From: Polyangia bacterium
GTDB lineage: Bacteria; Myxococcota_A; Polyangia; Polyangiales; Polyangiaceae
Direction of reading: 5' to 3'
Assembly (NCBI GenBank): GCA_030426145.1
Contig: JAUHZF010000008.1
Coordinates: 819 to 64,818, forward strand
Length of the DNA: 64,000 nucleotides
The notes under the pieces: generated by a model
Told to the model about the DNA's origin: nothing
The model's input: the letters and a program-made list of their open reading frames with translations, nothing else
Database searches by the model: none
Position numbers and translations under genes: made by a program
Shown: piece by piece, positions 1 through 64,000 of the stretch
Layout of the letters: each line of letters begins with the position of its first letter
Position numbering within the stretch: the first letter of the stretch is position 1

Positions 1-1309
1 CTCCCCGCAGACGTCGCAGCCAGGCGCCGATCTTGGCTTCGAGGCCGCGGTCGGTGGGACGGTAGAATCGACGGCCGGCGAGCCGCTCGGGCAGGTAGCG
101 CTCACCGCGCGCGAAGCCGTCGGCCTCGTTGTGGGCGTAGCGGTACCCGTCGCCGTAGCCCATGTTCTTCATGAGCTTGGTCGGGGCGTTGCGTAGGTGC
201 ATGGGGACCGGAAGCGCGCCGTGCTCGCGCACCGCCGCCTGCGCCTCGTGCCAGGCAACGTTGGCGGCGTTCGACTTGGGCGCGCACGCCAGATAGGTCA
301 CCGCCTGCGCCATGGGATAGAGCCCCTCGGGAAGACCGAGCCGTTGGAACGCCTGGTCAGCCGCCATCGCCAGCTGGAGCGCACGCGGGTCGGCGTTCCC
401 TATGTCTTCGCTCGCGAAGATGATGATCCGGCGCATCACGAAGAGCGGGTCTTCGCCGGCTTCGATCATGCGCATCATCCAGTAGACCGCGGCGTCCGGA
501 TCGGAACCCCGCATCGATTTGATGAAGGCGCTGACCACGTTGTAGTGCTCGTCGCCCGACTTGTCGTAGAGCAGCGGCTCGTGGCCGATCACCTCGCGCA
601 CCACGTCGGCCGTGATCGCGCCCATGCCCGCCTGGTTCACCGCCACCTCGAGCAGCCCCAGGGCCCGCCGCGCGTCGCCTCGGGCCGCGGTCGCGATCAC
701 CCCACGCGCCTCGGCGTCCATCTCCTTGCGCCCCGCGTAGCCTTCCGGATGGGCGAGCGCGCGCGACAGCACCTCGTCGGTCTCGTCTTCGGACAGGGGC
801 TCGAGGCGATAGGTCACGCACCGCGACAACAGCGGCGCGTTCAACGAGAACGACGGGTTCTCGGTCGTGGCCCCGATGAGCGAGACGGTGCCGTCTTCGA
901 CATGCGGCAAGAAGGCATCCTGCTGCGACTTGTTGAAGCGGTGGATCTCGTCGACGAAGAGGATCGTCGCCTCACCGGTCTCGCCCCGACGCTCGTCCGC
1001 CTCGGCCACGATCTCCCGCACGCGCGCCACACCGCCCAGCACTGCGCTGAAGGTAACGAAGGCCGCCGTCACGTGCTCGGCAATGGCGCGCGCGAGCGTG
1101 GTCTTTCCGCACCCCGGAGGTCCCCACAGCAGGATGGACGGCAGGCGCGCAGCGTCGACCGCCCGCCACAGTGGCCCCCCCGGCTTGAGGAGCTCACGGT
1201 GCCCGATCACCTCCTCGAGCCGCCGCGGCCGCACCCGTTCGGCGAGCGGCGCGGGCCCCTTGGGAGCCGTCGCGAAGAGACTCTTCTGCGCCTTGGGTTG
1301 CCGGGCCAC
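1..1309 (-). CDS. rarA: Replication-associated recombination protein A (RarA/MgsA, AAA+ ATPase); the C-terminal end runs off the window
   Basis: This minus-strand frame is absent from the ORF track because it has no stop inside the window. My translation from the GTG at 1309 gives VARQPKAQKSLFATAPKGPAPLAERVRPRRLEEVIGHRELLKPGGPLWRAVDAARLPSILLWGPPGCGKT, a RarA-type N-terminus with Walker A. An in-frame TAA lies just upstream. The listed 197..1537 + ORF is its Arg/His-rich antisense shadow. Confidence 0.85.
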   Translation of the reverse strand, partial: MARQPKAQKSLFATAPKGPAPLAERVRPRRLEEVIGHRELLKPGGPLWRAVDAARLPSILLWGPPGCGKTTLARAIAEHVTAAFVTFSAVLGGVARVREIVAEADERRGETGEATILFVDEIHRFNKSQQDAFLPHVEDGTVSLIGATTENPSFSLNAPLLSRCVTYRLEPLSEDETDEVLSRALAHPEGYAGRKEMDAEARGVIATAARGDARRALGLLEVAVNQAGMGAITADVVREVIGHEPLLYDKSGDEHYNVVSAFIKSMRGSDPDAAVYWMMRMIEAGEDPLFVMRRIIIFASEDIGNADPRALQLAMAADQAFQRLGLPEGLYPMAQAVTYLACAPKSNAANVAWHEAQAAVREHGALPVPMHLRNAPTKLMKNMGYGDGYRYAHNEADGFARGERYLPERLAGRRFYRPTDRGLEAKIGAWLRRLRG

Positions 1310-1430
1310 CCGCGCACCTTAGAGCCAACGCCCATCGAAAAGGAACGCGACGATGCCTCCAGCCTCCGAACGGCGCTGGCGCTTCCGATGGGATCCGCGC
1401 GCGTCGCGCGTCGTGCTCGTCCTCGCGCTC

Positions 1431-1493
1431 GAACCTCGAACCTCGAACCCGGAACCTCGAACCCGGAACCTCGAACCTCGAACCCGGAACCTC
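1431..1493. repeat. Tandem heptamer microsatellite (GAACCTC/GAACCCG, about 9 units) upstream of rarA
   Basis: Read directly: gaacctc gaacctc gaacccg gaacctc gaacccg gaacctc gaacctc gaacccg gaacctc. The 7-bp period is not a multiple of 3. It lies between the lipoprotein stop (1509) and the rarA start (1309). Confidence 0.8.
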
Positions 1494-1508
1494 GAAGCGC
1501 CTACCTGG

Positions 1509-1934
1509 TCACTCGGTCGCTTGTTTGCGCAGGATGATCGAGCGGCCGTCCGGGAGCATCCAGCGGAGCCGATCCTCACCCTCGAAGCGCATGGCGACTT
1601 CGTCCTGAATCCCCTGCGGGCGGTGGAAGACGAGGTTGAGGTCATCCTCGGTCGCCCGGGCGATCTTGTAGGTGCCGGTGCGGGGGCTCTCCGCGGGAAT
1701 GCCCACCGTGACCTGGCTTCCCTTGAACTCGAAGAAGGTCCCTTGGACCCAGCCGACGGCACGGTCGGCCTGAGCCGGATCGAACTGCTCGATACGCTCC
1801 CCCACCCAGCGTCCGGACAGCCGCTCCTTCGGCGTATCGTCGCAGCCCGTCAGCCCCGGCACCAAGAGGAGCAGGGCCGTGAAAGGGGTGCGAGCGCGGG
1901 CGAAGAGGAGTTTCAGCTGGCGCACGAACTTCAT
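1509..1934 (-). CDS. Small lipoprotein of unknown function
   Basis: 141-aa ORF with a basic N-region, a hydrophobic core and a lipobox (LLLLVPGLTGC). The composition is balanced, with K, F, I and Y present. Confidence 0.7.
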   Translation of the reverse strand: MKFVRQLKLLFARARTPFTALLLLVPGLTGCDDTPKERLSGRWVGERIEQFDPAQADRAVGWVQGTFFEFKGSQVTVGIPAESPRTGTYKIARATEDDLNLVFHRPQGIQDEVAMRFEGEDRLRWMLPDGRSIILRKQATE

Positions 1935-2026
1935 GTTTCGAATGGTACCGGGCTCACACCTACAACCGTCAACATTATCGCACCCTTGAATACATCTGTT
2001 CAGGTACGGTTCTGTGTGGGTGTCCG

Positions 2027-2809
2027 GTGGCCAAATCGCCGCGCGCGGGTTATGCCCGCGGCGTGGCCACGCCTTTCAGCGATCGACTGCTCGACGCCGA
2101 CACGCGGCGCGCACACCTGCGCGACGTGATCCGACGCACGCAGGCGAGCGACCGCCCGGTCGTCGTCTTCGACCTCGATGGGACCCTCCTCGACAACCGT
2201 CCCCGTACCGTCGCCATCCTCCGAGAGCTGGCCCATCAATGGCAGGAGCACGAGGAGCGTCAGGACCACGCCAAGACGCTGCACGGCGCGACCGTCGACG
2301 ACACGGTCTACAGCCTGGCTGAGAACCTTCAGCGCTTGGGTGTGCACGAGGACCACCACGAGCCCGCCTTCGACTTCTGGAAGGAACGCTTCTTCCACGA
2401 CGACTACATGCACCACGACGTCGCCCTGCCCGGGGCGGTCGATTTCGCGCGCACCCTCTACGCGGCGGGGGCGAACCTCGTGTACCTCACCGGCCGCGAC
2501 CTCCCCGGCATGGCCCTCGGTACCTTCAAGTCCCTTCGCGACGAGGGGTTCCCCATCGGCATCGTCGGCACCGAGCTGGTGGTGAAGCCGGACTTCGACA
2601 CCCCCGACCCCGCCTTCAAGAAGGACGTGGCCGAAACCCTCGACCGCCTCGGCGAAGTCGTCGCGGCGTTCGACAACGAGGCCGCGAACTGTAACCTGCT
2701 CCTCGAGGAGCATCCCGCGTGCCTCACCTTCTTCGTCGATACGCTCTGCGCTCCCAACCCTCCGGCGCTGCGCCCCGAGGTGCACGTCATCGACCACTTC
2801 GAGATTTGA
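2027..2809 (+). CDS. HAD-superfamily hydrolase
   Basis: HAD motif I (VVVFDLDGTLLDN), then LTGR and a C-terminal acidic motif (FDNE). The start may lie slightly downstream of 2027. Confidence 0.75.
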   Translation: MAKSPRAGYARGVATPFSDRLLDADTRRAHLRDVIRRTQASDRPVVVFDLDGTLLDNRPRTVAILRELAHQWQEHEERQDHAKTLHGATVDDTVYSLAENLQRLGVHEDHHEPAFDFWKERFFHDDYMHHDVALPGAVDFARTLYAAGANLVYLTGRDLPGMALGTFKSLRDEGFPIGIVGTELVVKPDFDTPDPAFKKDVAETLDRLGEVVAAFDNEAANCNLLLEEHPACLTFFVDTLCAPNPPALRPEVHVIDHFEI

Positions 2810-4116
2810 GACGCCGGTGGATCCTCCTCGCGGCCCTCGGGCCGCTTGGCTGCGACGCGGCCATCTTCGGGCCCAACCCCTCCCGCAGTGATCCCACCGC
2901 CTCGCCGACGGCGAGCGTGACCCCCGAGCCCCTCGACGACGACCCGCGCGAGGGCGATGGTGACGACGCCGTTCCCAAGCCCACGCCGACGGGAGACGGC
3001 AAAGATGGCAAGCCGCGCGTGCCGCCCGAGCCATTGGCCGCGGACCTGCCGCTGCCCCGCGATCGGATCCGCGGCCAAGAGCTGAGCGGCCTCGAGCTCA
3101 CGCTCGCCCTGCGCCGCGCCGCCGTGCCCGCCGCCCCCAACGCGCCCGAAGTCGCCACCGAGGCGCTTCGGGCGCTGCAGGCCGAGGGTCAACCCGAGCT
3201 CGAGGTGCAGCTGACCGACCGCGGCCGGATGCAGATGACGATGAAGGAGGGCTTCCTCCTCGAGGCGAAGACGCGCCTCGTGGCCCGACAGGAGCGCTAC
3301 GGCTACGCGATGCTGTGGCCGCGGCGCGATCGCTACCGCGTCGTGCCGCCCGGCGCCCTGCGGGCCCTCCTCGGTGAAGGGCGCCTCGACGTGACCCAGC
3401 TCTCCGTCGGTCGTGCCGAATCGCTGCCGGCGGGGGAGCGGCTCGGCTACGCGCTCGAACGCCACCGCATCAAGACACCCATCGGCCACGCCGACCTCGA
3501 TCTCGCCGAGGTCCCGGAGGCCGGGGCCGCGACCGGCCTCTTGTGCCGATTCGTGATCGAGCTCGTGGGGGCGAGCCCGGCGCATCCGATCTGTGAGAAG
3601 AACCGCGTGCTGCTCGGGGCCGAGCTGCGCTGGACCACCGGCAAAGAGGAGGAGACGACCCCGGGCCTCCGCCTCGAGGTCACCGCCCTTCGCCGCAGCG
3701 AGACCCTGGAGCCCGGTCCCTTTGCCATGCCGCCCCCGTCCTCCCGCTTCGCTTCGGGGGTGCCGGCGCGATCGCCAGGGGTCTTGCTCGGCGGCAAAGC
3801 CCTGGAGCGCTTCCGAACCGGCCCCACCTCGCCGCCCGAGTCGGGTCCGACGCTCCTGCCCGCGGTGGAGGCCGTCAACGCCTCCGACCGCCTGCTGACC
3901 CTCTTCGTCGACGCCGTGCCCGTCGCCAACGTCGCGCCGTGGCAGTCCCTCCGCGTCGAGGGCTTCGCCCCCGGTCGCTACGTGGTCCACTGGCGCTCGT
4001 TCTTCGGGGACGCGGTCGGTCCGACCGCCGAACAGTGGCTGCCGGCCAAGGTCACCAACGCGCCACCGAACGAACCGGAGACGCCCCCCGAAGCCGTCCC
4101 TCCAGCCCCGCCTTGA
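2806..4116 (+). CDS. Lipoprotein of unknown function
   Basis: The track ORF 2719..4116 overlaps the HAD gene. An in-frame TTG at 2806 overlaps the HAD stop (tTTGa) and gives MRRRWILLAALGPLGC, a signal peptide plus lipobox. The TTG start is inferred. Confidence 0.6.
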   Translation: MRRRWILLAALGPLGCDAAIFGPNPSRSDPTASPTASVTPEPLDDDPREGDGDDAVPKPTPTGDGKDGKPRVPPEPLAADLPLPRDRIRGQELSGLELTLALRRAAVPAAPNAPEVATEALRALQAEGQPELEVQLTDRGRMQMTMKEGFLLEAKTRLVARQERYGYAMLWPRRDRYRVVPPGALRALLGEGRLDVTQLSVGRAESLPAGERLGYALERHRIKTPIGHADLDLAEVPEAGAATGLLCRFVIELVGASPAHPICEKNRVLLGAELRWTTGKEEETTPGLRLEVTALRRSETLEPGPFAMPPPSSRFASGVPARSPGVLLGGKALERFRTGPTSPPESGPTLLPAVEAVNASDRLLTLFVDAVPVANVAPWQSLRVEGFAPGRYVVHWRSFFGDAVGPTAEQWLPAKVTNAPPNEPETPPEAVPPAPP

Positions 4117-4234
4117 CCGCGCCCTCGCGAGAGCGAATACCGGTCGGGCGAGCCCCCCGGTAGGGCTGGACGCGCGGTGGTCGCCGCGATAGACCCCTCG
4201 CCCCTTCACCCCGCGAGAAGGATCCCCCAAAACG

Positions 4235-6181
4235 ATGCGGTTTCTGGTCCGAGCGTCCCATGACGGGACGCGCTCCAACGAGGATGTGCGTGGTCCCTTC
4301 GACCGCGACGCCATCGTCGCCATGGTCGACGGCGGCGACCTCTCGTGGGAGCACCTCGCCTGTCCAGAAAGTGAAGCATTTTGGGCACCTCTCGGCGCTT
4401 GGGCCGCGCTGGCGCTCGAGGTCCCGCCCCCAGACGGCGACCTGCGTGAGGTGGCGACCGACGCCCCGAAGACCTGGTTGAACCTCGCCCCTCAGGTTCG
4501 CGACGCACTGCGTTGGTGGTTGCTCGACGGTGACGATGTCCGGGGCCCGCTCAGCACCGAAACCCTCCTCGAGGAGCTCGACGAGCAGGTCGACGAAGAC
4601 GACCCCCGACTGGTCACCATGGTGGGCGAGTCGGCGTGGTACCCGGTCGAGACCTTGGCCCGCCGTGACAGCTGGCGCGCGCTCGCCAGCAGCGAGGTGC
4701 CGGGTAGCCTCTGCGACGTCTGCCTCGAGCGCATCCCGGCCGACAGCCACACCTGCCCCGAGTGCGGTGAGCGCGTGGCCCCGGCTTCGTCGATTCGCGC
4801 CGCCTCGATCCCGGACGCCGCCGACACACAGTCGTTGTTGCGCCAGCACTGGCGCCCGCTGCTCACCGGCGTCGTTCTCACCGGTCTCCTGTCCTCGGGA
4901 GTCGTGCTTCGCCACGTCGCCCCCGCGCGGTACGAGCCGCCGCAGGACAGCCTCGCCCCCGCCGCCCCCGCCGAGCCCCGCTGCGAAGAGGCGTGCTGGC
5001 GCGACGAAGCGTGTCAGGTCGGCCGATGCGTTTGGGCCCCGTCCAACGAGGTCGGGCACATCGACCCCGAGGCGCTCACGATCTCCGGTCCATTCTCGCT
5101 CCCCGCCGAAGTGAGCGACGTGCTGCCGCTCGACACCGACCGGTTCGCGGTGGCCTCGCTGCGCGGGGTCTACATCCAGAACGCACGCACCGGCAGCCCC
5201 ATCAGCCTCGTGAGCGACGCGCCCCACGCGCAGCAGCTCTACCGCATCGGCGAGGTGGTCTACGCCACCGCCCCCCACCGCATCTACGTCATCGACGTGG
5301 CCAGCACCGAGGTTCGCAAGACGGTCGAGGTGGGTCACGCCGTCGCCGACATCGCGGTCGGCGCCTCGGGTCAGCGGGTGCTCGCCTCCATGCCCGGCGG
5401 CAAGGCGGTGGCCGTCATCTCCACCGACTACCACGCCGAGGTTGCGCGCTTCCATTTCGGTGACGACCACGTGGGCCCCGTCGCCTTCGACGACTCGGGC
5501 GAGCTCGCGCTGACCACCAACGGGCAGATCCCCCTCGCTGGCCTGCGCGCCTCCCGCGAAGCCACGCGATACGGCGCCATGTACGCCTTCGACCCCGAGC
5601 GCCTGCCGTCCGAGCAGGACCGCGTGCGCACCGGCTTCGTGGGCAACCCCGCCGACGTGGCCATCGCCCCCGACGAAGCGCGCACCAGCTACGTCCTGCT
5701 GCGCGAAGAAGACACGGTGGTCAAGCTCGAGCGGCAGCCGAATGGCGCCCTCCGCCAGAGCGCCCGGTGGAAGACCTGTCGCCAACCAGAAGAGATCGAG
5801 ATCGTGCAGCGCGGCCGGCGCGCCATCGTGCGTTGCAACATGGGCAAGGCGATCGAGATCTTCTCCCTCGAGCCCACGAGCCAAGGCCCCACCAACGTGG
5901 CGGCCCACAAGGACGACGCGAAGGCAGCCCGGCTGCTCAAGCACATTCCGCTCGCCGAGCGTGTGAGCGACATGAAGGTCAGCCCCGACGGCGAGCAAGT
6001 GATGCTCGCGCTGTCGCGGGACGGAGACAACGCGGGGGCCCTCGCCATCGTCGATCTCGACGATGGTGAGGTGAAGCAGTTCGATCTCGGTGGTACGCCG
6101 CACCAGATCCGCGTCACGCCCGACGGGCGCACCGCGGTGGTGCTGAGCGAGCGGTCGAAGGTGGCCTGGGTGATTCGGTGA
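4235..6181 (+). CDS. Membrane-anchored protein: two GYF_2-like N-terminal modules, a zinc ribbon, one TM segment and a C-terminal beta-propeller-like repeat domain
   Basis: CDVCLERIPADSHTCPECG zinc ribbon; TM segment LLTGVVLTGLLSSGVVL; repeated strand-rich blocks such as VYATAPHRIYVIDVAS and VLASMPGGKAVAVIS, typical of YncE/lactonase-type propellers. The 1163-aa minus ORF 4052..7543 is an antisense shadow. Confidence 0.7.
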   Translation: MRFLVRASHDGTRSNEDVRGPFDRDAIVAMVDGGDLSWEHLACPESEAFWAPLGAWAALALEVPPPDGDLREVATDAPKTWLNLAPQVRDALRWWLLDGDDVRGPLSTETLLEELDEQVDEDDPRLVTMVGESAWYPVETLARRDSWRALASSEVPGSLCDVCLERIPADSHTCPECGERVAPASSIRAASIPDAADTQSLLRQHWRPLLTGVVLTGLLSSGVVLRHVAPARYEPPQDSLAPAAPAEPRCEEACWRDEACQVGRCVWAPSNEVGHIDPEALTISGPFSLPAEVSDVLPLDTDRFAVASLRGVYIQNARTGSPISLVSDAPHAQQLYRIGEVVYATAPHRIYVIDVASTEVRKTVEVGHAVADIAVGASGQRVLASMPGGKAVAVISTDYHAEVARFHFGDDHVGPVAFDDSGELALTTNGQIPLAGLRASREATRYGAMYAFDPERLPSEQDRVRTGFVGNPADVAIAPDEARTSYVLLREEDTVVKLERQPNGALRQSARWKTCRQPEEIEIVQRGRRAIVRCNMGKAIEIFSLEPTSQGPTNVAAHKDDAKAARLLKHIPLAERVSDMKVSPDGEQVMLALSRDGDNAGALAIVDLDDGEVKQFDLGGTPHQIRVTPDGRTAVVLSERSKVAWVIR

Positions 6182-6190
6182 GGTGATCCG

Positions 6191-7609
6191 GTGAGCGACG
6201 CGAACAAGACCAGCGCCCGTATCCCCTGTCCGCACTGCGAGACCATGATCGTCTCCGGTGCACGCAAGTGTCGTGGTTGCCGCCGTTGGCTCGACCCCAA
6301 GCGTCGGAGCGCACGTCGCTGGCGCGCAGCTGGCCTCGTCACCGGGCTTCTCTTTTCGCTCGGCATGGCCACCGTCGTCTCGCGCCACTCCCCCGTGGGC
6401 GTGGCGCCGCCGCTCACCCCGATGCCCGCCGGGGCCGACGAGGCCGTGACCGCGGTCGAAGACGCGCCGGCCGCCATCGCCCCCGAAGCCCAGGACGTGC
6501 AGCAGCCGCTCCTGCTCGACGACGAAGTCGACAATCCCATTCAGTGGCAGTCGACCAACATCCGCGTCGACGTTCGGCCCCTCGACGTCATCTTCAGCGC
6601 CGATGGGCAGTCGATCTACGTCAGCGGCGACGACGCCACCGTGCGCGAGTACGACGTGCGCACCGGTCGCCTCCGTCACATGCTCGCGGTGCCGGCGCAG
6701 GGCGATCGCCTCGTCCTGCTCTACGACCGCTACATCGCCGTCATCCGCAAGGGCGAGGCCTCGCACATCCCGGTCGTCGACACGCACTTCTGGGATCGCG
6801 ATCCGACCCTGCTCTGGGTGGGCGCCAAGCCGGCTGACATCGTGCCGCTCGGCGACGGCGCCACGGTGCTCACCGCCTCCAGCCGGGGCAAGCGGCTCTC
6901 GTGGTGGAACCTCGAGACCAAGCGCCGCCTCGCCAACATCAAGCTCCCGCACCGCACGGAGAAGCTCCTCACTTTCGAGCTCGACGACCGCACCTACGTG
7001 GGCGCCATGGGCTCGCTGCGTCGCGGCGGCCGCTACACCGGTAGCTGGATCGATCTCTTCGACCCCAGCGAGGTGCCCTTCGCGGCCACCCGCCGCTCCA
7101 TGGCCGTGGGTCGCGCTCCAGCTGGTGTCGTCGGCAGCGATCGAAAGCAGCTCCTCCTCGCCGACCGCGCGGCCAACCGCGCCACGCTCTACGACATGCA
7201 GGGCACCGACGCGCCGAAGTCGGTTCGTGTCGGCAACGAACCCATCGCCGCCTTCCTCATGCGTCAGGACCGCTACGGGGTGACCCTCGACGCCGAGTCG
7301 CACACCGCCACCGTCATCGACGCGAGCACCATGAAGCGACTCAACACGCTCATGCTCCCGGCCACGCCCAGCCACGGTGCGCTCTCGGCCGACCGCAAAC
7401 GGCTCTTCGTCTCGCTCGGCGGCGACAGCTGGCCGCCGCAGGGCTCCGGCGCAGTGGTCATCGGTGGTGACCCGCCCCAGGTCATGCAGCGCCTCGACAC
7501 CGGCCGCGGCGTCACGCGCGTGGCCACCCGCCGCGAGGGCCACGGCGCAGCCATCATCAGCTACGTCGACCGTCAGGTCACCGTGCTGACCCCGCGCGAC
7601 GCGAAGTAG
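6191..7609 (+). CDS. Zinc ribbon, TM segment and beta-propeller-like protein; paralogous architecture to the preceding gene
   Basis: CPHCETMIVSGARKCRGC zinc ribbon; TM segment AAGLVTGLLFSLGMATVV; propeller-like repeats (IYVSGDDATVREYDV, LFVSLGG). It starts 10 nt after the previous stop. Confidence 0.7.
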   Translation: MSDANKTSARIPCPHCETMIVSGARKCRGCRRWLDPKRRSARRWRAAGLVTGLLFSLGMATVVSRHSPVGVAPPLTPMPAGADEAVTAVEDAPAAIAPEAQDVQQPLLLDDEVDNPIQWQSTNIRVDVRPLDVIFSADGQSIYVSGDDATVREYDVRTGRLRHMLAVPAQGDRLVLLYDRYIAVIRKGEASHIPVVDTHFWDRDPTLLWVGAKPADIVPLGDGATVLTASSRGKRLSWWNLETKRRLANIKLPHRTEKLLTFELDDRTYVGAMGSLRRGGRYTGSWIDLFDPSEVPFAATRRSMAVGRAPAGVVGSDRKQLLLADRAANRATLYDMQGTDAPKSVRVGNEPIAAFLMRQDRYGVTLDAESHTATVIDASTMKRLNTLMLPATPSHGALSADRKRLFVSLGGDSWPPQGSGAVVIGGDPPQVMQRLDTGRGVTRVATRREGHGAAIISYVDRQVTVLTPRDAK

Positions 7610-7648
7610 CGCCGCACAGCCGCGCGGCGCAGCGTCGCCTCCGCGAGG

Positions 7649-7993
7649 TCAGTTGTTGGGACTCGTCGGGGCCGTGCCGCCTGCGCCGCCCATGCCTCCG
7701 GCACCGCCCATGCCTCCGGCACCGCCCATGCCTCCGGCGCCACCGATGCCGCCCATGCCGCCGGCGCCGTTCATGGCTCCGCCCGCGCCAGCCGTGGTCG
7801 CCGTGGTGCCGCTAGCGGCCGACGTCACGCCACCCACGCTCACGCCAGTCCCCGTGGAAGCGCTCGTAGACGTTCCGTCGTCATCGTCCGTGTCGCCAGC
7901 GGGCGGCTCGGGTTGGGGGTTGAAGCCGCACCCGTAGGGTGCCGCAGCCATCAAGGCCGCACAGAGAAACACCGTTCGAAGTCGCACGTTCAT
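7649..7993 (-). CDS. Gly/Ala-rich secreted lipoprotein, CGFNPQPEPP family, copy 3 of 3
   Basis: Signal peptide ending in Cys (AAPYGC), then the invariant GFNPQPEPP and a C-terminal (GGM/GGA)n tract. Its start overlaps the upstream paralog's stop. Confidence 0.7.
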   Translation of the reverse strand: MNVRLRTVFLCAALMAAAPYGCGFNPQPEPPAGDTDDDDGTSTSASTGTGVSVGGVTSAASGTTATTAGAGGAMNGAGGMGGIGGAGGMGGAGGMGGAGGMGGAGGTAPTSPNN

Positions 7994-8322
7994 CCGTTCC
8001 CACCTGCCCCACCGGCACCGCCGGCTCCTCCTGCTCCACCGGCACCGCCAGCCCCACCAGCGCCGCCGGCGCCACCCGCGGCCGCATCGCCGCCGGCACC
8101 GCCCGCGTTCTGGCCACCGGCCCCCGCGAGGCCAGCGCCACCAGCGCCCGCGGTGGTGGCGCTAGAGGAAGTACCGCTCGAGAACCCGCCACCGCTGCCG
8201 TCATTGGCGCCTGACCCGGAGAGGTTGTCTGCCGGCGGTTCAGGTTGGGGGTTGAAACCACATCCATAGGCGAGGGCCCCGACCGTGACCCCCGTGAGCG
8301 CTATCCAAAGCTGCTTGTTCAT
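7990..8322 (-). CDS. Gly/Ala-rich secreted lipoprotein, CGFNPQPEPP family, copy 2 of 3
   Basis: LAYGCGFNPQPEPP followed by (GGA)n. ATGA-type overlaps on both sides. Confidence 0.7.
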   Translation of the reverse strand: MNKQLWIALTGVTVGALAYGCGFNPQPEPPADNLSGSGANDGSGGGFSSGTSSSATTAGAGGAGLAGAGGQNAGGAGGDAAAGGAGGAGGAGGAGGAGGAGGAGGAGGNG

Positions 8323-8675
8323 TCGTTGCTACCCCCGGCCCCGCCTGCGCCACCGCTGCCACCCATGCCGCCGACACCACCCGCGCCGCCGGCACCGCCG
8401 GCACCACCAGCACCTCCAGCACCGCCGGCACCACCCATGCCTCCGTCACCGTTGCCCTGGCCACCACCGCCAGCGGGCGCGCCGTTGCCACCGGAGCCCG
8501 AGGTTCCGCTGGCCGAAGTGCTCTGGCCTCTGCCATCGCCGCCCGCCCCCTCGTTCAGCGCCGGGGGCTCCGGCTGCGGATTGAATCCGCACGCGTAGCT
8601 CCCGAGGGTGAGACCCAGGAGTACGCCGAGAACGAGGGGGTACTTCATGGCTCTAGGAAGATTAGCACGTGCCAT
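8319..8675 (-). CDS. Gly/Ala-rich secreted lipoprotein, CGFNPQPEPP family, copy 1 of 3
   Basis: GSYACGFNPQPEPP followed by (GGA)n. An alternative start is Met10 (MKYPLVLG..., 8648). Confidence 0.7.
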   Translation of the reverse strand: MARANLPRAMKYPLVLGVLLGLTLGSYACGFNPQPEPPALNEGAGGDGRGQSTSASGTSGSGGNGAPAGGGGQGNGDGGMGGAGGAGGAGGAGGAGGAGGVGGMGGSGGAGGAGGSNE

Positions 8676-8767
8676 GCCAGCCTAGGTGCCTGATGTTAGG
8701 TGCCTTTCAGCACCTCTAGGTGACGATCTGGCACACGCTGGCACGCCACCCTGATCTTCAGCGCGGA

Positions 8768-9439
8768 TCAGTCACGGGCCCCGAAGATGGCCGTCCCCAC
8801 CCTCACGATGGTCGCCCCTTCTTCGATCGCGACCGGAAAATCGGACGACATACCCATCGAGAGCTCAGGCCCAGCGTCGTGCCGCTCGCGCAGCTCGCGC
8901 AGCTGTCGGAAGAAGCCCCGCACGTCTTCGGGGTCATCGACCGGGGGTGGCATCGTCATGAGACCCCTCAGCTCGAGGTGCTCGCAGCCGCGTGCCTCGG
9001 CCACCAGCTCCCCCAAGACCTCCGGCGTGCAGCCGCTCTTGCTCGCCTCCCCCGCGAGGTTCACCTGCAACAGCACCCCCAACGGAGACGTGGTCCGCTT
9101 GTCGAGGGCTCGCAGCAGCTTGGCGCTGTCGACCCCGTGCACCAGCCCCAGACCCTCTACCGCGAGCAGGGCATTGGCTTTGTTGCGCTGCAGATGGCCG
9201 ATGTAGTGCCACACCAAGCCGGGGTGCGCGCCGACCTGAGGCGCCTTGTCGACGAGCTCCTGCACGTAGTTCTCTCCGAAGTGCCGGGCCCCAGCCACGT
9301 AGGCGGTCACCACGTCTTCGGCTGGCTTGCGCTTCGACACCGCAACCAGGGTCACCTCCGACGGGTCCCGTTTGGCGCGAAGAGCCGCGGCTTCGATCCG
9401 TCGATGGACGGCGGCCAGGCGCTCGGAGAGCTCGGTCAC
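8768..9439 (-). CDS. yggS: YggS-family pyridoxal-phosphate homeostasis protein
   Basis: Family hallmarks: LVAVSKRKP, HFGENYVQEL, WHYIGHLQRNK, LSMGMSSDF, VRVGTAIFG. Confidence 0.9.
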   Translation of the reverse strand: MTELSERLAAVHRRIEAAALRAKRDPSEVTLVAVSKRKPAEDVVTAYVAGARHFGENYVQELVDKAPQVGAHPGLVWHYIGHLQRNKANALLAVEGLGLVHGVDSAKLLRALDKRTTSPLGVLLQVNLAGEASKSGCTPEVLGELVAEARGCEHLELRGLMTMPPPVDDPEDVRGFFRQLRELRERHDAGPELSMGMSSDFPVAIEEGATIVRVGTAIFGARD

Positions 9440-9442
9440 GAC

Positions 9443-9835
9443 TCAGCCCCCCGGGTTGGACTGAGGACTCATGTCGGGGAGCGAGGCGAGCCGCTTGGTG
9501 ATCCGCGTCTCGACCACGTCTGCATCGATGCCCAGGGCCGCCGCGGCGATGAGGAGGAACGTGCGTTCCGCGGGGTGCACGATGGCATCGACGACCGCCG
9601 CCTCGATGAGCAGCGCCATCACGCGCCGCCTCAGCTCGTCCGGGAGAGCCCGGAGCGATGCCGACGCTTCGCCTGCATCCCGAATGGCCTTCAAGCCTCC
9701 ACGGTCCTCCGGCGGCAGGTTGAAACGCGTGTAGATGCGGTCGAGAAACGCGCGCTCCTCGTCGCGCATCACGCCATCGGCGTGCAGAACACCAGCCACC
9801 AACTCGCAGATCTTCTGCCGTTCGGAGAGCTCCAT
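9443..9835 (-). CDS. TerB-like (tellurite-resistance TerB family) protein
   Basis: VLHADGVMRDEERAFLDRI matches the TerB-type aDG...E motif. I chose the start at MELSERQK; the ORF could extend to 9874. Confidence 0.6.
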   Translation of the reverse strand: MELSERQKICELVAGVLHADGVMRDEERAFLDRIYTRFNLPPEDRGGLKAIRDAGEASASLRALPDELRRRVMALLIEAAVVDAIVHPAERTFLLIAAAALGIDADVVETRITKRLASLPDMSPQSNPGG

Positions 9836-9905
9836 CCCGCCCAGCCTACAACCGATCGACGCCCGCTGGGTCAACGGCTCGCGCGTCCCGGGCTAGACTC
9901 GCTGG

Positions 9906-11573
9906 GTGAGCACCCCCACGCGCCGGTCGCGGGTCGGCTCGGCCCCCGACCCCATGTGTTTGGAGCGCAACCTGGCCGCCCTCGCGACGCACCAGGCGAG
10001 CCTCGTCGAGCGACTGCGGTCCGTGCCGTTCACCTCCATCACCGCAGCCGTGACCGGGGAGCCCACGGCCACCCTGGAGGTGCCCCACGAACGCCGTCTT
10101 CACTCCGCGTTTGCCCCTGGGCTCGAGGCTCAGGCGCAGCTCGACACGCTCGACGTGACCCGGCCCGTGTGGCTGGTCGGCCTCGGCCTCGGTTACCTCG
10201 CAGACGCCCTGCTCGAACGCGATGTGCCCGGGCTCCTCGTGACCGAGCCCAACCTGTCGATCCTCAAGACGGCCCTGGCCCTCTTCGACTTCGAGGCCTC
10301 GCTCGCCGCGGGCCGACTGCGTGTCTGCCACGACGAGCGCGCGGACCACGCCGTGCTCACGCCCTTGCCCACCCAGCGATTCATCCACCCTGCCTTGGCC
10401 GACGTCTACGAGGATCGGGCACGCCGGGCGCGCTTCGAGGCCCGGCGCGAGGGGGCGCGCGGCACGGTGCTGATGATGCACGGCAAGCTCTTCGTGGCCG
10501 ACCTGGCCGAGCTGCTCGAGGCACAGGGCTGGGCGGTGCGCATCGCCAAGCCGGCCGGCCTCGACGTGGCTCGGTTCGATGCCCTCCTCGAGGAGACGAA
10601 GCCGCGCTTCTTGTTCACCGTCAACTTCAGCCCCGAGCTCGCCTTCCTCGCGACGCGCCGCGGCCTGACCTACCTGTCGTGGACCATCGATCCCCTCCCG
10701 CCGTCGCGCCTGCAGCTGCTCCCCGGCACCGACCCCGAACGATGCGTGGCCTTCGCGCACCGACACGCCATCGTGCATGCGTTGAGGGCGGCTGGCCTCA
10801 CGCGGTGTGCGTTCATGCCCCTCGCCGCTTCGCCCTCACGGCGCCCGGCCGAACAGGGGCTCGAACGCTATCGGTGCGCCGTCAGCTTCGTCGGGAGCTC
10901 GCTCGTGGTGGAGGAGCGTTCGTTGATGAAGCGCCTCGAAGCCCTAGGTGCTCCGACCGACCTGTGGCCCCGCGTGGTGACCTGGCTCGACGAGCGCTTC
11001 GACGCACGTGGTCGCGACCTGTCGTTCGAGGGGATCGGTCCTGAGGATCTGCCGGACTTCGTGCGTTCGGCGCTACCCGAGGCCGACGCCGTCGAGCTGG
11101 CCGACCGCGCCAACGGCGCCTTGTCGCACCGACTCCGCATGCGCCGGGTCGAGCTGCTCGACGACCTGAAGATCGATGTCTACGGGGACGACGGCTGGGA
11201 GCCGCTCGGCGCCCGCTACCGGGGACGTGCCCATCACGGTGAGGAGCTGACCACCATCTACACCGCGAGCGGAGCCAACCTCGACGTGCCGAGGATCTAC
11301 CAACGCGACATCGTGACGATGCGGGTCTTCGACGTGATGCGCTGCCGCGGCGTGGTGCTGGCCGAAGCGAGCCCCGCGTTGAAGGAGCTGTTCGACGACG
11401 CCCACCTCCTCACCTACACCGACGATGCTTCTCTGAGGGCCCAGGTTCTGCGCCTGCGCGACGACCCCACCCTCGGCGCGTCCATCGGCGAGGCGGCACG
11501 TCGTCACGTCGAAGCCCATCACACCATGACCCACCGCCTCGCGACCCTGCTGCAGGCCGTGGAGAGCTCCTAA
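9906..11573 (+). CDS. CgeB-like glycosyltransferase-family protein (function uncertain)
   Basis: 555-aa ORF. The C-terminal part (RVFDVMRCRGVVLAE...LLTYTDDASLRAQV) resembles the CgeB / Glyco_trans_1_2-type C-terminal domain. An alternative start is Met17 (9954). Confidence 0.55.
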   Translation: MSTPTRRSRVGSAPDPMCLERNLAALATHQASLVERLRSVPFTSITAAVTGEPTATLEVPHERRLHSAFAPGLEAQAQLDTLDVTRPVWLVGLGLGYLADALLERDVPGLLVTEPNLSILKTALALFDFEASLAAGRLRVCHDERADHAVLTPLPTQRFIHPALADVYEDRARRARFEARREGARGTVLMMHGKLFVADLAELLEAQGWAVRIAKPAGLDVARFDALLEETKPRFLFTVNFSPELAFLATRRGLTYLSWTIDPLPPSRLQLLPGTDPERCVAFAHRHAIVHALRAAGLTRCAFMPLAASPSRRPAEQGLERYRCAVSFVGSSLVVEERSLMKRLEALGAPTDLWPRVVTWLDERFDARGRDLSFEGIGPEDLPDFVRSALPEADAVELADRANGALSHRLRMRRVELLDDLKIDVYGDDGWEPLGARYRGRAHHGEELTTIYTASGANLDVPRIYQRDIVTMRVFDVMRCRGVVLAEASPALKELFDDAHLLTYTDDASLRAQVLRLRDDPTLGASIGEAARRHVEAHHTMTHRLATLLQAVESS

Positions 11574-11621
11574 GCGTCGAGTGGCGTACAGCCGACAACG
11601 CATCTAGGGTTCGCGCTGCAT

Positions 11622-12656
11622 ATGCCTCAACCAACGGAAGAAGAGCTCCAGAAGGCCCCAGTCTTCGAATCCATATCGGACGCGCTCTCTGCCGACGGCC
11701 CCGTCTACAAGCTCTCGACGGCCGTGGCTCATGACGCAAAGGAGCTCGCCGAGCTGAGCGACCTCGTCGAGCTCACCCTCGGTGGCTCCGTCGCGCCTCC
11801 GAACTCCATCGGCGAACTCCCCAACCTCCGCCAGCTGGAGGTGAGCATGCCCATGGTCGAGTTCCCGAGCTGGGTCGAACGACTCCCGCGCGGCCTCCGA
11901 AGCCTCACCCTCACCATGGCCAGCTTCGACACGGTCCCGGAGTCTCTCGGTGAGCTCAGCTCGCTGCGCTCCCTCACCCTCGGTAGCAACAAGCTGAAGA
12001 AGCTTCCCGACAGCATCGGGAGCCTCGTCGACCTTCGTCGAATCGCCATTCGCGAGGGCAAGCTCACCGGCCTGCCGCAGACCCTCGGTGGTCTGACACG
12101 GCTCAAGAAGCTCGAGGTCACCAACAACAAGCTCACGGCCCTCCCCGAGTCGCTCTGCGATTGCGCCGACCTCGGCGAGATCGACCTCACCAAGAACGCC
12201 CTCAAAGCCCTCCCGGAGCGACTTGGCGAGCTGCAGAGATTGAGGGTCCTCAAGCTCGACAAGAACAAGCTCAGCGCGCTCCCCGCTTCTCTCTTTACCG
12301 TGGGGGCCCTCGAGGTCCTGAGCGCACGGGAGAACGGCATCGAAGCCCTGTCGGACGACGTGGTTCGACTCGCCAAGCTGCGTGAGCTGCACCTCGGGCA
12401 CAACGCCCTCGCCACCCTTCCCGAGCTGTCCGGCCTGCCCTTGAAGAAGCTCGACGTCAGCCACAACGAGCTCGCGGCCTTACCGGCATCCGTGGGCGAG
12501 CTCCCCCTGCAGCTGTTGGTCGTCGAGAGCAACAAGCTACGCGGCCTGCCCGCTATTGTGGCCAAGCTCAAGAAGGCGACCGTCTACGCCAAAGGCAACC
12601 GCCTGCCCAAAGCCGAGCGCGACGCACTCAAGGGACGCAAGAACGTGTACCTATGA
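11622..12656 (+). CDS. Leucine-rich repeat (LRR) protein
   Basis: At least 12 consecutive LxxLxLxxNxLxxLPxxL repeats with a ~23-aa period are readable in the translation. Confidence 0.85.
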   Translation: MPQPTEEELQKAPVFESISDALSADGPVYKLSTAVAHDAKELAELSDLVELTLGGSVAPPNSIGELPNLRQLEVSMPMVEFPSWVERLPRGLRSLTLTMASFDTVPESLGELSSLRSLTLGSNKLKKLPDSIGSLVDLRRIAIREGKLTGLPQTLGGLTRLKKLEVTNNKLTALPESLCDCADLGEIDLTKNALKALPERLGELQRLRVLKLDKNKLSALPASLFTVGALEVLSARENGIEALSDDVVRLAKLRELHLGHNALATLPELSGLPLKKLDVSHNELAALPASVGELPLQLLVVESNKLRGLPAIVAKLKKATVYAKGNRLPKAERDALKGRKNVYL

Positions 12657-13619
12657 CGAGGTTCGTAGCTCGAATCGCTCGAGCCACTGCCCCACGTCGG
12701 AAGCACTCCAGGGTCCGAGAAACAACAGCTCCGAATCCGCCGGCGCTCGTACGGTCCGAACCATCTCGTCTGCCGTGCGATAGGGCTGCGGGATGTCGAG
12801 CCGATTGATGTCACCCCGTCGTGGCCCCAGGCCTGCGCGAAGGACCACGCCCGCGCCCACAGAGGTCACCGAAACCTGATCGCGATCCGCCAATGCTGCG
12901 GCAGGGCCGGTCACGCGCCGAAGCAGCTCTTCACCGAGAAAGGTCAACCAGTTGACCGAGCGCAACTGCCCGTGAAGCTTGTCCATATTTCGAATGTGGA
13001 AGCCCACGTCGTATCCCACGAAGCGTCGAGCATGGGCGTAGATGGCCGCACACGGGACGTCTGCACCGTTCAAGCGTTGCATCGAGTAGGTAAAGCCAGC
13101 GGCTCCCCAACGAAATCGCAAACGACTCGCAATGGCCGTCACCCGAGCCGCGAAGTCCTCCACATCTCCATCGTCGGGTACCGTGAGTCTGAGGCAGGCT
13201 CGGGCCGGTAAACGCGTCGACTCCGCAAGGACCGGCGCGATCTCGCTCCAGAATGCATAACCGAAGGGCGAGGCGCTTCGGCCATCCCCCTCGCCGTGAA
13301 GCGTGACCTCGAAGTCGTTGCGGCCGAACTTGGTTAGGTTGTTGATGAGGAACTGCTCGTTCGGCGTCGCCTGGGCAGGAGCATCGAGGCGGCCAGCATA
13401 GCTGGAGATGTAATCCAGATGCTTCCGCCGCGCCGCCATGGGTTCCATGGCACACGACATGGTGGTGAGGTTCAGCTCTGAACCGAACCAGTCCCATATC
13501 AAATCGTTGACCTCATCGAGCCGCGCCTCGTCGTCGGGCTCGAGGTGCTCGAGGTGAAAGTACGCCCCCAGGGCACTAAAGAGCACAGGCGCTCCTGCTT
13601 GCGAGGCGAGCGGTCTCAT
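12651..13619 (-). CDS. Hypothetical protein, DUF3396-like; candidate T6SS immunity-family protein
   Basis: The true start is MRPLASQAGAPVLF at 13619, an ATGA overlap with the upstream stop; the listed 439-aa form is an Arg-rich extension. The blocks FGYAFW, RFRWGAAGFTYS and VNWLTFLGEELL remind me of DUF3396, annotated elsewhere as a type VI immunity family. This is memory-based and unverified. Confidence 0.65.
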   Translation of the reverse strand: MRPLASQAGAPVLFSALGAYFHLEHLEPDDEARLDEVNDLIWDWFGSELNLTTMSCAMEPMAARRKHLDYISSYAGRLDAPAQATPNEQFLINNLTKFGRNDFEVTLHGEGDGRSASPFGYAFWSEIAPVLAESTRLPARACLRLTVPDDGDVEDFAARVTAIASRLRFRWGAAGFTYSMQRLNGADVPCAAIYAHARRFVGYDVGFHIRNMDKLHGQLRSVNWLTFLGEELLRRVTGPAAALADRDQVSVTSVGAGVVLRAGLGPRRGDINRLDIPQPYRTADEMVRTVRAPADSELLFLGPWSASDVGQWLERFELRTSS

Positions 13620-14419
13620 AGCGCCACCTCGACCTCGACGAGCGCGTTCTGCTCGTGGTGAAACCGCGTCAGCATGTTGAGCAAGACCGCCTTGGCCGGC
13701 TGCGGGGTCCAGAGGAACTCGGGAAAGAAGGCCCGCAGCTCGTCCTTCGCCTGACCGTAGGCCGGAAGCGACTTGTGGGGATTGAACTGCACCTCGCCGC
13801 CGAGCTCGGTGCGGTAGAGCTGGATGAAGGTGACCCAGTACTGACACAACTCCTCGAGGCGTTGGCGCATCTCTGCCGTGAGCGCCCCATCGAGCAACAC
13901 CCTCAGCTCGGTTCGGTCCTCGTGAGGGTGTCGCGCCGCGTCGATGACTCGGAATGGCCACTGCCCCCACGCTTCCGGGTAGTCCTTCGCATTGGCGAGC
14001 CAGTACTGCACCATGGGTGTGGTGACGGAATGATCACTCTGGTCGGTGGGCACGGATCCGACGACGCTAATCGTGGTCACGGGATAGCCGACCCCGCTGA
14101 GGCTCAGCTGCTCGACGACGTTGCGCATGAACGTCCGCGCGACCCCCTCGACCTCGAGCGTGAAGTGGTGCTCGGCCCCCACCGCCTCCTCATCCGTCAT
14201 CGGCCCCGTGAGCACCCTCGCCTGACCCACCCTGGGATCGAAGGCGCGCCCCCCTGCCGCACCGAGCGCGATGGCATCGACGATGTTGGCGACCGCGACA
14301 TTGACATAGGGCGCGACCGGATCACTCGCGATCTTGATGTACAGCGCCAGAGTCTGCGGCTCGGGACTCTCGCGATAGGCGACCTGGAGCGCCGTGCCTG
14401 AAAAGTCGAGATTGGACAT
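13616..14419 (-). CDS. Hypothetical protein; candidate cognate immunity protein, immediately downstream of the putative toxin
   Basis: 267-aa ORF starting 4 nt after the toxin stop. The composition is balanced. I recognised no family. Confidence 0.65.
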   Translation of the reverse strand: MSNLDFSGTALQVAYRESPEPQTLALYIKIASDPVAPYVNVAVANIVDAIALGAAGGRAFDPRVGQARVLTGPMTDEEAVGAEHHFTLEVEGVARTFMRNVVEQLSLSGVGYPVTTISVVGSVPTDQSDHSVTTPMVQYWLANAKDYPEAWGQWPFRVIDAARHPHEDRTELRVLLDGALTAEMRQRLEELCQYWVTFIQLYRTELGGEVQFNPHKSLPAYGQAKDELRAFFPEFLWTPQPAKAVLLNMLTRFHHEQNALVEVEVAL

Positions 14420-14422
14420 GGC

Positions 14423-15097
14423 TCAACGAGGGCAGTTCTGGTGGTTCGGACCGCGCTTACCACACTTCTCGGCACTCGCTTCGAAGCCCTTGTTGGGGTC
14501 GTTGAGCATCTGGTAGTCCTCCTCTTGGCCGTTGCGGTACCTGTCGAAAGGGCCCTTGATTTCGAGGGTGCGGTTGCCGACCAGCCCGTCGGGGAATCGC
14601 AGCCGGCAGCCGTTACCATAGACCTGCCGCCACCCGTTCACGCCTGGCGCCACGTTGCGGAACATCTGGCCGATGCCGAGACAGTTGCGAAAGACGCCGC
14701 CGCTCATGCCCGAGAGCATGCCCATGCCGGCTCCAAGGAGTGTTCCGCCCGCCATGTAGGCGGCCCTCGCGTGTCCTCCCGCAACCGCGCGACAGGCCGG
14801 GCCGATGACCGGGTTGTTGGCGAGGCTCGCCGCGGTGCCGACAAACCTACCCACGATGCAAGGCACCTCGCGAGCCGTGGCCGCCGCAAGCGCACGCCCG
14901 GCCTGGGTGTTCGGCGCCGGGAGGTTGTTGAGCGCGTCGAAGAAGTAGTTGTTGAAGGTGCCGCGTGGTCGAAGTCGGGGGCGCTGACAGAAGACCTCGG
15001 CCGCCTGCGTGAAGGCGCGGCAGTACAGCTCCCACTTCTGCCCGTCAGGCATGGTGAGGCCGGCATTGACGAGCGCGGTTGGAGCTTGGGTCGCCAT
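14423..15097 (-). CDS. Putative T6SS cargo effector with a C-terminal PD-(D/E)xK-like motif
   Basis: 224 aa, directly downstream of the PAAR-like gene. It contains a Gly-zipper-like hydrophobic stretch (GGTLLGAGMGMLSGMSGG) and, near the C-terminus, RLRFPDGLVGNRTLEIKGPFDRYRNGQ, which fits PD...ExK. Confidence 0.65.
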   Translation of the reverse strand: MATQAPTALVNAGLTMPDGQKWELYCRAFTQAAEVFCQRPRLRPRGTFNNYFFDALNNLPAPNTQAGRALAAATAREVPCIVGRFVGTAASLANNPVIGPACRAVAGGHARAAYMAGGTLLGAGMGMLSGMSGGVFRNCLGIGQMFRNVAPGVNGWRQVYGNGCRLRFPDGLVGNRTLEIKGPFDRYRNGQEEDYQMLNDPNKGFEASAEKCGKRGPNHQNCPR

Positions 15098-15126
15098 GCG
15101 TCAGCCCCTCATCACCGAGCCGGGGA

Positions 15127-15501
15127 CTATGTGTTGGAGTTGCCGCTGTCGAGCGTGCGTGCCACGCCACCCGACTCGGCCTTCACGTCGTTCGACGACA
15201 TGGTGATCTTGCACATACCCATGATCTTGTTGCTCACCACCCCGAGCGCGACGCCCGGTTGATCGCCGTTGGATAGAGCAGACTTGCCCTTCTTGGTCCA
15301 CATCGGCGTCGCCATGACCAAGGTCTTGGTGGTGTACCCAGGGCCCATCGTCGCCGACAAGGCGATGTTCGGATAGGGCATGGGCACGGGGCCGCCGGGG
15401 GTAGGTGTTTTGCACACGTCGAGGGGTCCCGTCGTCACTGCTGTGTGGCCCGAAGCAACGCTGGCGCAGAACTTTTTCGAATTGACGAGCGGCACGCCCA
15501 C
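15127..15501 (-). CDS. PAAR-like DUF4150 domain protein (T6SS spike-tip protein)
   Basis: Hallmarks: PLDVCKTPTPGGPVPMPYPN, SNGDQPGVALGVVSN, and the C-terminal SSNDVKAESGGVARTLDSGNSN. Confidence 0.8.
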   Translation of the reverse strand: MGVPLVNSKKFCASVASGHTAVTTGPLDVCKTPTPGGPVPMPYPNIALSATMGPGYTTKTLVMATPMWTKKGKSALSNGDQPGVALGVVSNKIMGMCKITMSSNDVKAESGGVARTLDSGNSNT

Positions 15502-15555
15502 AGTTTGGCACGTTCCGGCGATGATGTCCTCGGGCGGACAGCGCTCGCAGATCCC

Positions 15556-16560
15556 TCACAGCTTCTCCTTGCGCATGATGAGGAGCTGTTCGACCTCCTC
15601 GTACTTCCTCGGGAGGCGGAAGGACGCGCGCCAGGTGAGCTCGACCCGCATAGCGTCGGCGTCGATCAGCACCGTGTCGAGATGGCTTCTCGCCTCGCTG
15701 CGGCGGCCCGCAACCAACATCGAGAACCCGAGGTGGAGACGGGGCAGCGCGAACTGCCACAGCCCCTCCGGTGTTGCGCCGATGACCTCGACCGGCTCAT
15801 CGCCAGCCAAACCAGCCATGCACCATTGGTCCTCGGGAGCACACACATTGAAGCGCGGATCGAAGTCGTCGGGCAGGAGCGGCATCTTGTAGCTCATCCA
15901 CGCTTCGTCGTAGGTCCCGGCGAAGCGACAGCGTGGCTCCCAATGTCGGTGAAGGGGTCCAAAGCACCATGGCGTGTGGTCGCTCGTGAGGCTGCCTCGC
16001 TCGATCTGCACCGCGGGCTGGCCTACGAGCTGGGACGGGTCGCTCGCCACCCCACGGCCGACCGTGTTGCGCGCGTCGCCAACCGGTCGCTCTGGGTCCG
16101 ACAGGTCGAGACCGCCCCATGCGAGCTCGTACTTCAGCGGCACGGGCTGCTGGATGGGCTGTGCCGGTCCTGGCCATGGTCGCCCACCGCTAGTGCTTTC
16201 CCAGACCCTGGGTCCGTAGACACGCGCCGACTTCTTGATGGGACCCATACGCAACGACACGTCGACCGCCTTGTCCAAGCCCGGACGACGAGGGTGCGCG
16301 TGGCCCACCAACAGGACATCCGTCCCTGGCTTGAAGTCAAAGACATCGGAGGGCTTGCGAATGCTGCTCATGGCCGGGTCCTCGCCGTGCCATTCATCCA
16401 CCAAGTAAGGACGCGGGGCCTCGGTCGCCGCCGTGACGTGGCCACGCGCATCCACATCGAAGGTCTGCTTCGCGATGAGTACGATCTGGTCGCGCCCGTC
16501 CTTGTCCTTCATCGGAAGGGCCGCGTGCTGCGTCGGCGACTCGTTCAATACGTCGAGCAT
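15556..16560 (-). CDS. DUF2169 domain protein (VgrG-associated adaptor family)
   Basis: The start MLDVLNESPT at 16560 overlaps the vgrG stop (TGATG). DUF2169-like blocks: IVLIAKQTFDV, FKPGTDVLLVGHAH, CFGPLHRHW, FNVCAPEDQ, DTVLIDADAMRVELTWR. The listed 534-aa form is a spurious extension. Confidence 0.85.
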   Translation of the reverse strand: MLDVLNESPTQHAALPMKDKDGRDQIVLIAKQTFDVDARGHVTAATEAPRPYLVDEWHGEDPAMSSIRKPSDVFDFKPGTDVLLVGHAHPRRPGLDKAVDVSLRMGPIKKSARVYGPRVWESTSGGRPWPGPAQPIQQPVPLKYELAWGGLDLSDPERPVGDARNTVGRGVASDPSQLVGQPAVQIERGSLTSDHTPWCFGPLHRHWEPRCRFAGTYDEAWMSYKMPLLPDDFDPRFNVCAPEDQWCMAGLAGDEPVEVIGATPEGLWQFALPRLHLGFSMLVAGRRSEARSHLDTVLIDADAMRVELTWRASFRLPRKYEEVEQLLIMRKEKL

Positions 16561-18782
16561 CACTTGTCCTCGACCACCGGAACTAACTCGGGTTGAGGTC
16601 CGGTCGCGGTCAACTTTATGGTCGATGACTTGATCACCACGCTGCCCCCACCGATCGCCACCGAAGAGCCTCCCACCTTGAGAAGGATCTTGGCTCCGTT
16701 CATCGAGACCGCGCCGCCGACGTTCACCGTTAGGTTGCCATTGCTCTCGAAGCCGACCTCGCTCGCCGCGTTTGCCGCCCAGGCTCCGCCGACCGTCGTC
16801 GCCTTGGCGCCGCCCACCTTGACCCCCACGTCGGCACCGCTCGCCTGAACAAGCGCCCCGCCGACTGTGGTCGCCTTCGCCCCTAGCGTGGTGTCGCTCT
16901 TGCCCGTGGCGCAGGCCTCCACCTTGGCGCCCCCAACCGAGATGGTCGTCGCGCCCGCGACGGCGATGCCTACCTCCAGCGCCGCGACTTCCAGGCAGCT
17001 GCCCCCGACCGTCTCGGTGAGCGTGGCCGGGGTGCTGACCCCAACGCTCATCGGCGTCATGGTGGTGTGACTGCCCCCGATGGTCCAGGTGCGGTCGCCT
17101 TTGACGGTGATGTTCTCGCCGCCGCCCACCGTCTTTGTGCGGGAGGCACCAACCGACCAAGTCTGGGCTCCACCGACGGTAAGCTGATGCGCGTCGCCTA
17201 TGGTCGTGGTCTCATTGGCGCCCACATCACGCGTGTGATTGGCCCCCACCGCGACCTGGGCATCGGTGGTCACTTTCTCGGTCTTGTCGTTGGCCACGAC
17301 GAGGTTCTGGTCCTTCTCCGCGTGCACGTGAACGTGCTCGGACCCTGCCGCGTCCTCCATGCGCACCTCATTGTGTCCGCCTCCCCCCGGAGACGACGAA
17401 GACTGAAGCGACGACTGCGTCTTTGATCCAGGGAGGGGATAGGGGGGGCGATAGGTCCCGTTGTAAAGCCGGCCGAGCACGACCGGTCGGTCGGGATTGC
17501 CGTCCTCGAAGTCGACCAGAACCTCCCAGCCAACCCGAGGGATGGCCACCGATCCGCTGGTGTGCATCTGGGTGACTCTCACCCAGGCCGAGCTCGTGTC
17601 ATCAGAGGCTCCTCCGCGGTCGAAGGGGAACTTGACCTTGATGCGGCCGAACTCGTCGCAGTGGATCTCCTCTCCGGGCGGCCCGGTCACGGTGGCTAGC
17701 TGCGGCCCGGGGACCAGGGCCCGCGGTCGTGGATGGCTGCGAAATACCATCGTCGCCGGCAACAAGTGGAACGTGTTCTCGTACTGCCGCTCGGCGTCGT
17801 GGGCGTAGCGATGCGTCACGTTGCGAACCACCCAACGCTCTTCGAAGGCGCCTCCGGGTCCCTCCATCAGAGAAAAAGCGTGGCCCGCGGAGAATCCAAA
17901 GCACGTGCTCATGCCTTCGAGGCCGACCGATGCCGCCGTCCATGCGTCGACCCGCACACGAGCTCTGCGACTTCCCTCCGAAGCATCCGAATACCCCCCC
18001 GGGAAGTCGTACTCTTCCAACCCCAGTACCGCGTCCGACGTCGCTTCCACCTCGAGGAGGCCGGGTCGCTTGAAGTCGTGATCGCGGAGCGTCACCTTCC
18101 CCGGACGCACCTGCTCCACCTCCTCGAGCCAATGGATCGCCTCGGCCCCGGTGAGCGCGCGCTCCTCGCGAAAGATGACCTCGGGCAGATCGACGTAGGC
18201 GCTCGGATCATCGGCGAGCACGACACGCGGCTCCCCGTCCTCGATCTCGACGAAGCCGAAGATCCCGTCTTCGGCCATCAGCCGAAGCAGGAAGTCGTAG
18301 CTCGTCTCGCCGTACTGGGTACAGATCTCCCGTTCAGGCAACGTCCCCGTGATCCGCCACAAGATGCGGTCCGACAGAACCGCTTCGTCGAAGACCTGGC
18401 TTGCGATGTCCTGGCTCGTCATCTCCTGGAAGAGCCGATAGTCCCGCGTGTGCCGAAGCAGAACGAATGGGGACTCGATGACCACCGCGATGTGCTGATG
18501 GGTGTCGCGCCCCTCTATCCCGAGTGGGGTCGCATCCTCCCCCACCGACGTCACCACGCCCGCGAAGTGACGCAACGGCTCACCGTCCCGCATCACGACG
18601 ACGGAGGCGCCACCGAGGAGCCACGCCTGGGGCTCGATCTGGGCGCCGGGCAGAACGACGTCGACGTCGATACGGTAGTCGGGGGTCAGTGACTCGACGA
18701 CGGTGAAGCGTCGAACCGTCACCATGCTCGGGTCGACGCCTTCCACGGCGAAGACCACTTCGTATTGGTCCTTCGTGCTCAT
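16560..18782 (-). CDS. vgrG: Type VI secretion spike protein VgrG, copy 3 in transcription order
   Basis: gp27/gp5 core motifs: LFQEMTSQDIASQV, GPPGEEIHCDEFGRIKVKFPFDR, IPRVGWEVLVDFEDGNPDRPVVLGRLYN. It has a C-terminal beta-helix with VGG repeats. Confidence 0.95.
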   Translation of the reverse strand: MSTKDQYEVVFAVEGVDPSMVTVRRFTVVESLTPDYRIDVDVVLPGAQIEPQAWLLGGASVVVMRDGEPLRHFAGVVTSVGEDATPLGIEGRDTHQHIAVVIESPFVLLRHTRDYRLFQEMTSQDIASQVFDEAVLSDRILWRITGTLPEREICTQYGETSYDFLLRLMAEDGIFGFVEIEDGEPRVVLADDPSAYVDLPEVIFREERALTGAEAIHWLEEVEQVRPGKVTLRDHDFKRPGLLEVEATSDAVLGLEEYDFPGGYSDASEGSRRARVRVDAWTAASVGLEGMSTCFGFSAGHAFSLMEGPGGAFEERWVVRNVTHRYAHDAERQYENTFHLLPATMVFRSHPRPRALVPGPQLATVTGPPGEEIHCDEFGRIKVKFPFDRGGASDDTSSAWVRVTQMHTSGSVAIPRVGWEVLVDFEDGNPDRPVVLGRLYNGTYRPPYPLPGSKTQSSLQSSSSPGGGGHNEVRMEDAAGSEHVHVHAEKDQNLVVANDKTEKVTTDAQVAVGANHTRDVGANETTTIGDAHQLTVGGAQTWSVGASRTKTVGGGENITVKGDRTWTIGGSHTTMTPMSVGVSTPATLTETVGGSCLEVAALEVGIAVAGATTISVGGAKVEACATGKSDTTLGAKATTVGGALVQASGADVGVKVGGAKATTVGGAWAANAASEVGFESNGNLTVNVGGAVSMNGAKILLKVGGSSVAIGGGSVVIKSSTIKLTATGPQPELVPVVEDK

Positions 18783-18790
18783 GGTAGACC

Positions 18791-21004
18791 TCAGTTGTGC
18801 TTCACCACAGAGCCCTTCTTGTTCACGACAGCGCCCGGCGCGAGGATGGTCGGCGCCTTGACCTCGACGCTTCCGCTCTTGACCTTGACCGAGCTCCCCC
18901 CGCAGCGAATCGAGATCTCGCTCTCGGCCTCGATCTCGATGGTAGGCGCATTGGCCAGTAGTGCTCCGCCCACGTTGAAGACCAATGGTCCCGTCGCCTG
19001 CTCGCCGACGTTGCCTCCGGCGGCAATGGCGTAAGCGCCGCCCACCGTCTCGGCGAGGGCCCCTTTGACGCTGGTCTCGACCCCGCTCGCTCCGGCACAG
19101 ACCTTCGCACCGCCGACCGTCTCGGCCACCGCGCCGCCGGTGATGTTGTCGACCCCCGTGGCCGCTGCGCTGACCCAGGCGCCTCCCACGGTGATGCTCA
19201 GGGATCCCAGGACCAAGCGATTCACCCCGAGGGCGGCGACGTCCATCATCGATCCCCCCACCGTGAGGGTACGGCCGCTCTTGGCTTCGACCTTGCTGCC
19301 CATGGTCACGGTCACGGTCCTCGATCCCCCGACTGTCACCGTTTCGGAGCCCTTGATCTGGGTCCCTCGGTCGCCCCCGACCGTCACCGTCTCACTGCCT
19401 CCCACCGTGCAGCTCTGATCGTCGGTAATGCCGCAAACGAGCTGCGTCCCCACCGTTACGTCGAGATTGGAACCAATGGTGTGTGTGTAATCGACGCCCA
19501 CCTTGTCGGTCTTGTTGTCACCAATGGTGACGTTCATGTCCTTGGTCGCGTTCATGAAGATCTCCTCGGAGCCCTTCTTGTCTTCGAACCGGATCTCGTT
19601 GCTGGTTCCGTCCCCCGGGGTCGTGGCCGTCTGCCAGGCCGTGCGCGTCTTGTTCTCGGGAAGTGTGTAGGGAACGGGATGCGTGCCGTCGTAGACGTGA
19701 CCGGCCACGAACGGCACGTCGACATCGTCTTCGTTGAAGCCGACCAGCACATCCCAGCCGATGCGCGGCATGATCATCGAGCCACCCAAGGCGAACTGCC
19801 CCACCCGCATCCAGGTCGACGCTTTGTCGTCCTTGCCCCCTTCGCGGTCCCAGTAGAGCTGCACGCGCACACGCCCGGTGTCGTCGGAGAGGATCTCCTC
19901 CCCCGGCGGACCGACGACGATGCCCGTCTGCGGCCCGCCGGTGCTGCGCGTGGGCGATGTTCGTGCGGCACGGTATCGCGTGTCCACCGCGATGGCGCGC
20001 CACGCCACCGTGAGCTCTTGCTCGACCGGAAGCTCGGCGCCGCCCGAAGAGGTCTCCTTTCCCGGCGTGTAGTTCACCTCGAGCAGCAGGTACGTCCCGT
20101 TCATCGACTCGAGGGGATGGCCCTCGATCTCGAAGGTCATGCCGGGCTGGAGATGGCCCCCAACGGCTTCTCCGTAGGTGACCTCCGCTTCGGCCGTAAG
20201 GGCTTCGAGCTCGACATCGGCGAGCCGCTGCCCCTCGGAGGGGTCGGCGAAGCGCCCGGGACAGTCGTACCGCTCGAGGGTGTCATCGCCGGCCGAGACG
20301 TCGAGCGACAGGCTCGGTTGCTCGAAGTTGTAGTCGCGATAGCGGACTCCCGTCGGCACCATCTCGTGTCGTCGGCCCAGGGAGTGCACCGCCTGGGTCG
20401 CCATCATCAGCCCGGCCGGGTCGCGGAAGGTGAAGGCCGCATCGCCGGGCACCGACGAGGCATGGGTCGTGTCATCGGCGAACACGAGCGTGGTGTCGTC
20501 AGCGGTATGCTCGAAGAAGTAGGTGATGCCCTCTTCGCCCGCGAGCCGAGCGATCACGTCCCAATCCGACTCGCGGTACTGCACGATGTAAGGGCGCACG
20601 GGGAAGCTCCCGTGAACCCGCCACTCCACCGACGCATCGATACTCGCCGTGTCGAGGATCGCCTTGATCGCCGCCACCGCATCCATCTCCTGAAAGATGC
20701 GGCTGTCGGTTCCGTAAGTGAGCTGCGAGACGGCAGGGCCGAGCGTGAGCACGTGCGACACCGCACCCAACGAGCTCATCCGCCTACGAACCCCATAGAC
20801 GTATCCGTGGACGAAGCTTCGCGCTTCGAGGGCATCGCGCAGCGTGAGCTTGAAGGACTTCCCCACGAGCGCATCGACCGCCGGTCCGCCGTCCATGGGA
20901 AGGGTCTCGACCTCCAAGCCGAACGGCTTGGACAGCTCGAAGCGCGCGCGTGCACTGGCCACGCGCATGGTCTCTCCGGATACATCGATCTCGAGCGGAC
21001 GCAT
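18791..21004 (-). CDS. vgrG: Type VI secretion spike protein VgrG, copy 2
   Basis: IFQEMDAVAAIKAILD, GPPGEEILSDDTGRVRVQLYWDREG, MPRIGWDVLVGF, and a C-terminal beta-helix. There is an 8-nt gap to the next vgrG. Confidence 0.95.
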   Translation of the reverse strand: MRPLEIDVSGETMRVASARARFELSKPFGLEVETLPMDGGPAVDALVGKSFKLTLRDALEARSFVHGYVYGVRRRMSSLGAVSHVLTLGPAVSQLTYGTDSRIFQEMDAVAAIKAILDTASIDASVEWRVHGSFPVRPYIVQYRESDWDVIARLAGEEGITYFFEHTADDTTLVFADDTTHASSVPGDAAFTFRDPAGLMMATQAVHSLGRRHEMVPTGVRYRDYNFEQPSLSLDVSAGDDTLERYDCPGRFADPSEGQRLADVELEALTAEAEVTYGEAVGGHLQPGMTFEIEGHPLESMNGTYLLLEVNYTPGKETSSGGAELPVEQELTVAWRAIAVDTRYRAARTSPTRSTGGPQTGIVVGPPGEEILSDDTGRVRVQLYWDREGGKDDKASTWMRVGQFALGGSMIMPRIGWDVLVGFNEDDVDVPFVAGHVYDGTHPVPYTLPENKTRTAWQTATTPGDGTSNEIRFEDKKGSEEIFMNATKDMNVTIGDNKTDKVGVDYTHTIGSNLDVTVGTQLVCGITDDQSCTVGGSETVTVGGDRGTQIKGSETVTVGGSRTVTVTMGSKVEAKSGRTLTVGGSMMDVAALGVNRLVLGSLSITVGGAWVSAAATGVDNITGGAVAETVGGAKVCAGASGVETSVKGALAETVGGAYAIAAGGNVGEQATGPLVFNVGGALLANAPTIEIEAESEISIRCGGSSVKVKSGSVEVKAPTILAPGAVVNKKGSVVKHN

Positions 21005-21008
21005 GTGC

Positions 21009-23312
21009 TCACCCCAGGAGGTTCGGGCTACCAGAGACCTTGATGGCGCCCGATGCGTCGAGGGTCACCATGCCAACGAAGCTCGCCGACGCCGGAGTGA
21101 GGTTGACGATTCCCCCACCGCCGAGGAGATTTGCGACTCCGAGGACGTTGATCGAGACCTTGCTGCCCTTCATGGTGAACTTGCTGCCGGCATTGGCATT
21201 GATGAGGCCACCCACCGTGACGGCAGTAGCCCCCTTCGTGGAGGCGAGCCGATTGCCTCCCGCCGCCTGCACGCAGACGCCACCGACCGTGCAGGCATAG
21301 GCGCCGATGACGGACTCGGTGACCGACTTGCCCGACGCGGCGACCTTGGCGCCCCCGATGGTCTCGGCCTTGGCGCCGGCGACGGCGACCCCCACCCCCA
21401 AGCCGGCGGCGGAGAGCATCGACCCGCCCACGGTCAACGCCTGGGCGCTGGTCGCCGTGCGGTCGATCCCCAGGGCAGCCAGCGCAGTATGGCTGCCCGC
21501 GGTGGTCTCGCTGTCGCTTCCTTCGATGGTGGCGTTGATGGCTCCGCTCACGGTCACCGTCTCGCTCGCACCGACGGTCTTGGAGCGGTCTCCGCTGATC
21601 ATCGTGGTCGCGTTGGCCCCCACGGTGAGAGAGCGGTCGCCCCCGATGGTGACGTCCTGATTGGCCCCGACCTCGAGCGTGCTGTTGACGCCCACCTCCT
21701 GGGTCTCGTTCACGCCAATCTGTTCGGTGCGGTTGTTGTTCGTCTGGCCGTCGAAGTCCTTCGATGCATTGACGAAGAACTCCATGCCGCCGCCCCCGTC
21801 CTCCATACGGTACTCGTTCGACTTCCCGCCACCTGGGCTCGTCGGCGTCTGCAGGGCCATGCGGGTGCCGGCAGATGGGTAGCCGTAGGGAGAGGTCTTC
21901 TCGCCGTTGTAGAGCCTCTGAGCACCGATGGGGCGATCGGGATCACCATCCCAATAGATGACCGACATCTCCCACCCGACCCGGGCTAGGGCCATCGAGC
22001 CGCCGATGGGCAGCTGGAGCGTGCGCATCCAACGCGAGCTGGTGTCGTCGTCAGCGCCGAGCCGGTCCCAGAAGAACTTGCCCTTCATGCGACCGTACTC
22101 GTCGGTGTGGATCTCCGATCCAGAAGGACCGGTGACGACCACGCTGTGATTGCCCCGAAGGCGCGGGAGGGGCGTGCGTCGGGGTGGTCGATATGGAACC
22201 CCACGGTCCATGCACTCGAACCGGTTGGTGTAGCCCTTCTCTTCGTCATCGCCGCGTGGTCGAAGCGACCACTGGTGCTCGACACGACGGAGCAGCCACT
22301 TCTTGTTGAGCGCATCCCGAGCCGCCCCCGCGAGCTCGAACCACCTGCCGGCCCCAAGGGTCGCGATGTTGGAGACGCCACTCCCAAGGCTGCGCTCCGC
22401 CGCGATCTCCTGGGCCCGAATCTCCGCCAAGGCTTGTCCCTCTTCGGGAGTGAGGTGGCCGGCAGTGTACTCGTAGTCGTCGCCGACGGCTTGCCCGGGA
22501 AGGCTGTGCGTGAGGTTGAGGTCGACGGCGGGCGTCTCGAAGTTGTAGTCGCCGACGCTCGCGCTCTCGGCCGTCACCCGCGAAGTCAACCTCAGCCGTC
22601 GAATACCGACCCCGGACGTGTGCTCCCCCACCAGGGGCCACTCCGTGATTCCGTCGATGGGGAGGAACGCACTCTGCGCATCTGCAATGTGCAGGTTGGA
22701 GGTCCCCTCCTCGTCTGCGACGAAATAGAAGATCCCCTCGTGCTCCAGCAGGCGCGAGAAGAAGGCATGATCGGACTCGCGGTACTGCACACAATAGACG
22801 CGGACGGGGAGACTCCGGTGCACGCTCCAATGGCGCGTCGTGTTGGTCAGCGCCCCCCGGTCCAGCACGTCGTCCACGATCTGCTGCGTATCGAGCTCCT
22901 GGAACATGCGAACGTCGGCCTTGATCTCGAGACGCGTCAGCTCGTGGGCGAGCTCGAGCACGTATTGAAGGCCACTGCCATCGATCCCGGCAAACCGCAC
23001 CGCCCGCACGAGAAAGTGGAAAAAGCGCGCCGGGCTTCCGTCGAGGAGCACCACCAGCACCGCCGGCGCACCGAGTGCGCTCGCGAGATCGAGCTCCGAA
23101 GAGGAGACGACGGTGACCTCCGCCCGACTGGATCGCGAGATCTCTTCGACTACCGTGGCACGAACGAGGACGAGCTCAGCGCTCCCCAGCGCGTCGCACC
23201 GCAGCTCGAGATCGAAACGATTGGCCATCTCTCCATCGGCTGCCACGGCGGCCGAGGCTAGCAGGTTCCCGATCCCGTCGGGATCGGTTTTCCTTGAGCG
23301 CAGGGATGCCAT
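21009..23312 (-). CDS. vgrG: Type VI secretion spike protein VgrG, copy 1
   Basis: MFQELDTQQIVDDVLD, GPSGSEIHTDEYGRMKGKFFWDR, ARVGWEMSVIYWDGDPDRPIGAQRLYN. GAGGAG lies 8 nt upstream of the ATG at 23312. An alternative start is Met29 (MANRFDLELR, 23228), preceded by GGAGAG. Confidence 0.93.
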   Translation of the reverse strand: MASLRSRKTDPDGIGNLLASAAVAADGEMANRFDLELRCDALGSAELVLVRATVVEEISRSSRAEVTVVSSSELDLASALGAPAVLVVLLDGSPARFFHFLVRAVRFAGIDGSGLQYVLELAHELTRLEIKADVRMFQELDTQQIVDDVLDRGALTNTTRHWSVHRSLPVRVYCVQYRESDHAFFSRLLEHEGIFYFVADEEGTSNLHIADAQSAFLPIDGITEWPLVGEHTSGVGIRRLRLTSRVTAESASVGDYNFETPAVDLNLTHSLPGQAVGDDYEYTAGHLTPEEGQALAEIRAQEIAAERSLGSGVSNIATLGAGRWFELAGAARDALNKKWLLRRVEHQWSLRPRGDDEEKGYTNRFECMDRGVPYRPPRRTPLPRLRGNHSVVVTGPSGSEIHTDEYGRMKGKFFWDRLGADDDTSSRWMRTLQLPIGGSMALARVGWEMSVIYWDGDPDRPIGAQRLYNGEKTSPYGYPSAGTRMALQTPTSPGGGKSNEYRMEDGGGGMEFFVNASKDFDGQTNNNRTEQIGVNETQEVGVNSTLEVGANQDVTIGGDRSLTVGANATTMISGDRSKTVGASETVTVSGAINATIEGSDSETTAGSHTALAALGIDRTATSAQALTVGGSMLSAAGLGVGVAVAGAKAETIGGAKVAASGKSVTESVIGAYACTVGGVCVQAAGGNRLASTKGATAVTVGGLINANAGSKFTMKGSKVSINVLGVANLLGGGGIVNLTPASASFVGMVTLDASGAIKVSGSPNLLG

Positions 23313-23378
23313 CAGGGAGACTCCTCGCCTCGGAAGTCACCGTCGGCGGGCGACGGAAGAGACCGCGAGGGGAGCACG

Positions 23379-23879
23379 ATGGAGGAGAGCACGACGACGA
23401 CAGCCGTCCCACCGCGTCTCGACGAAGTGCACGGACTCACCCTCAAGGCCCACGCGGAAATCGCAGCCGAGCTGGCAGAAGGCACCGTGCCGCCGGTCGA
23501 CGTGCTCGCCAAGCACGAGCTCGACGAGGCCAAGTGGAACGAGGCCACGACCCAGTGGATGAAGTACCTGGCCGCCGACGTGCAGGCGCGAGGCGCCGAG
23601 GCGCGCGCGCCGCTCGTGTACTCGGACGCCTTCGCGCAAGCACAAGGTCGGCTCGCCGAACCACCCCAGATCAGCGCCGAGGACTACGCGACCTTGGTGG
23701 CGGAGATCATGGCCGCCGGAGATCCGGCCGGACCGCTCGCGCGGCGCGGCTGGTCGAACGCCGACTACATTCGCCTCTCGCGATCGATGGCTACGAAGCT
23801 CGCGAGCGATGAAGAAGCCCACGAGCGATACTTCCATCGGCTCGTTCACCTGCAGCCGAAGGGGGACGTGCAGTCGTGA
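23379..23879 (+). CDS. Hypothetical helical protein; carries LxL...W-x6-W module copy 1
   Basis: 166-aa ORF divergent from vgrG, with GGGGAG 5 nt upstream of the ATG. GC is high at codon position 3. ATGA-type overlap with the next gene. Confidence 0.6.
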   Translation: MEESTTTTAVPPRLDEVHGLTLKAHAEIAAELAEGTVPPVDVLAKHELDEAKWNEATTQWMKYLAADVQARGAEARAPLVYSDAFAQAQGRLAEPPQISAEDYATLVAEIMAAGDPAGPLARRGWSNADYIRLSRSMATKLASDEEAHERYFHRLVHLQPKGDVQS

Positions 23880-24343
23880 CCATCGATGCCACCGTGGAGA
23901 CGACACGCGCCGAGCCCAAGACGAGCGGGGCCACCGAGGGCGAGCTACGCGCGTTGCGCTTGTGCTCCCTCGACGACGAGACGGCCGTCCTCGGCCTCGG
24001 AGGGCGCCAAGTACAGGCGAACATCGACGAAGGTGTCGACCGCGCCGTGTTGGAGGGTGCACGCTCCCGCGGCGAACGGGTCATCGCCGTGCACGAAGCG
24101 GGAACCTGGACCGTCCTCGGCGTTCTTCGAACGCGTGCCACCCCCGGTCTCGAGCCTGGCGACGACTTCACCATCGAAGCGAACCGCGTCAAGGTGATCG
24201 CAGACCACAGCTTTCTCGTGCGAAGCGGACCCACGAGTTTCTCGATGCGGGCACAGGGCTTCGTCGAAACTCTGGCCAAAGACATCTCCACCCGGGCCAC
24301 CGCCGTGCACAAGCTCATCGGGCGGCTGGTCCGCATCAATTGA
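23876..24343 (+). CDS. Hypothetical small protein whose C-terminus resembles a VgrG terminal beta-helix
   Basis: 155 aa. Its C-terminus (TIEANRVKVIADHSFLVRSGPTSFSMRAQGFVETLAKDISTRATAVHKLIGRLVRIN) aligns by eye with the VgrG-2 end (TIEIEAESEISIRCGGSSVKVKSGSVEVKAPTILAPGAVVNKKGSVVKHN). Confidence 0.6.
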   Translation: MTIDATVETTRAEPKTSGATEGELRALRLCSLDDETAVLGLGGRQVQANIDEGVDRAVLEGARSRGERVIAVHEAGTWTVLGVLRTRATPGLEPGDDFTIEANRVKVIADHSFLVRSGPTSFSMRAQGFVETLAKDISTRATAVHKLIGRLVRIN

Positions 24344-24349
24344 CGCGAC

Positions 24350-24673
24350 GTGAGCGACGGCGAGCTTCCTCAGTTCCCAGGGGGACCCGACCCCAACCTA
24401 CCCATTCCGCGAGAGGCCGTAGAGGGCCTCAGCCTCACGCAGTATGGTGCGCTGCTCGCCGAGCTCGTGGCCGCGCCTACCAAACGGGCCGAGATCCTGC
24501 GTGCCCATCGACTCGACGAGCTGCAGTGGAACCGGGTGGAGCAGACCTGGCTCCTGCGGGTCGCAACGGCGGCCATGAAGCGAGATCTGTCGTTTCAGGC
24601 CGAGCTCGACGAAGCCTTCGGCCAGCGGCGCGCGCAGCTGCGGACCTCTGAGGGTCAGCATCATGACGGATGA
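24350..24673 (+). CDS. Hypothetical small helical protein; LxL...W-x6-W module copy 2
   Basis: 107 aa. EGLSLTQYGALLAELV...ILRAHRLDELQWNRVEQTW parallels residues 17-57 of the 23379 protein. Confidence 0.55.
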   Translation: MSDGELPQFPGGPDPNLPIPREAVEGLSLTQYGALLAELVAAPTKRAEILRAHRLDELQWNRVEQTWLLRVATAAMKRDLSFQAELDEAFGQRRAQLRTSEGQHHDG

Positions 24674-25724
24674 TCTTCCTGCTGGGTCCGCCACCATCGC
24701 CGGCGTCGGTGCGCGCACCCACAACGGGTTCACCGCCTTGCAGGTCACCATGGCCCTACGGGCGGATCACATGGACCCGACGATGTCGCACATGGTCGAC
24801 GCGCACGGAGAAGCGATCGCGACCTGCCGCGACATGTCGATCGGCGACGACGTGCAGGGTCTCGCGCGCTTCGTCGCGCTCGCGGTGCGACCTCTGGCCG
24901 AGGCGGCTCGACCTTGGTGCGAGAACGAGATGCGCAGGCGGGGCTCGGTACGACCCCTCCCGGTGGTGGTCGCATTGCCTTCGCCAGATCGCCCTGGCTT
25001 CGACCACGACCTACCGCGGAGCTTCCTCTCCCTGGTCGTCGAAGGCGCAGGCCTACCGGTCGATCCCGCGTCGCGACTCGTCTTCGGGGGAAGGGGCGGC
25101 GGGGTCGAAGCATTCCGGTTGGGCTTGGAGCTGATCCGCGAAGGACGAGAAGCGGTGCTCGTCGGCGGGGTGGACAGCTACTTCGATCCCGACGTGCTCG
25201 AGCACCTCGCATCAGCCCGACGCCTGCACTCTCTCGAAACGGAGAATGGCTTCATCCCCGGCGAGGCCGCGGCTTTCGTCCTCCTGGTTCGGTCGCGAGA
25301 GGCCACGGCCCTCTACGGCTACGGCGAGCTCCTATCGGCGGTGACCCACGCCGAACCGCAACCCTACGGAAGCGAGGAGCCATGCATCGGCCTCGGGATC
25401 ACCGCCGCCGTGCGTGACGCCGTCGCGGTAGTAGGGCCGACGTCGGGCCGAATCCCGTGGGCCCTGACCGACGTCGCCAACGAGCGTCATCGCGTGGATG
25501 AATGGAGCTATGGCATCACGAGGAGCCATCGAGCCCTACACCCGGACGCCGAGCACGAGCAGCCACTGCTGAACACGGGAGACGTGGGCGCCGCGAGCGC
25601 CGCCATGCTGCTCAGCATTGCTTCGGTTCAATGGCAAACGGGATGCGCACACGGAGACTGTGTGCTCATCGGAACACACTCGGACGGCCCCATGCGCGGA
25701 GCCATGGTGGCGCGAGCGAAATGA
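24663..25724 (+). CDS. Beta-ketoacyl-synthase-like (thiolase-fold) protein lacking the catalytic Cys-His-His triad
   Basis: KAS-like blocks: AVLVGGVDS, ENGFIPGEAAAFVLLV, NTGDVGAASAAM (in place of GHxxGAAG). There is no Cys at the expected nucleophile position (FGGRGGGVEAF). Confidence 0.7.
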   Translation: MTDDLPAGSATIAGVGARTHNGFTALQVTMALRADHMDPTMSHMVDAHGEAIATCRDMSIGDDVQGLARFVALAVRPLAEAARPWCENEMRRRGSVRPLPVVVALPSPDRPGFDHDLPRSFLSLVVEGAGLPVDPASRLVFGGRGGGVEAFRLGLELIREGREAVLVGGVDSYFDPDVLEHLASARRLHSLETENGFIPGEAAAFVLLVRSREATALYGYGELLSAVTHAEPQPYGSEEPCIGLGITAAVRDAVAVVGPTSGRIPWALTDVANERHRVDEWSYGITRSHRALHPDAEHEQPLLNTGDVGAASAAMLLSIASVQWQTGCAHGDCVLIGTHSDGPMRGAMVARAK

Positions 25725-28477
25725 CCACGGCGACCGAGGCAGACGAAGCACCCGGCGTGCAGGCCGCCCACATGGCCCGGCGGTCGATCGACCGCGCCCT
25801 CAGGCGCGTGCGGGACATCCCGCTCACCTTCGATCGCGACGCGGTCGGGACGCGCCTTCATCGGTCCATCCAGTGCCTCTACGCCGTCATCGATAGCGAG
25901 GTCACATCACGTGTGCACTACGATGGGCTCTCCGAAGCCAAGAAGCTGGCGGAGGAGTGCCGCGCGCTCCTCCTCGGCGCAGGGAACCCCGACGAGGTCC
26001 CCACGCTGGACGAGGTCGTGGACACCCTGGCATTGGCGACCTCGGGCCTCGCACTGGGCGTCGATGCCGTGGCCCAGATTCAACTGGCGCGGCGCCTCGA
26101 GCTGCACGCCGGGCGTCGACCCGATGGCCACGCGGAGCTGAGACCCCTCCGAGCCTCGCAGGGCATGCCGGAGCTTCACACCGTGGAACGCGAGCCGCTC
26201 GTCTCGGAGATATCCGTGGCTCCCGTGGTCGCCATCAAGGCCCCCCAGCCCGTCCCGCACGTCATACCGCGGCCGACGTCATTCGAGGCGCTGGAAGCCT
26301 TCGTGAAGGCGGGAAGCAGCGGTGAGCTGCCGGGTCAGGCCGATGAAGAAGAGGTGCAGGGAGCGACGGCCATCGTCGCTCCACGATATGCCTTCACCCC
26401 TGCCGTCGCCGAAGCCGAGTGCGTTCGACGCCTCGCCCGCGACTTCCTCGAGAATGCCGCCATCGGACGGGACCTGCGAAAGCCCAACGCCATCGAGAGC
26501 TGGCGCGACCAGGGCCCGTTCGAAGCTCGTCTGTGCCATCAGGTCGATGCCTTCGCGTCGCTCGGCGCCTCCGCACTCCCGCTCGTCAGCCTCTACTGCG
26601 AAGAGATGGACGGCACCGACCCGGGGCGCGCCTTCGCCGCAGCCCTGACGCTGGGCAGCATCGAGGGGCAAGATACCGTCGACACCGCCATCGCCATCCT
26701 GCGCTCGAGTCAGCCCGAGACCTTCCCCGGCTGGCGTGAGGGGTTTGCGCTCGCCCCCAGCCCGAGCATCGACATCGCGATGGGCGAGCTCTGTCGCGAC
26801 GAACGCCCCGACCTGGTCGCCTTCGCCCTCGACGTCCTCTGCGACCGAGGCCGACTTCCCGACGACGTCCTCCGACCACTCCTTCGGCGTGAGGAACCGG
26901 TCGTCGTCTCGGCCGTGGTTCGGGCGCTCGGTCACGGCCTGCCCCAGGACGAGGCTCGGGCAGCGCTCGAGTCGCACCTCGACACCGACGGCAGCGAAGA
27001 GCTCGCGACGGCCGCTCTCAGCTCCCTCGTTGTGCGGGACACCCGTACTGCTCGAAGCCGGCTGCGTCGCGAGCTGGAAGCCCCATCCCCGCGCGTGGCT
27101 TCCCATGTAGCCGCCTGGCTCCTGTGTCTCGCCGGCGACGGCTCGGACCTCGACATGTTGCTCGCCGTCGGTCGTTCTGCTCCACATGCGCGCCTTCTCG
27201 CAGGCTTGGGACGACATGGACACCCAAGCGCGTTGCCTTTTCTCGCTTCCCAGCTCCACCGAGAAGACGAAGAGCTCGTGGCCGCCGCCGCCGAAGCCCT
27301 GGAGCGGATCACGGGCGCCGGTCTGTTCGAGACGGTCGAGGAGCCCTGGGAGATCGAGCTCCCTCCCGAAGCCGAAGCGGCCCTGGTGGTCCCCATTCCC
27401 ACCCGCAAGGTGCGCAGGGTGATCACGGACCCCGACGTGTGGGATCGATGGTTGCGAGATCACCCCATGGCCCCTGGGCAGCGGCACCGGGGCGGGCGCC
27501 CGTTCCACCCATCACACATCATCGACGAACTGGAGAGTCCGCAAACTCCCCCCGAACGGCGCCACGAAGCCGCTTTGGAGCTGCGCATCCATGGGTGTGA
27601 GGTCCCGTTCCGACCGGACGACTGGGCGGCACGGCAGGCGACGCACCTCGTCGACGCACGGGCTGCCATCGAGACACATGGGCGCGAGGGCGGGAGTTGG
27701 CATCACAGCCTCGCGGTCCCGCACCACGTTGAGATCACGACGGAAGCCAAGGACCCTCTGATGGGGACCATGATGATGTCGTCGTTCTCCATGCCAGACC
27801 TCACGTCGTTGCCATTCGCTGGCGCGACGGATCCGGCGACCCTGCCCGTCGATCCCGCGGAGGAACCGCCACCCTCGATCGACCTCGGCCAAACGCTGCC
27901 CCCATCGACAGCGCCACGCAAGCCCGACGCCCCCGTCAAGCCTGCGATGCCGTGGGAAAATCCGCCGGCGGGCCAACCGCGGCCTGCCACCGCGGGCGAG
28001 CCTCCGGCCGTGTCCACCCGAGAGCCTCAGGCTGAAGCGGCACCAGCGTCCCAACCCGCACTCGACCCGCTGCTACAGACCGTGATGTCGGACTCGGGGG
28101 CGGTTGCGCGCGCTGCACTCCCGTTCACCAGCGATGGCCCGCCTGTGCCCCCACCGGCGGAGCCCGCGGCCCCGCCTCCGAGGTTGGACGGCACCATGAT
28201 GTCTACGCCGAGCCCGATAGCCCAGGCCGCGACGCCCTTCTCCACGCCCAAGGGCGACGCTCCCAAGCTCACCCTCGACTGGTACGCCTGGTTGAGCGTG
28301 CGCGAGTCGCTAGGCGCGCAGCTGTTCCAAGAGGCCCTCGAACGTTGCGGCATGCGGGACATCCGGGTGTGGTTTCGCGAGAAGCGGATCTGGCAGCAAC
28401 GACTGGCGACCAACCCCGACGAGGCCCAGCGCCTCGAGCGCTTCATGGCGCACTATCGGGCGCAGCTCGGAGGCTGA
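25721..28477 (+). CDS. Large HEAT-like repeat protein (TIGR02270-like) with a Pro-rich disordered region and a C-terminal LxL...W-x6-W module
   Basis: The start MTTATEADE at 25721 is an ATGA overlap with the previous stop. Blocks FEARLCHQVDAFASLG, PVVVSAVVRALGHG and AAAEALERITGAG resemble the TIGR02270 HEAT-type family (from memory). A Pro-rich tract spans residues ~720-860. Confidence 0.7.
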   Translation: MTTATEADEAPGVQAAHMARRSIDRALRRVRDIPLTFDRDAVGTRLHRSIQCLYAVIDSEVTSRVHYDGLSEAKKLAEECRALLLGAGNPDEVPTLDEVVDTLALATSGLALGVDAVAQIQLARRLELHAGRRPDGHAELRPLRASQGMPELHTVEREPLVSEISVAPVVAIKAPQPVPHVIPRPTSFEALEAFVKAGSSGELPGQADEEEVQGATAIVAPRYAFTPAVAEAECVRRLARDFLENAAIGRDLRKPNAIESWRDQGPFEARLCHQVDAFASLGASALPLVSLYCEEMDGTDPGRAFAAALTLGSIEGQDTVDTAIAILRSSQPETFPGWREGFALAPSPSIDIAMGELCRDERPDLVAFALDVLCDRGRLPDDVLRPLLRREEPVVVSAVVRALGHGLPQDEARAALESHLDTDGSEELATAALSSLVVRDTRTARSRLRRELEAPSPRVASHVAAWLLCLAGDGSDLDMLLAVGRSAPHARLLAGLGRHGHPSALPFLASQLHREDEELVAAAAEALERITGAGLFETVEEPWEIELPPEAEAALVVPIPTRKVRRVITDPDVWDRWLRDHPMAPGQRHRGGRPFHPSHIIDELESPQTPPERRHEAALELRIHGCEVPFRPDDWAARQATHLVDARAAIETHGREGGSWHHSLAVPHHVEITTEAKDPLMGTMMMSSFSMPDLTSLPFAGATDPATLPVDPAEEPPPSIDLGQTLPPSTAPRKPDAPVKPAMPWENPPAGQPRPATAGEPPAVSTREPQAEAAPASQPALDPLLQTVMSDSGAVARAALPFTSDGPPVPPPAEPAAPPPRLDGTMMSTPSPIAQAATPFSTPKGDAPKLTLDWYAWLSVRESLGAQLFQEALERCGMRDIRVWFREKRIWQQRLATNPDEAQRLERFMAHYRAQLGG

Positions 28478-28485
28478 CGGTCGAC

Positions 28486-28674
28486 CTAGCCCAGCAACGG
28501 GGCGAGCTCGTACTCGAGGCTGTCGGCGATGGCGATGACGTCGGCGCGCTGCTGGGCCGACGTGATGGTCTCGGCGACGGCGACGAAGCGGGCGCGACGT
28601 GCAGGATCCTGCTCGAGCATGATCACCTTGCGCAGGGCATCGATGACCGCGACCAGCTGCTCGGAGGCGGCCAT
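28486..28674 (-). CDS. Small hypothetical protein (62 aa)
   Basis: MAASEQLVAVIDALRKVIMLEQD... has strongly GC-biased third codon positions. The longer 117-aa form would overlap the upstream gene and begins with Cys/Trp-rich junk. Confidence 0.45.
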   Translation of the reverse strand: MAASEQLVAVIDALRKVIMLEQDPARRARFVAVAETITSAQQRADVIAIADSLEYELAPLLG

Positions 28675-28744
28675 GCGTCGACCGCGCCGGTGGTCTAGCG
28701 CGCAGGCGTGAACGATCTCGAGCAACTCCAACGAGGTTTTCCCT

Positions 28745-31687
28745 TCAACGGCGCAAGCGTTCGCGGCGCACGCGCACCCGCCACCGATAGTTCGGAGCAC
28801 GGCCGAGCTCCAGCACCACGTCGGAACCGAGAGGCCCACTCAACCTTCGGCGCGCCTCCTCCAGCGTGCGCACCGGCGCGCCGTTCGCCGAGAGGAAGCG
28901 ATCACCGGGCAAGATCCCCGCCCGCTGCGCCTCGCCTCCGTACGGCACGTGCTCGAACACGATGTGCCGCTCGCCGCTCACCACATCCGACGCCAGCGTC
29001 ACCGCCAGGCTCGCTTGGCTGCGTACCCGCGTGGTGTCCACGTCGGGGTCCTCCTCGAGCTCGATGGGCACGCCCTTGAGCTCGCGTCCGGCAGTGATGC
29101 TCACCGTGACCCCGTTGCGCCCGTAGCCGACCTTGTAGGCCTGGATCTCGAACCGGCCCGGCTCGAGGTCGGGCAGCAAGAACCGCCCCTGCGCGTCGGT
29201 CTCCACCACCCCGAGCGGCAGACGCCCCAACGGCAAGAAGGTGGGCACCCGGCCTGGCGCCACCCGCGCCCCTTGGATCGGCTCGTTGTCGAGGTCGCGC
29301 ACCACGCCGCTCACCGAGCCGCCCTCCATCATCTTGATGCGGCCCAGGTCTACGTCGCGGCGGCCGTCACCCTCCACCTCGACCAGCACCTCTTGCGGCA
29401 CCAGACCGCTCTTCGTCACCAGCAGACGCGCCGGTCCCATCGCGAGGTCGTCGATGCGGAAGCTGCCCTCGGCGTCGGTCCGCGCGCCGCGATCGCCGGT
29501 GGCCGTGAGCAAGGTGATCTCCGCGTCCTCCACGTAGCCCCGAGACGTCTCCACCACCCCCACCACGGTCAGGCCCGGTCGCATCGACAGCTCGAGGATG
29601 GCGGGGGCCCCGTCGACCTCCTCCACCAGCGGCGCCCAGCCTCGTCGCCGCGCGATGACCCGAAGGGGCAACCCGCGTCCCCCGTCGAGCACCGCCTCGC
29701 CACGTTCGTCGGCGAAGAGCGTCTTGACCAACACCTCCTTCGCCTCCAGCGACGAGACGTGGATCTCAGCGTCTTCGATCGCGAAGCCGCGATCGTCCAC
29801 CACCCGCACCGTCACCCCTTCCCGGGGTTCGCCGAGAACGATCTCCACTTCGCGCCGCTCGTCGGCTGGTACCTCGAAGGTCTCGCGCGCCACCACGTGC
29901 TCGATGGCCTCCATGCGTGCGACCGACACCGTCACCTGCGCCGGCAAGGCCGCAAAGGCGAAGGTCCCGTCGTCGGACGTGAAGGTCACCCGGCCCAGCG
30001 AATGCGTCGCCGAGTCGACCTCGATGCGGGCCCCCGGCACTGGGGTGCCATCCTCTTCCACCACGCGTCCCTCGAGGATGCCGCCCTTGCGCATGACGAC
30101 CTCGATCTCCGCCTCCCCCCCCGACGCGAGGTCGACCGCGTCGGTCACGGTCATCACGTAGCTCGGGTGCCGAGCCACGATGCGCACCTTGCCTGGCGTG
30201 ACTGGGGTGAGCGAGAACTCGCCCTTGCCGTCGCTCATCCAGGCCCCGTCCGTGCGGTCGGTGCGCGTCACCACCACCGGCCCCGACCCCATCGGGATGT
30301 CGGGCACGATGGGCATCACCCCGAGCTCTCCCGCGGGAATGAGCGGCGAGGGTCCCGGTAGCGCCGACGCAAAGTGGTCGTCGCGAAAGGCCGACAACTG
30401 GCTCGAGTCGACGATGGGCATGCCCGCGGTGTCGACGCCGACCACCTCGAGGGAGACGCCTTCGACGGGGAAGCCATCTTCGTCGACCGTGCGCCCGAAC
30501 AGCCGTCCGCCACGCTGCAGGGCGATGGTCACCTCGGCCTGGCCCGGCTCGCGCGGAACCGCGCTTCGAGCCACGTAGCCATCGGCGCGGGCCGAGATGG
30601 TCGCGCCGTCGCCGAGCGTGGGGCCCAAGATCACGTGGCCACTCGCGTCGGTGCGCCCGTACCTCGGGAACGACGAGATCCCGTCTTCGACCAGCGCGAC
30701 GTCCGCGTCGGCGATCCCCTTGGCGTCGTCGCCTTCGCCGTCGGTCACGTGCACCGTGACCCAGCTTCCCTGCTGCAGCGCGACCGTCACCGCTTTGCGC
30801 TCGCCCTGCTCGAGCATCACGCCGGTCTCGGTATCGCTCACCATGTCGCCCCGCTCGGCGCGCACGTCGTAGAACCCGCGGGGCAAGCCGCTGATCACCA
30901 CCATACCCTGCTGGTCGGTCGTCGCCTTGCGCGCCGGCCACAGACCCGAGCCCGCGACCACCACCGTGGCCCCCGCCGCCGGTCCTCCCAGCGGCTCGAG
31001 CACTTGCACCTCGAGCCCGCCCAAGCGCAGCAGCTTCACGAAGAGCGGCGAATCCTCACCGTAGAGCTCGTCGAAGAAGGCCCGGTCGTAGCCGGGCGCC
31101 GTCACCTCCACCGCGTAGGGCCCGCGCTCGGGCAGCCCCGCAAACTTCGCCAGACCAGTGCCGTCCGTCGTGGTCACGAAGGGCAGCGGGTCGCGGCTGT
31201 AGAGCGTCACGCGGATCCCCTTGATGGGTCGCTGCAGGGGGTCGACGACCACGACCTCGAAAGACGCGGCGGGCGAGAGCTGCACCTCCAAGCGCCGCTC
31301 CCCGGGGGAGAGCACCATGTGGCTGCTCGCGCGCGACTGGCCCTCCTTTTCCACCAGCACCCAGGTCTCGCCCTCGGCCAAGGGCGTCACCTTCGCGACG
31401 CCGTTGCCGTCGGTGTAGGCGTTGCCGGCGGGGATCGCGCGCCCGCCCACCAGGGTGTAGACCTGCACCCGAGCCCCCACCACCGGCTGTCCGTCGCCGT
31501 CGACGACCCGAGCGAGCAGGCTCGCGTTGCGCTCGAGATCAGGCGGGAGCGCCCCGCCCGGTGACAGATCCGGCGCGAAGAGGGCCCGGTCGGAGGTGTC
31601 CCGCAGCGTGACGCAGAAGAGCAGACACACCGCGGCCGCCACCATCACGATGGCCCGCATCAGCGGCGTCATGGAGGTGGTGGACAA
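28745..31687 (-). CDS. Membrane-anchored protein with multiple carboxypeptidase-regulatory-like (CarboxypepD_reg) repeats and a C-terminal PDZ domain
   Basis: N-terminal TM segment (AIVMVAAAVCLLFCV). At least 8 repeats of the G(R/T)VVDxxGxPVxGAxV type. PDZ-like end: GGEAQRAGILPGDRFLSANGAPV. Confidence 0.85.
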   Translation of the reverse strand: MSTTSMTPLMRAIVMVAAAVCLLFCVTLRDTSDRALFAPDLSPGGALPPDLERNASLLARVVDGDGQPVVGARVQVYTLVGGRAIPAGNAYTDGNGVAKVTPLAEGETWVLVEKEGQSRASSHMVLSPGERRLEVQLSPAASFEVVVVDPLQRPIKGIRVTLYSRDPLPFVTTTDGTGLAKFAGLPERGPYAVEVTAPGYDRAFFDELYGEDSPLFVKLLRLGGLEVQVLEPLGGPAAGATVVVAGSGLWPARKATTDQQGMVVISGLPRGFYDVRAERGDMVSDTETGVMLEQGERKAVTVALQQGSWVTVHVTDGEGDDAKGIADADVALVEDGISSFPRYGRTDASGHVILGPTLGDGATISARADGYVARSAVPREPGQAEVTIALQRGGRLFGRTVDEDGFPVEGVSLEVVGVDTAGMPIVDSSQLSAFRDDHFASALPGPSPLIPAGELGVMPIVPDIPMGSGPVVVTRTDRTDGAWMSDGKGEFSLTPVTPGKVRIVARHPSYVMTVTDAVDLASGGEAEIEVVMRKGGILEGRVVEEDGTPVPGARIEVDSATHSLGRVTFTSDDGTFAFAALPAQVTVSVARMEAIEHVVARETFEVPADERREVEIVLGEPREGVTVRVVDDRGFAIEDAEIHVSSLEAKEVLVKTLFADERGEAVLDGGRGLPLRVIARRRGWAPLVEEVDGAPAILELSMRPGLTVVGVVETSRGYVEDAEITLLTATGDRGARTDAEGSFRIDDLAMGPARLLVTKSGLVPQEVLVEVEGDGRRDVDLGRIKMMEGGSVSGVVRDLDNEPIQGARVAPGRVPTFLPLGRLPLGVVETDAQGRFLLPDLEPGRFEIQAYKVGYGRNGVTVSITAGRELKGVPIELEEDPDVDTTRVRSQASLAVTLASDVVSGERHIVFEHVPYGGEAQRAGILPGDRFLSANGAPVRTLEEARRRLSGPLGSDVVLELGRAPNYRWRVRVRRERLRR

Positions 31688-31710
31688 GCGACTCGCAACA
31701 GCCCCGGGGG

Positions 31711-32961
31711 TTAGCCGTGAGCCTCGATGACGGCGCGGATCTCTTCTTCGGTGAGGATGTGCTTCTCACCCTTGGCCCGTTCGAGGATGGCCTTCACCAG
31801 GCTCTCGCTCGGCTCGATGCCCTTCTCTCGCAGCCAGTAGTTCACGTTGGAGGCCCCCGACATGTAGCCGATGCAGATCTCCTGCTCGCGCCCGAACATG
31901 CCCGCCGGCACGCCGGAGTAGACGCGGTCGGCGAGCCAGTTGTCGTCCTTCTTCTTCGCTTTGATGATCGCCGACGCGTGCACGCCGGTCGCGGTCCGGA
32001 AGGCGTCGCGACCCACCAGCGGGTAGTTGATGGGGATGTCCCACCCCGTACCCTGCGCCGCCACCGTGCAGTATTGCAGCAGCTTCGAGAGATCCTGGTT
32101 CTCGAGGTAACCGAGGAGCTTGAGGTTCAGCAGGATGAGCTCCATCGGTGCGTTGCCGACCCGCTCTCCGATCCCGAGCGCGCAGCCGTGCACGCGGTCG
32201 GCCCCATGCTCGAGCGCCCAGAGGGCATTCTCGAGCGCGAGGCCGCGGTCGTTGTGACCGTGCCAGTCGATGCCGACGTCGGCCCCGGCGCCCACGACCA
32301 CGCTCTTGGTGAACTCCACGAGGTTGCGCACCCCGTCTGGCGTCGCGTGACCGACGGTGTCGCAGAGGCACAGCCGCGAAGCGCCGTGATCGATGGCCAT
32401 CTTGAACAGCGTCGCGAGCACCTCGGGCCGCGACCGGGTGGTGTCTTCGGTGACGTAGGCGACCGGGAGGCCGGCCTTCACGCCCACGTCGATGGCCTCC
32501 GCGCTGCGCTTCACGATCGTCTCGACGTCCCAGTTCTCGGCGTACTGCCGGATGGGGCTCGATCCGATGAACGTGTAGATCTCGACCGGCATGCCCGCCT
32601 TTTGTGAGATCTCGATCATCGGCGTGATGTCGCCGACCACGGTCCGGCCTGCGCAGGCCACACGGATGTTAAGCTTGTGGTCGCTGATCTCCTTGCACAT
32701 CCGCAGCACGTCGTTGAACGCGCGCTCAGACGAGCCGGGCAGCCCGATGTCGGCCACGTGGATCCCGATGTCGTTCATCAGGTGGAGCAGCTCGAGCTTC
32801 TGGTCGATGTTCGGATCGTCGACCGACGGGTTCTGCAGCCCGTCGCGCAGGGTCTCGTCGAAGAACTCGAAATTCTGAGGGATGATCCGGCCCTTACGAC
32901 CGAACTCATTCCAGTCGAAGATGAGCTCGTCGTGGGGCATGTTGCCGCCCTGGTCAGCCAT
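31711..32961 (-). CDS. LeuA-family (2-isopropylmalate / homocitrate synthase-like, HMGL-like) enzyme
   Basis: FFDETLRDGLQ, DTVGHATP, HGHNDRGLALENAL, GIGERVGNAP. Confidence 0.85.
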   Translation of the reverse strand: MADQGGNMPHDELIFDWNEFGRKGRIIPQNFEFFDETLRDGLQNPSVDDPNIDQKLELLHLMNDIGIHVADIGLPGSSERAFNDVLRMCKEISDHKLNIRVACAGRTVVGDITPMIEISQKAGMPVEIYTFIGSSPIRQYAENWDVETIVKRSAEAIDVGVKAGLPVAYVTEDTTRSRPEVLATLFKMAIDHGASRLCLCDTVGHATPDGVRNLVEFTKSVVVGAGADVGIDWHGHNDRGLALENALWALEHGADRVHGCALGIGERVGNAPMELILLNLKLLGYLENQDLSKLLQYCTVAAQGTGWDIPINYPLVGRDAFRTATGVHASAIIKAKKKDDNWLADRVYSGVPAGMFGREQEICIGYMSGASNVNYWLREKGIEPSESLVKAILERAKGEKHILTEEEIRAVIEAHG

Positions 32962-33051
32962 GGTTCCAGTATAGGTGCCTGTCGTCCCCTAGACCATAGG
33001 CCCCGCGGGAGCCTTGAGACGATCGGGTGATGGCGCTACGCCAGGGCTTCG

Positions 33052-33849
33052 ATGAAGCAGTACCTGGATCTGGTCCGTCACGTCCTCGAGCACGGTGAAG
33101 AGCGGGACGACCGCACCGGGACCGGAACCCTCAGCTGTTTCGGCCTCCAGTGCCGCTACGACCTACGGGAAGGCTTCCCTCTGCTCACGACCAAGAAGGT
33201 GCTGTTCAGCGCCGTGGTGCGCGAGCTCCTGTGGTTCCTGCGCGGCTCGACCAACATCCACGACGACCTGGCCGAGCACACCCCCATCTGGAACGCCTGG
33301 GCCGACGACAACGGCGACCTCGGGCCCATCTACGGCGCACAATGGCGCAACTGGGGCGGCCGCGACGGCAAGCCCGGCATCGACCAGATCGCGCAGGCCA
33401 TGCAGATGATCCGCGAAGCCCCCCAGTCGCGGCGCATCATCGTCAACGCCTGGAACGTCTCGGCCCTCGACGAGATGGCCCTGCCGCCGTGCCACATGAT
33501 GTTCCAGTTCTACGTCTCGACGAAGGAGCGCCGCCTCGACGTGCAGCTCTACCAGCGCTCGGCCGACATCGCCCTCGGCGTGCCCTTCAACATCGCCAGC
33601 TATGCGCTGCTCCTCATGATGATCGCACAACAATGTGAGCTCACCCCCGGGGTGCTCGTGCACACCTTCGGCGACGCCCACATCTACAAGAATCACATCG
33701 AGGGTCTGAAGAAGCAGCTCGAACGCGACCCCAAGCCTCTCCCCAAGGTCACCGTGGCCCACAAGCCGCTCGACGAGCTCACCTTCGACGACATCACGCT
33801 CGAGGGCTACGAGCACCACCCCTTCATCAAGTTCCCGATCGCGGTCTGA
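33052..33849 (+). CDS. thyA: Thymidylate synthase
   Basis: [59 protein letters not shown]. Confidence 0.97.
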
Positions 33850-34346
33850 TGAAGCTCGAGCTCGTGGTGGCCGCCGACGAAGAGCGCGGCATCGGCAAGG
33901 GTGGCGACCTCCCGTGGAAGCTGCCCGGTGACATGGCCTTCTTTCGACGGCTGACCACCGGCGACGGCGACAACGCCGTCATCATGGGGCGCAAGACCTG
34001 GGACTCGATCCCCCCCCGCTTCCGGCCCCTGAAGAAGCGCCGCAACATCGTGCTCACCCGCCAAGACATCGACTTCGGCGACGGCGTGATCAGCGCCAGC
34101 AGCCTCGATGAGGCCCTCGCCGCCGCGGAAGGAGGCCACCGCTGCTTCGTCATCGGTGGGGCCGAGATCTACCGACTCGCACTCGCCCACCCTCACGTCG
34201 GTGTCGTGCATCTCACCGAAGTGGAGGGCGCGTTCGGCTGTGACACGTTCCTGCCCGCCTTCCCGGCGTGCTTCGCCTGCGTCGAACGGGGCGACCGCCA
34301 GGAAGACGACGGCACCGGCTACCGCTTCACCCGCTGGGCAAGCTAG
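33849..34346 (+). CDS. folA: Dihydrofolate reductase
   Basis: IGKGGDLPWKLPGDMAFFRRLT, VIMGRKTWDSIP, FVIGGAEIY. TGATG overlap with thyA. Confidence 0.95.
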   Translation: MKLELVVAADEERGIGKGGDLPWKLPGDMAFFRRLTTGDGDNAVIMGRKTWDSIPPRFRPLKKRRNIVLTRQDIDFGDGVISASSLDEALAAAEGGHRCFVIGGAEIYRLALAHPHVGVVHLTEVEGAFGCDTFLPAFPACFACVERGDRQEDDGTGYRFTRWAS

Positions 34347-34370
34347 CCCCACCCCGTTAACCTCGGGACC

Positions 34371-35348
34371 ATGGCTTCCTGGCGCACCCCGATCGTGCTC
34401 GGCCTCGCATTGGTGGGGGTCGCGGGACAAGCCTGCTTGGTGGAAATCCGCGACCTGCGGGCCGTGGCCGACGGCGGTGGCGGCACCGGCACCACCACCA
34501 GCGCTGGCGGCGACATGGCCGGCGCCGGTGGCGACGAAGGCCCATGCCCGCCCGACATGGTGCACGTCAGCGATCCCGACGACGGGCTCATCGACTACTG
34601 CATCGACCGGTTCGAGACGACCACGCGCGAGCACGACATCTTTCTCCTCGAGGTGCAGGCCGGCAACGTCACCCCCGAGCAGCCGAGCCCGGCCTGCGAT
34701 GGCAACGAACGACTGCGTCAGGTGGGCAACTTCTGCCCCGATGGCCTCAACGACGCAGACCTCGCCGTCAACTGCGTCGATTGGTGCGACGCCTATGCCT
34801 ACTGTGCCTACAAGGGCAAACGACTCTGCGGCGCCATCGGCACGGGGGGTCCCGTCCCCATGAATGGGCCCTTCCCCGGCAGCATCACCGACGAATGGGA
34901 GTACGCATGTAGCGAGGGCGGCCGGCGCAACGTGCCGTACCTCGCCGACAACGTCACCCCCGATGCGGACGACATCTGCAGCTGCCACTTTCCACGCCAT
35001 TGGGAACCTTGCCATCCCGATGCCACCGAGTGCGCGATGTGCGAAGGCGCAAGCTCCAGCAACAACGCGCCCGGCCCCTCCGACGGCTATCCCTCCTGCG
35101 AGGGAGGCTACCCGGGCTTGTTCAACATGGTGGGCAACGTGGGCGAATGGACCAACCGCTGCGATGGAGAAGGCCCCGACGCGCTCTGTGTCACCCGCGG
35201 CGGCAGCGTAGGTTCGGGCGGCGACTACGAGTACGACGATTGCAACCGCAAGGGCCGCCAACAGCCTCGCCAGGACAACCTCGCCGACGACGACAATACC
35301 CAGTGGCGCTTCTACCTCGGTATTCGCTGCTGCAAAGACGCCAACTGA
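34371..35348 (+). CDS. FGE-sulfatase / SUMF1-family domain lipoprotein
   Basis: Signal peptide with Cys (GVAGQAC). VDWCDAYAYCAYKGKRLC, MVGNVGEWT, and a C-terminal LGIRCC. Confidence 0.8.
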   Translation: MASWRTPIVLGLALVGVAGQACLVEIRDLRAVADGGGGTGTTTSAGGDMAGAGGDEGPCPPDMVHVSDPDDGLIDYCIDRFETTTREHDIFLLEVQAGNVTPEQPSPACDGNERLRQVGNFCPDGLNDADLAVNCVDWCDAYAYCAYKGKRLCGAIGTGGPVPMNGPFPGSITDEWEYACSEGGRRNVPYLADNVTPDADDICSCHFPRHWEPCHPDATECAMCEGASSSNNAPGPSDGYPSCEGGYPGLFNMVGNVGEWTNRCDGEGPDALCVTRGGSVGSGGDYEYDDCNRKGRQQPRQDNLADDDNTQWRFYLGIRCCKDAN

Positions 35349-36197
35349 TCACTCGAAGAGCCAGTCGCGATGGCGCACGATGATCGGATCCGCGCCACCA
35401 TTGAGACCGTGGCCCATGCCGGGCACCTCTTCGATCTTGGCCTCGGCCCCGAAGTGTATGAGCCGCGCCGCCGCCGGTCGCGCTTGAACGCGACAGGCCC
35501 CCTGACCACAGATGAACAGAACCCGGCGACCGCCACCTTCGGCGAAGGCCTTCGCATTGACCGGGGTCCACGGGTCTTGTCCACCTTCGACCAAGATCAA
35601 TCGGGGAAACTGCTTCGGGCGCCGGCTCGCGATGAATCCCCCGAGGTAGGCCCCGCGCGAGAGCGCAACCCAGGTCATCGGACCGTCGGCCACCTGGCCC
35701 GCCCAGCGGTCTTTCATCGCCACCAGCCCCGCGTCGAGCTCCGCCTCGAGGGCGCGGTCGTTCTCGTAGGTGAAGCGGGGGTCGTCGGGTGACGGCGCGT
35801 CGTCCCGAAGGATTCCGCGCGGGCAGAGCAAGAAGGAGCGCTTGAAGTGGCGACGCCACCAACTGCACTCCCACGAGGGCCGGTCCCAGTTGGCGTGGGC
35901 GGCGACCACCACCGGATGAGGCGACGTCCCCTCGGCCGGCACCGCGACCACCGCCGCTCCGAAGCCGGGCACCTCCAGGTCGACCATCTCGCCCGCCCCC
36001 TCGAGCGCCGGCACGGGTTCGGGCTCCACTGTGGGGGCCACTTCGAGGACCGGCTCGGGCACCGGGCCCGGAGGTGCGACCGATGCCGTGCTCACGGCCC
36101 GCGCGACGCGTGGCGCCTCGGTGGGCTGGGGGCGCTCCGGGCGGGTGCACGCGACCGCGGTCAGCGCGATCAGGGCGAAGGCAAGGTATTGATCCAG
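35349..36197 (-). CDS. Alpha/beta-hydrolase-fold lipoprotein; start codon uncertain
   Basis: The C-terminal ~280 aa of track ORF 35349..37004 has a signal/lipobox (LAFALIALTAVAC), a nucleophile-elbow-like ALSRGAY, and GMGHG. No in-frame ATG, GTG or TTG precedes the signal peptide. Candidates are CTG 36197 or GTG 36095. Confidence 0.55.
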   Translation of the reverse strand: MDQYLAFALIALTAVACTRPERPQPTEAPRVARAVSTASVAPPGPVPEPVLEVAPTVEPEPVPALEGAGEMVDLEVPGFGAAVVAVPAEGTSPHPVVVAAHANWDRPSWECSWWRRHFKRSFLLCPRGILRDDAPSPDDPRFTYENDRALEAELDAGLVAMKDRWAGQVADGPMTWVALSRGAYLGGFIASRRPKQFPRLILVEGGQDPWTPVNAKAFAEGGGRRVLFICGQGACRVQARPAAARLIHFGAEAKIEEVPGMGHGLNGGADPIIVRHRDWLFE

Positions 36198-37321
36198 GCC
36201 TCGACGGCGCTGAGCCCCGCCCCGTCGACCACGTAGGTGCCGATGGGAGGCATCTGGTCCTGGCTGAGGGTGTCGACCGTCGGGTCGCGCGTGTCCATTC
36301 GTTGATGCACGCAGCTGTCGCCCGGATCGCCCCCGTGGATGAGGTAGGCGCAGCCCTTGCCAGTGAAGAAGCTCGGCGCCTGGTTCACGAGCGAGCCGTA
36401 GGGCCCGCTTCCCTCCACCGTCGTGTCGGTGGTCTTCATGCGCATGTCGATGAAGGGGAAGAAGAGCCCGTCCGAGCTGTCGTTGTGGCAGTTGCCGCAG
36501 TTGCTGTGGAAGTACCCGAGCGCCGTCTGCGCCGTCGTGTCGCCGGGCAGCGAGTAACCCGCCGTGTTGGGCACCGAGAGGCTGCCGTCGCTGCTGAGGT
36601 TGGCCATGGTGAGCCCCGGTCCGCCGTGGCTGAGCTGTATCGCCGAGACCCCGAGGTAGCGGGACGGAAGGCCCCCCTTGGCCGCCTGCTCGCCGTGGCA
36701 GCGGGTGCAGGTCGTGGGCCCGGGGATGTCGTGCGTCGTACCGTTGACGTTCAGCTCCGCCGCAGGCTGGAGGTCGGCGTCGGTGCCGTCGAGGCGCCAA
36801 TGGTAGGTCGCATACAAGAAGTCGGCCGGACCTGGACCGTAGCGGTGGATCAACCGGGTCTCGAGCAACACCCCGCCGAGGCTGAACTGCTTCCACGCCC
36901 GCGTGCCGACGGGAAAGACCCAGTCGTCTTCGTCGCTGTTGTCGATCTGCGGTTCGCACTCGGGCAGGTAGAGCCAGCGCTCCTTCTCGGCGTCGTCGGA
37001 CCATAGCGGGTACTGAGGGGTGTAAGCCCGCGCCACCGGCGACACGGTCTTGGTGAGGATGTCGTCGTAGAGCCCAGTCTGTGACAAGAGCGCCGGCGCC
37101 GTCTGCATGACGGGGAGGGTGTCGAGGTCGCAGTTGCCCCCTTCACCCCCGCCGCCGCCCACGCTCTCGCCGCCCTGCCCGCCCACACCAGTAGAGCCGC
37201 CACCGCCGCCGGTCGACGAGGTGCTGCTCACCGAGGAGCTCGCGCTCGTCGACGGCCCCTGGGTTCCATCGTCGTCTCCGCAGGCGGCCACCCACGCCAC
37301 CGCACCCAAGCCCATCATCAT
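36170..37321 (-). CDS. Putative di-haem c-type cytochrome lipoprotein
   Basis: Start MMMGLGAVAWVAAC (lipobox) at 37321. Two CxxCH motifs (CTRCH, CGNCH) and a C-terminal MPP motif. A Ser/Gly-rich linker follows the lipobox. Confidence 0.7.
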   Translation of the reverse strand: MMMGLGAVAWVAACGDDDGTQGPSTSASSSVSSTSSTGGGGGSTGVGGQGGESVGGGGGEGGNCDLDTLPVMQTAPALLSQTGLYDDILTKTVSPVARAYTPQYPLWSDDAEKERWLYLPECEPQIDNSDEDDWVFPVGTRAWKQFSLGGVLLETRLIHRYGPGPADFLYATYHWRLDGTDADLQPAAELNVNGTTHDIPGPTTCTRCHGEQAAKGGLPSRYLGVSAIQLSHGGPGLTMANLSSDGSLSVPNTAGYSLPGDTTAQTALGYFHSNCGNCHNDSSDGLFFPFIDMRMKTTDTTVEGSGPYGSLVNQAPSFFTGKGCAYLIHGGDPGDSCVHQRMDTRDPTVDTLSQDQMPPIGTYVVDGAGLSAVEAWINTLPSP

Positions 37322-37536
37322 CCAAGCGCCACGCACGGTCGTGAAGCTATCACCTCCATACGAGCGCAGGCCACCCGATGCCCTCGAGGCGCGAGGGTGC
37401 GGGCTGACGGCTGCCCACTGGCACGACGGGGAGTCACGGCTTCTGCAGCCGTGCGCCGAGTGACCCTCATTTGCCGCACCGGTACATGAGCAGGACTGCG
37501 CCTTGACGCGGCGAGGGGTCGGACGAGACTTGGCGC

Positions 37537-39570
37537 ATGCTTGCTGACACGTGGGGGAGACTCGCCCTGCTCGGCGCCCTGCTGAGTGGCTGCGGCGGGG
37601 GCATGAACGCGGGCGAGATGGTGCGGCCCGACGCGCCATCCGCTTCGGATGCCATCACCGATACCGTCGCATGTACCGGCGCGCGGTCGTACGCGGAGCC
37701 GCTCGTGGTGGATTGGTCGACCTCCAGCCGCACCGATCTCGAGGTGGCGATGAAGCAGGGGGTGGCCGTGGTGCACTACGACTGCGAAGAGCTGCGCCTC
37801 GTCAACGGCTGTCGACTCCCCGCCAACTACGCCTTCGCCGGGGTGAGCCTCAAAGAAGAGCTCATCCGCATGGACAACGCAGACGAGATCCAGGCCAACC
37901 TTCCGGTGTCCGGGGTGAAGATCTCCGCCGGCATGAACGCCGCCTCGGTGCTCGACCTCGCCCTCGTCATGGTCGGCAAGCGCAGCACCACCCTCACCGA
38001 GGCCGACCCGAGCATGCTGGAGGGCTCTTGCGACGGCGCGACCCATTTCGTGCGCGCGGCCACCATCGGAGCCTTCGCCATGGATCGGTCGTCGTCGGGC
38101 CAGGTTCGCGCTGCGGCCGACGTGTTCGGCGCCGGCGCCGACGCGAGCAGCCGTTCGGGCCGCAGCAACGTGACCCGCGACGGCGATCCCGACGCATGCC
38201 GCAAGGGCAAAGCTTCGGACGAGACCGCCCCCATGGGCTGCGGAGCGGCCTTGCGACTCGAGCTCATCCCCTTCGCCAAGAAGAGCAAACCAGGCAAAGC
38301 CACGGCGAAGAAGACGCAGCCGTCGAAGGCGAGCGGACCGGGCCTCGGCATTCGCAACCCTCAGAGCGAGTGCCCGGTCGACACCGTCTGGAAGGACAAG
38401 AAGTGCGCGCCCGCCACGGCCCAAGAGCGTCTGTGTTTTCGCGGCAACCTCCCGGCCTGCAATGCCCTCTGCGACCAGGGCGACGGCTGGGGCTGCAGCA
38501 CCGCTGGCGGACACGTGATCAAGCGCATGGCCCGCGACGCCAAGGTGGTCGATCCGAGAGCCACCGATGCTTTCGACCGCGGCTGCAAGCTGCAGGACGA
38601 GAAGTCGTGCGCGCTTCTCGTCTTCTACCGCGCGCTCGTCGGCAAGGAGACCGACCTCTCGGCGCTCGCGGCGCAAGGCGAAGCCTCCTGCGAGCGGGGC
38701 GGCGCGGTCTCCTGTCAGATCACTGCGCTCATCTTCGAACCCGACTCCGGCTTGCGAAAAAAGCGCGGCGTGACGGCGCCAGCGGCAAGCATGTCCAGCT
38801 ATGTGTCTTTGCTCCAGCGCGGATGTGATCTCGGCCACAATCAGGCCTGCAGTCGGCTTGGGAAGCGACTCCTGAGCGACGAGGCAACCAAGCCGAAGGC
38901 GATGAGCCTCCTGAAGCGATCCTGCGAAGGAGGCTACGACTACGCCTGCCAGACCTGGGCCGGCGAGCTCGACAAGGCCGGCAAGCCGGCACCGGCCGCA
39001 GAGGCTCGTGCGCTCGCGTGCATCCACGGCATCACCGGATGGGACTGCGCTCGCGCGGCGGCGCTCTTTCATGACAGCCCCGACGTGCCACGTGATCCCG
39101 ATCGCGCTCTCGCGCTCGCGCGGCGCGGCTGCGCGCAGCGAGACAGCCAGTCGTGCACCTTTCTCGTCGAGCACGGCACCGAAGCCGACCGGCATGGCGC
39201 GCTCCAGCGCTCGTGTGATCCGAGCCGGGACGGCTGGAGCAACGCCTCGACCTGCGAAGATGCCGCCGACGACAGCATGAAGCGAGCCATGAAGCTCGAC
39301 CGCGACGCGTGCGAGAAGGGCGACGCACCGGCCTGCGAGCGTCATGCGACCCGCCAGCTCGCCCAAGCTTGCAGTACGGGCGCGATCTCCAGCTGCACCC
39401 GACTCAAGGCGCGCGACCTCACCGCCTTCCGGGAGGTGGCCGAGCGCAAGTGCCGCAAGGATCGTCAGGCAGTCAGGGAGGGACGGTTGAAGCCTCCCAC
39501 GACGGGCCCCTACGCCGGCACCACGCTCTGGTGTGCTCTCGCCAAAGACGAGGGCATCAAGTTTCCTTGA
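37537..39570 (+). CDS. Lipoprotein with a C-terminal Cys-rich Sel1-like repeat region
   Basis: LALLGALLSGC lipobox. Repeated xGCxxGxxxxC-type helical repeats (RGCKLQDEKSCALL, RGCDLGHNQACSRLG, RSCEGGYDYACQ, RGCAQRDSQSCTFL). The 763-aa minus ORF is a shadow. Confidence 0.75.
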   Translation: MLADTWGRLALLGALLSGCGGGMNAGEMVRPDAPSASDAITDTVACTGARSYAEPLVVDWSTSSRTDLEVAMKQGVAVVHYDCEELRLVNGCRLPANYAFAGVSLKEELIRMDNADEIQANLPVSGVKISAGMNAASVLDLALVMVGKRSTTLTEADPSMLEGSCDGATHFVRAATIGAFAMDRSSSGQVRAAADVFGAGADASSRSGRSNVTRDGDPDACRKGKASDETAPMGCGAALRLELIPFAKKSKPGKATAKKTQPSKASGPGLGIRNPQSECPVDTVWKDKKCAPATAQERLCFRGNLPACNALCDQGDGWGCSTAGGHVIKRMARDAKVVDPRATDAFDRGCKLQDEKSCALLVFYRALVGKETDLSALAAQGEASCERGGAVSCQITALIFEPDSGLRKKRGVTAPAASMSSYVSLLQRGCDLGHNQACSRLGKRLLSDEATKPKAMSLLKRSCEGGYDYACQTWAGELDKAGKPAPAAEARALACIHGITGWDCARAAALFHDSPDVPRDPDRALALARRGCAQRDSQSCTFLVEHGTEADRHGALQRSCDPSRDGWSNASTCEDAADDSMKRAMKLDRDACEKGDAPACERHATRQLAQACSTGAISSCTRLKARDLTAFREVAERKCRKDRQAVREGRLKPPTTGPYAGTTLWCALAKDEGIKFP

Positions 39571-40447
39571 GGCGCGCTCTCGGGCCGCGATCGGAGACGT
39601 AGATCGCAATCGCGATCCAGATCAGAGAAAAGGCGAGCCCCCGCTCGAGCGAGAGCGGCTCGTCGTAGAGCAGAACGGCACAGCCGAGCTGCAGGGTCGG
39701 CGCGAGGTACTGCACCATGCCCAACGTCGTGTACCGGAGTCGACGGGCGGCGCCCGCGAAGCCGAGCAGGGGCAGCGACGTGGCCACCCCCGCCCCCACG
39801 AGGAACAGCGACGTGCGGGGATTCGCAGGGGTCAGGTGTCCGAACGTCGGTTGCAGGAACAGCAGGTAGGCCAAGGCGATGGGCGAGGCGAGACCGGTCT
39901 CGATGGCGAGCCCATCCACCGCGCCCACGTCGACCTTCTTGCGCACGAGCCCGTAGAGGCCGAATGAGCCGGCGAGCACCAGGGAGACCCAAGGAAGCTC
40001 GCCTTGGGCCACGGTGAGGGCACCCACGGCCACCGCGGCGAGGATGATGGCCGCTCGCTGTCGTGGGCGCAGCTCCTCCCCGAGCACGAGGCGCCCAAGG
40101 GCGACGTTGACGAGCGGATTGATGTAGTAGCCGAGGCTCGCTTCGGTGACGCGCCCGTCGCTGACGGCCCAGATGAAGAGGCCCCAGTTGACGGAGATGA
40201 GGCTCGTGGAGAGCAACATGGCCCGCCGTGACGTGGCGTCGCGCAGCACGCCGATCACGCGCCCGAGGCGCCGCTGCCCCACCACGAGCAAAGCCACGAA
40301 GACCATCGACCAGAGCACGCGGTGGGCGAGAACCTCGACGGCTGGAACCTCGGAGATCTGCTTCCAGTAGATCGGGAAGAGGCCCCAGAGCCCGTAGGCG
40401 AAGAGCGCCATCGCGAGGCCATCTCGTGCGCGCTTCTCCTCGGTCAC
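39557..40447 (-). CDS. rarD: EamA-family transporter RarD
   Basis: In-frame GVG start at 40447 read as GTG (VTEEKRARDGLAMALFAYGLWGLFPIYWK). Ten hydrophobic segments. The 296-aa length is typical of RarD. Confidence 0.85.
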   Translation of the reverse strand: MTEEKRARDGLAMALFAYGLWGLFPIYWKQISEVPAVEVLAHRVLWSMVFVALLVVGQRRLGRVIGVLRDATSRRAMLLSTSLISVNWGLFIWAVSDGRVTEASLGYYINPLVNVALGRLVLGEELRPRQRAAIILAAVAVGALTVAQGELPWVSLVLAGSFGLYGLVRKKVDVGAVDGLAIETGLASPIALAYLLFLQPTFGHLTPANPRTSLFLVGAGVATSLPLLGFAGAARRLRYTTLGMVQYLAPTLQLGCAVLLYDEPLSLERGLAFSLIWIAIAIYVSDRGPRARLKET

Positions 40448-40564
40448 CGACGCCCTGTACCGCAGCACGCGCGGGTGCACCACGGCTTCGATGCGTTGGC
40501 GTCCGCACGAATTCGCCTCGGCGCCCTGGGGGAATGCGCCGCCCCGAGTACACTTGGGGCCGCC

Positions 40565-41527
40565 GTGGGCTGGGACGATCTTCGCTACTTCTTGGCGCTC
40601 GCGCGCACCGGCTCCGTCCGCGCGGCCGGGGCAGCGCTGTCGGTGAGTCACTCCACCGTCGCGCGACGGGTCGAAGCCCTCGAGGCCGAGCTCGGGGTGC
40701 GCCTGTTCGATCGGCATCGGGACGGCTATCAGCTCACCGACGCCGGTCAGGGGATCGTGCCCAAGGCCGAGCGCATCGAGCGGGAGGTGACCGAAGTGGA
40801 GCGGGAGGTGGCCGGCCAAGACCACCGGCTCGAGGGGCCCGTGCGGGTCACCTGCACCGATGCCGACTTCGCGGGCCTGGTCATCGAAGGGCTGGTGCCC
40901 TTGTGTGAAGAAAACCCCGGACTCGAGCTCCAGATCGACACCGAGACCCGCTACCTCGACCTGTCGCGGCGGGAGGCCGACGTGGCGCTCCGGGCGGTGG
41001 CCATCGGCGACTCACCGCCCGACCATCTCATCGGCCGACGGGTGGCCCCCATCGTGCTCGCGAACTACGTGAGCCGCGCCCACGCCGAGCGGCTCGACCC
41101 CGAGCTCGGCGGGAAAGGGGGGCGCTGGCTGGGCTCGAACCAGGGACGCGTGCACGAGCGACTCGTGGCCGATTCGAGCTATCCGGACTTGCCGCTCTGG
41201 GGTGCATTTGCGGGCATCGCCACCGTGACGGCAGCGGCCGGCCGAGGGCTCGGGCTGGCCATGCTGCCGGTCTACGCGGGCGATCGTCGCCCGAACCTGC
41301 AGCGGCTGGTGCGCCCCGATGTGCGCCACCTCGCCGACTTCTGGCTCCTCAGTCATCCCGATCTACGCGACAACGCACGGCTTCAGGCCACCCGGCGCGC
41401 CATCACCAAACACCTCGAGGCGCGGGCCGACCTGTTCGAGGGGCGGTGCGCCAACGGTCCAGTGCGTCCCGAAGACGCACCGAGCGAAGGCGCGAAGGGG
41501 CACCTACGTTGGGGTGACGGCAGATGA
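40565..41527 (+). CDS. LysR-family transcriptional regulator
   Basis: GTG start at 40565 gives (M)GWDDLRYFLALARTGSVRAAGAALSVSHSTVARRVEALE, the LysR wHTH. It is divergent from rarD. Confidence 0.85.
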   Translation: MGWDDLRYFLALARTGSVRAAGAALSVSHSTVARRVEALEAELGVRLFDRHRDGYQLTDAGQGIVPKAERIEREVTEVEREVAGQDHRLEGPVRVTCTDADFAGLVIEGLVPLCEENPGLELQIDTETRYLDLSRREADVALRAVAIGDSPPDHLIGRRVAPIVLANYVSRAHAERLDPELGGKGGRWLGSNQGRVHERLVADSSYPDLPLWGAFAGIATVTAAAGRGLGLAMLPVYAGDRRPNLQRLVRPDVRHLADFWLLSHPDLRDNARLQATRRAITKHLEARADLFEGRCANGPVRPEDAPSEGAKGHLRWGDGR

Positions 41528-42177
41528 CGAAGCCGCCCCCTGACGAAAGGAACACCATGACCACCGCCGCATTCTGGGATTCCGCCGCGGAGAAGTACGC
41601 CGCGCAGCCCGTCGCCGACGTCGAAGCCTTCGACCGCAAGAAGGCCTTCACGCGCGAGCACCTCGGACCCAACGCCCAGGTCCTGGAGATCGGCTGCGGC
41701 ACCGGATCCCTCGCGCTGTCCATGGCGAAGGATGCCGGCCACATCCACGCCCTCGACGTCTCCGCGGAGATGGTGCGCATCGCCAACGAGAAGAAGGCCC
41801 GCCAGGGGGTGGGCAACGTGACCTTCCACTGCGGCACGCTCGAGGCGGCCCGCTTCCCGCCCCAGAACTTCGACGCGATCTGGGCCTACAGCATCCTGCA
41901 CCTCGTCGATGATCGCCCCCACGTGCTCGACCGCTGCTTCGCGCTCCTCAAGCCGGGCGGCGTGCTCATCGCCTCCAACGTCTGTCTCGCCGAGAGCTGG
42001 ATCCCCTACCGCCCCATCATCGGGTTGATGCGCTGGCTCGGAAAGGCGCCCCAGGTCTACTTCTACGACCGCGCCACCATCACCCAGGAGATCCGCGAGG
42101 CGGGCTTCGTGCGGGTCGAAGAGGTCGACGTGGGCGCCAAGAAGCTGGTCGCCTTCACCATCGCGCGCCGCCCGTAG
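41524..42177 (+). CDS. Class I SAM-dependent methyltransferase
   Basis: Motif I: VLEIGCGTGSLAL. ATGA overlap with the LysR stop. An alternative start is Met12 (41557). Confidence 0.85.
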   Translation: MTKPPPDERNTMTTAAFWDSAAEKYAAQPVADVEAFDRKKAFTREHLGPNAQVLEIGCGTGSLALSMAKDAGHIHALDVSAEMVRIANEKKARQGVGNVTFHCGTLEAARFPPQNFDAIWAYSILHLVDDRPHVLDRCFALLKPGGVLIASNVCLAESWIPYRPIIGLMRWLGKAPQVYFYDRATITQEIREAGFVRVEEVDVGAKKLVAFTIARRP

Positions 42178-42180
42178 CAG

Positions 42181-43233
42181 CTACGCGTAGAACTGCCGGA
42201 ACCAGCGGCGCATGGCGTGCATGGGGCCATCGCCGGGCACGAGCATCGGCTTGTCGCGGAAGACCTTGTTCTCCCAGATGGAGATGTCCTCGCGCCACTG
42301 GGAGACCCAGTTGCCCACCACGTAGGCCACCAGCGGGCGTGGCACGTGCGCATCGGCGAACCACCGAAAGCGCACGTGCTGCTCGAGCGGCCCGAGCGGC
42401 AAATGGGTCTGGAAGATGACGATGTCGCCCATGTCGGGCACCGAGATGCGGAAGGCGACGACGGCGCCAGGGCCGTAGAAGGTGATGGTCGCATGGGCCG
42501 AGGTACGGGGGATCACGCGGCCGAACAGGGAGAGCACCGCGGCGTCCTTGAAGTAGGCGATGTGCGCCTGCTCGGGGTCGGGCTCCCAGGTCGCCTCGTG
42601 CACCACACGCATGCCGGGGATCCGCAGACGGGTCCACGGCACCATCATCTCGCCGTGCAGCGGCGTGAAGTGCTGGTGGTCGGCGCTGTTCTCCGCGAAC
42701 TCACACAGGTGCATGCGCACCGAGCCCGCGTCGTGCCGCCCCCGGTACACCATGCGGCCGTCTTCGATCTCCTCGATGGGTTCGACGTTCCAACGCGGCT
42801 CGTCGCTACCGAACCACACGAGGATGAGCCCGTGATGCTCCCGCACCGGCCAAGACCGCGTGCGCAGTGTTTTTGGCACGTGGTCCGCATAGGGAATGCG
42901 CTCGACCTGACCACTCGGCGCAAAGGCCCAGCGGTGGAAGGGACACTCGAGACAGTTCCCCTTCACCTCACCCCCCGCGAGGTTGGCGCCGAGGTGCGGA
43001 CAATAGGCGTCGAGCACCCCCAACGTGCCGTCCTCCCCCCGGAACACGACGAGCTTCTCCCCAAGCGCCTCGACGAACCGCTTCTCGCCCTTGGCGAGGT
43101 CCCTCACATCCCCCAGCGCATACCAACTCGCAGGATACGGCGGCGGATAGGTCGCCAACCGCGCCTCTTCATCAACCCTCGGCAGCGAGCTCTGAGCAGG
43201 CCCAATCCGGCGAAGCAGATCCTCCAACAACAC
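42181..43233 (-). CDS. Rieske [2Fe-2S] domain non-haem iron oxygenase (KshA / cholesterol-desaturase-like alpha subunit)
   Basis: Rieske motif CPHLGANL...CLECPFHRW. The catalytic-domain His/Asp region is EFAENSADHQHFTPLH. Confidence 0.85.
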   Translation of the reverse strand: MLLEDLLRRIGPAQSSLPRVDEEARLATYPPPYPASWYALGDVRDLAKGEKRFVEALGEKLVVFRGEDGTLGVLDAYCPHLGANLAGGEVKGNCLECPFHRWAFAPSGQVERIPYADHVPKTLRTRSWPVREHHGLILVWFGSDEPRWNVEPIEEIEDGRMVYRGRHDAGSVRMHLCEFAENSADHQHFTPLHGEMMVPWTRLRIPGMRVVHEATWEPDPEQAHIAYFKDAAVLSLFGRVIPRTSAHATITFYGPGAVVAFRISVPDMGDIVIFQTHLPLGPLEQHVRFRWFADAHVPRPLVAYVVGNWVSQWREDISIWENKVFRDKPMLVPGDGPMHAMRRWFRQFYA

Positions 43234-43313
43234 GGTTAGAAGGCTATCACCTCGACATGACCACCACGTGAACTCGTTTCACCCAAGCACCCAAGTACAC
43301 CCCAACGACCGGC

Positions 43314-43463
43314 CCTCGCCCTCAACCTCGCCCTCGCTCTCGCCTCTCGATCTCGTGCTCGTCCTCGATCTCGTGCTCGTCCTCGATCTCGTGCTCGTCC
43401 TCGTCCTCGATCTCGATCTCGATCTCGATCTCGATCTCGATCTCGTCCTCGGGCTCGCTCGTC
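43314..43463. repeat. Hexamer-based microsatellite (CTCGNN)n, including 3 copies of an 18-mer and about 7 copies of CTCGAT
   Basis: Read directly: ctcgatctcgtgctcgtc three times, then ctcgat repeated. It lies in the intergenic region between the Rieske gene start and the OMP gene. The ORFs listed here (43268..43804 +, 43279..43881 -) are repeat artefacts. Confidence 0.8.
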
Positions 43464-43496
43464 CGCAAAGCAAAAGCAACAAGGCGCCCCCCAAGG

Positions 43497-43906
43497 CAGA
43501 TGGCAGCCGCGCGCGAAGCGCGCCTCGGGGGTGGGGCCCCACGAGCGAAGCGAAGTGGGGCGGGGGGCTCGAAGAGCCCCCCGAGGGAATGACGGATGAG
43601 GCGGCGACCACGGTCGGTCCTTGCGGAGGGCTGCCTACGCCCTTCGCCCCGTCAGGGGCGGAGGCAGACCGAAACAACCACCCCTGGGAGCCGCCCTCAG
43701 AAGCAGACGGCAGCCGCGCGAAGCGCGCTTCGGGGGTGGGGCCCCACGAGCGAAGCGAAGTGGGGCGGGGGGCTCGAAGAGCCCCCCGAGGGAAAGACGG
43801 ATGAGGCGGCGAACAGGGGCGGTGGTTGCGTAGGGCTGCCTCCGCCTTCGCCCCGTCAGGGGCGGAGGCAGACCGAAGCAACCACCCCTGGGAGCCGCCT
43901 CAGAAG
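43497..43906. repeat. Two tandem copies (207 bp and 203 bp) of a GC-rich, hairpin-dense element
   Basis: Copy A is 43497-43703 and copy B is 43704-43906, near-identical by eye. Each has perfect hairpins GCGCGC-GAA-GCGCGC and GGGGGGCTC-GAA-GAGCCCCCC, GCCCCAC...GTGGGGC, and a long CTGCCTCCGCC...GGCGGAGGCAG stem. Confidence 0.8.
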
Positions 43907-44700
43907 TGCCACATGACGCCGAGGTTGGCGCCGACCTGCCAGAGCCACTCGGTACGGTAGGACTCGCTGGCGACCTTGAGGTTGCCGGCTTCGGTGCGTG
44001 TGGTGACGTTGCTGCGCTCGGTGCGGTCGTCGCTCACGCCAGGGTTGTAGCTGCCGCGGAGCTGGATCGGGATCCGGATGTCGACGCTCGGGATGGGGAG
44101 GTTGATCTCCATGCCGAAGCCGAAGGTGAGGAAGGTGTACTTCTCGGAGAAGGCGCTGAAGTTGGCGCCGCTGTTGTTGGTGCCGTCGGTGATCTCGAGC
44201 TCGCCGTCGTTGGGGAGCACGAACTCGGGTCCGAGGAAGATCACCGGCGTGACCACCGAGCCCGGCAGGGCACCCTTGAGCAGCAGCGGGATGTGCACGG
44301 CGCTGTGGCCGATCTCGAAGCTGAACTCGTTGGTCTGGTTGGTCGTGAAGTTGGTGATCGAGATGTCGGCCGAACCACGGTCCTGTGTGGCGTGCACGTC
44401 CATCTCGAAACCGACGTAGCCGAGGAAGCGCACGTCGAGCGCCGCGCCAACGCCCCACTGCAAGCCGGCGAAGCCTGGGTAGTCGGGGGTCGGCACGTCG
44501 GAGCCGACCACCTGGTTGCCCGGCTCGTCGAGGAAGTTGGCTCCAACCTGGGCATTGAAGCCGACGCCGACGCTCACCCACTCCGGTAGGAAGTGGTCCT
44601 GGGCCTTGGGCTCTTCGGCACGCGCCACGGCCGGCACCATCCACATGGCCCCCGCCGCGACGGCGGCCAGGAGTCCCTTCGACGTCGCCTTCTTCATCAT
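43900..44700 (-). CDS. Outer-membrane beta-barrel protein
   Basis: Signal peptide (AVAAGAMWMVPAVARA), alternating amphipathic strands, and a terminal aromatic residue (MWHF). Confidence 0.75.
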   Translation of the reverse strand: MMKKATSKGLLAAVAAGAMWMVPAVARAEEPKAQDHFLPEWVSVGVGFNAQVGANFLDEPGNQVVGSDVPTPDYPGFAGLQWGVGAALDVRFLGYVGFEMDVHATQDRGSADISITNFTTNQTNEFSFEIGHSAVHIPLLLKGALPGSVVTPVIFLGPEFVLPNDGELEITDGTNNSGANFSAFSEKYTFLTFGFGMEINLPIPSVDIRIPIQLRGSYNPGVSDDRTERSNVTTRTEAGNLKVASESYRTEWLWQVGANLGVMWHF

Positions 44701-44706
44701 CTTCCC

Positions 44707-46020
44707 TCAGCTGGTGCGAACACCAATGCCTTCGTACGTGAAGCCCTGGTTGGCCAACTTGTAAGTCGACCAGATGTTGCGGCCATCGAGGAGCAAAGGA
44801 CGGTTCATGCGAGCCTTGAGGCGATTGAAGTCCGGGTTCTGGTACATGCGCCACTCGGTGACGAGCACCAGCGCATCGGCCTTCTCGGCCGCCGCGTAGG
44901 CGTCTTCGTGGAGGGTGATCCGGTCACCGTAGACCGCACGCGCATGGTCCATCGCCTCGGGGTCGTGGGCGTGGACCTCGGCCCCTTCGGCGAGCAGCGC
45001 ATCGATGAGCTGCAGCGACGCCGACTCGCGGATGTCATCCGTACGCGGCTTGAAGGCGATGCCCCAGACGCAGACCTTCTTCCCGCGGAGGTCGCCATCG
45101 AAGTAGACGTGCTTGAGCTTACGGGCGAGCACACCCTTCTGCCGCTGATTGACCCGGTCGGTGGCGGCCGCGAGCTCGATCTCGACCCCGTGCTCACGTC
45201 CCGTGTGCACCAGGGCCACCACGTCCTTGGGGAAGCACGACCCGCCATAACCTGGCCCCGCGTAGAGGAACTTGGACCCGATGCGGAAGTCGCTGCCCAC
45301 CCCGCGGCGCACCGCGTGCACGTCGGCATCGACCTTCTCGCAGAGCGCTGCCACCTCGTTCATGAACGAGATCCGCATCGCCAGCATGGTGTTGGCCACG
45401 TACTTCGTGAGCTCCGCGCTGGTGGGGTTCATGAAGATGATCCGATCCTGGCCGAGGCTCACCGGGTGGTAGAGCCGGGCCATGATGTCGCGCGCGAAGT
45501 CGTCGTCGTCGTCGCAACCGATGACGATGCGATCCGGCTTCATGAAGTCGTTGATCGCGTCGCCCTCCTTGAGGAACTCCGGGTTGCTCACCACGTGAAT
45601 GCGGTGCTTGGCGTCCTTCACGATGCGCCGCACGCGCTCGTTGGTGCCCACCGGCACCGTGCTCTTGAGCACGAGCACCGTCTCCTGGGTCACGTTGGCG
45701 GCAACCGTCTCCGCCACCTTGTCGACGGCGGACAGGTCGGCCGCGCCGTCGCTTCGGGGCGGGGTGCCCACCGCGACGAAGATCACCTGGGACTCGGCCA
45801 TCGCCTTCGGCGGGTCGGCGGAGAACGAAAGACGACCGGCCGCGCGGTTCCGCTCCACCATGGTGTCGAGACCGGGCTCGAAGATGGGGATGTCCCCCTT
45901 CTCGAGGATGGCGACCTTGTCGGCGTCGATATCGGCACAAATGACGTCGTTGCCCGTCTCGGCGAAGCAAGCGCCGCTGACGAGACCGACGTAACCAGTT
46001 CCCACCATGCAGAGTTTCAT
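44707..46020 (-). CDS. ugd: UDP-glucose 6-dehydrogenase
   Basis: MVGTGYVGLVSGACFAE (Rossmann fold), GGSCFPKD (catalytic Cys), and typical length. Confidence 0.92.
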   Translation of the reverse strand: MKLCMVGTGYVGLVSGACFAETGNDVICADIDADKVAILEKGDIPIFEPGLDTMVERNRAAGRLSFSADPPKAMAESQVIFVAVGTPPRSDGAADLSAVDKVAETVAANVTQETVLVLKSTVPVGTNERVRRIVKDAKHRIHVVSNPEFLKEGDAINDFMKPDRIVIGCDDDDDFARDIMARLYHPVSLGQDRIIFMNPTSAELTKYVANTMLAMRISFMNEVAALCEKVDADVHAVRRGVGSDFRIGSKFLYAGPGYGGSCFPKDVVALVHTGREHGVEIELAAATDRVNQRQKGVLARKLKHVYFDGDLRGKKVCVWGIAFKPRTDDIRESASLQLIDALLAEGAEVHAHDPEAMDHARAVYGDRITLHEDAYAAAEKADALVLVTEWRMYQNPDFNRLKARMNRPLLLDGRNIWSTYKLANQGFTYEGIGVRTS

Positions 46021-46101
46021 GAGGGACCTGCCATAGCACGAACGACCGAGAAGAGGTGCTGGGCCCCCACTCGGTCGCTCGAATCGCGTGATTTCGTGTA
46101 G

Positions 46102-47379
46102 CTAGCTGCGCTCGGGGAGCGGCGGGCGGGAAGGTCGATCCCCACCGCCGGCCGCGCCGAGCCGGCCCGCCGTCTTGACCAGGTCGACCCCGGTCGCGGC
46201 CTTGAGCTGCTCGTTGAAGCGAATGGCCTTGCTCGCCATGCCCGCGCCGTCGCTCTCGTCGCCGAGCACGGTCCACTCCTGGATGCGCATCGGGCGCTCG
46301 GCGCCGCTGATCTGACTCAGCATCGGCATCAGCTGCTGCAGGACGAGGACCTCGCGCGCCGCGTCACCCGCGGAGCGGTACTCGTGCACCAGCTTCTCGA
46401 GCGCCTCGGCTTCGGCGCGACCACGCTCGATGATCCGGGCCGCTTTGGCGCGCGCGTCCTCTTCGAGCTTGCGCGCTTCGGCCACCCAGGGCTGGACCAC
46501 GTCCGCGTCGAGCTGCCGCTCCACCTGCACCGCGCGCTCGCGCTGACGGTTGATGTCCTCTTGGATCTTGGCGATCTCGGCCCGAACCTCACCTTCGGCG
46601 GTGGCGATCTTCGCCTCGCGACCGGTGACCGCGTCCTTCACGCGGCGCTCGGTCTCCTGCTTGGCGATGTTCAGGTTGGCGCGGATCTTCGCGAGCTCCG
46701 ACGCCGCCCAGTTCTCCGCCTTCTGGATCGCGGCCTGGCTCTTGGCGTGGGCCTCGGCCACGGACGCGTCTCGACGGATGTCGGCACCACGGATGCGGCC
46801 GATCGAGTTGAGGTAGTTGGCGTCGTCGGTGACGTTCTGGATCTTGAGGGTGTCGAGCACCAAACCCATGCGGACGAAGTCGTGCTCGGCCTCCTCGAGG
46901 AGCGTGTTGCCGAAGGCGATCTTGTCCTCGTTCACCTGCTCCGGCGTGAGCTGGGCGAGCACGCCGCGCACGTTGCCTTCGAGCGTCTCGCGGGCCACGG
47001 CCGCGATCTCGGCCCGGCTGCGCCCGAGGAAGCGCTCGACTGCGTTCGAGAGACGCGGCTCGGCGCCGGGGAGCTTCACGTGAGCCACCCCCTCCACGTT
47101 GAGGGGAATGCCGCCCTTGGAGAAGGCGTGGCGGACCACGATGTCGACCGGGATGTTCGACAGATCCATCCAGTCGACCCGCTCGATGAGGGGGATGCGC
47201 ACGGCCCGACCACCGCGAACGGCACGCCAGCCGACGGTTCGCTCACCGAGTCTGCGGCGCCGCCCGCTGAGCACGAGCACCTGGTTGGGCGTGGCGACGA
47301 AGAGGAGGTTTCGCAGCGTGTAGATGATCGACCCCACCACGACGGCGATGACGACCAGAATGACCATGAGGATTTCCAT
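46102..47379 (-). CDS. Flotillin / SPFH-domain protein
   Basis: N-terminal TM segment, SPFH core (GGIPLNVEGVAHVKL), and a long Ala/Glu-rich coiled-coil flotillin tail. Confidence 0.85.
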   Translation of the reverse strand: MEILMVILVVIAVVVGSIIYTLRNLLFVATPNQVLVLSGRRRRLGERTVGWRAVRGGRAVRIPLIERVDWMDLSNIPVDIVVRHAFSKGGIPLNVEGVAHVKLPGAEPRLSNAVERFLGRSRAEIAAVARETLEGNVRGVLAQLTPEQVNEDKIAFGNTLLEEAEHDFVRMGLVLDTLKIQNVTDDANYLNSIGRIRGADIRRDASVAEAHAKSQAAIQKAENWAASELAKIRANLNIAKQETERRVKDAVTGREAKIATAEGEVRAEIAKIQEDINRQRERAVQVERQLDADVVQPWVAEARKLEEDARAKAARIIERGRAEAEALEKLVHEYRSAGDAAREVLVLQQLMPMLSQISGAERPMRIQEWTVLGDESDGAGMASKAIRFNEQLKAATGVDLVKTAGRLGAAGGGDRPSRPPLPERS

Positions 47380-48797
47380 CAGGCCTGTCCTCCCTTGTGC
47401 TCGCGCCGCTGAGCCGACATCCGTTGGGTCGGCGGCGATGGTTCTTGGGTTCTGCGGTGCGGCTTCCGGACGTTGCCGTCCCCGTGGTCCATGGGGGCGA
47501 GCAGTCGCTCCAGATCGATCCCGAGCGCCTCACCCGTCTCGCGGAGCACGGCCGACACGGCGGCCGGGTAGCTCGAGAGCACCGCGCTGTAGGCCTTGTC
47601 GTCGCCCGCCACGAGTTTGATGTTACCGATCTCGCTCTTGGCCACACGGTCGGCCGCCGCCTCCGCCAGCCGTTGAAGCTGCTGCAGAACGTAGACGTCG
47701 CGACCCGCCGAGCCAGCCGCCGCCCACTTCTCGGAGACCATGCGCAGCGCTTCGGCCGCCGCCTTGCCGTTCTCGATGGCCGGCGCGGCTTCTCCCCGCG
47801 CCTTCAGCTCCTCCGCCTTGCGGCGCGCCTCCGCGGGCAAGACCACGTCGTTGTGCAGACGCAGCTTCTCGAGCTCGGCGCGAAGGGCCTGCAGCTGCTG
47901 CTCGGCACGGGCCCGTGCCGTCTCGGCCGCCATCTCGGCTTGGTTCTCGGCCTCGAGACAGCGCGCTTCGAGCTCGGCCATCTCGGCCTGGGTCGTGTTG
48001 GTCGCCTCGACGACGCGGGTCTGGGCCTGCTTCGTGGCGGTCTCGGCCCGCTCCCGCGCGGACGCGCTGGCCTCGGCCACAGCTTGGTTCGCGGCGTTCT
48101 CGGCATTCTCCGCGTCCCGCAGCATGCCGGCGATACGCGGACGGCCGAGGTTCGACAGGTACTCCTGGTCGTCGCTCACGTGCTGCACCTTGAGCACGTC
48201 GAGGTCGAGGCCGAGCTGGTGGAAATCGTCGCGCGCATTCTCCATCAGCGACTCGGCGAACTTGAGGCGGTCCTCGTTCACCTCCTCCGGCGTGAGCTGC
48301 GAGACGACCTCACGCAACACACCCTCCAGGGTCTGCTGCGCTGCGACCGCGATCTGCGACGGCGGAAAGTCGAGGAAGCGCTCGATGGCGTTGCGCACCG
48401 ACACGGGATCGGCCGACAGCTTCACATTCGCGATGGCGCGAACCGTGAGCGGGATGCCGCCCGCCGAGTAGGCGTTCTGCACCATGACCTCGACCGGAAA
48501 CAGCCGCATATCCATGCGCCGCACCACCTCGAGGAAGGGCATCCGGAAGCCTCGCCCGCCCTGTACGATCTTGTAGTTGCTCGTCGAACCGTCGGGCAGC
48601 TTGTGAGCCCGACCGCTGAAGACCAATATCTCGTTGGGTCCGCAAATGAACAGGAAGCGTCGGATGATCCCCACCAGGATGAGGAACCCGACGATGACCC
48701 CACCGGCCGAACCAAGTGTGCCCAGCAGTGCGTCCATGTCGGACGCCGAGGACATCAACAGTGGGGGCGCACTCCCCCCTAGCGCCACGTCGAACAT
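47379..48797 (-). CDS. Flotillin / SPFH-domain protein (paralog)
   Basis: SPFH core (GGIPLTVRAIANVKL) and an AE-rich coiled coil. TGATG overlap with the downstream paralog. The start could be an internal Met. Confidence 0.85.
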   Translation of the reverse strand: MFDVALGGSAPPLLMSSASDMDALLGTLGSAGGVIVGFLILVGIIRRFLFICGPNEILVFSGRAHKLPDGSTSNYKIVQGGRGFRMPFLEVVRRMDMRLFPVEVMVQNAYSAGGIPLTVRAIANVKLSADPVSVRNAIERFLDFPPSQIAVAAQQTLEGVLREVVSQLTPEEVNEDRLKFAESLMENARDDFHQLGLDLDVLKVQHVSDDQEYLSNLGRPRIAGMLRDAENAENAANQAVAEASASARERAETATKQAQTRVVEATNTTQAEMAELEARCLEAENQAEMAAETARARAEQQLQALRAELEKLRLHNDVVLPAEARRKAEELKARGEAAPAIENGKAAAEALRMVSEKWAAAGSAGRDVYVLQQLQRLAEAAADRVAKSEIGNIKLVAGDDKAYSAVLSSYPAAVSAVLRETGEALGIDLERLLAPMDHGDGNVRKPHRRTQEPSPPTQRMSAQRREHKGGQA

Positions 48798-48887
48798 CGC
48801 GGCAAAGGTTAACAGGTCGGCGTGCTACGCCAGCCGGATTCGACGTCGACCGTTACTTTGCGGTGCTCGACCGGCTGCGACGTCGTT

Positions 48888-49556
48888 CTAGGGGAGGGGC
48901 TCTTGGAGCTCTTTGGGGGCTCGGCTCACCATGGCCATCTCCCCCTCGACCTCTTCGATGATCACGTTCTCGCCGATGTCGATGCGAGGCCCCTTGGTGC
49001 GCGCCAGCAGATCGAAGGTCTGACCCGAGAGCTCGATGCGGACCTTGCCCAACCGCTCGGCGTGAGGCGGAACCACCACGCGGGCGACCTTCCCGACCGC
49101 GGCCCGCGTCGTATTCTCCACCGCCTGGCTCGCCGTGCGCTTCAGGGTGCGGAAGGCCATCGCGGCCATGAGGCCCGAGACCACCCCGAGCGCGCTCGCG
49201 GTGATCGCCGTCGCCGTGGGGCCCACCCCGGTGAGGTAGGTCAGCAGCGTGCCCCCGAGGCCGAAGCCGAGGCAGAAGAAGACCCAGAATCGAATCGACA
49301 GGAACAGCGTGGCGAGATCCGCCACCCCGCCGCTCACCCCGGTCGAGACGTCGTGATCGCCGTCCGCGTCCGCGTCGGCATCCGCATCGGCGTCGGCATC
49401 GAAGTCCGCGTCCGCGTCTGCGTCGAAGTCCAGGTCCTTGTCGAAGCCATCGACGTCGCCGTCGCCATCGACGTCGGCGTCCTTCGAGCCCATGACGGCC
49501 TGGATCATCACGATCCCCAGGCCCACGACGAGCGCGAAGAGGTACGCGTATCCCAT
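48888..49556 (-). CDS. NfeD-like membrane protein with an acidic (Asp-Ala)n loop
   Basis: Start MGYAYLFALVVGLG at 49556. TM segments, an OB-fold-like C-terminus (GKVRIELSGQTFDLLART), and the loop DFDADADADFDADADADADADADGD. It lies upstream of the flotillins, as in NfeD-flotillin operons. Confidence 0.7.
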   Translation of the reverse strand: MGYAYLFALVVGLGIVMIQAVMGSKDADVDGDGDVDGFDKDLDFDADADADFDADADADADADADGDHDVSTGVSGGVADLATLFLSIRFWVFFCLGFGLGGTLLTYLTGVGPTATAITASALGVVSGLMAAMAFRTLKRTASQAVENTTRAAVGKVARVVVPPHAERLGKVRIELSGQTFDLLARTKGPRIDIGENVIIEEVEGEMAMVSRAPKELQEPLP

Positions 49557-49586
49557 CTGGGGCAATGGTACACCGATCGCTCCGAC

Positions 49587-50393
49587 ATGCCCGAGCTCCC
49601 CGAGGTCGAAACGGTTCGGCGTGAGCTGGCCGCCTGGCTGCCCGGCCGCACCATCCGGCGTGCCACGCGCGTAGATGCCCCAGCAGGCCCCAAATACCGC
49701 CACCTCGAGCGAGCCTCGGGCCAGGCCATCGCCTCCGTCGTACGCCGGGGAAAGTTCATTCTCCTCGGCCTCTCGGGCGGCGACGAGCTCGTCGTGCACC
49801 TCGGCATGACGGGCCAGATCCACCGCGAGCGTCCAGCGACCCACGTTCGGGCCCACCTTCGACTCGACCGAGGCGACCTCTTTTTTCGCGACATCCGCCG
49901 CTTCGGGCGCTTCCTCGTCGTGCGTGCTGGGGACTACGGCGTGCTGCCGACCCTGAAGCACCTCGGCCCCGAGCCTCTCGACCCCAACGACTTCACGCTC
50001 GAGCGCTTCGCCAGTCTGCTCGAGGGTCGCCGCACCACCATCAAGGCCGCGATCATGAGCCAGCGTCCGGTCGCGGGTGTTGGCAACATCTACACCGACG
50101 AGTCCCTCTGGCAGGCTGCCATCGATCCGCGCGCCGAGGCCGGTCGCCTCGGCCCCAAGCGTCTCGAGCGGCTCCGGGTCGCCATCGTCGAGATCCTCGA
50201 CCGAAGTGTGGCCGCCGGGGGCACCACCCTGCGCGACTACCAGAACGTGGCCGGCGAAAGCGGCGCCTTCGTCGCGCAACTGAAGGTCTACGGCCGAGAG
50301 GGCGAGCCCTGCCTCCGCTGCACGCGGGCGATCCGGCGCATCGTCGTCGCCCAACGCGGCACGTGGTTCTGCCCCGGCTGCCAGCGACGCTGA
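49587..50393 (+). CDS. mutM: Formamidopyrimidine-DNA glycosylase
   Basis: MPELPEVETVRRELA N-terminus, GNIYTDESLW, and a C-terminal zinc finger CLRCTRAIRRIVVAQRGTWFCPGCQ. Confidence 0.92.
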   Translation: MPELPEVETVRRELAAWLPGRTIRRATRVDAPAGPKYRHLERASGQAIASVVRRGKFILLGLSGGDELVVHLGMTGQIHRERPATHVRAHLRLDRGDLFFRDIRRFGRFLVVRAGDYGVLPTLKHLGPEPLDPNDFTLERFASLLEGRRTTIKAAIMSQRPVAGVGNIYTDESLWQAAIDPRAEAGRLGPKRLERLRVAIVEILDRSVAAGGTTLRDYQNVAGESGAFVAQLKVYGREGEPCLRCTRAIRRIVVAQRGTWFCPGCQRR

Positions 50394-50394
50394 G

Positions 50395-51477
50395 CTACTT
50401 CGACGCCTTCTTCTTCTCGGGCGGGATGTCGAAGCAGCAGCGAAAGCCGAGGTGGTAATTGACGTGCCAGGCCTTCTGCATCGACTGCACGTGCCACCGC
50501 GGATCGTGGCGACAGATGTCGATGTAGGTCTCCTTCTCGCGGGGCGCGTCATGCCGTCGGTGCACGTCGACATAGAAGAAGGCGCTCCCCTTGAGCTGGC
50601 TGACTCGCTCGCCCTCCTCGTGGTCGTAGCGGGTCATGGCCTCGGCCACGTTGCCGTGTTGGTCGTAGACGCCAAAGCGGGACCGGCACTGTGGGAAGCT
50701 CCCGCTCGGCTCCGTGTGGGTGCCGCAGGTCTCCCACGCCGACTTCACGGTGCGCGCATCACAGGGCGGGTCGTTGAGGTCCTTGGCGTGTTTGTTGGTG
50801 TTGCAGATCTCGAGATCGAGGTCGTCGCCGTAGGCGTAGCGACGCGGCTCGCCACCTCCCGGATCTCCGTCGCAAGCCCGCATCCACTCGTCCTGCCGAC
50901 AGAGCCGCTTGCCGAGCTTCTTGCACACCTGATGGGCCTGGGTCGCCCCCGACCAGACCACCGGGAGCTCGCACGGCCGGTTGGGAAACTCGAACTGGTC
51001 GATGCAGAAGCGCGCCTTCGTAGGATCGCCATCCGGATGGATCGGCACCATGTAGTCGTGTCCCCCGCACCGGTCCTTCTGCTCCGCGGTCTGGATCTCG
51101 ACCCCCTGCAGGCCGCGCCAGCACTGCTCGCGGGAGATCTGATGGGTCGCGATCTCAGGGTTGCCCTGGTTCATCTTGGCCGCTTTGCCCGGCTCGAAGT
51201 GAAAGGTGAAGAAGGCCTCGTCCTTCTCCGCCACGGGGGGAAGGAGCGCCAAGAGTTGCTCCCGCGTCTCGGCGATGGGCGGGCGCTCGAGGTCGACCCA
51301 GCCCGGCAGCTTCAGCGGCGCCGGGGCGGCCGTTGCCGTCGTCGTCGCACTAGCGCTCGCGGTCGCGGAAACGGATGCGGAGACCGTGGCCGTGCTCACC
51401 GGCGTCGGCTCCTGCTTTGGACTCGCTTCGGAGGAGCAAGCGACTACGAAGACAAGCGCCCACCCACGGCCGCCCAC
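50395..51477 (-). CDS. FGE-sulfatase / SUMF1-family domain lipoprotein
   Basis: GTG start at 51477 gives (M)GGRGWALVFVVAC. RFCIDQFEFPN, ATQAHQVCKKLGKRLC, HGNVAEAM, and a C-terminal LGFRCC. Confidence 0.72.
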   Translation of the reverse strand: MGGRGWALVFVVACSSEASPKQEPTPVSTATVSASVSATASASATTTATAAPAPLKLPGWVDLERPPIAETREQLLALLPPVAEKDEAFFTFHFEPGKAAKMNQGNPEIATHQISREQCWRGLQGVEIQTAEQKDRCGGHDYMVPIHPDGDPTKARFCIDQFEFPNRPCELPVVWSGATQAHQVCKKLGKRLCRQDEWMRACDGDPGGGEPRRYAYGDDLDLEICNTNKHAKDLNDPPCDARTVKSAWETCGTHTEPSGSFPQCRSRFGVYDQHGNVAEAMTRYDHEEGERVSQLKGSAFFYVDVHRRHDAPREKETYIDICRHDPRWHVQSMQKAWHVNYHLGFRCCFDIPPEKKKASK

Positions 51478-52310
51478 GCTTCGGTGCGCAGGGTCGACGG
51501 ATCCCGCAGGTCGAGGAAATCGCCGAGAATGCGGAGCAGGGGCTCGCGGTCTTCGGGCAGCCTCGCTTCGAGGGGCAGCGGGTCGTGGGCGGAGAAGAGA
51601 CACGTCGACAGCTCGCTCTCGTCGATGATCGTATACAGCTCCTCGAGCAACTCGAAGGCCTCGCTGAGGCCCGGCAGCGGCGTATGCGGGGAGGTGCTCG
51701 CCGTCAACGCGATGAGCCGCGCCGGATCCATCGCGGTCAGGAGGCGCGCCGTCTCGCGGACCACGCGGTCACCGTACCCGAGGGTGACCGTAACCGCGTG
51801 ACAGATGTCGGCCGCACGAAGCTTGCCGGCGCCGTCGACGTGGGTCTGCCGAGATCGGGCGGTCCTGCCCTCCTCGGCTTCGAGCCGGTGGTAGACGGTG
51901 GCCAGCCCGAGCGCATGCAACTGCTTCAGCTCGGCGAGAGACTTGGTCTCGACCCCGTTCGCGTCACCGTACATGCCCACCCGCGTGATCCACGGCAGGC
52001 GCACACGGATCGCGATGAGGATTTGGGCGAGCGCGTGCGCCGACATCGTGATGGCCGCGGCATCGCACAAGAAGACGGTGGAGAAGGCAGGCCCGAGCTT
52101 GGCCGCAACGATGAGCTCGCCGTCGATCCGGGCCATCGACTTGGTGACCACATCACCGCCCATCACCTGCAACAGCAGGCTACGCGCTTCGCCCGGGGGG
52201 CGAATGATGGGCCCCGTGTACTGCACGACGAGAAGGTAACGCCCGCCCGGAGCAACCACGAGGCACGGCGGCGAGATGTGACAAATCTCGCGTACGCGGA
52301 CTACCCACAC
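51444..52310 (-). CDS. Radical-SAM-like protein lacking the CxxxCxxC cluster motif (possible pseudoenzyme or decaying gene)
   Basis: TVFLCDAAAITM..., WITRVGMYGDANGVETKSLAELKQLHALGLATVYHRLEAEEG resembles radical-SAM core blocks. The expected GC..C..C segment reads QYTGPIIRPPGEA. Its codons end in A/T more often than those of its neighbours. The start is uncertain (GTG 52310, ATG 52163). Confidence 0.4.
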   Translation of the reverse strand: MWVVRVREICHISPPCLVVAPGGRYLLVVQYTGPIIRPPGEARSLLLQVMGGDVVTKSMARIDGELIVAAKLGPAFSTVFLCDAAAITMSAHALAQILIAIRVRLPWITRVGMYGDANGVETKSLAELKQLHALGLATVYHRLEAEEGRTARSRQTHVDGAGKLRAADICHAVTVTLGYGDRVVRETARLLTAMDPARLIALTASTSPHTPLPGLSEAFELLEELYTIIDESELSTCLFSAHDPLPLEARLPEDREPLLRILGDFLDLRDPSTLRTEAWAAVGGRLSS

Positions 52311-52354
52311 GTTCGACGCAGGCTCGACGGCCCACTCTCTTCGACCGCAACGGC

Positions 52355-52900
52355 TCAGCCGAACGCGGAGGGAAACAGGTCTCGGAAGCTCGGAGCCGCT
52401 TGGTCGCGGCCGCTGAGAATGGGGTCGCTCACGGGCCAGTCGACCCCCACGTCGGGGTCGTTCCACGAGAAGCCCTTCTCTTCGTCGGCATCGTAGAACG
52501 CGTTCACCTTGTACTCGACCTCGCAGTCGGTGAGGGCCACGTAGCCGTGGGCAAAGCCCACGGGAATGAAGACGGTGCGCATGGTCTCGTCGTCGAGCTC
52601 CCAGGCCTCCCACTTGCCGAAGGTCGGGGAGTCGGGGCGGATGTCGACGGCGACGTCCCAGATCTTGCCGGCGACCGCGCGTACGAGCTTGGCCTGGCCT
52701 GGACGGCGCTGAAAGTGGAGGCCGCGAAGCGTGCCCTGCGCCGAGCGGGCGTGGTTGTCCTGCACGAAGGTGGCGTCGATCCCCGCCTCGGCGAACCGCC
52801 GTTGGTTGTACGACTCGAGGAAGAACCCCCGCGCATCACGGAAGATCTTGGGCTCGATGATCTTGACGTCGGGGAGGATGGTGCCGGATTCGACCTTCAC
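52355..52900 (-). CDS. rfbC: dTDP-4-dehydrorhamnose 3,5-epimerase
   Basis: FRDARGFFLESYN, LRGLHFQ, KLVRAVAGKIWDVAVDIR, GFAHGY. Confidence 0.92.
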   Translation of the reverse strand: MKVESGTILPDVKIIEPKIFRDARGFFLESYNQRRFAEAGIDATFVQDNHARSAQGTLRGLHFQRRPGQAKLVRAVAGKIWDVAVDIRPDSPTFGKWEAWELDDETMRTVFIPVGFAHGYVALTDCEVEYKVNAFYDADEEKGFSWNDPDVGVDWPVSDPILSGRDQAAPSFRDLFPSAFG

Positions 52901-52919
52901 GAGCGGGAGTTTACCCCGT

Positions 52920-53717
52920 TCAGCTGGCGAGGGCGGACGGGGGCGTCATGGCTCGCACGAGGCGCGTCTTGAGCTTCTTCTTGGCCGACACCTCGAGCTT
53001 GCGCACCCACTCGCGGCTCACCCCCATCTCGGCGCCGAGGTCGGCGAGGGAAGGTCGCTCGTCGGCGGGGTCGAGCACGCGGGCTTCCACCACGTGTCGC
53101 TCACGTTCGAGAAGTGGCGCCTCTTCGACCACGCGACGCACCATCTCCGCCGCGCGCCGTTGTTCGACCATTTCGTCGGGGGTCACCGTCGCCGGACAGG
53201 CGAGCGCGTCGTCCAGTCCATCGAGGAAGGTATCGCCCTGCTGGAAACGTCGCAGCACGGCCTCGATGCGGTCGGGCTTGAGGTCGGTTCGGGCCGCGAT
53301 CTCTTCGCCCAGGGCGTGCTCGGGGACCCCGTCGTTGAGGGCGCGTACCCGTGCGCGGCGGATCCGCTCACGGTCGCGGAGGTCGCGATCGATGCCTCCC
53401 GGCACGATGGTGCTCGAGCGGCGCGCCGCACGCCCGATGAAGACCCGCACCCAATAGGAAGCGTAGGTCCAGAGCCGAACCCCACGGTCGGGGTCGAATC
53501 GATCGAGGGCATGGATGAGACCCATGTGCCCCTCCGCAACCCGGTCCTCGAGGGGGAGGTACCGGGCGCGGGCACGGCGCGCGAAGGCCTCGACCTGGCC
53601 CAGGTGGGCCACCACGAGCGCGTTACGAGCGGCGACGTCGCCGTGCTGGCGGTATCGACGGGCGAGCTCGCGCTCTTGCTCCGCCGTGAGCGCCACCTTG
53701 CGGCGAGCGCTGCTCAT
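52920..53717 (-). CDS. Sigma-70 family RNA polymerase sigma factor (group 3-like)
   Basis: Region 2: EGHMGLIHALDRFDPDRGVRLWTYASYWVR. Region 4 HTH: SLADLGAEMGVSREWVRKLE. Confidence 0.85.
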   Translation of the reverse strand: MSSARRKVALTAEQERELARRYRQHGDVAARNALVVAHLGQVEAFARRARARYLPLEDRVAEGHMGLIHALDRFDPDRGVRLWTYASYWVRVFIGRAARRSSTIVPGGIDRDLRDRERIRRARVRALNDGVPEHALGEEIAARTDLKPDRIEAVLRRFQQGDTFLDGLDDALACPATVTPDEMVEQRRAAEMVRRVVEEAPLLERERHVVEARVLDPADERPSLADLGAEMGVSREWVRKLEVSAKKKLKTRLVRAMTPPSALAS

Positions 53718-54028
53718 GACGCGTTGGCCTGCTTTCGGCTCGGCGGGTCGAGCAGAGACATGAGGAGCTCGCCCACGGTGTGGTTGGCCTCGAGCGGATG
53801 ACGGAGGGCCTTGTCGTTGTTGAGCCGGTAGTGGTTCCGGCGGCCCACCCGCTCCCGCTCGATGATCCCCCCACTCTCGAGCTCGGAGAGAATTCTTTGT
53901 ACCGCCCGCTCGGTGACGCCCACCGCGGCCGCTATGTCTCTCACACGAGCCGACGGGTCTCGAGCGAGTACGAGCGCCACGTGCCCGTGGTTAGAAAGAA
54001 AAGTCCAACGATGTTCGTCTTGTGACAC
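53714..54028 (-). CDS. Winged-helix (ArsR/MarR-like) transcriptional regulator
   Basis: RVRDIAAAVGVTERAVQRILSELESGGIIERERVGRRNHY is a classic HTH plus wing. ATGA overlap with the sigma factor gene. Confidence 0.75.
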   Translation of the reverse strand: MSQDEHRWTFLSNHGHVALVLARDPSARVRDIAAAVGVTERAVQRILSELESGGIIERERVGRRNHYRLNNDKALRHPLEANHTVGELLMSLLDPPSRKQANAS

Positions 54029-54203
54029 GTGCCAAATCCTAGCCTTAGGAACTACACCTGAAATCTAATTCATGCAAGAGAATTACCGCAACCGAATTCG
54101 CGGTGACGAATTCGCCAATTGTCCGTGCGGAAAACGATTACACGAAACAATTATGTGGCAACAGGTTTCCTGTAATTCATTTCGTGTTATGTAGTTCAGC
54201 CGG
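54029..54203. promoter_or_regulatory. AT-rich divergent control region between the wHTH-sigma operon and the type I secretion operon
   Basis: Visibly AT-rich against the GC-rich background. It contains two copies of the 8-bp perfect palindrome CGAATTCG (54093 and 54107, 14 bp apart) and two copies of TAATTCAT (54066 and 54173). Confidence 0.5.
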
Positions 54204-56429
54204 GTGCGACGTGCCCCTTCGTCACCGACGAGTACGATGACCACCGTGAACCCCAGCCTCAGCGCCGCCTCCGATGCGACGGGTGCCGCAACCGAACCGA
54301 CCGGGAAGGCCGGCACCGGCGAGATCCGGCTGCGTGCCCCCGAGCTCGCACGCGTGGTGGAGATCGCGGCTGAGGCACAGCGAGTGAACGTGGTGCCGGA
54401 GAACGTGCTCACCTCGGCCATTCGCCACGCCGCCGACAGCGAACCCGATCGCATCGGCGCCCTGCAGGCCCTGGCCGCCACCTGTCTCGAACACAGCCTC
54501 AGCCCAGTGGTTCACAACGTGACCCACCAGGAGCTCATCGAGCTGCTCCGCGAGGGCCTCGTGATGGCGCTCTGGTGCGACGCATTCGGCGAGCCGCGAT
54601 GGATGGTCGTCGAGGGACGCGAAGATGGCACCCACGCCATCGTTCACGACCTTCGGCAGTCGCGGACCACGCGACGCAAGCAGCGCATCACCCGTTACGT
54701 CGATGGACTCGCGAGCACTGGCATGATGAGCGTGGCCGCGATCAGCATCGAGCCACGCTACCCCCTCGACGTGCTCGCGGGCCGGTCCGTCGGCGGCGAC
54801 CCCGGCCCCGGTCGGGCGTTGAGGCGACTCTGGTCGTTTGCGCGCCTCGAGAGCTCCGAGCTCTGGATGGTCTTCATCTACGCCATCCTCATCGGCGTGC
54901 TCACGCTGCTCACGCCGGTGGCGGTGCAGGCGCTCGTGAACTCCATCGCCTTCGGGTCGGTGCTGCAGCCGCTCATCATCCTCACCCTCGCGTTGCTCGC
55001 CGGCCTCGCCTTCGCAGCAGGCCTCAACGTGCTGCGCCTCTACGTCGTCGAGGTGCTGCAGCGTCGGGTCTTCGTCCGCGTGGCGGGCGACTTCGGTCGC
55101 CGCCTACCCCGGCTCGGCGCCGAGCTGCACGATCGCCGCTTCGCCCCCGAGCTCGCCAACCGCTTCTTCGACGTCATCACGGTTCAGAAGGCTGGCTCCA
55201 CCCTCGTGGTCGATGCCCTGGGCTTGCTCCTGCAGACAGCCATGGGGCTCCTGCTGCTGGCCTTCTATCACCCGATCCTGCTCGCCTTCGACGCCGTGCT
55301 CTTGGTCCTGCTGACCGGGCTCATCTTCATCCCCGCGACCCGCGGCGTGAAGTCGGCCATCAAAGAGTCGAAGGCGAAGTTCGCCACCGCGGCCTGGCTC
55401 GAGACGGTCGCAGCCAACCCCGAGCTCTTCGCCAACGCGGGTAGCACCGACAACGCGGCGGCCCGCACCGAAGCCCTCTGCCGCACCTACCTCGACGCGC
55501 GCTCCACCCACTACAGCAAGCTGCTCACCCAGATCGTCGGTGGGCTCGCGCTCCAGGTCTTCGCGAGCGTCGCCCTGCTCGGCGTGGGCGGCTGGTTGGT
55601 GATCAACCGCCAGCTCACCCTCGGTCAGCTCGTCGCCGCCGAGCTCGTGGTCGCCGCCATCGGCTCTGGTTTCGCCAAGCTCGGCAAGCAGCTCGAGAAG
55701 CTCTACGACGCGGTCGCGGCCATGGATAAGATCGGCGAGGTCGTCGACGCCGAACGTGAGCGCGACGGGGGCGAAGCCATTCGGGGCGAGGGCCCCATGC
55801 ACCTTCGGCTCGCCGACCTGGCACACCCGCGCCTCGCGTGCCCAATCGATGCTGACATTCGCGCGGGTGAGCGCATCGCCATCGTGGGCGCGCCCGGCAG
55901 CGGCAAGACGACCCTCCTCGACCTCCTCGCCGGAAGGCGCGAGCCGAGCCACGGCACCGTGCGCGCCGATGGCATCGACCTTCGACAGGCCGACCTCCTT
56001 CGCTATCGCCAAGAGGTGGGGCGGGTCGGCGCCGAACCACACTTCGCGGCCATCTCGATCGGGGAGTACATGCGGCTCGCGGCGCCTACGGCCACCAGCG
56101 ACGACATCCGCGAGGCGGTCACCTTGGTGGGCCTCGACGAAGCGATCAACAACATCCCCAAGGGTCTCGAGTCCCAGCTCCTGCCCCACGGAGGACCCCT
56201 GTCCCGCTCCCAGGCCCTCCGCCTCGCGGTCGCACGCGTGATCGTGCAGCAGCCCCGGCTCATCCTGCTCGACCAAACCCTCGACGTGCTCGCGGAGGAG
56301 GTGCGGATCATCGACGCGCTTCTACGACCGGGCGCCCCATGGACCGTCGTCGTCGTGACCCGAGACGAAGCCATCCTCTCCCGCTGCGACCGCATCATCA
56401 CCCTTCGCCCCGCTTCGGAGGAATCATGA
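54204..56429 (+). CDS. Type I secretion ABC transporter (HlyB-like half-transporter) with an N-terminal cytoplasmic domain and a degenerate nucleotide-binding domain
   Basis: Six-TM ABC membrane domain. Walker A is GAPGSGKTT. The signature reads LSRSQ, Walker B reads LILLDQ, and the H-loop region reads VVVVTRDE. An alternative start is the ATG at 54237. Confidence 0.85.
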   Translation: MRRAPSSPTSTMTTVNPSLSAASDATGAATEPTGKAGTGEIRLRAPELARVVEIAAEAQRVNVVPENVLTSAIRHAADSEPDRIGALQALAATCLEHSLSPVVHNVTHQELIELLREGLVMALWCDAFGEPRWMVVEGREDGTHAIVHDLRQSRTTRRKQRITRYVDGLASTGMMSVAAISIEPRYPLDVLAGRSVGGDPGPGRALRRLWSFARLESSELWMVFIYAILIGVLTLLTPVAVQALVNSIAFGSVLQPLIILTLALLAGLAFAAGLNVLRLYVVEVLQRRVFVRVAGDFGRRLPRLGAELHDRRFAPELANRFFDVITVQKAGSTLVVDALGLLLQTAMGLLLLAFYHPILLAFDAVLLVLLTGLIFIPATRGVKSAIKESKAKFATAAWLETVAANPELFANAGSTDNAAARTEALCRTYLDARSTHYSKLLTQIVGGLALQVFASVALLGVGGWLVINRQLTLGQLVAAELVVAAIGSGFAKLGKQLEKLYDAVAAMDKIGEVVDAERERDGGEAIRGEGPMHLRLADLAHPRLACPIDADIRAGERIAIVGAPGSGKTTLLDLLAGRREPSHGTVRADGIDLRQADLLRYRQEVGRVGAEPHFAAISIGEYMRLAAPTATSDDIREAVTLVGLDEAINNIPKGLESQLLPHGGPLSRSQALRLAVARVIVQQPRLILLDQTLDVLAEEVRIIDALLRPGAPWTVVVVTRDEAILSRCDRIITLRPASEES

Positions 56430-57781
56430 GACGCGACCGAGAGCTCCAGCTCTACAGCTTCACCGCCCCCAGCCGCGTCCCGGCGAGCCAAGTCCACCCG
56501 CTGGTGCGCTGGCTCACCCGCGCCCTCTGGATCTTCGCCGTGGTGTCGGTGGTGGGCCTTCTTCTCGCACCCTGGCAGCAGTCCGTCACCGGCACTGGGC
56601 GCGCCATCGCCTACGCCCCCACCGACCGCACCCAGAACCTCGAGGCGCCCATCAAGGGCCGCATCACCAAGTGGTACGTGGTCGAAGGCTCGCAGGTGCA
56701 AGCCGGCGACCCCATCGCCGACATCAGCGACAACGACCCCAACTACCTCACGCGCCTCGAGCAGCAGCGCAAGGCCGCCGAGAGTCGGGTCGAAGCGGCC
56801 AGGACTGCCATCACCATCAACGAGGCGCGCGTATCGGCCCTCAAGTCTGCCCGTAGCGCCGCGGTGGCCAACGCCGAGCTCTACGTTCAGATCGCCAACG
56901 ACAAGCTGTCGGCCGCCAAGCAGGACCTCGAAGCCGCCGAAGCCGCCTACAAGACGGCCCAGCTCAACCACGAGCGCCAGCAGACCCTCGGCAAGGAGGG
57001 CCTCGCCTCCAAGCGGAAGGTCGAGCTCGCCGAGCTCAAGCTCGAGACCACGCGTAGCAAGCGCGACGCGGCCAAGGCCAAGGTGCGGGCCGCTCGGCGC
57101 GAGGTGGCTGCGGCCGGTGCCAAGCTCGACAACATCGGCAGCAAAGAGGACTCGAACATCGCCAAGGCAGAGGAGTCGCTTCAGAAGCTTCGGTCCGATG
57201 AGCTCAAGGCCCAGCAGGAGCTGACCAAAGCCGAGTCGAACTTCTCGCGCCAGGAGCAGATGAAGATCGTCGCCCCGATCAGCGGCACCGTGCTCAGGCT
57301 CGTGGCCAACGGCCCGGGTCACTTCGTGAAAGAGGGCGATCAGCTGGCGCAGATCGTCCCCAACACCGCCTCACGTGCCGTCGAGCTCTGGGTGAGCGGC
57401 AACGACGCTCCCCTCATCACCAAGGGCCGCAAGGTGCGCGTGCAGTTCGAGGGCTGGCCCGCGGTGCAGTTCGTGGGTTGGCCGTCGGTGGCCGTCGGCA
57501 CGTTTGGGGGCGAGGTCGCATTCGTCGACGCGACCGATGACGGCTCCGGCAAGTTCCGCATCGTGATCGTGCCCGACCCCGACGACGATCCCTGGCCCGA
57601 GGCGCGCTACCTCCGCCAAGGCGTGCGCTCGAACGGCTGGGTCTTGCTCAACGAAGTCACGGTGGCCTTCGAGCTGTGGCGACAGCTCAACGGCTTCCCC
57701 CCCGTCGTCGACGCGCCGGGCACCCCCGGCGATTTGCCCAAGGGCAACAAACCCAAGGGCACCGAGGAAAAGAAGAAGTGA
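56426..57781 (+). CDS. HlyD-family membrane fusion protein
   Basis: ATGA overlap with the ABC stop. N-terminal TM segment, lipoyl-like motif (IKGRITKWYVVEGSQVQAGDPIADI), and a long coiled coil. Confidence 0.85.
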   Translation: MRRDRELQLYSFTAPSRVPASQVHPLVRWLTRALWIFAVVSVVGLLLAPWQQSVTGTGRAIAYAPTDRTQNLEAPIKGRITKWYVVEGSQVQAGDPIADISDNDPNYLTRLEQQRKAAESRVEAARTAITINEARVSALKSARSAAVANAELYVQIANDKLSAAKQDLEAAEAAYKTAQLNHERQQTLGKEGLASKRKVELAELKLETTRSKRDAAKAKVRAARREVAAAGAKLDNIGSKEDSNIAKAEESLQKLRSDELKAQQELTKAESNFSRQEQMKIVAPISGTVLRLVANGPGHFVKEGDQLAQIVPNTASRAVELWVSGNDAPLITKGRKVRVQFEGWPAVQFVGWPSVAVGTFGGEVAFVDATDDGSGKFRIVIVPDPDDDPWPEARYLRQGVRSNGWVLLNEVTVAFELWRQLNGFPPVVDAPGTPGDLPKGNKPKGTEEKKK

Positions 57782-59424
57782 GCTCGAACTTGCCGCGCGG
57801 CCTGCTGGCCGCGGTCCTCGTCCTGTCCTGGGCGTCGACGCTTCATGCCCAAGAGCCCGCGCCAGTCCCGTCTCCAGACGCTCCGGCTCCAGGCGCTCCG
57901 GCTCCAGATGCGCCGGCTCCAGATGCGCCGGCTCCAGACGCCGATCCACCCAGGGGGTCGGGACCGGAGAACGTCGAGCCCGTACCCGCGCCGGCGCCCG
58001 ACGGCGTGGAGGTGGGGGCGCCCGACATGGGCACCATGCTCAACCCTCCGCGTCCTCGAACCGGGCCGAGCCTCACGCTGGGCACCGTCCTCCGGTCGAT
58101 GGACGACGGTAAGCACCCCAAGCTCGAGGAGGCGGAGGCCAAGATCGAAGCCGCCGAAGGCAAGCTCCAGAGCAAGGAGGGCGTCTTCGACCCCAAAGCC
58201 AAGGTCAGCTTCAAGACGCAGCCCCTCGGCTACTACGACAAGGGAAACTTCGACGCCCTCATCACCCAGGACTCGCCGCTGTGGGGCGCCAGCTTCTACG
58301 CCGGCTACCGCCGCTCGGTGGGCTCCTTCCCCACCTACGACGGGCAATACGTCACCCTGAATGGTGGCGAGTTCCGCGCCGGGTTCGACCTGCCCGTGTG
58401 GCGCGGGGGTCCCATCGACCAGCGTCGGGCCGACATCAACCAGGCCGAGCTCGCGGTGACAGGCGCCGAGCGCGACCGCGACATGACGGAGCTGCTCGTC
58501 GACAACGCAGCCGCCTACGCCTACTGGTCCTGGGTCGAAGCCGGGCTCATGCTCGAGATCAACGAAGGGCTGCTCGAGGTGGCCGACAGGCGTAACCAGG
58601 GCCTCGTGCGGCGCATCGAAGAAGGCGCCGCCCCGGAGATCGAAGGCATCGACAACCAGCGTACGGTGTTCGACCGCCGCACCAAGGTCATCGCTGCCCG
58701 ACGTAAGCTCGAGACGGCGGCGATCAAGCTGAGCCTCTACCTGCGTGACGCCGAGGGCCGCACCCGACGCCCGGGGCGTGAGCAGCTGCCCGCCGCGATT
58801 CCAGAGCCGGATGAGCCCGATGCCGCCCAGCTCGGTGACGACATCCGGCTCGCCACCAAGAAGCGCGCCGACGTGCGTGCGCTCCAGGCCCAGGTAGACC
58901 AGGCCCAGGTGGAAGCCGACCTGCGCGACAACCAGGTGGCCCCACAGGTGAACATCCTCGGCTGGGTGTCGCAAGACATCGGCTCGGTGTCGCTGCAGGA
59001 CAAGGCGCATACCGAGACCCCACAGCTCCGGCCTTTTGATCTCGGGGTGGGGATCTCGGTCGAGATCCCCCTCCTGCTCCGCAAAGACCGCGGCAACTCC
59101 GCAGCGGCCCGGGGCAAGCTCGGCGCAGCACGGGCCAAGATGCGCTGGCAACGCGATCAAGCAGAAGCCGACGTGCGCCAAGCCTTCGCCAACCTGCGTG
59201 CGGCCTACGAAACCGTCTCCCTCGCCCGCGATACCCGCAAAGCGGCGGAGGCCCTCGCCCGCGCCGAGCGACGCAAGTTCGCCCTCGGCTCGAGCGACAT
59301 CCTCTACGTGAACATCCGCGAGCTCTATGCGGCCGAAGCCGCCACCAAAGAGATCAAGGCCCTCGCCGACTACCAGCGTGCCCTCGCCGACTACCGCACC
59401 GCCTCGGGCCGCGGCCTGCGCTGA
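57778..59424 (+). CDS. TolC-family outer-membrane channel protein
   Basis: GTGA overlap with the HlyD stop. Signal peptide (LLAAVLVLSWASTLHA), an (APAPD)n linker, and tandem TolC-type helical repeats ending in ALADYRTASG. Confidence 0.85.
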   Translation: MSSNLPRGLLAAVLVLSWASTLHAQEPAPVPSPDAPAPGAPAPDAPAPDAPAPDADPPRGSGPENVEPVPAPAPDGVEVGAPDMGTMLNPPRPRTGPSLTLGTVLRSMDDGKHPKLEEAEAKIEAAEGKLQSKEGVFDPKAKVSFKTQPLGYYDKGNFDALITQDSPLWGASFYAGYRRSVGSFPTYDGQYVTLNGGEFRAGFDLPVWRGGPIDQRRADINQAELAVTGAERDRDMTELLVDNAAAYAYWSWVEAGLMLEINEGLLEVADRRNQGLVRRIEEGAAPEIEGIDNQRTVFDRRTKVIAARRKLETAAIKLSLYLRDAEGRTRRPGREQLPAAIPEPDEPDAAQLGDDIRLATKKRADVRALQAQVDQAQVEADLRDNQVAPQVNILGWVSQDIGSVSLQDKAHTETPQLRPFDLGVGISVEIPLLLRKDRGNSAAARGKLGAARAKMRWQRDQAEADVRQAFANLRAAYETVSLARDTRKAAEALARAERRKFALGSSDILYVNIRELYAAEAATKEIKALADYQRALADYRTASGRGLR

Positions 59425-59426
59425 AC

Positions 59427-60914
59427 CTACTCCGAGGTGGGCTCTTCATCGGGCACGTTGCCCGAGTCCGAGGGGACCGATTCGCCGCTCGAGGGGCCGT
59501 CGCTCGATGGCCCCACGCTCGGCGGCTGTCCGCTGAACCGCACCTGGTGCGACTCGCGAAGCACGTGTCGGATCACCGCCACCGTGTCGTAGCCCATGGC
59601 CTCACACAGGTCGCGGAGCATCTTCGCCTCGTCGGCGCTGAAGGCCACCTCGACCACGAGCGGTTGCTTCGGGGTCGGCATCGAGCGTGCCCGTAGCGAC
59701 ATCGGCGCTTGTGAATGGGGCGACGACGCTTCCTGACCAGGACCTGGCACCCAGGCCGGGATCTGGTCCGCCCGCTTGTCGAGGGGCACGGGCGCGGTCT
59801 TCTCACGCTTCTTGGGGGTGGCGACCCGCGTCGGCACCTTCGATGAAGACACCGGCGCCTGACGCTGCGACATCGGTGACGAGTCGGTCTGGTGCCGCCG
59901 AGCCTCCGCGAGGTGCCACGCAGCTTCCCAGGTGAGGTTGGCGCCCGACTCGACCATCGCCACGATCACGCGTCGCGCCTCGGCCTCGTTTTCGATCGCG
60001 ACCGTACCGCGCCACGTGAGCGTGCAGCGCAAGCGGTTGGTATCGATCCAGAGGGTGTCGCCCCGCATCTGAACCCGCTGAGCGCCGCTGTTGCGCTCGA
60101 CGTAGACGCGCGGCGCGAGGCCCGGGAGCTTCATCTTCAGGGTCGCCTCCTCGGGGTGCAGGTGCTCGAGGAGGATCTCCTCATCGGCGCGGATCGCGCT
60201 GAGCCGTTGGTCGCGCGGCGCGACGTTGAAGAAGTCCCAGTTGATGTTCGCCGGCACCGGCGTCTGCGCCCAATCCTGCCCGAGCCACGCGCGCTGGGTG
60301 TCGTCGAGCAGGCGCTGCCGTGCGGGCCAACGCGCGGGAATGGGACCAAAGCCGCAGGGCGTGAGGGGCTCGGCCAGGCTCGGCGTCTCACCCACGGCCT
60401 GAAGGTTGGGGAGAAGGATACGACCGTCGTCCTGTTCGACGAGGCCCATGCCCACCGGGTTGTTGGTGTGCTTCCCGCCCGGGGCCCGCTCGTAGCCGAG
60501 GGCCATCTTGCTGAAGAACTTGTTGTCGCGAACCCGCCCATCGCGGCGCATGTAGCGGTCGGCATGCACTTCGATCCGCTTGTCGACCGTGCCCACCTTG
60601 ACCCGTGCCACGAGCGCACTCGCGAGCTCGTCCGGCGGCGAATAGGCCTTCCCCACCACCGTCACGTCGGCCTGGCTCTTGTACGGCGCGAGATCCGAGG
60701 CGCTGTAGAGGCCGAGCTTTTTGTCGTTCTGCGCGTGCAGATCGCGCTCGTTCACGTCGTCCTGGGCCTCGGCGAGCGGGGCCACGCCGGCCTTCAGCTC
60801 GTAGGAGGCCTTGGTGATGACGGTGAGTACGAGTGACCCGGCCTGGGGACGCCACAACAAGGTGGCGCTCTTCAGCGGGCTCAACTCGACGAGCTCGACC
60901 TCGGACATAGCCAT
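59427..60914 (-). CDS. Second DUF2169 domain protein, with a disordered linker and a ribbon-helix-helix-like C-terminal module
   Basis: DUF2169 blocks: LVLTVITKASYEL, PYKSQADVTVVGKAY, CGFGPIPARW, WDFFNVAPRDQ, DTLWIDTNRLRCTLTWR. The start is taken at MAMSEVELV; the ORF extends to 60956. Confidence 0.75.
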   Translation of the reverse strand: MAMSEVELVELSPLKSATLLWRPQAGSLVLTVITKASYELKAGVAPLAEAQDDVNERDLHAQNDKKLGLYSASDLAPYKSQADVTVVGKAYSPPDELASALVARVKVGTVDKRIEVHADRYMRRDGRVRDNKFFSKMALGYERAPGGKHTNNPVGMGLVEQDDGRILLPNLQAVGETPSLAEPLTPCGFGPIPARWPARQRLLDDTQRAWLGQDWAQTPVPANINWDFFNVAPRDQRLSAIRADEEILLEHLHPEEATLKMKLPGLAPRVYVERNSGAQRVQMRGDTLWIDTNRLRCTLTWRGTVAIENEAEARRVIVAMVESGANLTWEAAWHLAEARRHQTDSSPMSQRQAPVSSSKVPTRVATPKKREKTAPVPLDKRADQIPAWVPGPGQEASSPHSQAPMSLRARSMPTPKQPLVVEVAFSADEAKMLRDLCEAMGYDTVAVIRHVLRESHQVRFSGQPPSVGPSSDGPSSGESVPSDSGNVPDEEPTSE

Positions 60915-61265
60915 CGATTGTAAGCGCAAGCGGGCGGAGAGGGGGGAAGCAACCATGGCAAGCGGAGCTTCTTACGTCCCCCCGGCGCGCTCCTTCCCGC
61001 CACGAAGTTGCTCACGGCCCAGCACTGGACCCGATGGGGCCAGAGGACTAAGTACGAGGCCTTGTATTCGCTACAATTCGTCGCCAAGCGATGTCGTCTG
61101 GGGTGCGGCCCCACGCGTGGCGTGGAGAGCGGCCGTTCTCCGAAGGCCCCGAGCGGACGATGCGAACAGGGATGGTGTTCGCGGAGCTTCGACGCGTGGT
61201 CGCCCCCGGCCGCGGCGAGCCGTGATGTAGCGACCCCTTGGGGAAGCCGATAGGTAGAGCCGCAG

Positions 61266-61979
61266 ATGGAGCTGGAACCCCAGACCACCTACAGCCTCGC
61301 AGAGGCGACCTTCGGCCTCACGGCGGCGATCGTGGCACCGACCTTCGGCCTCATCGGCTTCCTGCTCGGACGTCGTGACCTTTCCGGGCTCATCCGCTTC
61401 GCGTTGCCGGTGCTGGGCGTCGTAGCCGGCCTCGCCGGTGCGGGGGCCGTGGTCTACACGCTCTACCCCAACTACCCCGCGGTGGGCTTTCCCGAGCGCT
61501 ACGCGCCGCTGCTCGTCTTGCCGGCACACCTCCTGGGGCTCGCGGCGGTGCGCATGCTCATACCCAAGCGCGCCGAAGCGAAGACCGAGGAAGACATCGA
61601 AGCCGAACGAAAGGTGCGGCGCTTCGTGAGCTACATCTGCGCCGGCGGTTGGGTCATCGCGACCATCGTCTCCATCAGTCTCGGCTTCACGGTGGTGATG
61701 CCCCCACGACTCGCCCTCCCCGAGAGCGCAACCCGCATCGAAGAGACCCTCGAGGGCAAGCGCATGATCACCGACCATCGCTACCGGCTCGAAGCGGACA
61801 TGAGCGAAGCCACCTTCCACGACTACGCGAATCAGCTCGAGCTCGACCGCACGGGCCCCACCCTCTACCGCAGCCAGAACGGCGACTGCGGGATGTCGGC
61901 ACGCTACGCCGCCGGGCGCATGCAGCTCGAGAGCTGGTGCAAGAGCTCGAACGCCAAGCCAACCCCCTCAGCGACCTGA
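61266..61979 (+). CDS. Hypothetical integral membrane protein (about 4 TM segments)
   Basis: 237-aa ORF with four clear hydrophobic segments and a soluble C-terminal domain. The opposing ORF 61071..61820 is Arg/His-rich. Confidence 0.55.
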   Translation: MELEPQTTYSLAEATFGLTAAIVAPTFGLIGFLLGRRDLSGLIRFALPVLGVVAGLAGAGAVVYTLYPNYPAVGFPERYAPLLVLPAHLLGLAAVRMLIPKRAEAKTEEDIEAERKVRRFVSYICAGGWVIATIVSISLGFTVVMPPRLALPESATRIEETLEGKRMITDHRYRLEADMSEATFHDYANQLELDRTGPTLYRSQNGDCGMSARYAAGRMQLESWCKSSNAKPTPSAT

Positions 61980-61998
61980 ACCGGTCGACATGAACCTG

Positions 61999-62160
61999 TG
62001 GCCCACATGGGCCTCGGGCCCACATGGGCCTCGGTCCCGCATGGCCTTCGGGCCCACATGGCCTTCGGGCCCGCATGGCCTCCGGCCCGCATGGCTTCCG
62101 GCCCACATGGGCTTCGGGCCCGCATGGCCTCCGGCCCGCATGCCTTCTGGCCCACTGGCC
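61999..62160. repeat. Tandem array of about 10 units of a 16-17 bp palindromic motif (GGGCCCRCATGGSCYTC)
   Basis: Read directly. Units contain GGCCCA..TGGGCC inverted repeats. The period is not a multiple of 3. The ORFs listed over it on both strands are artefacts. Confidence 0.8.
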
Positions 62161-62192
62161 CGCCAGAGTTCGTAGCCGAGCCCTCGGCTTGC

Positions 62193-62680
62193 GGTTTGGC
62201 CCCGATGGGTCCTGGGACACGAGGACGGCCCGACTCTGCGTAGTCGCCCCCCCAGCCCCTTAAAAACTTCAAATCATTCAACTATGACGACTCCGCGGAG
62301 TCGGCGGGGCGATTCCATGCCCGTTTCGAGCACCGAGACCGCGATCGGGGGTTTGGCCCCGATGGGTCCTGGGACACGAGGTCGGTCCAACTCCGCTGAG
62401 TCGTCTCCGAGTTTCAACCAACCAAAATCATTCAACTCTGACGACTCCGCGGAGTCGTCGGGGCGATTCCATGCCCGTTTCGAGCACCGAGACCGGCGCT
62501 CTGGGGCCTTCGTAGGCGGTCTTGCCCCGATGGGTCCTGGGACACGAGGTCGGCCCGACTCCGCGGAGTCGCCCCCCAAATCCCTCAACAGCTTCAAATC
62601 ATTCAACTCTGACGACTCCGCGGAGTCGTCGAGGCGATTCCATGCCCGGTTCGAGCACCGAAACCGCGATCGGGGGCCTC
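62193..62680. repeat. Three tandem copies (about 157-168 bp) of a composite structured element carrying GACTCCGCGGAGTC palindromes
   Basis: Copies start at 62193, 62350 and 62518 with GGT(T/C)TTGCCCCGATGGGTCCTGGGACACGAGG. Each has two palindrome sites (e.g. 62289-62302), an AT-rich spacer (CAAATCATTCAACT) and GGGGCGATTCCATGCCCGTTTCGAGCACCGAGACC. Confidence 0.8.
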
Positions 62681-62776
62681 CGTGAGTCGTCGCTGCGACG
62701 CCGCTTGTTCTAGCGGACGTTTCTCGTTGCGCTTTCAAGCCGCGCTTCCCAGGCGCACTCGAGGCGCCGGCGAAGC

Positions 62777-63475
62777 TCAGGCCAGGGCCGCAGTGTAGAG
62801 CCAGAAGACACCGACGACCATCGCCGTCGCCCCTGCAAAGCGCAGGGCGGTGGGCACGTGCTCATCACGACGGACGAGCACCTTGGCCCCGAGGGCGAAG
62901 ACCGCCATCGCGCCGACGGCGCCCACGAGATAGCTCACGAGGTAGATCGCGGCGGGGCGGAGGTCGCTCGCGACGGCCGGCAGGATAGTCACGAGGTGCG
63001 CCGTGCCGGCGAGGCCGTGAAGCGCTCCGATGACGAAGGCGGAGTGGGGGTGACCCCGGTGGCGCGGGGCCCGACCCGCGTCGTGCTCACGCTCATGCTC
63101 GCTCCGAGGCGAGAAGTGCACGTGGGGATGCGCGTGCACTTCGCCGTGATGGTCGTGAGCGTGGTCGTGGATGGTCAGAAGGCGGCTCGCGCGAACGGCC
63201 TGGAGCCCGACGAACAGCAGCAGGATCCCCACGGCGACCTCGGCCCATCGAGAGACGAGGTCGATGTCGACCCACTGCCGCACGCCGATGGCGACCGCTC
63301 CGAGCACGGCGACGCCGAGCCCGTGGCCGAGCCCCCACTGCACACCGACGCGCAACGCCCGCTTTCGAGACGCCACCGCGAAGGGGAGCACCGCGGCGAG
63401 GTGATCGGGGCCCGAGAAGACGTGGGCCACGCCCGCGGCGAGTCCCGTCCCCAACAAGAGCAGTTCGGTCCCCAC
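62777..63475 (-). CDS. HupE/UreJ-like metal (Ni/Co) transporter membrane protein with a His-rich loop
   Basis: GTG start at 63475. AHVFSGPDHLAAV fits the HPxxGxDH signature pattern. The loop is HDHAHDHHGEVHAHPHVH. Six hydrophobic segments. Confidence 0.65.
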   Translation of the reverse strand: MGTELLLLGTGLAAGVAHVFSGPDHLAAVLPFAVASRKRALRVGVQWGLGHGLGVAVLGAVAIGVRQWVDIDLVSRWAEVAVGILLLFVGLQAVRASRLLTIHDHAHDHHGEVHAHPHVHFSPRSEHEREHDAGRAPRHRGHPHSAFVIGALHGLAGTAHLVTILPAVASDLRPAAIYLVSYLVGAVGAMAVFALGAKVLVRRDEHVPTALRFAGATAMVVGVFWLYTAALA

Positions 63476-63500
63476 CGTGGTCTCCTTCTTCGTGTCGAGC

Positions 63501-64000
63501 TCAGCCCTTGGCGTCTTCGAGCTCGCCCTTGGCCTCTTGTACCTCTTCGTCGGCCTCGGCGCGCGCCTGCTTCGCTTCGGCGAGGTCGGATTCTTCTTCG
63601 GCGAGCTGCTTCTCGAACTCGGCCTCGCGCTGCTCGAAGGTCGGGCCCGACCCACCTTGGGCCCGCAGCTTTGCGAGCTCGGTCTTGGCCACTTCGACGC
63701 GCCACGCCTTCTCCGCCTCTTCGTGGGCGGCCTTCTTCGCCTTTAGCGTCACCTTGGCGAGGTCGCGTGACTTCTTGGCCACCTCGAGCGCCTTCTCCTT
63801 GGCGTCCACGGTGCCCTCGGCCTCTCCGACCTTGGATGCCTGATCAGCGCCGGCCTTGGTCTCCTCGAGCTCGAGCGCAGCCTTGGCGACGTCGAGCTGG
63901 CCCTCCTGGACCTCGACCTGGTTCTCGGCCTTCTCCAGCTCGACCTCGGCCGCGTCGGCGTCGGCCTGGGCGTTGTCCGCCTTCTTGCGGGCTTCGTCGG
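63501..64000 (-). CDS. Coiled-coil protein of unknown function; the N-terminus lies beyond the window
   Basis: The frame stays open to the window end. My translation is ...DEARKKADNAQADADAAEVELEKAENQVEVQEGQLDVAKAALELEETKAGADQASKVGEAEGTVDAKEKALEVAKK..., Ala/Glu/Lys heptad-like. Confidence 0.6.
   Translation of the reverse strand, partial: DEARKKADNAQADADAAEVELEKAENQVEVQEGQLDVAKAALELEETKAGADQASKVGEAEGTVDAKEKALEVAKKSRDLAKVTLKAKKAAHEEAEKAWRVEVAKTELAKLRAQGGSGPTFEQREAEFEKQLAEEESDLAEAKQARAEADEEVQEAKGELEDAKG

Follow-up and report, generated by a model that had tools for sequence, protein, structure and literature searches.

A 13-gene locus in a Polyangia bacterium is probably an auxiliary type VI secretion module of spike, tip, chaperone and toxin genes

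Several classes of Tvp have been described, in which PRK06147 proteins carry the name TvpD and TvpC is a mimic of VgrG, with the vgrG1b cluster of Pseudomonas aeruginosa (PA0095-PA0100) as the type example of class II (PMC13373197). The Agrobacterium tumefaciens locus vgrG2 - Tap2 (Atu3641, DUF2169) - Tde2 - Tdi2 belongs to class I, which has neither TvpC nor TvpD, and the Serratia marcescens set VgrG1-TvpAB-TvpB-TvpC-Paar1 to class III, which is without PRK06147. DUF2169 proteins strictly co-occur with VgrG and DUF4150 and act as chaperones of PIPY tips (PMC11883445), and fusions of PRK06147 to TIGR02270 have been reported (PMC7714669). On the cargo side, DUF3396 proteins provide immunity to VRR-Nuc TseV effectors, as in the pairs TseV1-4/TsiV1-4 of Salmonella bongori and PA0822/PA0821 of P. 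aeruginosa (PMC9635880).

Within the window, by which we mean the whole stretch of 64,000 nt that was analysed, the region 12651-28477 is, with a probability that we put at roughly 0.7, a 13-gene auxiliary type VI secretion system (T6SS) module, composed of a spike, a tip, tip-assembly chaperones and a toxin/immunity set, with its core encoded elsewhere. Judged from its sequence, it most resembles Tvp class II, as a variant of that class. Its genes lie in two divergent arms:

21009-23312, minus strand: VgrG-A, maximal ORF of 767 aa (Pfam Phage_GPD 6.8e-65, Gp5_trimer_C 3.1e-27)
18791-21004, minus strand: VgrG-B, 737 aa (Phage_GPD 1.5e-67)
16560-18782, minus strand: VgrG-C, 740 aa (Phage_GPD 1.6e-64, also Phage_base_V and Gp5_trimer_C)
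15556-16560, minus strand: DUF2169 chaperone of TvpA type, 334 aa (DUF2169 1.8e-75)
15127-15501, minus strand: stand-alone PAAR-like (DUF4150/PIPY) spike tip, 124 aa (Tox-PAAR-like PF13665, the former DUF4150, 1.4e-25)
14423-15097, minus strand: p224, putative effector, 224 aa (no Pfam match)
13616-14419, minus strand: p267, 267 aa (no Pfam match)
12651-13619, minus strand: immunity protein of the TsiV family, 322 aa (PF11876, the former DUF3396, 3.6e-21)
23313-23378, no strand: intergenic region that separates vgrG-A from the divergent accessory operon (direct sequence reading)
23379-23879, plus strand: w166, small helical protein, paralog of w107 (47-53% identity in Sorangium modules)
23876-24343, plus strand: w155, TvpC-like 'mini-spike', 155 aa (C-terminus homologous to the VgrG beta-prism tip)
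24350-24673, plus strand: w107, small helical protein, paralog of the w166 N-terminus
24663-25724, plus strand: w353, PRK06147-type ketoacyl-synthase-like protein, TvpD-like co-chaperone (NF004798 1.6e-52)
25721-28477, plus strand: w918, HEAT-repeat protein of the TIGR02270 family (Pfam HEAT_2 1.1e-11, TIGR02270 1.2e-18)

The preliminary description had reported the minus-strand arm (12651-23312) as eight co-directional genes spaced by at most 54 nt, in the order spike, adaptor, tip, effector and immunity, and both the coordinates and the order hold, with gaps of 4, 8, -1, 54, 29, 3 and -4 nt. All five of its domain assignments were likewise borne out by a Pfam scan, which gave three VgrGs, DUF2169, Tox-PAAR-like and TsiV.

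The locus shares with the vgrG1b cluster a VgrG size of 700-800 aa, a short DUF2169 protein (TvpA) without a pentapeptide-repeat extension, a PRK06147 protein (TvpD) together with a small VgrG-mimic protein, a DUF4150 tip, and a toxin of nuclease type with an immunity gene downstream; like that cluster it lies outside a core T6SS cluster and would serve a T6SS in trans. It differs in having three tandem VgrGs rather than one, a stand-alone 124-aa tip where that of Tse7 is fused to the toxin, accessory genes that are split off into a divergent operon, and the TIGR02270/HEAT protein, the two helical proteins and p267 as extras; the small mimic w155 does not match DUF6484, which is the defining Pfam family of class II TvpC. 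The minus-strand arm also follows the order of the A. tumefaciens vgrG2 locus (VgrG, DUF2169, DUF4150-bearing DNase effector, immunity), but the tip here is apart from the toxin and there are candidates for both TvpC and TvpD. With the S. marcescens class III locus it has in common a stand-alone PAAR protein without toxin fusion and a VgrG-mimic pre-complex protein, two members of the w155 family matching DUF3540 weakly (as two match DUF2345), whereas it lacks TvpB or TvpAB proteins with pentapeptide repeats and does have a PRK06147 protein.

Each of the three VgrGs matches solved T6SS VgrGs (for VgrG-C with E down to 3e-79) and has its own positional ortholog in related loci, at 53-61% identity for VgrG-A, 50-56% for VgrG-B, which is only 34-37% identical to its paralogs VgrG-A and VgrG-C, and 51-61% for VgrG-C. 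The gene for VgrG-A stands as first described, but its start at 23312 does not: the N-terminal alignment with its orthologs favours 23228 and suggests that translation likely begins at this internal Met, giving a protein of 739 aa and widening the divergent intergenic region to about 150 nt. No sigma-70-like promoter consensus was found in this region. The DUF2169 gene, whose start overlaps the stop of VgrG-C, matches its model over the full length (positions 1-294 of 294). Another DUF2169 gene stands by itself at 59427-60914. The PAAR-like tip holds a 'PMPYP' that fits the PIPY motif as defined in PMC11883445 and, with 72-84% identity to its Sorangium orthologs, is more conserved than any other gene of the module.

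In the candidate toxin p224, a Gly/Ala-rich linker joins a helical domain at the N-terminus to a PD-(D/E)xK-like module at the C-terminus. The p224 family is very rare, a search of 5.8 billion proteins having given only 5 homologs; across 12 family members (21-55% identity), P169-D170, E179, K181, D185 and Q191 are invariant, so that the motif reads PD...ExK...D...Q. The C-terminal core of the AF2 model (pTM 0.68) is predicted as alpha-beta-beta-beta-alpha-beta, and in the alignment the beta1 strand is apparently missing in 3 divergent homologs. Foldseek searches with this model returned FAN1, VRR_NUC 4qbl and BstYI from the PDB, all weakly (E 6.7-9.5), and a best E of 0.47 in BFVD; neither sequence nor structure searches gave a significant match to a nuclease, VRR-Nuc included. 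The association of a DUF3396/TsiV-family immunity protein with a DUF4150 tip, a DUF2169 adaptor and orphan VgrGs, a PD-(D/E)xK-type motif in the effector, and two genes after the toxin, as for TseV1 and TseV2, are all features of the TseV/TsiV pairs. In contrast to the single PAAR-like + VRR-Nuc fusions of TseV, however, tip and toxin are here separate genes, p224 has no significant VRR-Nuc match in sequence or fold, its D-to-E spacing is 9 residues as against 15 in TseV3, and p267, as the second downstream gene, is no DUF3396 paralog. The earlier label of putative toxin draws on motif, predicted topology and neighbourhood; sequence searches gave no significant homology to known toxins. We read p224 as a PD-(D/E)xK nuclease-like toxin that is neutralised by TsiV.

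The match of the immunity protein to TsiV scores 76 bits, where the cutoff is 25, and its family profile matches the solved PA0821 (PDB 7drg) with E 6.9e-7. The 267-aa gene between toxin and TsiV keeps this position in all related loci, where it is always found, and is a conserved, lineage-restricted fourth cargo-side component, not filler. In a search of 5.8 billion proteins its family came to only 6 clusters, and it has no match in Pfam, NCBIfam, PHROGs or PDB; its AF2 model (pLDDT 64), with generic alpha+beta repeats, gave no informative Foldseek match, and hhalign detected no kinship with TsiV. It is conceivable, though unlikely, that p267 is the real or a second toxic cargo, neutralised by TsiV, with p224 as a carrier or adaptor that links it to the PAAR-like tip. 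This would fit the lack of significant homology of p224 to any toxin, the constant translational coupling of p267 to TsiV through a 4-nt overlap of the p267 stop with the TsiV start, in this locus as well as in those of Sorangium, and the many polar residues invariant in 11 homologs (Y15, S18, Q22, R99, D126, R173, R185, E227, N248, R252 and H254), which are more enzyme-like than expected of a simple immunity protein. However, the invariant catalytic-type motif sits in p224, PD-(D/E)xK-type effectors are known targets of TsiV homologs (PMC9635880), and the pairwise identities of p224 and TsiV co-vary (r 0.81, partial 0.71) more strongly than the partial co-variation of p267 with p224 (0.47) or with TsiV (0.50), while p267 divergence tracks the structural genes (r 0.84 with VgrG-C, 0.79 with DUF2169).

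In agreement with the preliminary description, no Hcp, TssA-M or ClpV family was detected by Pfam in the 64-kb window (53 called genes and 10 ORFs from gene-call gaps, about 63 ORFs) and no integrase or transposase domains were seen; nor were tRNA genes found in it. We infer that the genes for sheath, tube, baseplate and membrane complex lie at another place in the genome. That the module is instead a relic, with its genes decaying or being repurposed in a genome without a working T6SS, seems improbable. Besides the missing core genes, such a reading could appeal to the 1344 genomes with a VgrG and/or PAAR homolog ('spike complex') but neither T6SS nor extracellular contractile injection system (eCIS) (PMC7714669), and to some myxobacteria whose T6SS genes are reportedly degenerate or absent (PMC10196010). 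Yet none of the 13 ORFs is disrupted and they are closely packed, T6SS-related genes have been reported in Polyangiales (PMC10196010), and orthologs in at least 10 genomes, of 29-84% identity, are full-length and retain the invariant motifs, which indicates purifying selection. In 10 or more Polyangiaceae genomes all 13 genes are found together although inversions and shuffling have changed their order, which argues for functional linkage.

In the accessory operon, w166 and w107 have an N-terminal domain in common, and no family match was found for w166. The w155 family, with 122 representative clusters in an exhaustive search, yields a profile that matches the C-terminal tip of the VgrG structure 9mlp_A (E 3.6e-5, residues 606-655 of 674) and that of the solved VgrG 7q5p_A (E 0.0038), and against the VgrGs of its own locus the hhalign match is weak (probability 3%, E 0.015); in other genomes the gene is immediately followed by either vgrG-A or the PAAR-like gene. 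The w353 protein covers positions 7-342 of 349 of the PRK06147 model at 179 bits, under the NCBIfam equivalog cutoff of 342, and is 54-56% identical to its orthologs in Sorangium modules. For w918, whose maximal ORF begins at 25502 and encodes 991 aa, the 1044-aa Sorangium orthologs (45-49% identity) also come after the PRK06147 gene. Very unlikely, in our view, is a self-contained VgrG-based delivery device, formed by the locus and the divergent operon without a canonical T6SS or eCIS, even though the operon is conserved alongside the island, 3 of its 5 proteins are without a known family, and secretion mechanisms not yet known have been speculated for spike-only genomes (PMC7714669). No protein resembling a sheath, tube, baseplate wedge or membrane anchor is present in the module, two of the operon's proteins match the T6SS-associated families PRK06147 and TIGR02270, w155 resembles a VgrG tip in the manner of TvpC proteins, and DUF2169 and DUF4150 are reported as co-occurring strictly with T6SS spikes (PMC11883445). 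The island had originally been ended at 23312, with either a T6SS elsewhere or the divergent operon as its partner. Its eight genes stand, but the conserved module extends through 23379-28477, and the operon is a partner within that module without substituting for a core T6SS, since its products are spike-assembly accessories, not stand-ins for sheath, tube, baseplate or membrane complex; the choice of either partner thus becomes one of both.

Least probable of all is a phage-tail-like eCIS, since, although eCIS also use VgrG/PAAR-type spikes (PMC7714669), the window holds no Afp-like genes for a sheath, tube or baseplate, the VgrGs, as long gp27-gp5 fusions, find their best matches in solved T6SS VgrGs, and DUF2169, PRK06147 and DUF4150 are T6SS-linked adaptors (PMC7714669, PMC11883445).

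In the auxiliary T6SS module that we favour, the DUF4150/PIPY tip would be held by the DUF2169 (TvpA) and PRK06147-like (TvpD-like) proteins, as family-level homology and published work on these families suggest, and, by analogy to class II/III Tvp, it would first be mounted on trimeric w155, the 155-aa mimic of a VgrG tip, and then passed to the spike of VgrG-A, VgrG-B and VgrG-C. The tip would carry p224 into the cytoplasm of a rival cell, where its C-terminal PD-(D/E)xK-type site would most likely act as a DNase, to judge by the invariant motif, the topology predicted for the fold and the neighbouring TsiV gene. The producer would be protected by the cytoplasmic TsiV-family protein, in line with its family membership and its co-variation with the toxin, and p267 may be an effector-side accessory, either as a loading adaptor or chaperone of p224 or as a co-immunity factor. 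The locus is one of an ordinary kind, in a lineage-specific version that is common to Sorangium-like soil bacteria.

Gene calls and Pfam bear out the eight co-directional minus-strand genes at 12651-23312 that the preliminary description had read as an orphan spike and cargo island, packed with the gaps of at most 54 nt that it had noted (intergenic distances of 4, 8, -1, 54, 29, 3 and -4 nt), and the HMM check it had proposed for VgrG, DUF2169, DUF4150 and DUF3396 confirmed all four families in Pfam.

Genes of the minus-strand island, with their Pfam matches
21009-23312, minus strand: VgrG-A; Phage_GPD, Gp5_trimer_C
18791-21004, minus strand: VgrG-B; Phage_GPD, Gp5_trimer_C, Phage_base_V
16560-18782, minus strand: VgrG-C; Phage_GPD, Gp5_trimer_C, Phage_base_V
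15556-16560, minus strand: DUF2169 protein; E 1.8e-75, model positions 1-294 of 294
15127-15501, minus strand: stand-alone Tox-PAAR-like/DUF4150 protein (PF13665) of 124 aa; E 1.4e-25
14423-15097, minus strand: p224, the 224-aa putative toxin; without Pfam match
13616-14419, minus strand: p267, the 267-aa protein; without Pfam match
12651-13619, minus strand: TsiV, the 322-aa former-DUF3396 protein (PF11876); E 3.6e-21

The DUF2169 gene, which is flanked by the genes for VgrG-C and the PAAR-like protein, encodes a chaperone of the DUF2169 (TvpA) kind, and the PAAR-like protein is a DUF4150 tip with a motif of the PIPY type (PMPY, within PVPMPYPN), which replaces the PAAR motifs in such tips (PMC11883445). 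Its ORF has a stop codon of its own, and p224 starts 29 nt downstream. All three VgrGs match Phage_GPD (1e-64 to 1e-67) and Gp5_trimer_C (1e-27 to 1e-32), with Phage_base_V found in VgrG-B and VgrG-C only, and VgrG-C matches VgrGs in the PDB at E-values down to 3e-79; the gp27-like hub, OB-fold, gp5-like beta-prism and homology with solved structures of a T6SS VgrG are thus all present. The paralogs are 50-61% identical to their positional orthologs elsewhere, versus 34-37% to their neighbours in the window, and since ortholog identity exceeds paralog identity, the sequences indicate a triad of long standing that has been kept as a set. Its members could form three alternative homotrimeric spikes or a single heterotrimer. 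As a test of the latter, we checked for a gap-free alignment of the three beta-prisms and found 8-residue indels between them, a pattern that favours neither arrangement. At either end of the island, two further observations were made. A GC-rich hairpin with a T-run (23267-23287, plus strand) falls in the extra N-terminal stretch of the maximal VgrG-A ORF and is consistent with a shorter start at 23228, in which case the stretch would be intergenic. A 344-aa leucine-rich-repeat protein gene (11622-12656, plus strand) converges on the TsiV gene, with an overlap of 6 nt at the 3' end of the latter, and is not conserved beside the module in other genomes.

The eight-gene span is real, but homology and co-occurrence place the true boundaries wider, at 12651-28477, with the divergent operon included. 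This operon comprises five plus-strand genes (w166, w107, w155, w353 and w918) that diverge from vgrG-A at 23379-28477 and among which Pfam recognises only HEAT repeats. Related loci, collected by tracing p224 and p267 homologs to contigs and by one scan of species-representative genomes, numbered 15 in total, all from Sorangium or other Polyangiaceae/Myxococcota. A tblastn search of these loci with the window proteins found the same 13 genes (w166, w107, w155, vgrG-A, -B and -C, PAAR-like, toxin, p267, TsiV, DUF2169, PRK06147-like and TIGR02270) together in at least 10 genomes, in varying order and orientation. In So ce131 (L009), 12 of the 13 are colinear on one strand, w166 is encoded on the other strand at the edge of the locus, and no w107 was detected. 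The cargo cassette and the vgrG genes converge in So ce118 (L007) and S. cellulosum (L008), and L012-L015 have w155 immediately upstream of the PAAR-like gene. That the set has survived repeated rearrangements, at chromosomal sites that are unrelated, is good comparative evidence for joint action of the 13 genes. Tip and toxin are separate genes in every related locus that has a PAAR-like gene; the short contig L004 has none, and there the toxin directly follows a VgrG. A further conserved protein of some 740 aa is encoded in Sorangium-type modules (L007:6578-8797, L008:6577-8799 and L003:1-1770, all minus strand), upstream of the PRK06147-like gene and divergent from the PAAR-like gene; neither a Pfam or NCBIfam match nor, by tblastn, a window homolog was found for it.

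Two proteins of the divergent operon connect the locus with the published Tvp scheme of T6SS tip assembly. The 353-aa protein w353 matches the NCBIfam model NF004798 (PRK06147) at E 1.6e-52 over nearly the full model length, with 179 bits against an equivalog cutoff of 342, and is a relative of this ketoacyl-synthase-like family rather than an established ortholog of PA0098. An earlier paper (PMC7714669) put PRK06147 forward as an adaptor of the T6SS that is usually found beside DUF2169 and most often fused to TIGR02270, the model matched here by w918 (918-991 aa; NCBIfam E 1.2e-18). A 2026 study (PMC13373197) gave PRK06147 the name TvpD and describes it as a co-chaperone of the DUF4150 tip in class II Tvp systems, of which P. 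aeruginosa PA0095-PA0099 is an example. The 155-aa protein w155 gave nothing in direct Pfam and PHROGs scans. An exhaustive HMMER search yielded 122 representative clusters related to it, and a 54-member family profile aligns with the prism tips at the extreme C-terminus of solved VgrGs, namely residues 606-655 of 674 in 9mlp_A (E 3.6e-5) and 530-614 of 645 in 7q5p_A (E 0.0038); 9mlp can be taken as a VgrG because VgrG-C matches it at 3e-79. Against this locus's own VgrGs, w155 is weak by both phmmer and hhalign. The VgrG-tip match, the size of the protein and the position of its gene, which in other genomes adjoins the PAAR-like gene or vgrG-A, make it plausible that w155 is a TvpC-type "mini-spike" for tip pre-assembly. 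It belongs to neither described TvpC family: DUF6484 (class II) was matched neither by w155 nor by 57 relatives, and relatives gave two weak matches to DUF3540 (class III) and two to DUF2345, the VgrG C-terminus. Long "VgrG-like" matches of the family (P0101 and P0113) are repeat-protein noise, and an apparent w155-VgrG fusion (P0024) is really a frameshifted read-through of adjoining w155-like and vgrG-A-like genes. The remaining small proteins, w166 (23379-23879, plus strand) and w107 (24350-24673, plus strand), are paralogs that have in common a helical domain some 80 aa long, with a conserved L..E..W......W pattern, and match no known family; So ce118 has one 168-aa protein that resembles the two of them, w107 in its N-terminal half (48% identity) and w166 over 138 residues (33%).

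The locus most resembles class II Tvp, with differences. [quoted passage not shown] A stand-alone tip is found in class III. We file the locus under neither class.

The toxin candidate belongs to a very rare family: among 5.8 billion protein clusters, a word-based search picked out five p224 homologs, and mining of the related loci brought the family to about 12 members sharing 21-55% identity, in which two N-terminal cysteines, a few other residues and a C-terminal block (P169-D170-G...G...E179-x-K181-x-P-x-D185...Q191) are invariant. In an AlphaFold model (pTM 0.68, pLDDT 65) this block falls within an alpha-beta-beta-beta-alpha-beta unit, the core topology of PD-(D/E)xK/VRR-Nuc nucleases (PMC9635880). 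No match to VRR-Nuc (PF08774-type) or another toxin was obtained in Pfam up to E 10, NCBIfam or PHROGs, and none to PDB sequences by a single-sequence search or three profile searches; Foldseek against the PDB returned FAN1, the VRR_NUC protein 4qbl and BstYI at non-significant E-values of 6.7-9.5, and against BFVD only non-significant nuclease matches. Motif and predicted topology suggest that p224 is a PD-(D/E)xK-like putative nuclease toxin, and since these alone agree and no significant match was obtained, we do not call it a member of the TseV family. A membrane-inserting glycine-zipper toxin can be dismissed, as the maximal 19-residue Kyte-Doolittle mean of 0.92 is well below the transmembrane range. 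Four Sorangium genomes have in the toxin slot a highly divergent p224 homolog (identity 21-25%; L012:9341-9979, L013:9313-9978, L015:9279-9977), which apparently lacks strand beta1 ahead of the PDG motif and has a Cys-rich C-terminal tail (CNCPGANC...CP). At the same loci PAAR, TsiV and DUF2169 are far more conserved than the toxin, whose divergence looks like diversification in the style of polymorphic toxins.

The family assignment of TsiV is solid at the sequence level, with PF11876 at 76 bits (gathering cutoff 25) and a family profile that matches the solved structure of PA0821 (7drg_A) at E 6.9e-7; Pfam now names this family, formerly DUF3396, TsiV, "type VI immunity for VRR-NUC". Across nine loci, a small sample of non-independent pairs, the pairwise identities of the toxin co-vary best with those of TsiV (r 0.81; partial r 0.71 after removal of the structural-gene signal), and those of p267 track VgrG-C (r 0.84) and DUF2169 (r 0.79). 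Because the toxin tracks TsiV while p267 tracks these structural genes, the comparison points to TsiV as the cognate immunity protein, with p267 as an accessory factor. Judged by identities to the window alone, p267 had seemed the more toxin-coevolving of the two; the full pairwise analysis reversed this. The alternative that p267 is a diverged second TsiV, such as those found downstream of TseV1 and TseV2, received an hhalign probability of 0.1% and was rejected. p267 is lineage-restricted (6 clusters), always lies between toxin and TsiV, to which it is translationally coupled, and has a predicted generic alpha+beta fold with no informative match. With p224 and p267, the locus adds two new cargo-side families.

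Codon-usage scoring called 53 genes across the window, and 10 ORFs were added from gene-call gaps. Pfam scanning of these approximately 63 ORFs detected no Hcp, TssA-M or ClpV family and no integrase or transposase domain, in agreement with what had been noted from the sequence for the 64 kb; a tRNA gene was not found in the window either. The GC content of the module is just 2 points below that of its flanks, and Sorangium modules show no consistent drop (GC equals or exceeds that of the flanks in three and is 0.1 point lower in one), so that signs of mobility are weak. As the module is without sheath, tube, baseplate and membrane complex, a core T6SS is presumably encoded elsewhere in the genome; T6SS genes are reported from Polyangiales (PMC10196010).

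The flanks hold a second DUF2169 protein of 495 aa (59427-60914, minus strand; Pfam 1e-67), which has a low-complexity tail rich in Pro and Ser and is only 25-27% identical to that of the island. Its neighbours are unrelated and include no VgrG, PAAR-like or toxin gene, which makes it a neighbourhood-level exception to the reported strict DUF2169-VgrG-DUF4150 linkage. Directly beside it is a type I secretion-like operon (54237-59424, plus strand) for an ABC transporter of 730 aa, an HlyD-family membrane-fusion protein of 451 aa and a TolC-like OEP protein of 472 aa. Two FGE-sulfatase (SUMF1-like) domain proteins (34371-35348, plus strand; 50395-51399, minus strand) and a 980-aa protein with multiple CarboxypepD_reg domains (28745-31687) are of kinds frequent in myxobacterial genomes and fit the Polyangiaceae origin to which the homologs point.

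An auxiliary T6SS module is the best-supported reading of the locus, and the core interpretation of the preliminary description was right. Orphan vgrG-adaptor-effector islands are routine, so this headline finding is unsurprising: the locus is of a common kind in a lineage-specific variant. In the mechanism we propose, TvpA- and TvpD-like chaperones would hold the PIPY tip, a TvpC-like trimer would template it, and the tip would then pass to VgrG and carry p224 into a rival cell, with TsiV protecting the producer. The DUF2169-DUF4150-VgrG dependency (PMC11883445) and the Tvp pre-complex (PMC13373197) were shown experimentally in other bacteria, and we infer both for this locus by analogy. The full combination of an obligate A-B-C heterotrimer, a TvpC-like pre-complex, a stand-alone PIPY tip, a new minimal PD-(D/E)xK toxin and p267 as a new effector-specific loading or co-immunity class strikes us as unlikely.

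Together, these results would extend the Tvp scheme of spike assembly to Myxococcota, in a form that mixes class II and class III features and whose candidate VgrG-tip mimic stands outside the DUF6484 and DUF3540 families. They also draw attention to several T6SS-linked proteins that are conserved but without known function: p267, w166/w107 and the TIGR02270/HEAT protein. The conserved, divergent VgrG triad offers a clean natural system for asking if spikes can be obligate heterotrimers, and the pairing of a very rare toxin family of no detectable VRR-Nuc homology with TsiV-type immunity may widen the target range of DUF3396 proteins.

What the first reader, a model, noticed from the sequence alone, without database searches (positions are those of the whole stretch)
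23379..28477. Divergent five-gene operon of uncharacterised proteins paired head-to-head with the vgrG triplet, a candidate undescribed accessory system
The operon starts 66 bp from the vgrG start and is tightly coupled (overlaps at 23876 and 25721, a 6-nt gap, and an 11-nt overlap at 24663). It encodes five proteins: (1) a 166-aa helical protein; (2) a 155-aa protein with a VgrG-end-like C-terminus; (3) a 107-aa helical protein; (4) a catalytically dead KAS-like protein; (5) a 918-aa HEAT-like/Pro-rich protein. None has an assigned function. Three of them share a private ~45-aa module. The shared promoter region implies co-regulation with the spike genes. As a set this looks like a coherent machine for assembly, loading or regulation of the triple-VgrG spike, not a run of unrelated hypotheticals.
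Basis: inference. Interest (0 to 1): 0.78.

Follow-up and report, generated by a model that had tools for sequence, protein, structure and literature searches.

The report
Helper genes for a T6SS spike
These five genes are real and are helper (chaperone-type) genes for the neighbouring type VI secretion spike; three belong to an accessory set described in 2018-2026, and two small helical proteins carry an unnamed domain that elsewhere is fused to the known DUF2169 chaperone.

Summary
The five ORFs exist exactly as described: 66-bp divergent gap to vgrG, 4-nt, 11-nt and 4-nt overlaps, and one 6-nt gap. They are not five unknowns. g4 is a PRK06147/TvpD thiolase-like protein without the catalytic Cys. 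g5 is a TIGR02270-like HEAT protein. g2 is a remote DUF6484/TvpC-like protein with an OB-fold.

With the DUF2169 and PAAR-like genes downstream of the vgrG triplet, these rebuild the known P. aeruginosa vgrG1b-type cluster (Tvp class II, DUF2169 "synteny type A"). Here it is split across a divergent promoter.

The new part is g1 and g3. They are paralogues built from a three-helix module, which also ends g5.
- The domain has no Pfam or NCBIfam model and no PDB or viral fold match, despite a pLDDT 94 model.
- It is not private: 872 representative clusters match it.
- 40 of 50 longer proteins carrying it are DUF2169 proteins with the domain at their C-terminus.

In 12 Polyangiaceae genomes and several metagenome loci, g1, g3 and g2 travel with the same vgrG a/b/c triplet in at least five gene orders. 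g4-g5 and DUF2169 come and go.

Verdict: a coherent spike-accessory set and a new variant of a known kind. The mechanism of g1, g3 and g5 is inferred, not shown.

The parts
23313..23378 (.). 66-bp divergent intergenic region between vgrG-a and g1
   Evidence: Read directly from the sequence. The consensus scan found no sigma-70-like promoter. A GAGGGGAG Shine-Dalgarno-like stretch precedes the g1 ATG.
23379..23879 (+). g1: 166-aa all-helical protein made of two copies of a three-helix module; an unnamed domain family
   Evidence: AF2 model has pLDDT 94.1 and pTM 0.79 with 8 helices. No PDB or viral fold match (best E 0.81 and 0.97). No Pfam or NCBIfam match. A full HMMER search found 872 representative clusters. 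40 of 50 C-terminal fusions of this domain are DUF2169 proteins.
23876..24343 (+). g2: 155-aa OB-fold protein, a remote DUF6484/TvpC-like candidate mimic of the VgrG tip
   Evidence: AF2 residues 20-86 are confident and form 5 strands plus a helix (OB-fold); the C-terminal 70 aa score below 50 as a monomer. hhalign against 5 annotated DUF6484 proteins gives 86-95% probability and E 5e-6 to 3e-8, running to the shared C-terminal '..LN'. No Pfam hit even at E<=10. No similarity to the window's VgrGs.
24350..24673 (+). g3: 107-aa paralogue of g1 that keeps only the first module; orthologues elsewhere have two modules
   Evidence: The broad HMM matches g3 at positions 8-88 with E 2e-21. g3-type orthologues in L001, L004, L012-L021 and L023 span HMM positions 6-154.
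24663..25724 (+). g4: 353-aa PRK06147/TvpD-type thiolase-like protein without the KAS catalytic residues
   Evidence: NCBIfam NF004798 matches at E 1.6e-52 over the full length, at 178.9 bits against a cutoff of 342. tblastn finds annotated homologues lying between DUF2169 and PAAR-like genes on proteobacterial plasmids. The family alignment has no conserved Cys at the nucleophile position.
25721..28477 (+). g5: 918-aa HEAT/TIGR02270-like protein with an N-terminal extension, a HEAT core, a Pro-rich linker and a C-terminal module
   Evidence: HEAT_2 matches at 1.1e-11. TIGR02270 matches at 1e-18 over aa 266-625, at 67.6 bits against a cutoff of 206.8. 22 homologues were found, with source names given only for Sorangium, and 19 of them end in the module.
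26516..27595 (+). g5 core (aa 266-625) matching TIGR02270 and HEAT repeats
27761..28255 (+). g5 Pro-rich linker (aa 681-845, 23.6% Pro) with three copies of a short '..GT.M.S....[AL][LT]PF' motif
   Evidence: A similar repeated motif occurs in the distant protein P0084 (BLASTP 6e-7).
28262..28462 (+). g5 C-terminal helical module (aa 848-914)
   Evidence: The broad HMM gives E 8.9e-8 at 18.2 bits. The module is conserved at the C-terminus of 19 of 22 g5 homologues.
21009..23312 (-). vgrG-a (767 aa)
   Evidence: Phage_GPD, Gp5_trimer_C and TIGR03361 match. Orthologues are 53-57% identical in Sorangium loci.
18791..21004 (-). vgrG-b (737 aa)
16560..18782 (-). vgrG-c (740 aa)
15556..16560 (-). 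DUF2169 (TvpA-type) chaperone, short form of 334 aa without a C-terminal extension
   Evidence: PF09937 matches at 1.8e-75.
15127..15501 (-). PAAR-like spike tip protein (124 aa) containing PVPMPYP, a PIPY-type motif
   Evidence: PF13665 Tox-PAAR-like matches at 1.4e-25.
12651..15097 (-). Likely cargo and immunity genes: a 224-aa ORF, a 267-aa ORF and a TsiV-like immunity protein
   Evidence: TsiV PF11876 matches at 3.8e-21. Homologues of all three sit beside the triplet in L001, L014, L017, L019 and other loci.

Best explanation
The operon encodes the cytoplasmic assembly and chaperone proteins for the adjacent VgrG-a/b/c spike, which is capped by a PAAR-like protein. It is a myxobacterial (Polyangiaceae-type) elaboration of the Tvp class II, or DUF2169 'synteny type A', system, with its genes split over a divergent promoter.

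Proposed course of events:
1. g2 trimerises into an OB-fold plus short beta-prism that mimics a VgrG tip.
2. The PAAR-like protein (15127-15501) caps g2. The DUF2169 protein (15556-16560) and the catalytically dead thiolase-like g4 (TvpD) shield its hydrophobic faces.
3. This pre-complex is handed to the VgrG trimer, and g2 is displaced.
4. g5, a HEAT scaffold often fused or adjacent to g4, and the helical-module proteins g1 and g3 are extra subunits. The module occurs free (g1, g3), at the C-terminus of g5, and in other lineages at the C-terminus of DUF2169. It most likely acts as a docking domain that ties DUF2169, g4-g5 and the spike together. This resembles the pentapeptide-repeat domain of class III, which exists both fused (TvpAB) and free (TvpB).

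Shown here: the family assignments, the gene neighbourhoods and the domain fusions. Taken from the literature: the pre-complex and hand-over mechanism, demonstrated experimentally only for the S. marcescens class III system and modelled for P. aeruginosa. Inferred: the roles of g1, g3 and g5.
For: Family assignments:
- g4 matches PRK06147 and g5 matches TIGR02270 and HEAT repeats.
- g2 matches DUF6484 proteins by hhalign at 94-95% probability and E 3-4e-8, with an OB-fold by AF2.
- DUF2169 and Tox-PAAR-like genes lie downstream of the triplet.
- Annotated proteobacterial loci show the canonical string (VgrG)-DUF6484-TIGR02270-DUF2169-KAS-like-PAAR-like.

Literature:
- PA0095-PA0101 architecture (PMC7970981).
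- Synteny type A, the DUF2169-PIPY chaperoning, and P. mirabilis transposon data (PMC11883445).
- Tvp classes and the TvpC pre-complex (PMC13373197).
- PRK06147 lies next to DUF2169 in 74% of cases and is fused to TIGR02270 in 3.8% (PMC7714669).
- An AF-multimer hetero-hexamer was predicted in Polyangium (PMC13392464).

Links for g1 and g3:
- 40 of 50 fusion proteins are DUF2169 plus the g1 domain.
- A 333-aa DUF2169 gene is followed directly by a gene that opens with the g1 domain.
- DUF2169(+domain)-g4-g5 are colinear in L029/L030, L032, L035 and L037, and g4+g5 form one ORF in L037.
- g1, g3 and g2 accompany the vgrG triplet across at least five rearranged gene orders in 12 Polyangiaceae genomes.
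- The module is conserved at the C-terminus of 19 of 22 g5 homologues.
- Every module-bearing protein whose context was read lies beside VgrG or PAAR genes.
Against: - There is no experimental or structural evidence of interaction for g1, g3 or g5.
- g2 fails the Pfam DUF6484 model, and its C-terminal half is low-confidence as a monomer.
- g4 and g5 score below the curated NCBIfam cutoffs.
- Several related loci have g1 and g3 but no DUF2169, g4 or g5 within 10 kb (L001, L014, L019, L023), so g1 and g3 cannot depend strictly on those partners in cis.
- The five proteobacterial class II loci examined have no module at all.
- No T6SS core genes lie in the window, so activity of the system in this organism is unverified.
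Confidence: 0.7

Rival explanations
1. g1 (and perhaps g3) is a transcription regulator of the spike operon. Its three-helix modules would act as HTH-like DNA binders, and it would be expressed divergently from its target.
For: In every locus the nearest recognised gene upstream of g1 lies on the opposite strand, whichever gene that is: vgrG-a, g2, g3, DUF2169 or g5. A conserved CTGGAC ... CAC[CG]ATG element lies upstream of g1 in the Sorangium loci. Weak, non-significant Foldseek neighbours include TetR, MarR and HTH proteins.
Against: The same domain is the C-terminal extension of DUF2169 chaperones in 40 of 50 fusions and of HEAT proteins, which fits protein docking rather than DNA binding. 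No DNA-binding family matches in Pfam, NCBIfam or the PDB. All fold matches have E above 0.8.
Confidence: 0.1
2. g1 and g3 are effector-specific adaptors or immunity-type proteins for the cargo genes downstream of the PAAR-like gene (the 224-aa and 267-aa ORFs and TsiV), rather than spike-assembly factors.
For: Homologues of the 224-aa ORF, the 267-aa ORF and TsiV co-occur with g1 and g3 in many Polyangiaceae loci.
Against: The domain also occurs with quite different cargo: a 621-aa Tox-PAAR-like effector in L029, an Rhs protein in the P0035 locus, and PG_binding and OmpA proteins in L036. It is fused to DUF2169 and HEAT accessory proteins, not to toxins.
Confidence: 0.1
3. g4 is an active condensing enzyme, and the operon makes or modifies a lipid or polyketide-like molecule unrelated to secretion.
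For: There is a weak Pfam ketoacyl-synt match (E 4e-4) and an NCBIfam name of '3-oxoacyl-ACP synthase'.
Against: No Cys is conserved at the nucleophile position in 10 family members, and the GH motif is replaced by GD/GN/GE. No ACP, reductase or dehydratase genes lie nearby. The family is embedded between DUF2169 and PAAR-like genes in many taxa (PMC7714669).
Confidence: 0.04
4. The five ORFs are a chance run of unrelated hypothetical genes.
For: The exact five-gene order is seen only in this lineage (window, L008).
Against: The genes are repeatedly linked despite rearrangement, there are two independent domain-fusion links, and the module is shared.
Confidence: 0.02

Closest known systems
P. 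aeruginosa vgrG1b cluster PA0095-PA0101, also called Tvp class II (PMC13373197) and DUF2169 synteny type A (PMC11883445)
   Same: It has the same protein kinds: VgrG, an OB-fold DUF6484-type protein (g2), DUF2169, a PRK06147 thiolase-like TvpD (g4), a PAAR-like/PIPY tip protein, immunity, and a HEAT/TIGR02270 protein (g5).
   Different: The window has three VgrGs instead of one. Its genes are split over two divergent operons. g2 is too diverged for the Pfam model. g5 is twice as long, with a Pro-rich linker and a helical module. Two extra helical-module proteins (g1, g3) have no counterpart, and no module was found in five proteobacterial class II loci.
S. marcescens Tvp class III (TvpAB, TvpB, TvpC, Paar1; PMC13373197)
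   Same: The logic is the same. An accessory domain exists both as a C-terminal extension of the DUF2169 protein and as a free-standing protein, and a VgrG-mimicking TvpC serves for pre-assembly.
   Different: In class III the extra domain is a pentapeptide-repeat beta-helix and TvpC is DUF3540. Here the extra domain is an all-helical two-module fold, and neither PPR nor DUF3540 is detected.
Myxococcota VgrG1b-like clusters noted next to COMMD-like genes (PMC13392464)
   Same: They involve the same clade (Sorangium, Polyangium) and the same OB-fold, VgrG, PAAR and DUF2169 neighbourhood. An AF-multimer hetero-hexamer (an OB-fold trimer plus three partners) was predicted there.
   Different: That study centred on COMMD-like proteins and does not describe the g1/g3 domain. 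No COMMD-like gene was identified in this window. This was tested only by sequence search of the two cargo ORFs against the PDB.
PRK06147 'novel adaptor' proposal (PMC7714669)
   Same: g4 belongs to this family, and the reported PRK06147-TIGR02270 fusions match the g4-g5 pairing found here.
   Different: That proposal rests on bioinformatics only. In the window g4 is not adjacent to DUF2169 or to the PAAR-like gene.

Membership tests
Tvp class II / DUF2169 synteny type A accessory cluster | Cognate VgrG gene(s) in the cluster | tested here: met
   Three VgrGs match TIGR03361 at E 7e-115 to 1e-130.
Tvp class II / DUF2169 synteny type A accessory cluster | Single-domain DUF2169 (TvpA) protein | tested here: met
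   Window 15556-16560 (-) matches PF09937 at 1.8e-75, is 334 aa long and has no extension.
Tvp class II / DUF2169 synteny type A accessory cluster | PAAR-like (DUF4150/PIPY) tip protein | tested here: met
   Window 15127-15501 (-) matches PF13665 at 1.4e-25 and contains the motif PVPMPYP. That PF13665 equals DUF4150 is from my own knowledge.
Tvp class II / DUF2169 synteny type A accessory cluster | DUF6484-type TvpC (OB-fold plus short beta-prism) | tested here: inconclusive
   The Pfam DUF6484 model does not match, even at E<=10. hhalign against 5 annotated DUF6484 proteins gives 94-95% probability and E 3-4e-8. The OB-fold is confident in AF2 but the prism part is not. The trimer was not modelled.
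Tvp class II / DUF2169 synteny type A accessory cluster | PRK06147 thiolase-like protein (TvpD) | tested here: met
   NF004798 matches at E 1.6e-52 over the full length, but 178.9 bits is below the equivalog cutoff of 342. g4 is 26-33% identical to annotated members flanked by DUF2169 and PAAR-like genes.
Tvp class II / DUF2169 synteny type A accessory cluster | Armadillo/HEAT TIGR02270-type protein | tested here: inconclusive
   TIGR02270 matches at E 1e-18 but 67.6 bits is below the cutoff of 206.8. HEAT_2 scores above its cutoff. Pairwise BLASTP against a Caballeronia TIGR02270 protein is not significant.
Tvp class II / DUF2169 synteny type A accessory cluster | Colinear operon vgrG-DUF6484-(HEAT)-DUF2169-PRK06147-PAAR | tested here: not met
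   In the window g2, g4 and g5 are on the + strand, while vgrG, DUF2169 and the PAAR-like gene are on the - strand. The order varies among related genomes.
Tvp class II / DUF2169 synteny type A accessory cluster | Each accessory protein is required for spike assembly or effector delivery | not testable with these tools
   This needs genetics and secretion assays.
Tvp class III | Pentapeptide-repeat domain (TvpAB/TvpB) and DUF3540 TvpC | tested here: not met
   Pfam finds no pentapeptide or DUF3540 match in g1-g5 or in the DUF2169 protein.
Beta-ketoacyl-ACP synthase (active enzyme) | Cys-His-His/Asn catalytic triad | tested here: not met
   The alignment of 10 g4-family members has G/R/H at the nucleophile region and D/N/E in place of the GH histidine. 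The positions of the KAS motifs are taken from my own knowledge of FabF.
g1/g3 helical-module family (unnamed) | Match to the family profile built here | tested here: met
   g1 matches at 1.8e-51, g3 at 2e-21 and the g5 C-terminus at 8.9e-8. The family has 872 representative clusters.

The most novel reading that the evidence does not exclude
The helical two-module domain of g1 and g3, which is also the C-terminal tag of g5 and of many DUF2169 proteins, would be a previously unrecognised class of T6SS accessory component. It would be a docking domain that defines a fourth Tvp-type architecture, playing the role the pentapeptide-repeat TvpB plays in class III. It may be specialised for assembling a heterotrimeric VgrG-a/b/c spike in Myxococcota-like bacteria, with the three short motifs in the g5 linker contacting a trimeric partner.
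Probability: 0.35. Interest if true: 0.65.

Novelty: new variant of a known kind. Interest (0 to 1): 0.5.

Why it matters
DUF2169/Tvp accessory systems decide which VgrG-PAAR spikes a type VI secretion system can build, and their mechanism was only worked out in 2025-2026.

This locus shows a lineage in which the class II parts list is extended by an unmodelled helical domain. The domain is found free, on the HEAT protein and, elsewhere, on DUF2169. It is consistently paired with arrays of three distinct VgrGs.

That gives three things:
- a concrete handle on the still unexplained HEAT/TIGR02270 component;
- a way to study how extra domains on TvpA-type chaperones work;
- a route to asking whether obligate heterotrimeric spikes exist.

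It also supplies a family of at least 872 clusters that merits a Pfam entry and is a useful marker for T6SS auxiliary modules in Myxococcota.

Tried and rejected
1. g2 as a VgrG C-terminal fragment. hhalign against an alignment of 8 VgrGs found nothing. The similarity is to the C-termini of DUF6484 proteins instead.

2. g3 as a gene split by insertion of g4-g5, with its second module now ending g5. The idea came from complementary HMM coverage (g3 at 8-88, g5 C-terminus at 89-154) and from the g5 C-terminus hitting g3-type second modules best. I rejected it because 19 of 22 g5 homologues in other genomes already end in a module.

3. A sigma-54 reading of the conserved CTGGAC element upstream of g1. 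The GG/GC spacing does not fit (inspection).

4. Fold identification of g1. Foldseek against the PDB and BFVD, and a profile search against PDB sequences, all gave nothing.

5. Foldseek on g2 gave only weak generic OB-fold hits, with an AFP baseplate spike at rank 4 and E 0.011.

6. A COMMD-like gene in the island. The 224-aa and 267-aa cargo ORFs have no sequence match in the PDB, and no structure quota was left to test the fold.

The metagenome scan with A7 returned only 4 short loci.

8. The ORF 15101-15760, which I first used as the 'PAAR-like' gene, is the wrong frame. The real gene is 15127-15501.

9. The word-index homology search suggested that g1 and g2 were near-orphans with 8 hits each. 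For g1, the full HMMER search showed otherwise.

Full report
OBSERVATION

I call them g1 to g5. An independent gene caller produced the same five calls on an identical public contig (L008).

The first vgrG starts at 23312 on the - strand, which leaves a 66-bp divergent gap. The junctions are a 4-nt overlap, a 6-nt gap, an 11-nt overlap and a 4-nt overlap. Each ORF has the coding GC pattern of this roughly 68% GC genome.

The island runs from about 12.6 to 28.5 kb. Unrelated genes flank it: an LRR protein on one side and a CarboxypepD_reg/PDZ protein, thyA and folA on the other. No T6SS core genes lie in the window, so this is an orphan or auxiliary spike module.

WHAT THE GENES ARE

g4 matches NCBIfam NF004798 (PRK06147) end to end at E 1.6e-52, although below the equivalog cutoff. 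tblastn finds homologues on 97 plasmids. In those that carry annotation, the gene sits between a DUF2169 gene and a PAAR-like gene. In an alignment of ten family members no Cys is conserved at the KAS nucleophile position, and the GH motif reads GD/GN/GE. The 'catalytically dead' label is therefore right, and it is a trait of the whole family.

g5 has HEAT_2 repeats and matches TIGR02270 over aa 266-625 at E 1e-18, again below the cutoff. It then has a 23.6% Pro linker (aa 681-845) and a C-terminal helical module.

g2 has no Pfam hit and no similarity to the window's VgrGs. Three results place it as a remote DUF6484-like protein:
- AF2 gives a confident OB-fold for residues 20-86.
- A 23-sequence g2 family profile aligns to five PGAP-annotated DUF6484 proteins at 94-95% probability and E 3-4e-8.
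- The alignment runs to the shared C-terminal '..LN'.

On the other strand the vgrG triplet is followed by a 334-aa DUF2169 protein (1.8e-75), a 124-aa Tox-PAAR-like protein carrying PVPMPYP (1.4e-25), two unknown ORFs and a TsiV-type immunity protein.

COMPARISON WITH WHAT IS KNOWN

VgrG, an OB-fold/DUF6484 protein, DUF2169, a thiolase-like PRK06147 protein, a PAAR-like toxin, immunity and a HEAT protein make up the parts list of P. aeruginosa PA0095-PA0101 (PMC7970981). The same list is 'synteny type A' of DUF2169 clusters, where DUF2169 was shown to chaperone the PIPY/PAAR-like tip (PMC11883445). It is also Tvp class II (PMC13373197).

In the Tvp work, the S. marcescens class III system was shown to build a TvpC pre-complex that VgrG later replaces. 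For P. aeruginosa, PA0096/PA0097/PA0098/Tse7 were modelled in the same way. PRK06147 had been proposed as an adaptor in 2020 and is fused to TIGR02270 in 3.8% of cases (PMC7714669).

Caballeronia plasmids show the canonical string DUF6484-TIGR02270-DUF2169-KAS-like-PAAR-like. A 2026 paper also noted that Sorangium and Polyangium regions resemble the vgrG1b cluster (PMC13392464).

So three of the five 'uncharacterised' genes belong to a described accessory system.

THE PART THAT IS NEW

g1 and g3 are paralogues (BLASTP 1e-9). They are built from a three-helix module of about 45-60 aa. g1 has two copies and the window's g3 has one. g3-type orthologues elsewhere have two copies.

A profile built from 150 family domains hits g1 at 1.8e-51, g3 at 2e-21 and g5 aa 848-914 at 8.9e-8, with noise at or below -1 bit. 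Nineteen of 22 g5 homologues, the named ones all from Sorangium, end in the same module.

The module is not private. The word-index search found 8 relatives, but a full HMMER scan of 1.84 billion representative proteins found 872 clusters at E<=1e-3 and 187 at E<=1e-10. The 157 sequences examined break down as follows:
- 92 are free-standing proteins of 210 aa or less.
- 50 carry the domain at the C-terminus of a longer protein. Forty of these are DUF2169 proteins.
- 11 are multi-module proteins.
- 4 fit none of these classes.

The AF2 model of g1 is very confident (pLDDT 94.1, pTM 0.79, eight helices in two repeats). It has no significant match in the PDB or BFVD (best E 0.81 and 0.97), in PDB sequences, or in Pfam or NCBIfam. 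None of the papers I read describes this domain.

CO-OCCURRENCE

A scan of GTDB species genomes with the g1 alignment returned 12 loci. All are from Polyangiaceae, Sorangium or Myxococcales. Together with the metagenome loci, they give this picture:
- Every locus with enough context has g1 beside an orthologous vgrG-a/b/c array (L004's contig ends after two). Each orthologue is about 44-57% identical and the paralogues are about 33% identical.
- Most loci also have a g3-type paralogue and a g2 homologue.
- The genes appear in at least five different orders and orientations.

DUF2169 lies within 10 kb of g1 in about half of the loci. The g4->g5 pair is within 10 kb only in the window, L016/L020 and L018.

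g5 homologues do exist elsewhere in at least three of the genomes that lack it near g1. Replicon lengths match for So0157-2, So ce131 and So ce315.

In more distant high-GC metagenome loci the domain is fused to DUF2169, and the string DUF2169(+domain)-g4-g5 is colinear after a vgrG array (L029/L030, L032, L035, L037). In L037 g4 and g5 are a single 1011-aa ORF. In another contig a 333-aa DUF2169 gene is followed immediately by a gene that opens with the g1 domain.

Every module-bearing protein whose context I read lies next to VgrG or PAAR genes. Five proteobacterial class II loci contain no module.

MECHANISM

Best supported explanation (confidence about 0.7): the operon supplies the cytoplasmic assembly chaperones for the adjacent spike.
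1. A g2 trimer mimics the VgrG tip.
2. The PAAR-like protein caps it and is shielded by DUF2169 and g4.
3. The assembly is transferred to the VgrG trimer.

This part rests on homology and on published work in other species.

For g1, g3 and g5 I infer, with about 0.5 confidence, that the helical module is a docking domain linking DUF2169, the g4-g5 pair and the spike. Three observations point that way: the module occurs fused to DUF2169 in some lineages, fused to the HEAT protein in this one, and free in g1 and g3. This parallels the pentapeptide-repeat domain of class III, which is both fused (TvpAB) and free (TvpB).

Rivals:
- g1 as a divergently transcribed regulator. The nearest recognised gene upstream of g1 is always on the opposite strand, and a conserved upstream element exists in Sorangium. 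I give this about 0.1.
- g1 and g3 as cargo-specific adaptors or immunity proteins, about 0.1.
- g4 as an active enzyme, about 0.04.

VERDICT

Novelty is a new variant of a known kind: Tvp class II / synteny type A, extended by an unmodelled helical docking domain and coupled to a conserved triple-VgrG array. Interest is 0.5.

Dead ends are listed under 'tried and rejected'. The most notable is the attractive idea that g4-g5 had split g3, which refuted.

Noticed in passing
window 59427-60956 (-): A second, orphan DUF2169 protein of 509 aa (PF09937 at 1.1e-67) with a Ser/Pro-rich C-terminal tail. It lies among ABC, HlyD and OEP efflux genes, with no vgrG or PAAR gene nearby. The broad HMM finds no g1-type module in it.
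   Followed up: partly
window 16560-23312 (-); L012-L023, L001, L004: The three VgrG paralogues (a, b, c) are kept as an ordered orthologous triplet across more than 10 Polyangiaceae genomes. Each is about 53-57% identical to its orthologue and about 33% identical to its paralogues. This hints at an obligate heterotrimeric spike rather than three alternative spikes.
   Followed up: partly
window 27761-28255 (+), g5 aa 681-845; L031 P0084: The Pro-rich linker of g5 has three copies of a short motif (L.GT.M.S ... [AL][LT]PF). The distant module protein P0084 has four copies of 'GTALA.DVPRGPALPF' in the equivalent place (BLASTP 6e-7). These may be linear motifs that contact a trimeric partner.
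   Followed up: partly
L012, L014-L017, L019-L023, about 10-45 nt upstream of the g1 start: A conserved CTGGAC element, followed about 20 nt later by CAC[CG]ATG just before the g1 start codon. It looks promoter-like and could give a near-leaderless mRNA. It is absent from the window's 66-bp region.
   Followed up: partly
window 15101-15760 (-) vs 15127-15501 (-): The longest ORF over the PAAR-like region is in the wrong frame. It still gave tblastn 'hits' in related loci, because DNA conservation in a high-GC genome preserves the alternative frames. The true gene is the 124-aa Tox-PAAR-like ORF.
   Followed up: yes
window 13616-15097 (-): Two conserved ORFs of 224 and 267 aa lie between the PAAR-like gene and the TsiV-like immunity gene. 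They have no Pfam match and no PDB sequence match, and they are the likely cargo effector or effectors (TsiV is annotated as immunity to VRR-NUC toxins). Myxococcota COMMD-like proteins are reported near such clusters (PMC13392464), but none was identified here.
   Followed up: partly
L037 4325-7360 (+); L029 14403-16163 (-): A natural g4+g5 fusion protein of 1011 aa. Separately, an unrelated 587-aa protein also ends in the helical module, which suggests the module is a portable C-terminal tag on several accessory proteins.
   Followed up: partly
window 4235-6181 (+) and 11622-12656 (+): A GYF_2-domain protein and an LRR protein lie just outside the island. No link to the T6SS module was found.
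   Followed up: no

Follow-up and report, generated by a model that had tools for sequence, protein, structure and literature searches.

A ketoacyl-synthase-fold pseudoenzyme of the PRK06147/TvpD family as a probable accessory of T6SS spike loading in a Polyangia bacterium

The locus described here raises the question of why a gene whose product resembles a ketoacyl synthase (KAS) should be situated close to T6SS spike genes, and whether that product could still be a condensing enzyme. The gene, referred to below as the KAS-like gene, is found in a 64,000-nucleotide stretch of a Polyangia bacterium contig (GenBank accession number JAUHZF010000008.1), and this whole stretch is called the window. 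An earlier note, made by reading the sequence, had interpreted the product as a thiolase-fold pseudoenzyme in a T6SS-linked operon and had regarded the combination as unusual. The pseudoenzyme reading is correct but the phenomenon has already been published, and the novelty implied by the earlier note is not supported, as the linkage was in two previous reports (PMC7714669, PMC11883445) and the protein had been given the name TvpD in a third (PMC13373197).

In the first of these, Liu et al. 2020 collected 407 PRK06147 homologs from 11,495 genomes and proposed PRK06147 as a new T6SS adaptor; 74.4% of the homologs were adjacent to a DUF2169 gene, 3.8% were fused to TIGR02270, and a spike-component gene, almost always PAAR, was the next gene after 52.3% (PMC7714669). 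Sachar et al. 2025 defined a 'synteny type A' in which DUF2169 occurs with DUF6484, thiolase-like and armadillo-like genes (PMC11883445). Monlezun, Earl and Coulthurst 2026 gave PA0098 the name TvpD and, from AlphaFold complexes in which PA0097 and PA0098 make a groove around the PAAR domain of Tse7, predicted it to be a PAAR co-chaperone in class II Tvp systems (PMC13373197). In Proteus mirabilis, T6SS-dependent killing was abolished upon disruption of the homolog PMI0754 (PMC3764213) and effector function requires the whole pef operon (PMC5714391). The published TvpD role comes from AlphaFold complexes and from gene-disruption phenotypes that are possibly polar. The word 'catalytic' is absent from both PMC13373197 and PMC7714669, and the role of the TIGR02270/armadillo component is not addressed in the Tvp classification (PMC13373197).

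The reading frame of the KAS-like gene is open throughout and encodes 353 aa, which is approximately 60–70 residues shorter than FabF, as the earlier note had recognised in calling it shorter than a real KAS. The KAS structural blocks and all the other motifs quoted there were located in it (AVLVGGVDS, ENGFIPGEAAAFVLLV, GAASAAM, FGGRGGGVEAF, WALTDVANERH and GDVGAAS). The NCBIfam profile NF004798 (PRK06147, '3-oxoacyl-ACP synthase') matched the full length of the protein with an E value of 1.6e-52, aligning residues 11–351 with profile positions 7–342 of 349. The score of 178.9 bits is under the curated equivalog cut-off of 342, but homologs from canonical DUF2169-KAS-PAAR clusters also score only 190–246 bits, and the cut-off is therefore narrower than the T6SS-linked family. 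Judged by this full-length alignment, the protein can be placed in the PRK06147 (PA0098, 'TvpD') family as a divergent member. Pfam detected only a fragment of PF00109 at residues 148–214 (E 4e-4, 20.5 bits against a gathering score of 20.8), and a sequence search of the PDB gave no significant match (best E 0.18). The family is almost invisible to Pfam and PDB sequence searches, and only NCBIfam and fold comparison were informative. The closest relatives in a large protein collection, with identities of no more than 61%, came from Sorangium and other Polyangiaceae, where they carry the names 'beta-ketoacyl synthase N-terminal-like domain-containing protein' or '3-oxoacyl-ACP synthase I'.

An AlphaFold2 model of the KAS-like protein, built from 47 homologs, had a mean pLDDT of 92.1 and a pTM of 0.93. 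When it was compared with the PDB using Foldseek, 993 matches were obtained at E<=0.001, led by the actinorhodin KS/CLF pair and many FabF structures (E ~1e-17, query-normalised TM 0.74–0.80) at sequence identities of 12–19%. On the strength of the confident model and of these matches, the predicted KAS I/II thiolase fold (alpha-beta-alpha-beta-alpha) is judged to be real, and with the NF004798 match they put the relationship of the protein to KAS far beyond chance. No signal-peptide-like hydrophobic segment was seen at the N-terminus, where strand 1 of the model starts at residue 10.

The catalytic positions were mapped by aligning the family, using hhalign, with a profile built from five genuine KS domains of this bacterium (Prob 96.5, E 8.8e-10, 330 columns). 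No intact triad was found, in agreement with the earlier note's view that all three catalytic positions had been replaced. The FabF Cys corresponds to G143, the first catalytic His to D270 and the second to D307, while the catalytic Lys falls within a 4-residue deletion between L302 and L303. The placement of the Cys at 143 was repeated when the genome's best FabF was used, and the ungapped distances from 143 to G161 (+18) and to GG168/169 (+25) are the same as those from the FabF Cys to its equivalent Gly residues. An alternative register, one column off and with the Cys at 144, was produced by hmmalign of true FabF sequences to the family HMM and was rejected because the two hhalign runs and the +18/+25 spacing both give 143. 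The secondary structure of the model also agrees with the mapping, as residue 143 is the N-terminus of helix 143–159, residue 270 follows strand 264–269 and residue 307 precedes helix 309–326, which is where the triad is found in KAS enzymes. The structural motifs GGxD/E and GFxPGEGA are kept.

The same columns were then read in relatives. Among 47 close homologs, column 143 was C in 29, G in 10 and D in eight. Among 88 T6SS-linked family sequences (those of 80 genomic loci and of the window's genome, the window included) it was mainly G, while 13 Sorangium-type sequences had C and about seven sequences had D, and position 144 was H or R. D270 was retained in 86 and D307 in 85 of the 88, and His was present at neither catalytic His position in any of them. 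Nearly all of the T6SS-linked relatives examined have these replacements in common (G/C/D, then H/R, ... D ... D) and, from this column survey, it is the family as a whole, and not just the window gene, that has lost the KAS apparatus. Where the active site used to be, the conserved Asp270/Asp307 and Arg/His144 most likely serve as a polar plug with a structural role, or as a site of interaction, rather than as a condensing centre. The residues that replaced the triad (D270, D307 and R/H at 144) are near-invariant, which would be unneeded in a purely inert scaffold and counts against one.

The genes surrounding the KAS-like gene are listed in Table 1.

Table 1. Features around the KAS-like gene, with positions numbered along the window
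Feature	Positions	Strand	Remarks
Three genes: 224 aa, 267 aa (no assigned family), then TsiV-like immunity protein	12651..15097	-	
Small PAAR-like protein, 119 aa	15130..15486	-	PF13665 Tox-PAAR-like domain only, without toxin domain
DUF2169 protein (TvpA-type chaperone), 334 aa	15556..16560	-	
Third of three tandem vgrG	16560..18782	-	
Second of three tandem vgrG	18791..21004	-	
First of three tandem vgrG	21009..23312	-	Divergent from the KAS-like operon
166-aa helical protein	23379..23879	+	First gene of the operon
155-aa TvpC-like (DUF6484-like) mini-spike, putative	23876..24343	+	OB-like N-terminal half, short beta-prism-like C-terminus, end ..VRIN
107-aa helical protein	24350..24673	+	3' end overlaps the first 11 nt of the KAS-like gene
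KAS-fold pseudoenzyme, divergent PRK06147/TvpD family (predicted)	24663..25724	+	Profile match, AF2 model, Foldseek, triad mapping
Long TIGR02270-like HEAT-repeat protein, 918 aa	25721..28477	+	Pro-rich near C-terminus

Spike genes are indeed nearby, but the operon named in the earlier note is not that of vgrG; the KAS-like gene belongs to a tightly packed five-gene operon (23379–28477, +) that diverges from the vgrG triplet. The DUF2169 gene is on the opposite strand, approximately 8 kb from the KAS-like gene, and vgrG, DUF2169 and the PF13665 PAAR-like gene are all within 9.5 kb of it. The three genes beyond the PAAR-like gene probably supply the module with its cargo and immunity functions. 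The stop codon of the KAS-like gene overlaps the ATG of the 918-aa gene (ATGA), which suggests that the two may be translationally coupled. The 918-aa protein contains HEAT_2 repeats and gave a weak match to TIGR02270 (67 bits).

The 166-aa and 107-aa proteins have a common helical module of approximately 80 aa (29 bits). A third copy, at the C-terminus of the 918-aa protein, was considered and rejected as it was not significant in pairwise phmmer. A 280-aa ORF (23809–24651) was likewise rejected as the upstream neighbour, since it is rich in Arg and an artefact of the wrong frame; the true genes of this region are those at 23379–23879, 23876–24343 and 24350–24673. Pfam found no match in the 155-aa protein. 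An HMM was made solely from canonical-cluster proteins located between vgrG and DUF2169, one of which is identified by Pfam as DUF6484 (E 1e-25), and the 155-aa protein matched it with 22.8 bits (E 3e-9, Z=1). Because of this match, and the presence of DUF6484 in the HMM, the protein is probably a divergent TvpC-type mini-spike. The parts of a class II Tvp system are all found in the window, the TvpC-like part being a putative one assigned by its sequence match. Elsewhere in the genome there are TssC sheath genes, dozens of matches to vgrG and DUF2169, and three further KAS-like paralogs, each adjoining a DUF2169 gene.

The strategy used to examine the linkage more widely was to annotate 80 loci from species-representative genomes with iterated HMMs seeded by the window proteins. 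In the flanks fetched, at least one of VgrG, DUF2169 or PAAR-like was found in 78 of the 80 loci, DUF2169 in 76, a TIGR02270-like gene in 68, a PAAR-like gene in 67 and VgrG in 65. Linkage of the KAS-like family to VgrG, DUF2169, PAAR-like and TIGR02270-like genes is near-obligate. In a spot-check of the labels, a canonical-cluster HEAT protein exceeded the TIGR02270 cut-off (281.9 against 206.8 bits) and the PAAR-like matches were to PF13665. An ACP was found in 0/80 loci, and no ACP or lipid/polyketide gene was found near the KAS-like gene in the window or in the 80 related loci, bearing out the remark in the earlier note that ACP and fatty-acid/polyketide genes were lacking. The ACP probe was E. 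coli AcpP, chosen as the genome's best FabF does not have the canonical fab operon order alongside, and it found its positive controls, with three matches in the bacterium's own genome and one in a FabF-type locus (L007). The fold prediction, profile alignment and locus survey together bear out the view of a condensing-enzyme fold in a non-catalytic component beside T6SS spike genes, and not in lipid or polyketide clusters.

Two architectures were distinguished among the 80 loci. The canonical one is found in many phyla, with KAS-like proteins that are approximately 30–35% identical to that of the window, and has the order VgrG, TvpC-like, [TIGR02270], DUF2169, KAS-like, PAAR effector, ..., [TIGR02270]. 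The other was found only in Polyangia (Sorangium, Byssovorax, Labilithrix, Chondromyces and related MAGs) and has a gene for a TIGR02270-like protein of approximately 650–1000 aa directly downstream of the KAS-like gene. Wherever the downstream neighbour in this group was identified, it was never a PAAR gene, and the window's clade has its PAAR protein encoded separately, by a small gene. In Sorangium, which has an orthologous pair of KAS-like and TIGR02270-like genes, these parts all run in one direction (vgrG-vgrG-PAAR-like-x-x-TsiV-DUF2169-TPR-KAS-like-886 aa protein). A maximum-likelihood tree of the KAS-like proteins, rooted with genuine KS domains, placed the Polyangia type as a single clade nested within the canonical type, and the window protein fell inside it.

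In three of the loci (L036, L050 and L051, the last two from one MAG) the KAS-like and TIGR02270-like proteins are fused as one ORF of approximately 1000 aa. An AF2 model of the L051 fusion reached a pLDDT of 84.7 and a pTM of 0.79, three disordered linkers notwithstanding, and suggests that the KAS-like domain may pack in a defined manner against the HEAT solenoid. Because of the ATGA overlap, the clade-wide adjacency, the three natural fusions and the confident single-chain model, we infer that the KAS-like protein and the long TIGR02270-like HEAT protein may work as a unit in the window's clade.

With the family membership, fold, replaced catalytic apparatus and linkage found here, the product of the KAS-like gene is probably a cytoplasmic, non-catalytic KAS-fold accessory of the T6SS spike-loading machinery, of the PRK06147/TvpD family, involved in shielding the PAAR tip and forming a unit with the HEAT protein. 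The mechanism is drawn from the predicted complexes and the genetics of homologs. By that analogy, the KAS-like protein would act as a co-chaperone or scaffold and would join the DUF2169 protein (TvpA) in shielding the PAAR-like tip protein, first upon a pre-complex with the TvpC-like mini-spike and afterwards upon the VgrG spike. In the window's clade the long TIGR02270-like HEAT protein would act jointly with it. The PAAR co-chaperone role may not be transferable unchanged to this clade, because its KAS-like gene is not beside a PAAR gene and is often not beside DUF2169.

This leads to the strongest of the alternatives, that the Polyangia-clade protein no longer chaperones PAAR and is instead part of a distinct assembly factor that would also contain the long HEAT protein and might include the TvpC-like mini-spike and the two small helical proteins as well. 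Such a factor could fill the baseplate cavity or act as a cargo adaptor for the unfused effector. The identity of the downstream neighbour in the clade, the separation of the KAS-like operon from DUF2169 and PAAR, and a window PAAR protein of 119 aa that lacks the toxin domain, unlike those of the class II systems of PMC13373197, are all in keeping with this alternative, as are the natural KAS-HEAT fusions and the suggestive pTM of 0.79 of the fusion model. However, nearly all the clade loci still have DUF2169 and PAAR-like genes within 10 kb, and a TIGR02270 gene is also present in canonical clusters, so that the partnership may be an ancestral one that does not conflict with PAAR chaperoning. 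We consider this alternative unlikely.

Retention of enzymatic activity, through a changed chemistry at Asp270/Asp307 and Arg/His144 that would serve, for example, to acylate or otherwise modify a spike or effector protein, appears very improbable. The substituted positions are near-invariant across phyla and an acylation role was once speculated for PMI0754 (PMC3764213), but the nucleophile column is freely G, C or D, both His and the Lys are lost, approximately 60–70 residues of a KAS are missing, and an ACP, acyl-CoA ligase or other lipid gene was found at none of the 80 loci. Secretion of the protein as cargo or an effector, instead of a helper function, is hardly credible since, despite the position of the gene in a spike-associated island, the sequence is conserved over many phyla with fixed neighbours, there is no adjacent immunity gene, toxin domain or signal peptide, and the effectors at such loci are polymorphic genes downstream of PAAR.

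The accessory role in spike loading might take a more specific form in Polyangia, which we put forward only as a speculation and, taken as a whole, a rather doubtful one. The clade would then represent a distinct Tvp sub-class in which the main partner of the KAS-like protein has switched from a PAAR effector to an enlarged, sometimes fused, TIGR02270-type HEAT protein. With the TvpC-like mini-spike and the two W-rich helical proteins, these would assemble into a pre-complex serving a triple-VgrG spike whose PAAR is unfused, and the invariant Asp-Asp-(Arg/His) cluster would be no relic but a binding site with a function.

The KAS-like protein itself is a new member of an already known family. 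What is lineage-specific and new is at the level of the module, namely a KAS-like gene coupled or fused to that of a long HEAT protein, a small unfused PAAR, and a divergent operon that includes a TvpC-like gene beside a vgrG triplet. The value of the analysis is mainly in annotation, as proteins labelled '3-oxoacyl-ACP synthase' or 'beta-ketoacyl synthase N-terminal-like' would be better described as T6SS spike-loading accessories than as lipid or polyketide enzymes. Modest additions are an explicit residue map of the catalytic loss that covers nearly all the T6SS-linked relatives examined, the conservation of the residues that replaced the triad, and a coherent Polyangia clade with fusions that link the KAS-fold protein to the TIGR02270/armadillo-like component and provide a handle on the role of the HEAT protein.

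Comparison with known systems begins with the active condensing enzymes. The window protein resembles FabF and FabB (KAS II/I) in its thiolase fold (TM 0.74–0.80) and in keeping GGxD/E and GFxPGEGA, but it is only 12–16% identical, is the shorter by approximately 60–70 residues and is without the Cys-His-His-Lys set. Of the features of an active KAS I/II, the fold is present, and the Cys, the two His, the Lys and an ACP/lipid/polyketide context are not. The top Foldseek match was the actinorhodin CLF (KS-beta, PDB 1tqy_B), a KAS-fold partner subunit that is also without the nucleophilic Cys. CLF works in a KS/CLF heterodimer encoded in a polyketide cluster with an ACP, whereas the window protein also lacks both His and the Lys and has neither a KS partner nor an ACP nearby.

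A second, unrelated T6SS pseudo-ketoacyl synthase is TsmK of Acinetobacter (PMC10564176), and here too a KAS-like fold has been co-opted by the T6SS and catalytic residues have been lost. Compared by description, TsmK belongs to the membrane complex as a membrane-associated factor, has its gene in the core cluster, has kept one His and is for the most part confined to Acinetobacter, while the window protein is spike-linked and without a signal or membrane segment.

The closest known relatives are the TvpD/PRK06147 proteins (P. aeruginosa PA0098, P. mirabilis PMI0754/PefC and V. parahaemolyticus VP1399). The window protein differs from those of canonical TvpD clusters in being only approximately 30–35% identical, in belonging to a separate Polyangia clade and in having Arg at position 144, where most canonical members have His. 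Its gene is followed by that of the long (918 aa) TIGR02270-like protein and not by a PAAR effector, its operon diverges from the vgrG triplet and the PAAR gene is small and unfused. The order DUF2169, thiolase-like, PAAR effector of class II Tvp or synteny type A systems is found neither in the window nor across the Polyangia clade, and in place of the class II PAAR fused to a specialised effector domain there is a 119-aa PAAR-like protein with PF13665 alone. The two nevertheless have full-length homology, the KAS fold and an identical pattern of catalytic replacement in common, and the neighbours of TvpD/PRK06147 are those of the window, namely VgrG, DUF2169, PF13665/DUF4150 PAAR-like, TIGR02270-like and, putatively in the window, DUF6484-like genes.

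The genome that holds the window encodes three further paralogs of the KAS-like protein associated with T6SS genes, found on contigs C165, C288 and C410 (survey loci L004 and L005), and the two that were aligned show 28-30% identity. Each is adjoined by a DUF2169 gene. On C165 and C288 the paralog also has several vgrG genes as neighbours, together with a gene for a TIGR02270-like protein of approximately 680 aa; on C288 this last gene and the KAS-like gene converge. Matches to vgrG and DUF2169 in this genome number in the dozens. The window itself contains a second DUF2169 gene (Pfam E-value 1e-67), approximately 34 kb from the first, with neither a vgrG nor a KAS-like gene detected beside it within the window.

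In MAGs of the Polyangiaceae, the KAS-like domain and the TIGR02270-like HEAT protein were found as natural fusions of approximately 1000 aa, and an AF2 model of the one at locus L051 gave a pTM of 0.79.

Features at the survey loci (L) and in the window
Feature	Location	Coordinates	Strand
KAS-like/TIGR02270-like fusion, single ORF	L036	9983-12958	
KAS-like/TIGR02270-like fusion, single ORF	L050	9980-12949	
KAS-like/TIGR02270-like fusion, single ORF	L051	9974-12979	
166-aa protein, helical module	window	23379-23879	+
280-aa ATG ORF, artefact	window	23809-24651	+
107-aa protein, helical module	window	24350-24673	+
980-aa protein	window	28745-31687	-
SPFH/Band 7 proteins, 425 and 472 aa	window	46102-48797	-
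Second DUF2169 protein, 509 aa	window	59427-60956	-

The 166-aa and 107-aa proteins, encoded on either side of the TvpC-like gene, share a helical module of approximately 80 aa (29 bits in a pairwise comparison) with the pattern L-[ST]-L ... H-x-L-D-E-x-x-W-N ... W. When these two proteins served as HMM seeds, the searches also matched DUF2169-containing proteins of approximately 500 aa, whose genes lie upstream of the KAS-like one in a sub-clade of Chondromyces/Byssovorax type. The C-terminal end of the 918-aa TIGR02270-like protein was considered as a third copy of the module, but the match was not significant. The Arg-rich 280-aa ORF overlying the genuine small genes here is a wrong-frame artefact of high-GC sequence that could misdirect automatic annotation.

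Convergent with the operon end is a gene for a 980-aa protein that carries at least seven CarboxypepD_reg-like domains and, at its C-terminus, a PDZ domain. This protein probably has no connection with the T6SS module. Elsewhere in the window, two SPFH/Band 7 domain proteins are encoded side by side.

In the family alignment, the residues found in place of the KAS catalytic centre (Asp270, Asp307 and residue 144) are themselves nearly invariant, and further charged residues (R33, R69, E201, E231, E274, R277, E280, R287 and R345) are each conserved in 90% or more of family members. Position 144 is Arg in the Polyangia-only clade that includes the window protein and His in the canonical clade, where clusters are ordered DUF2169, KAS-like, PAAR effector.
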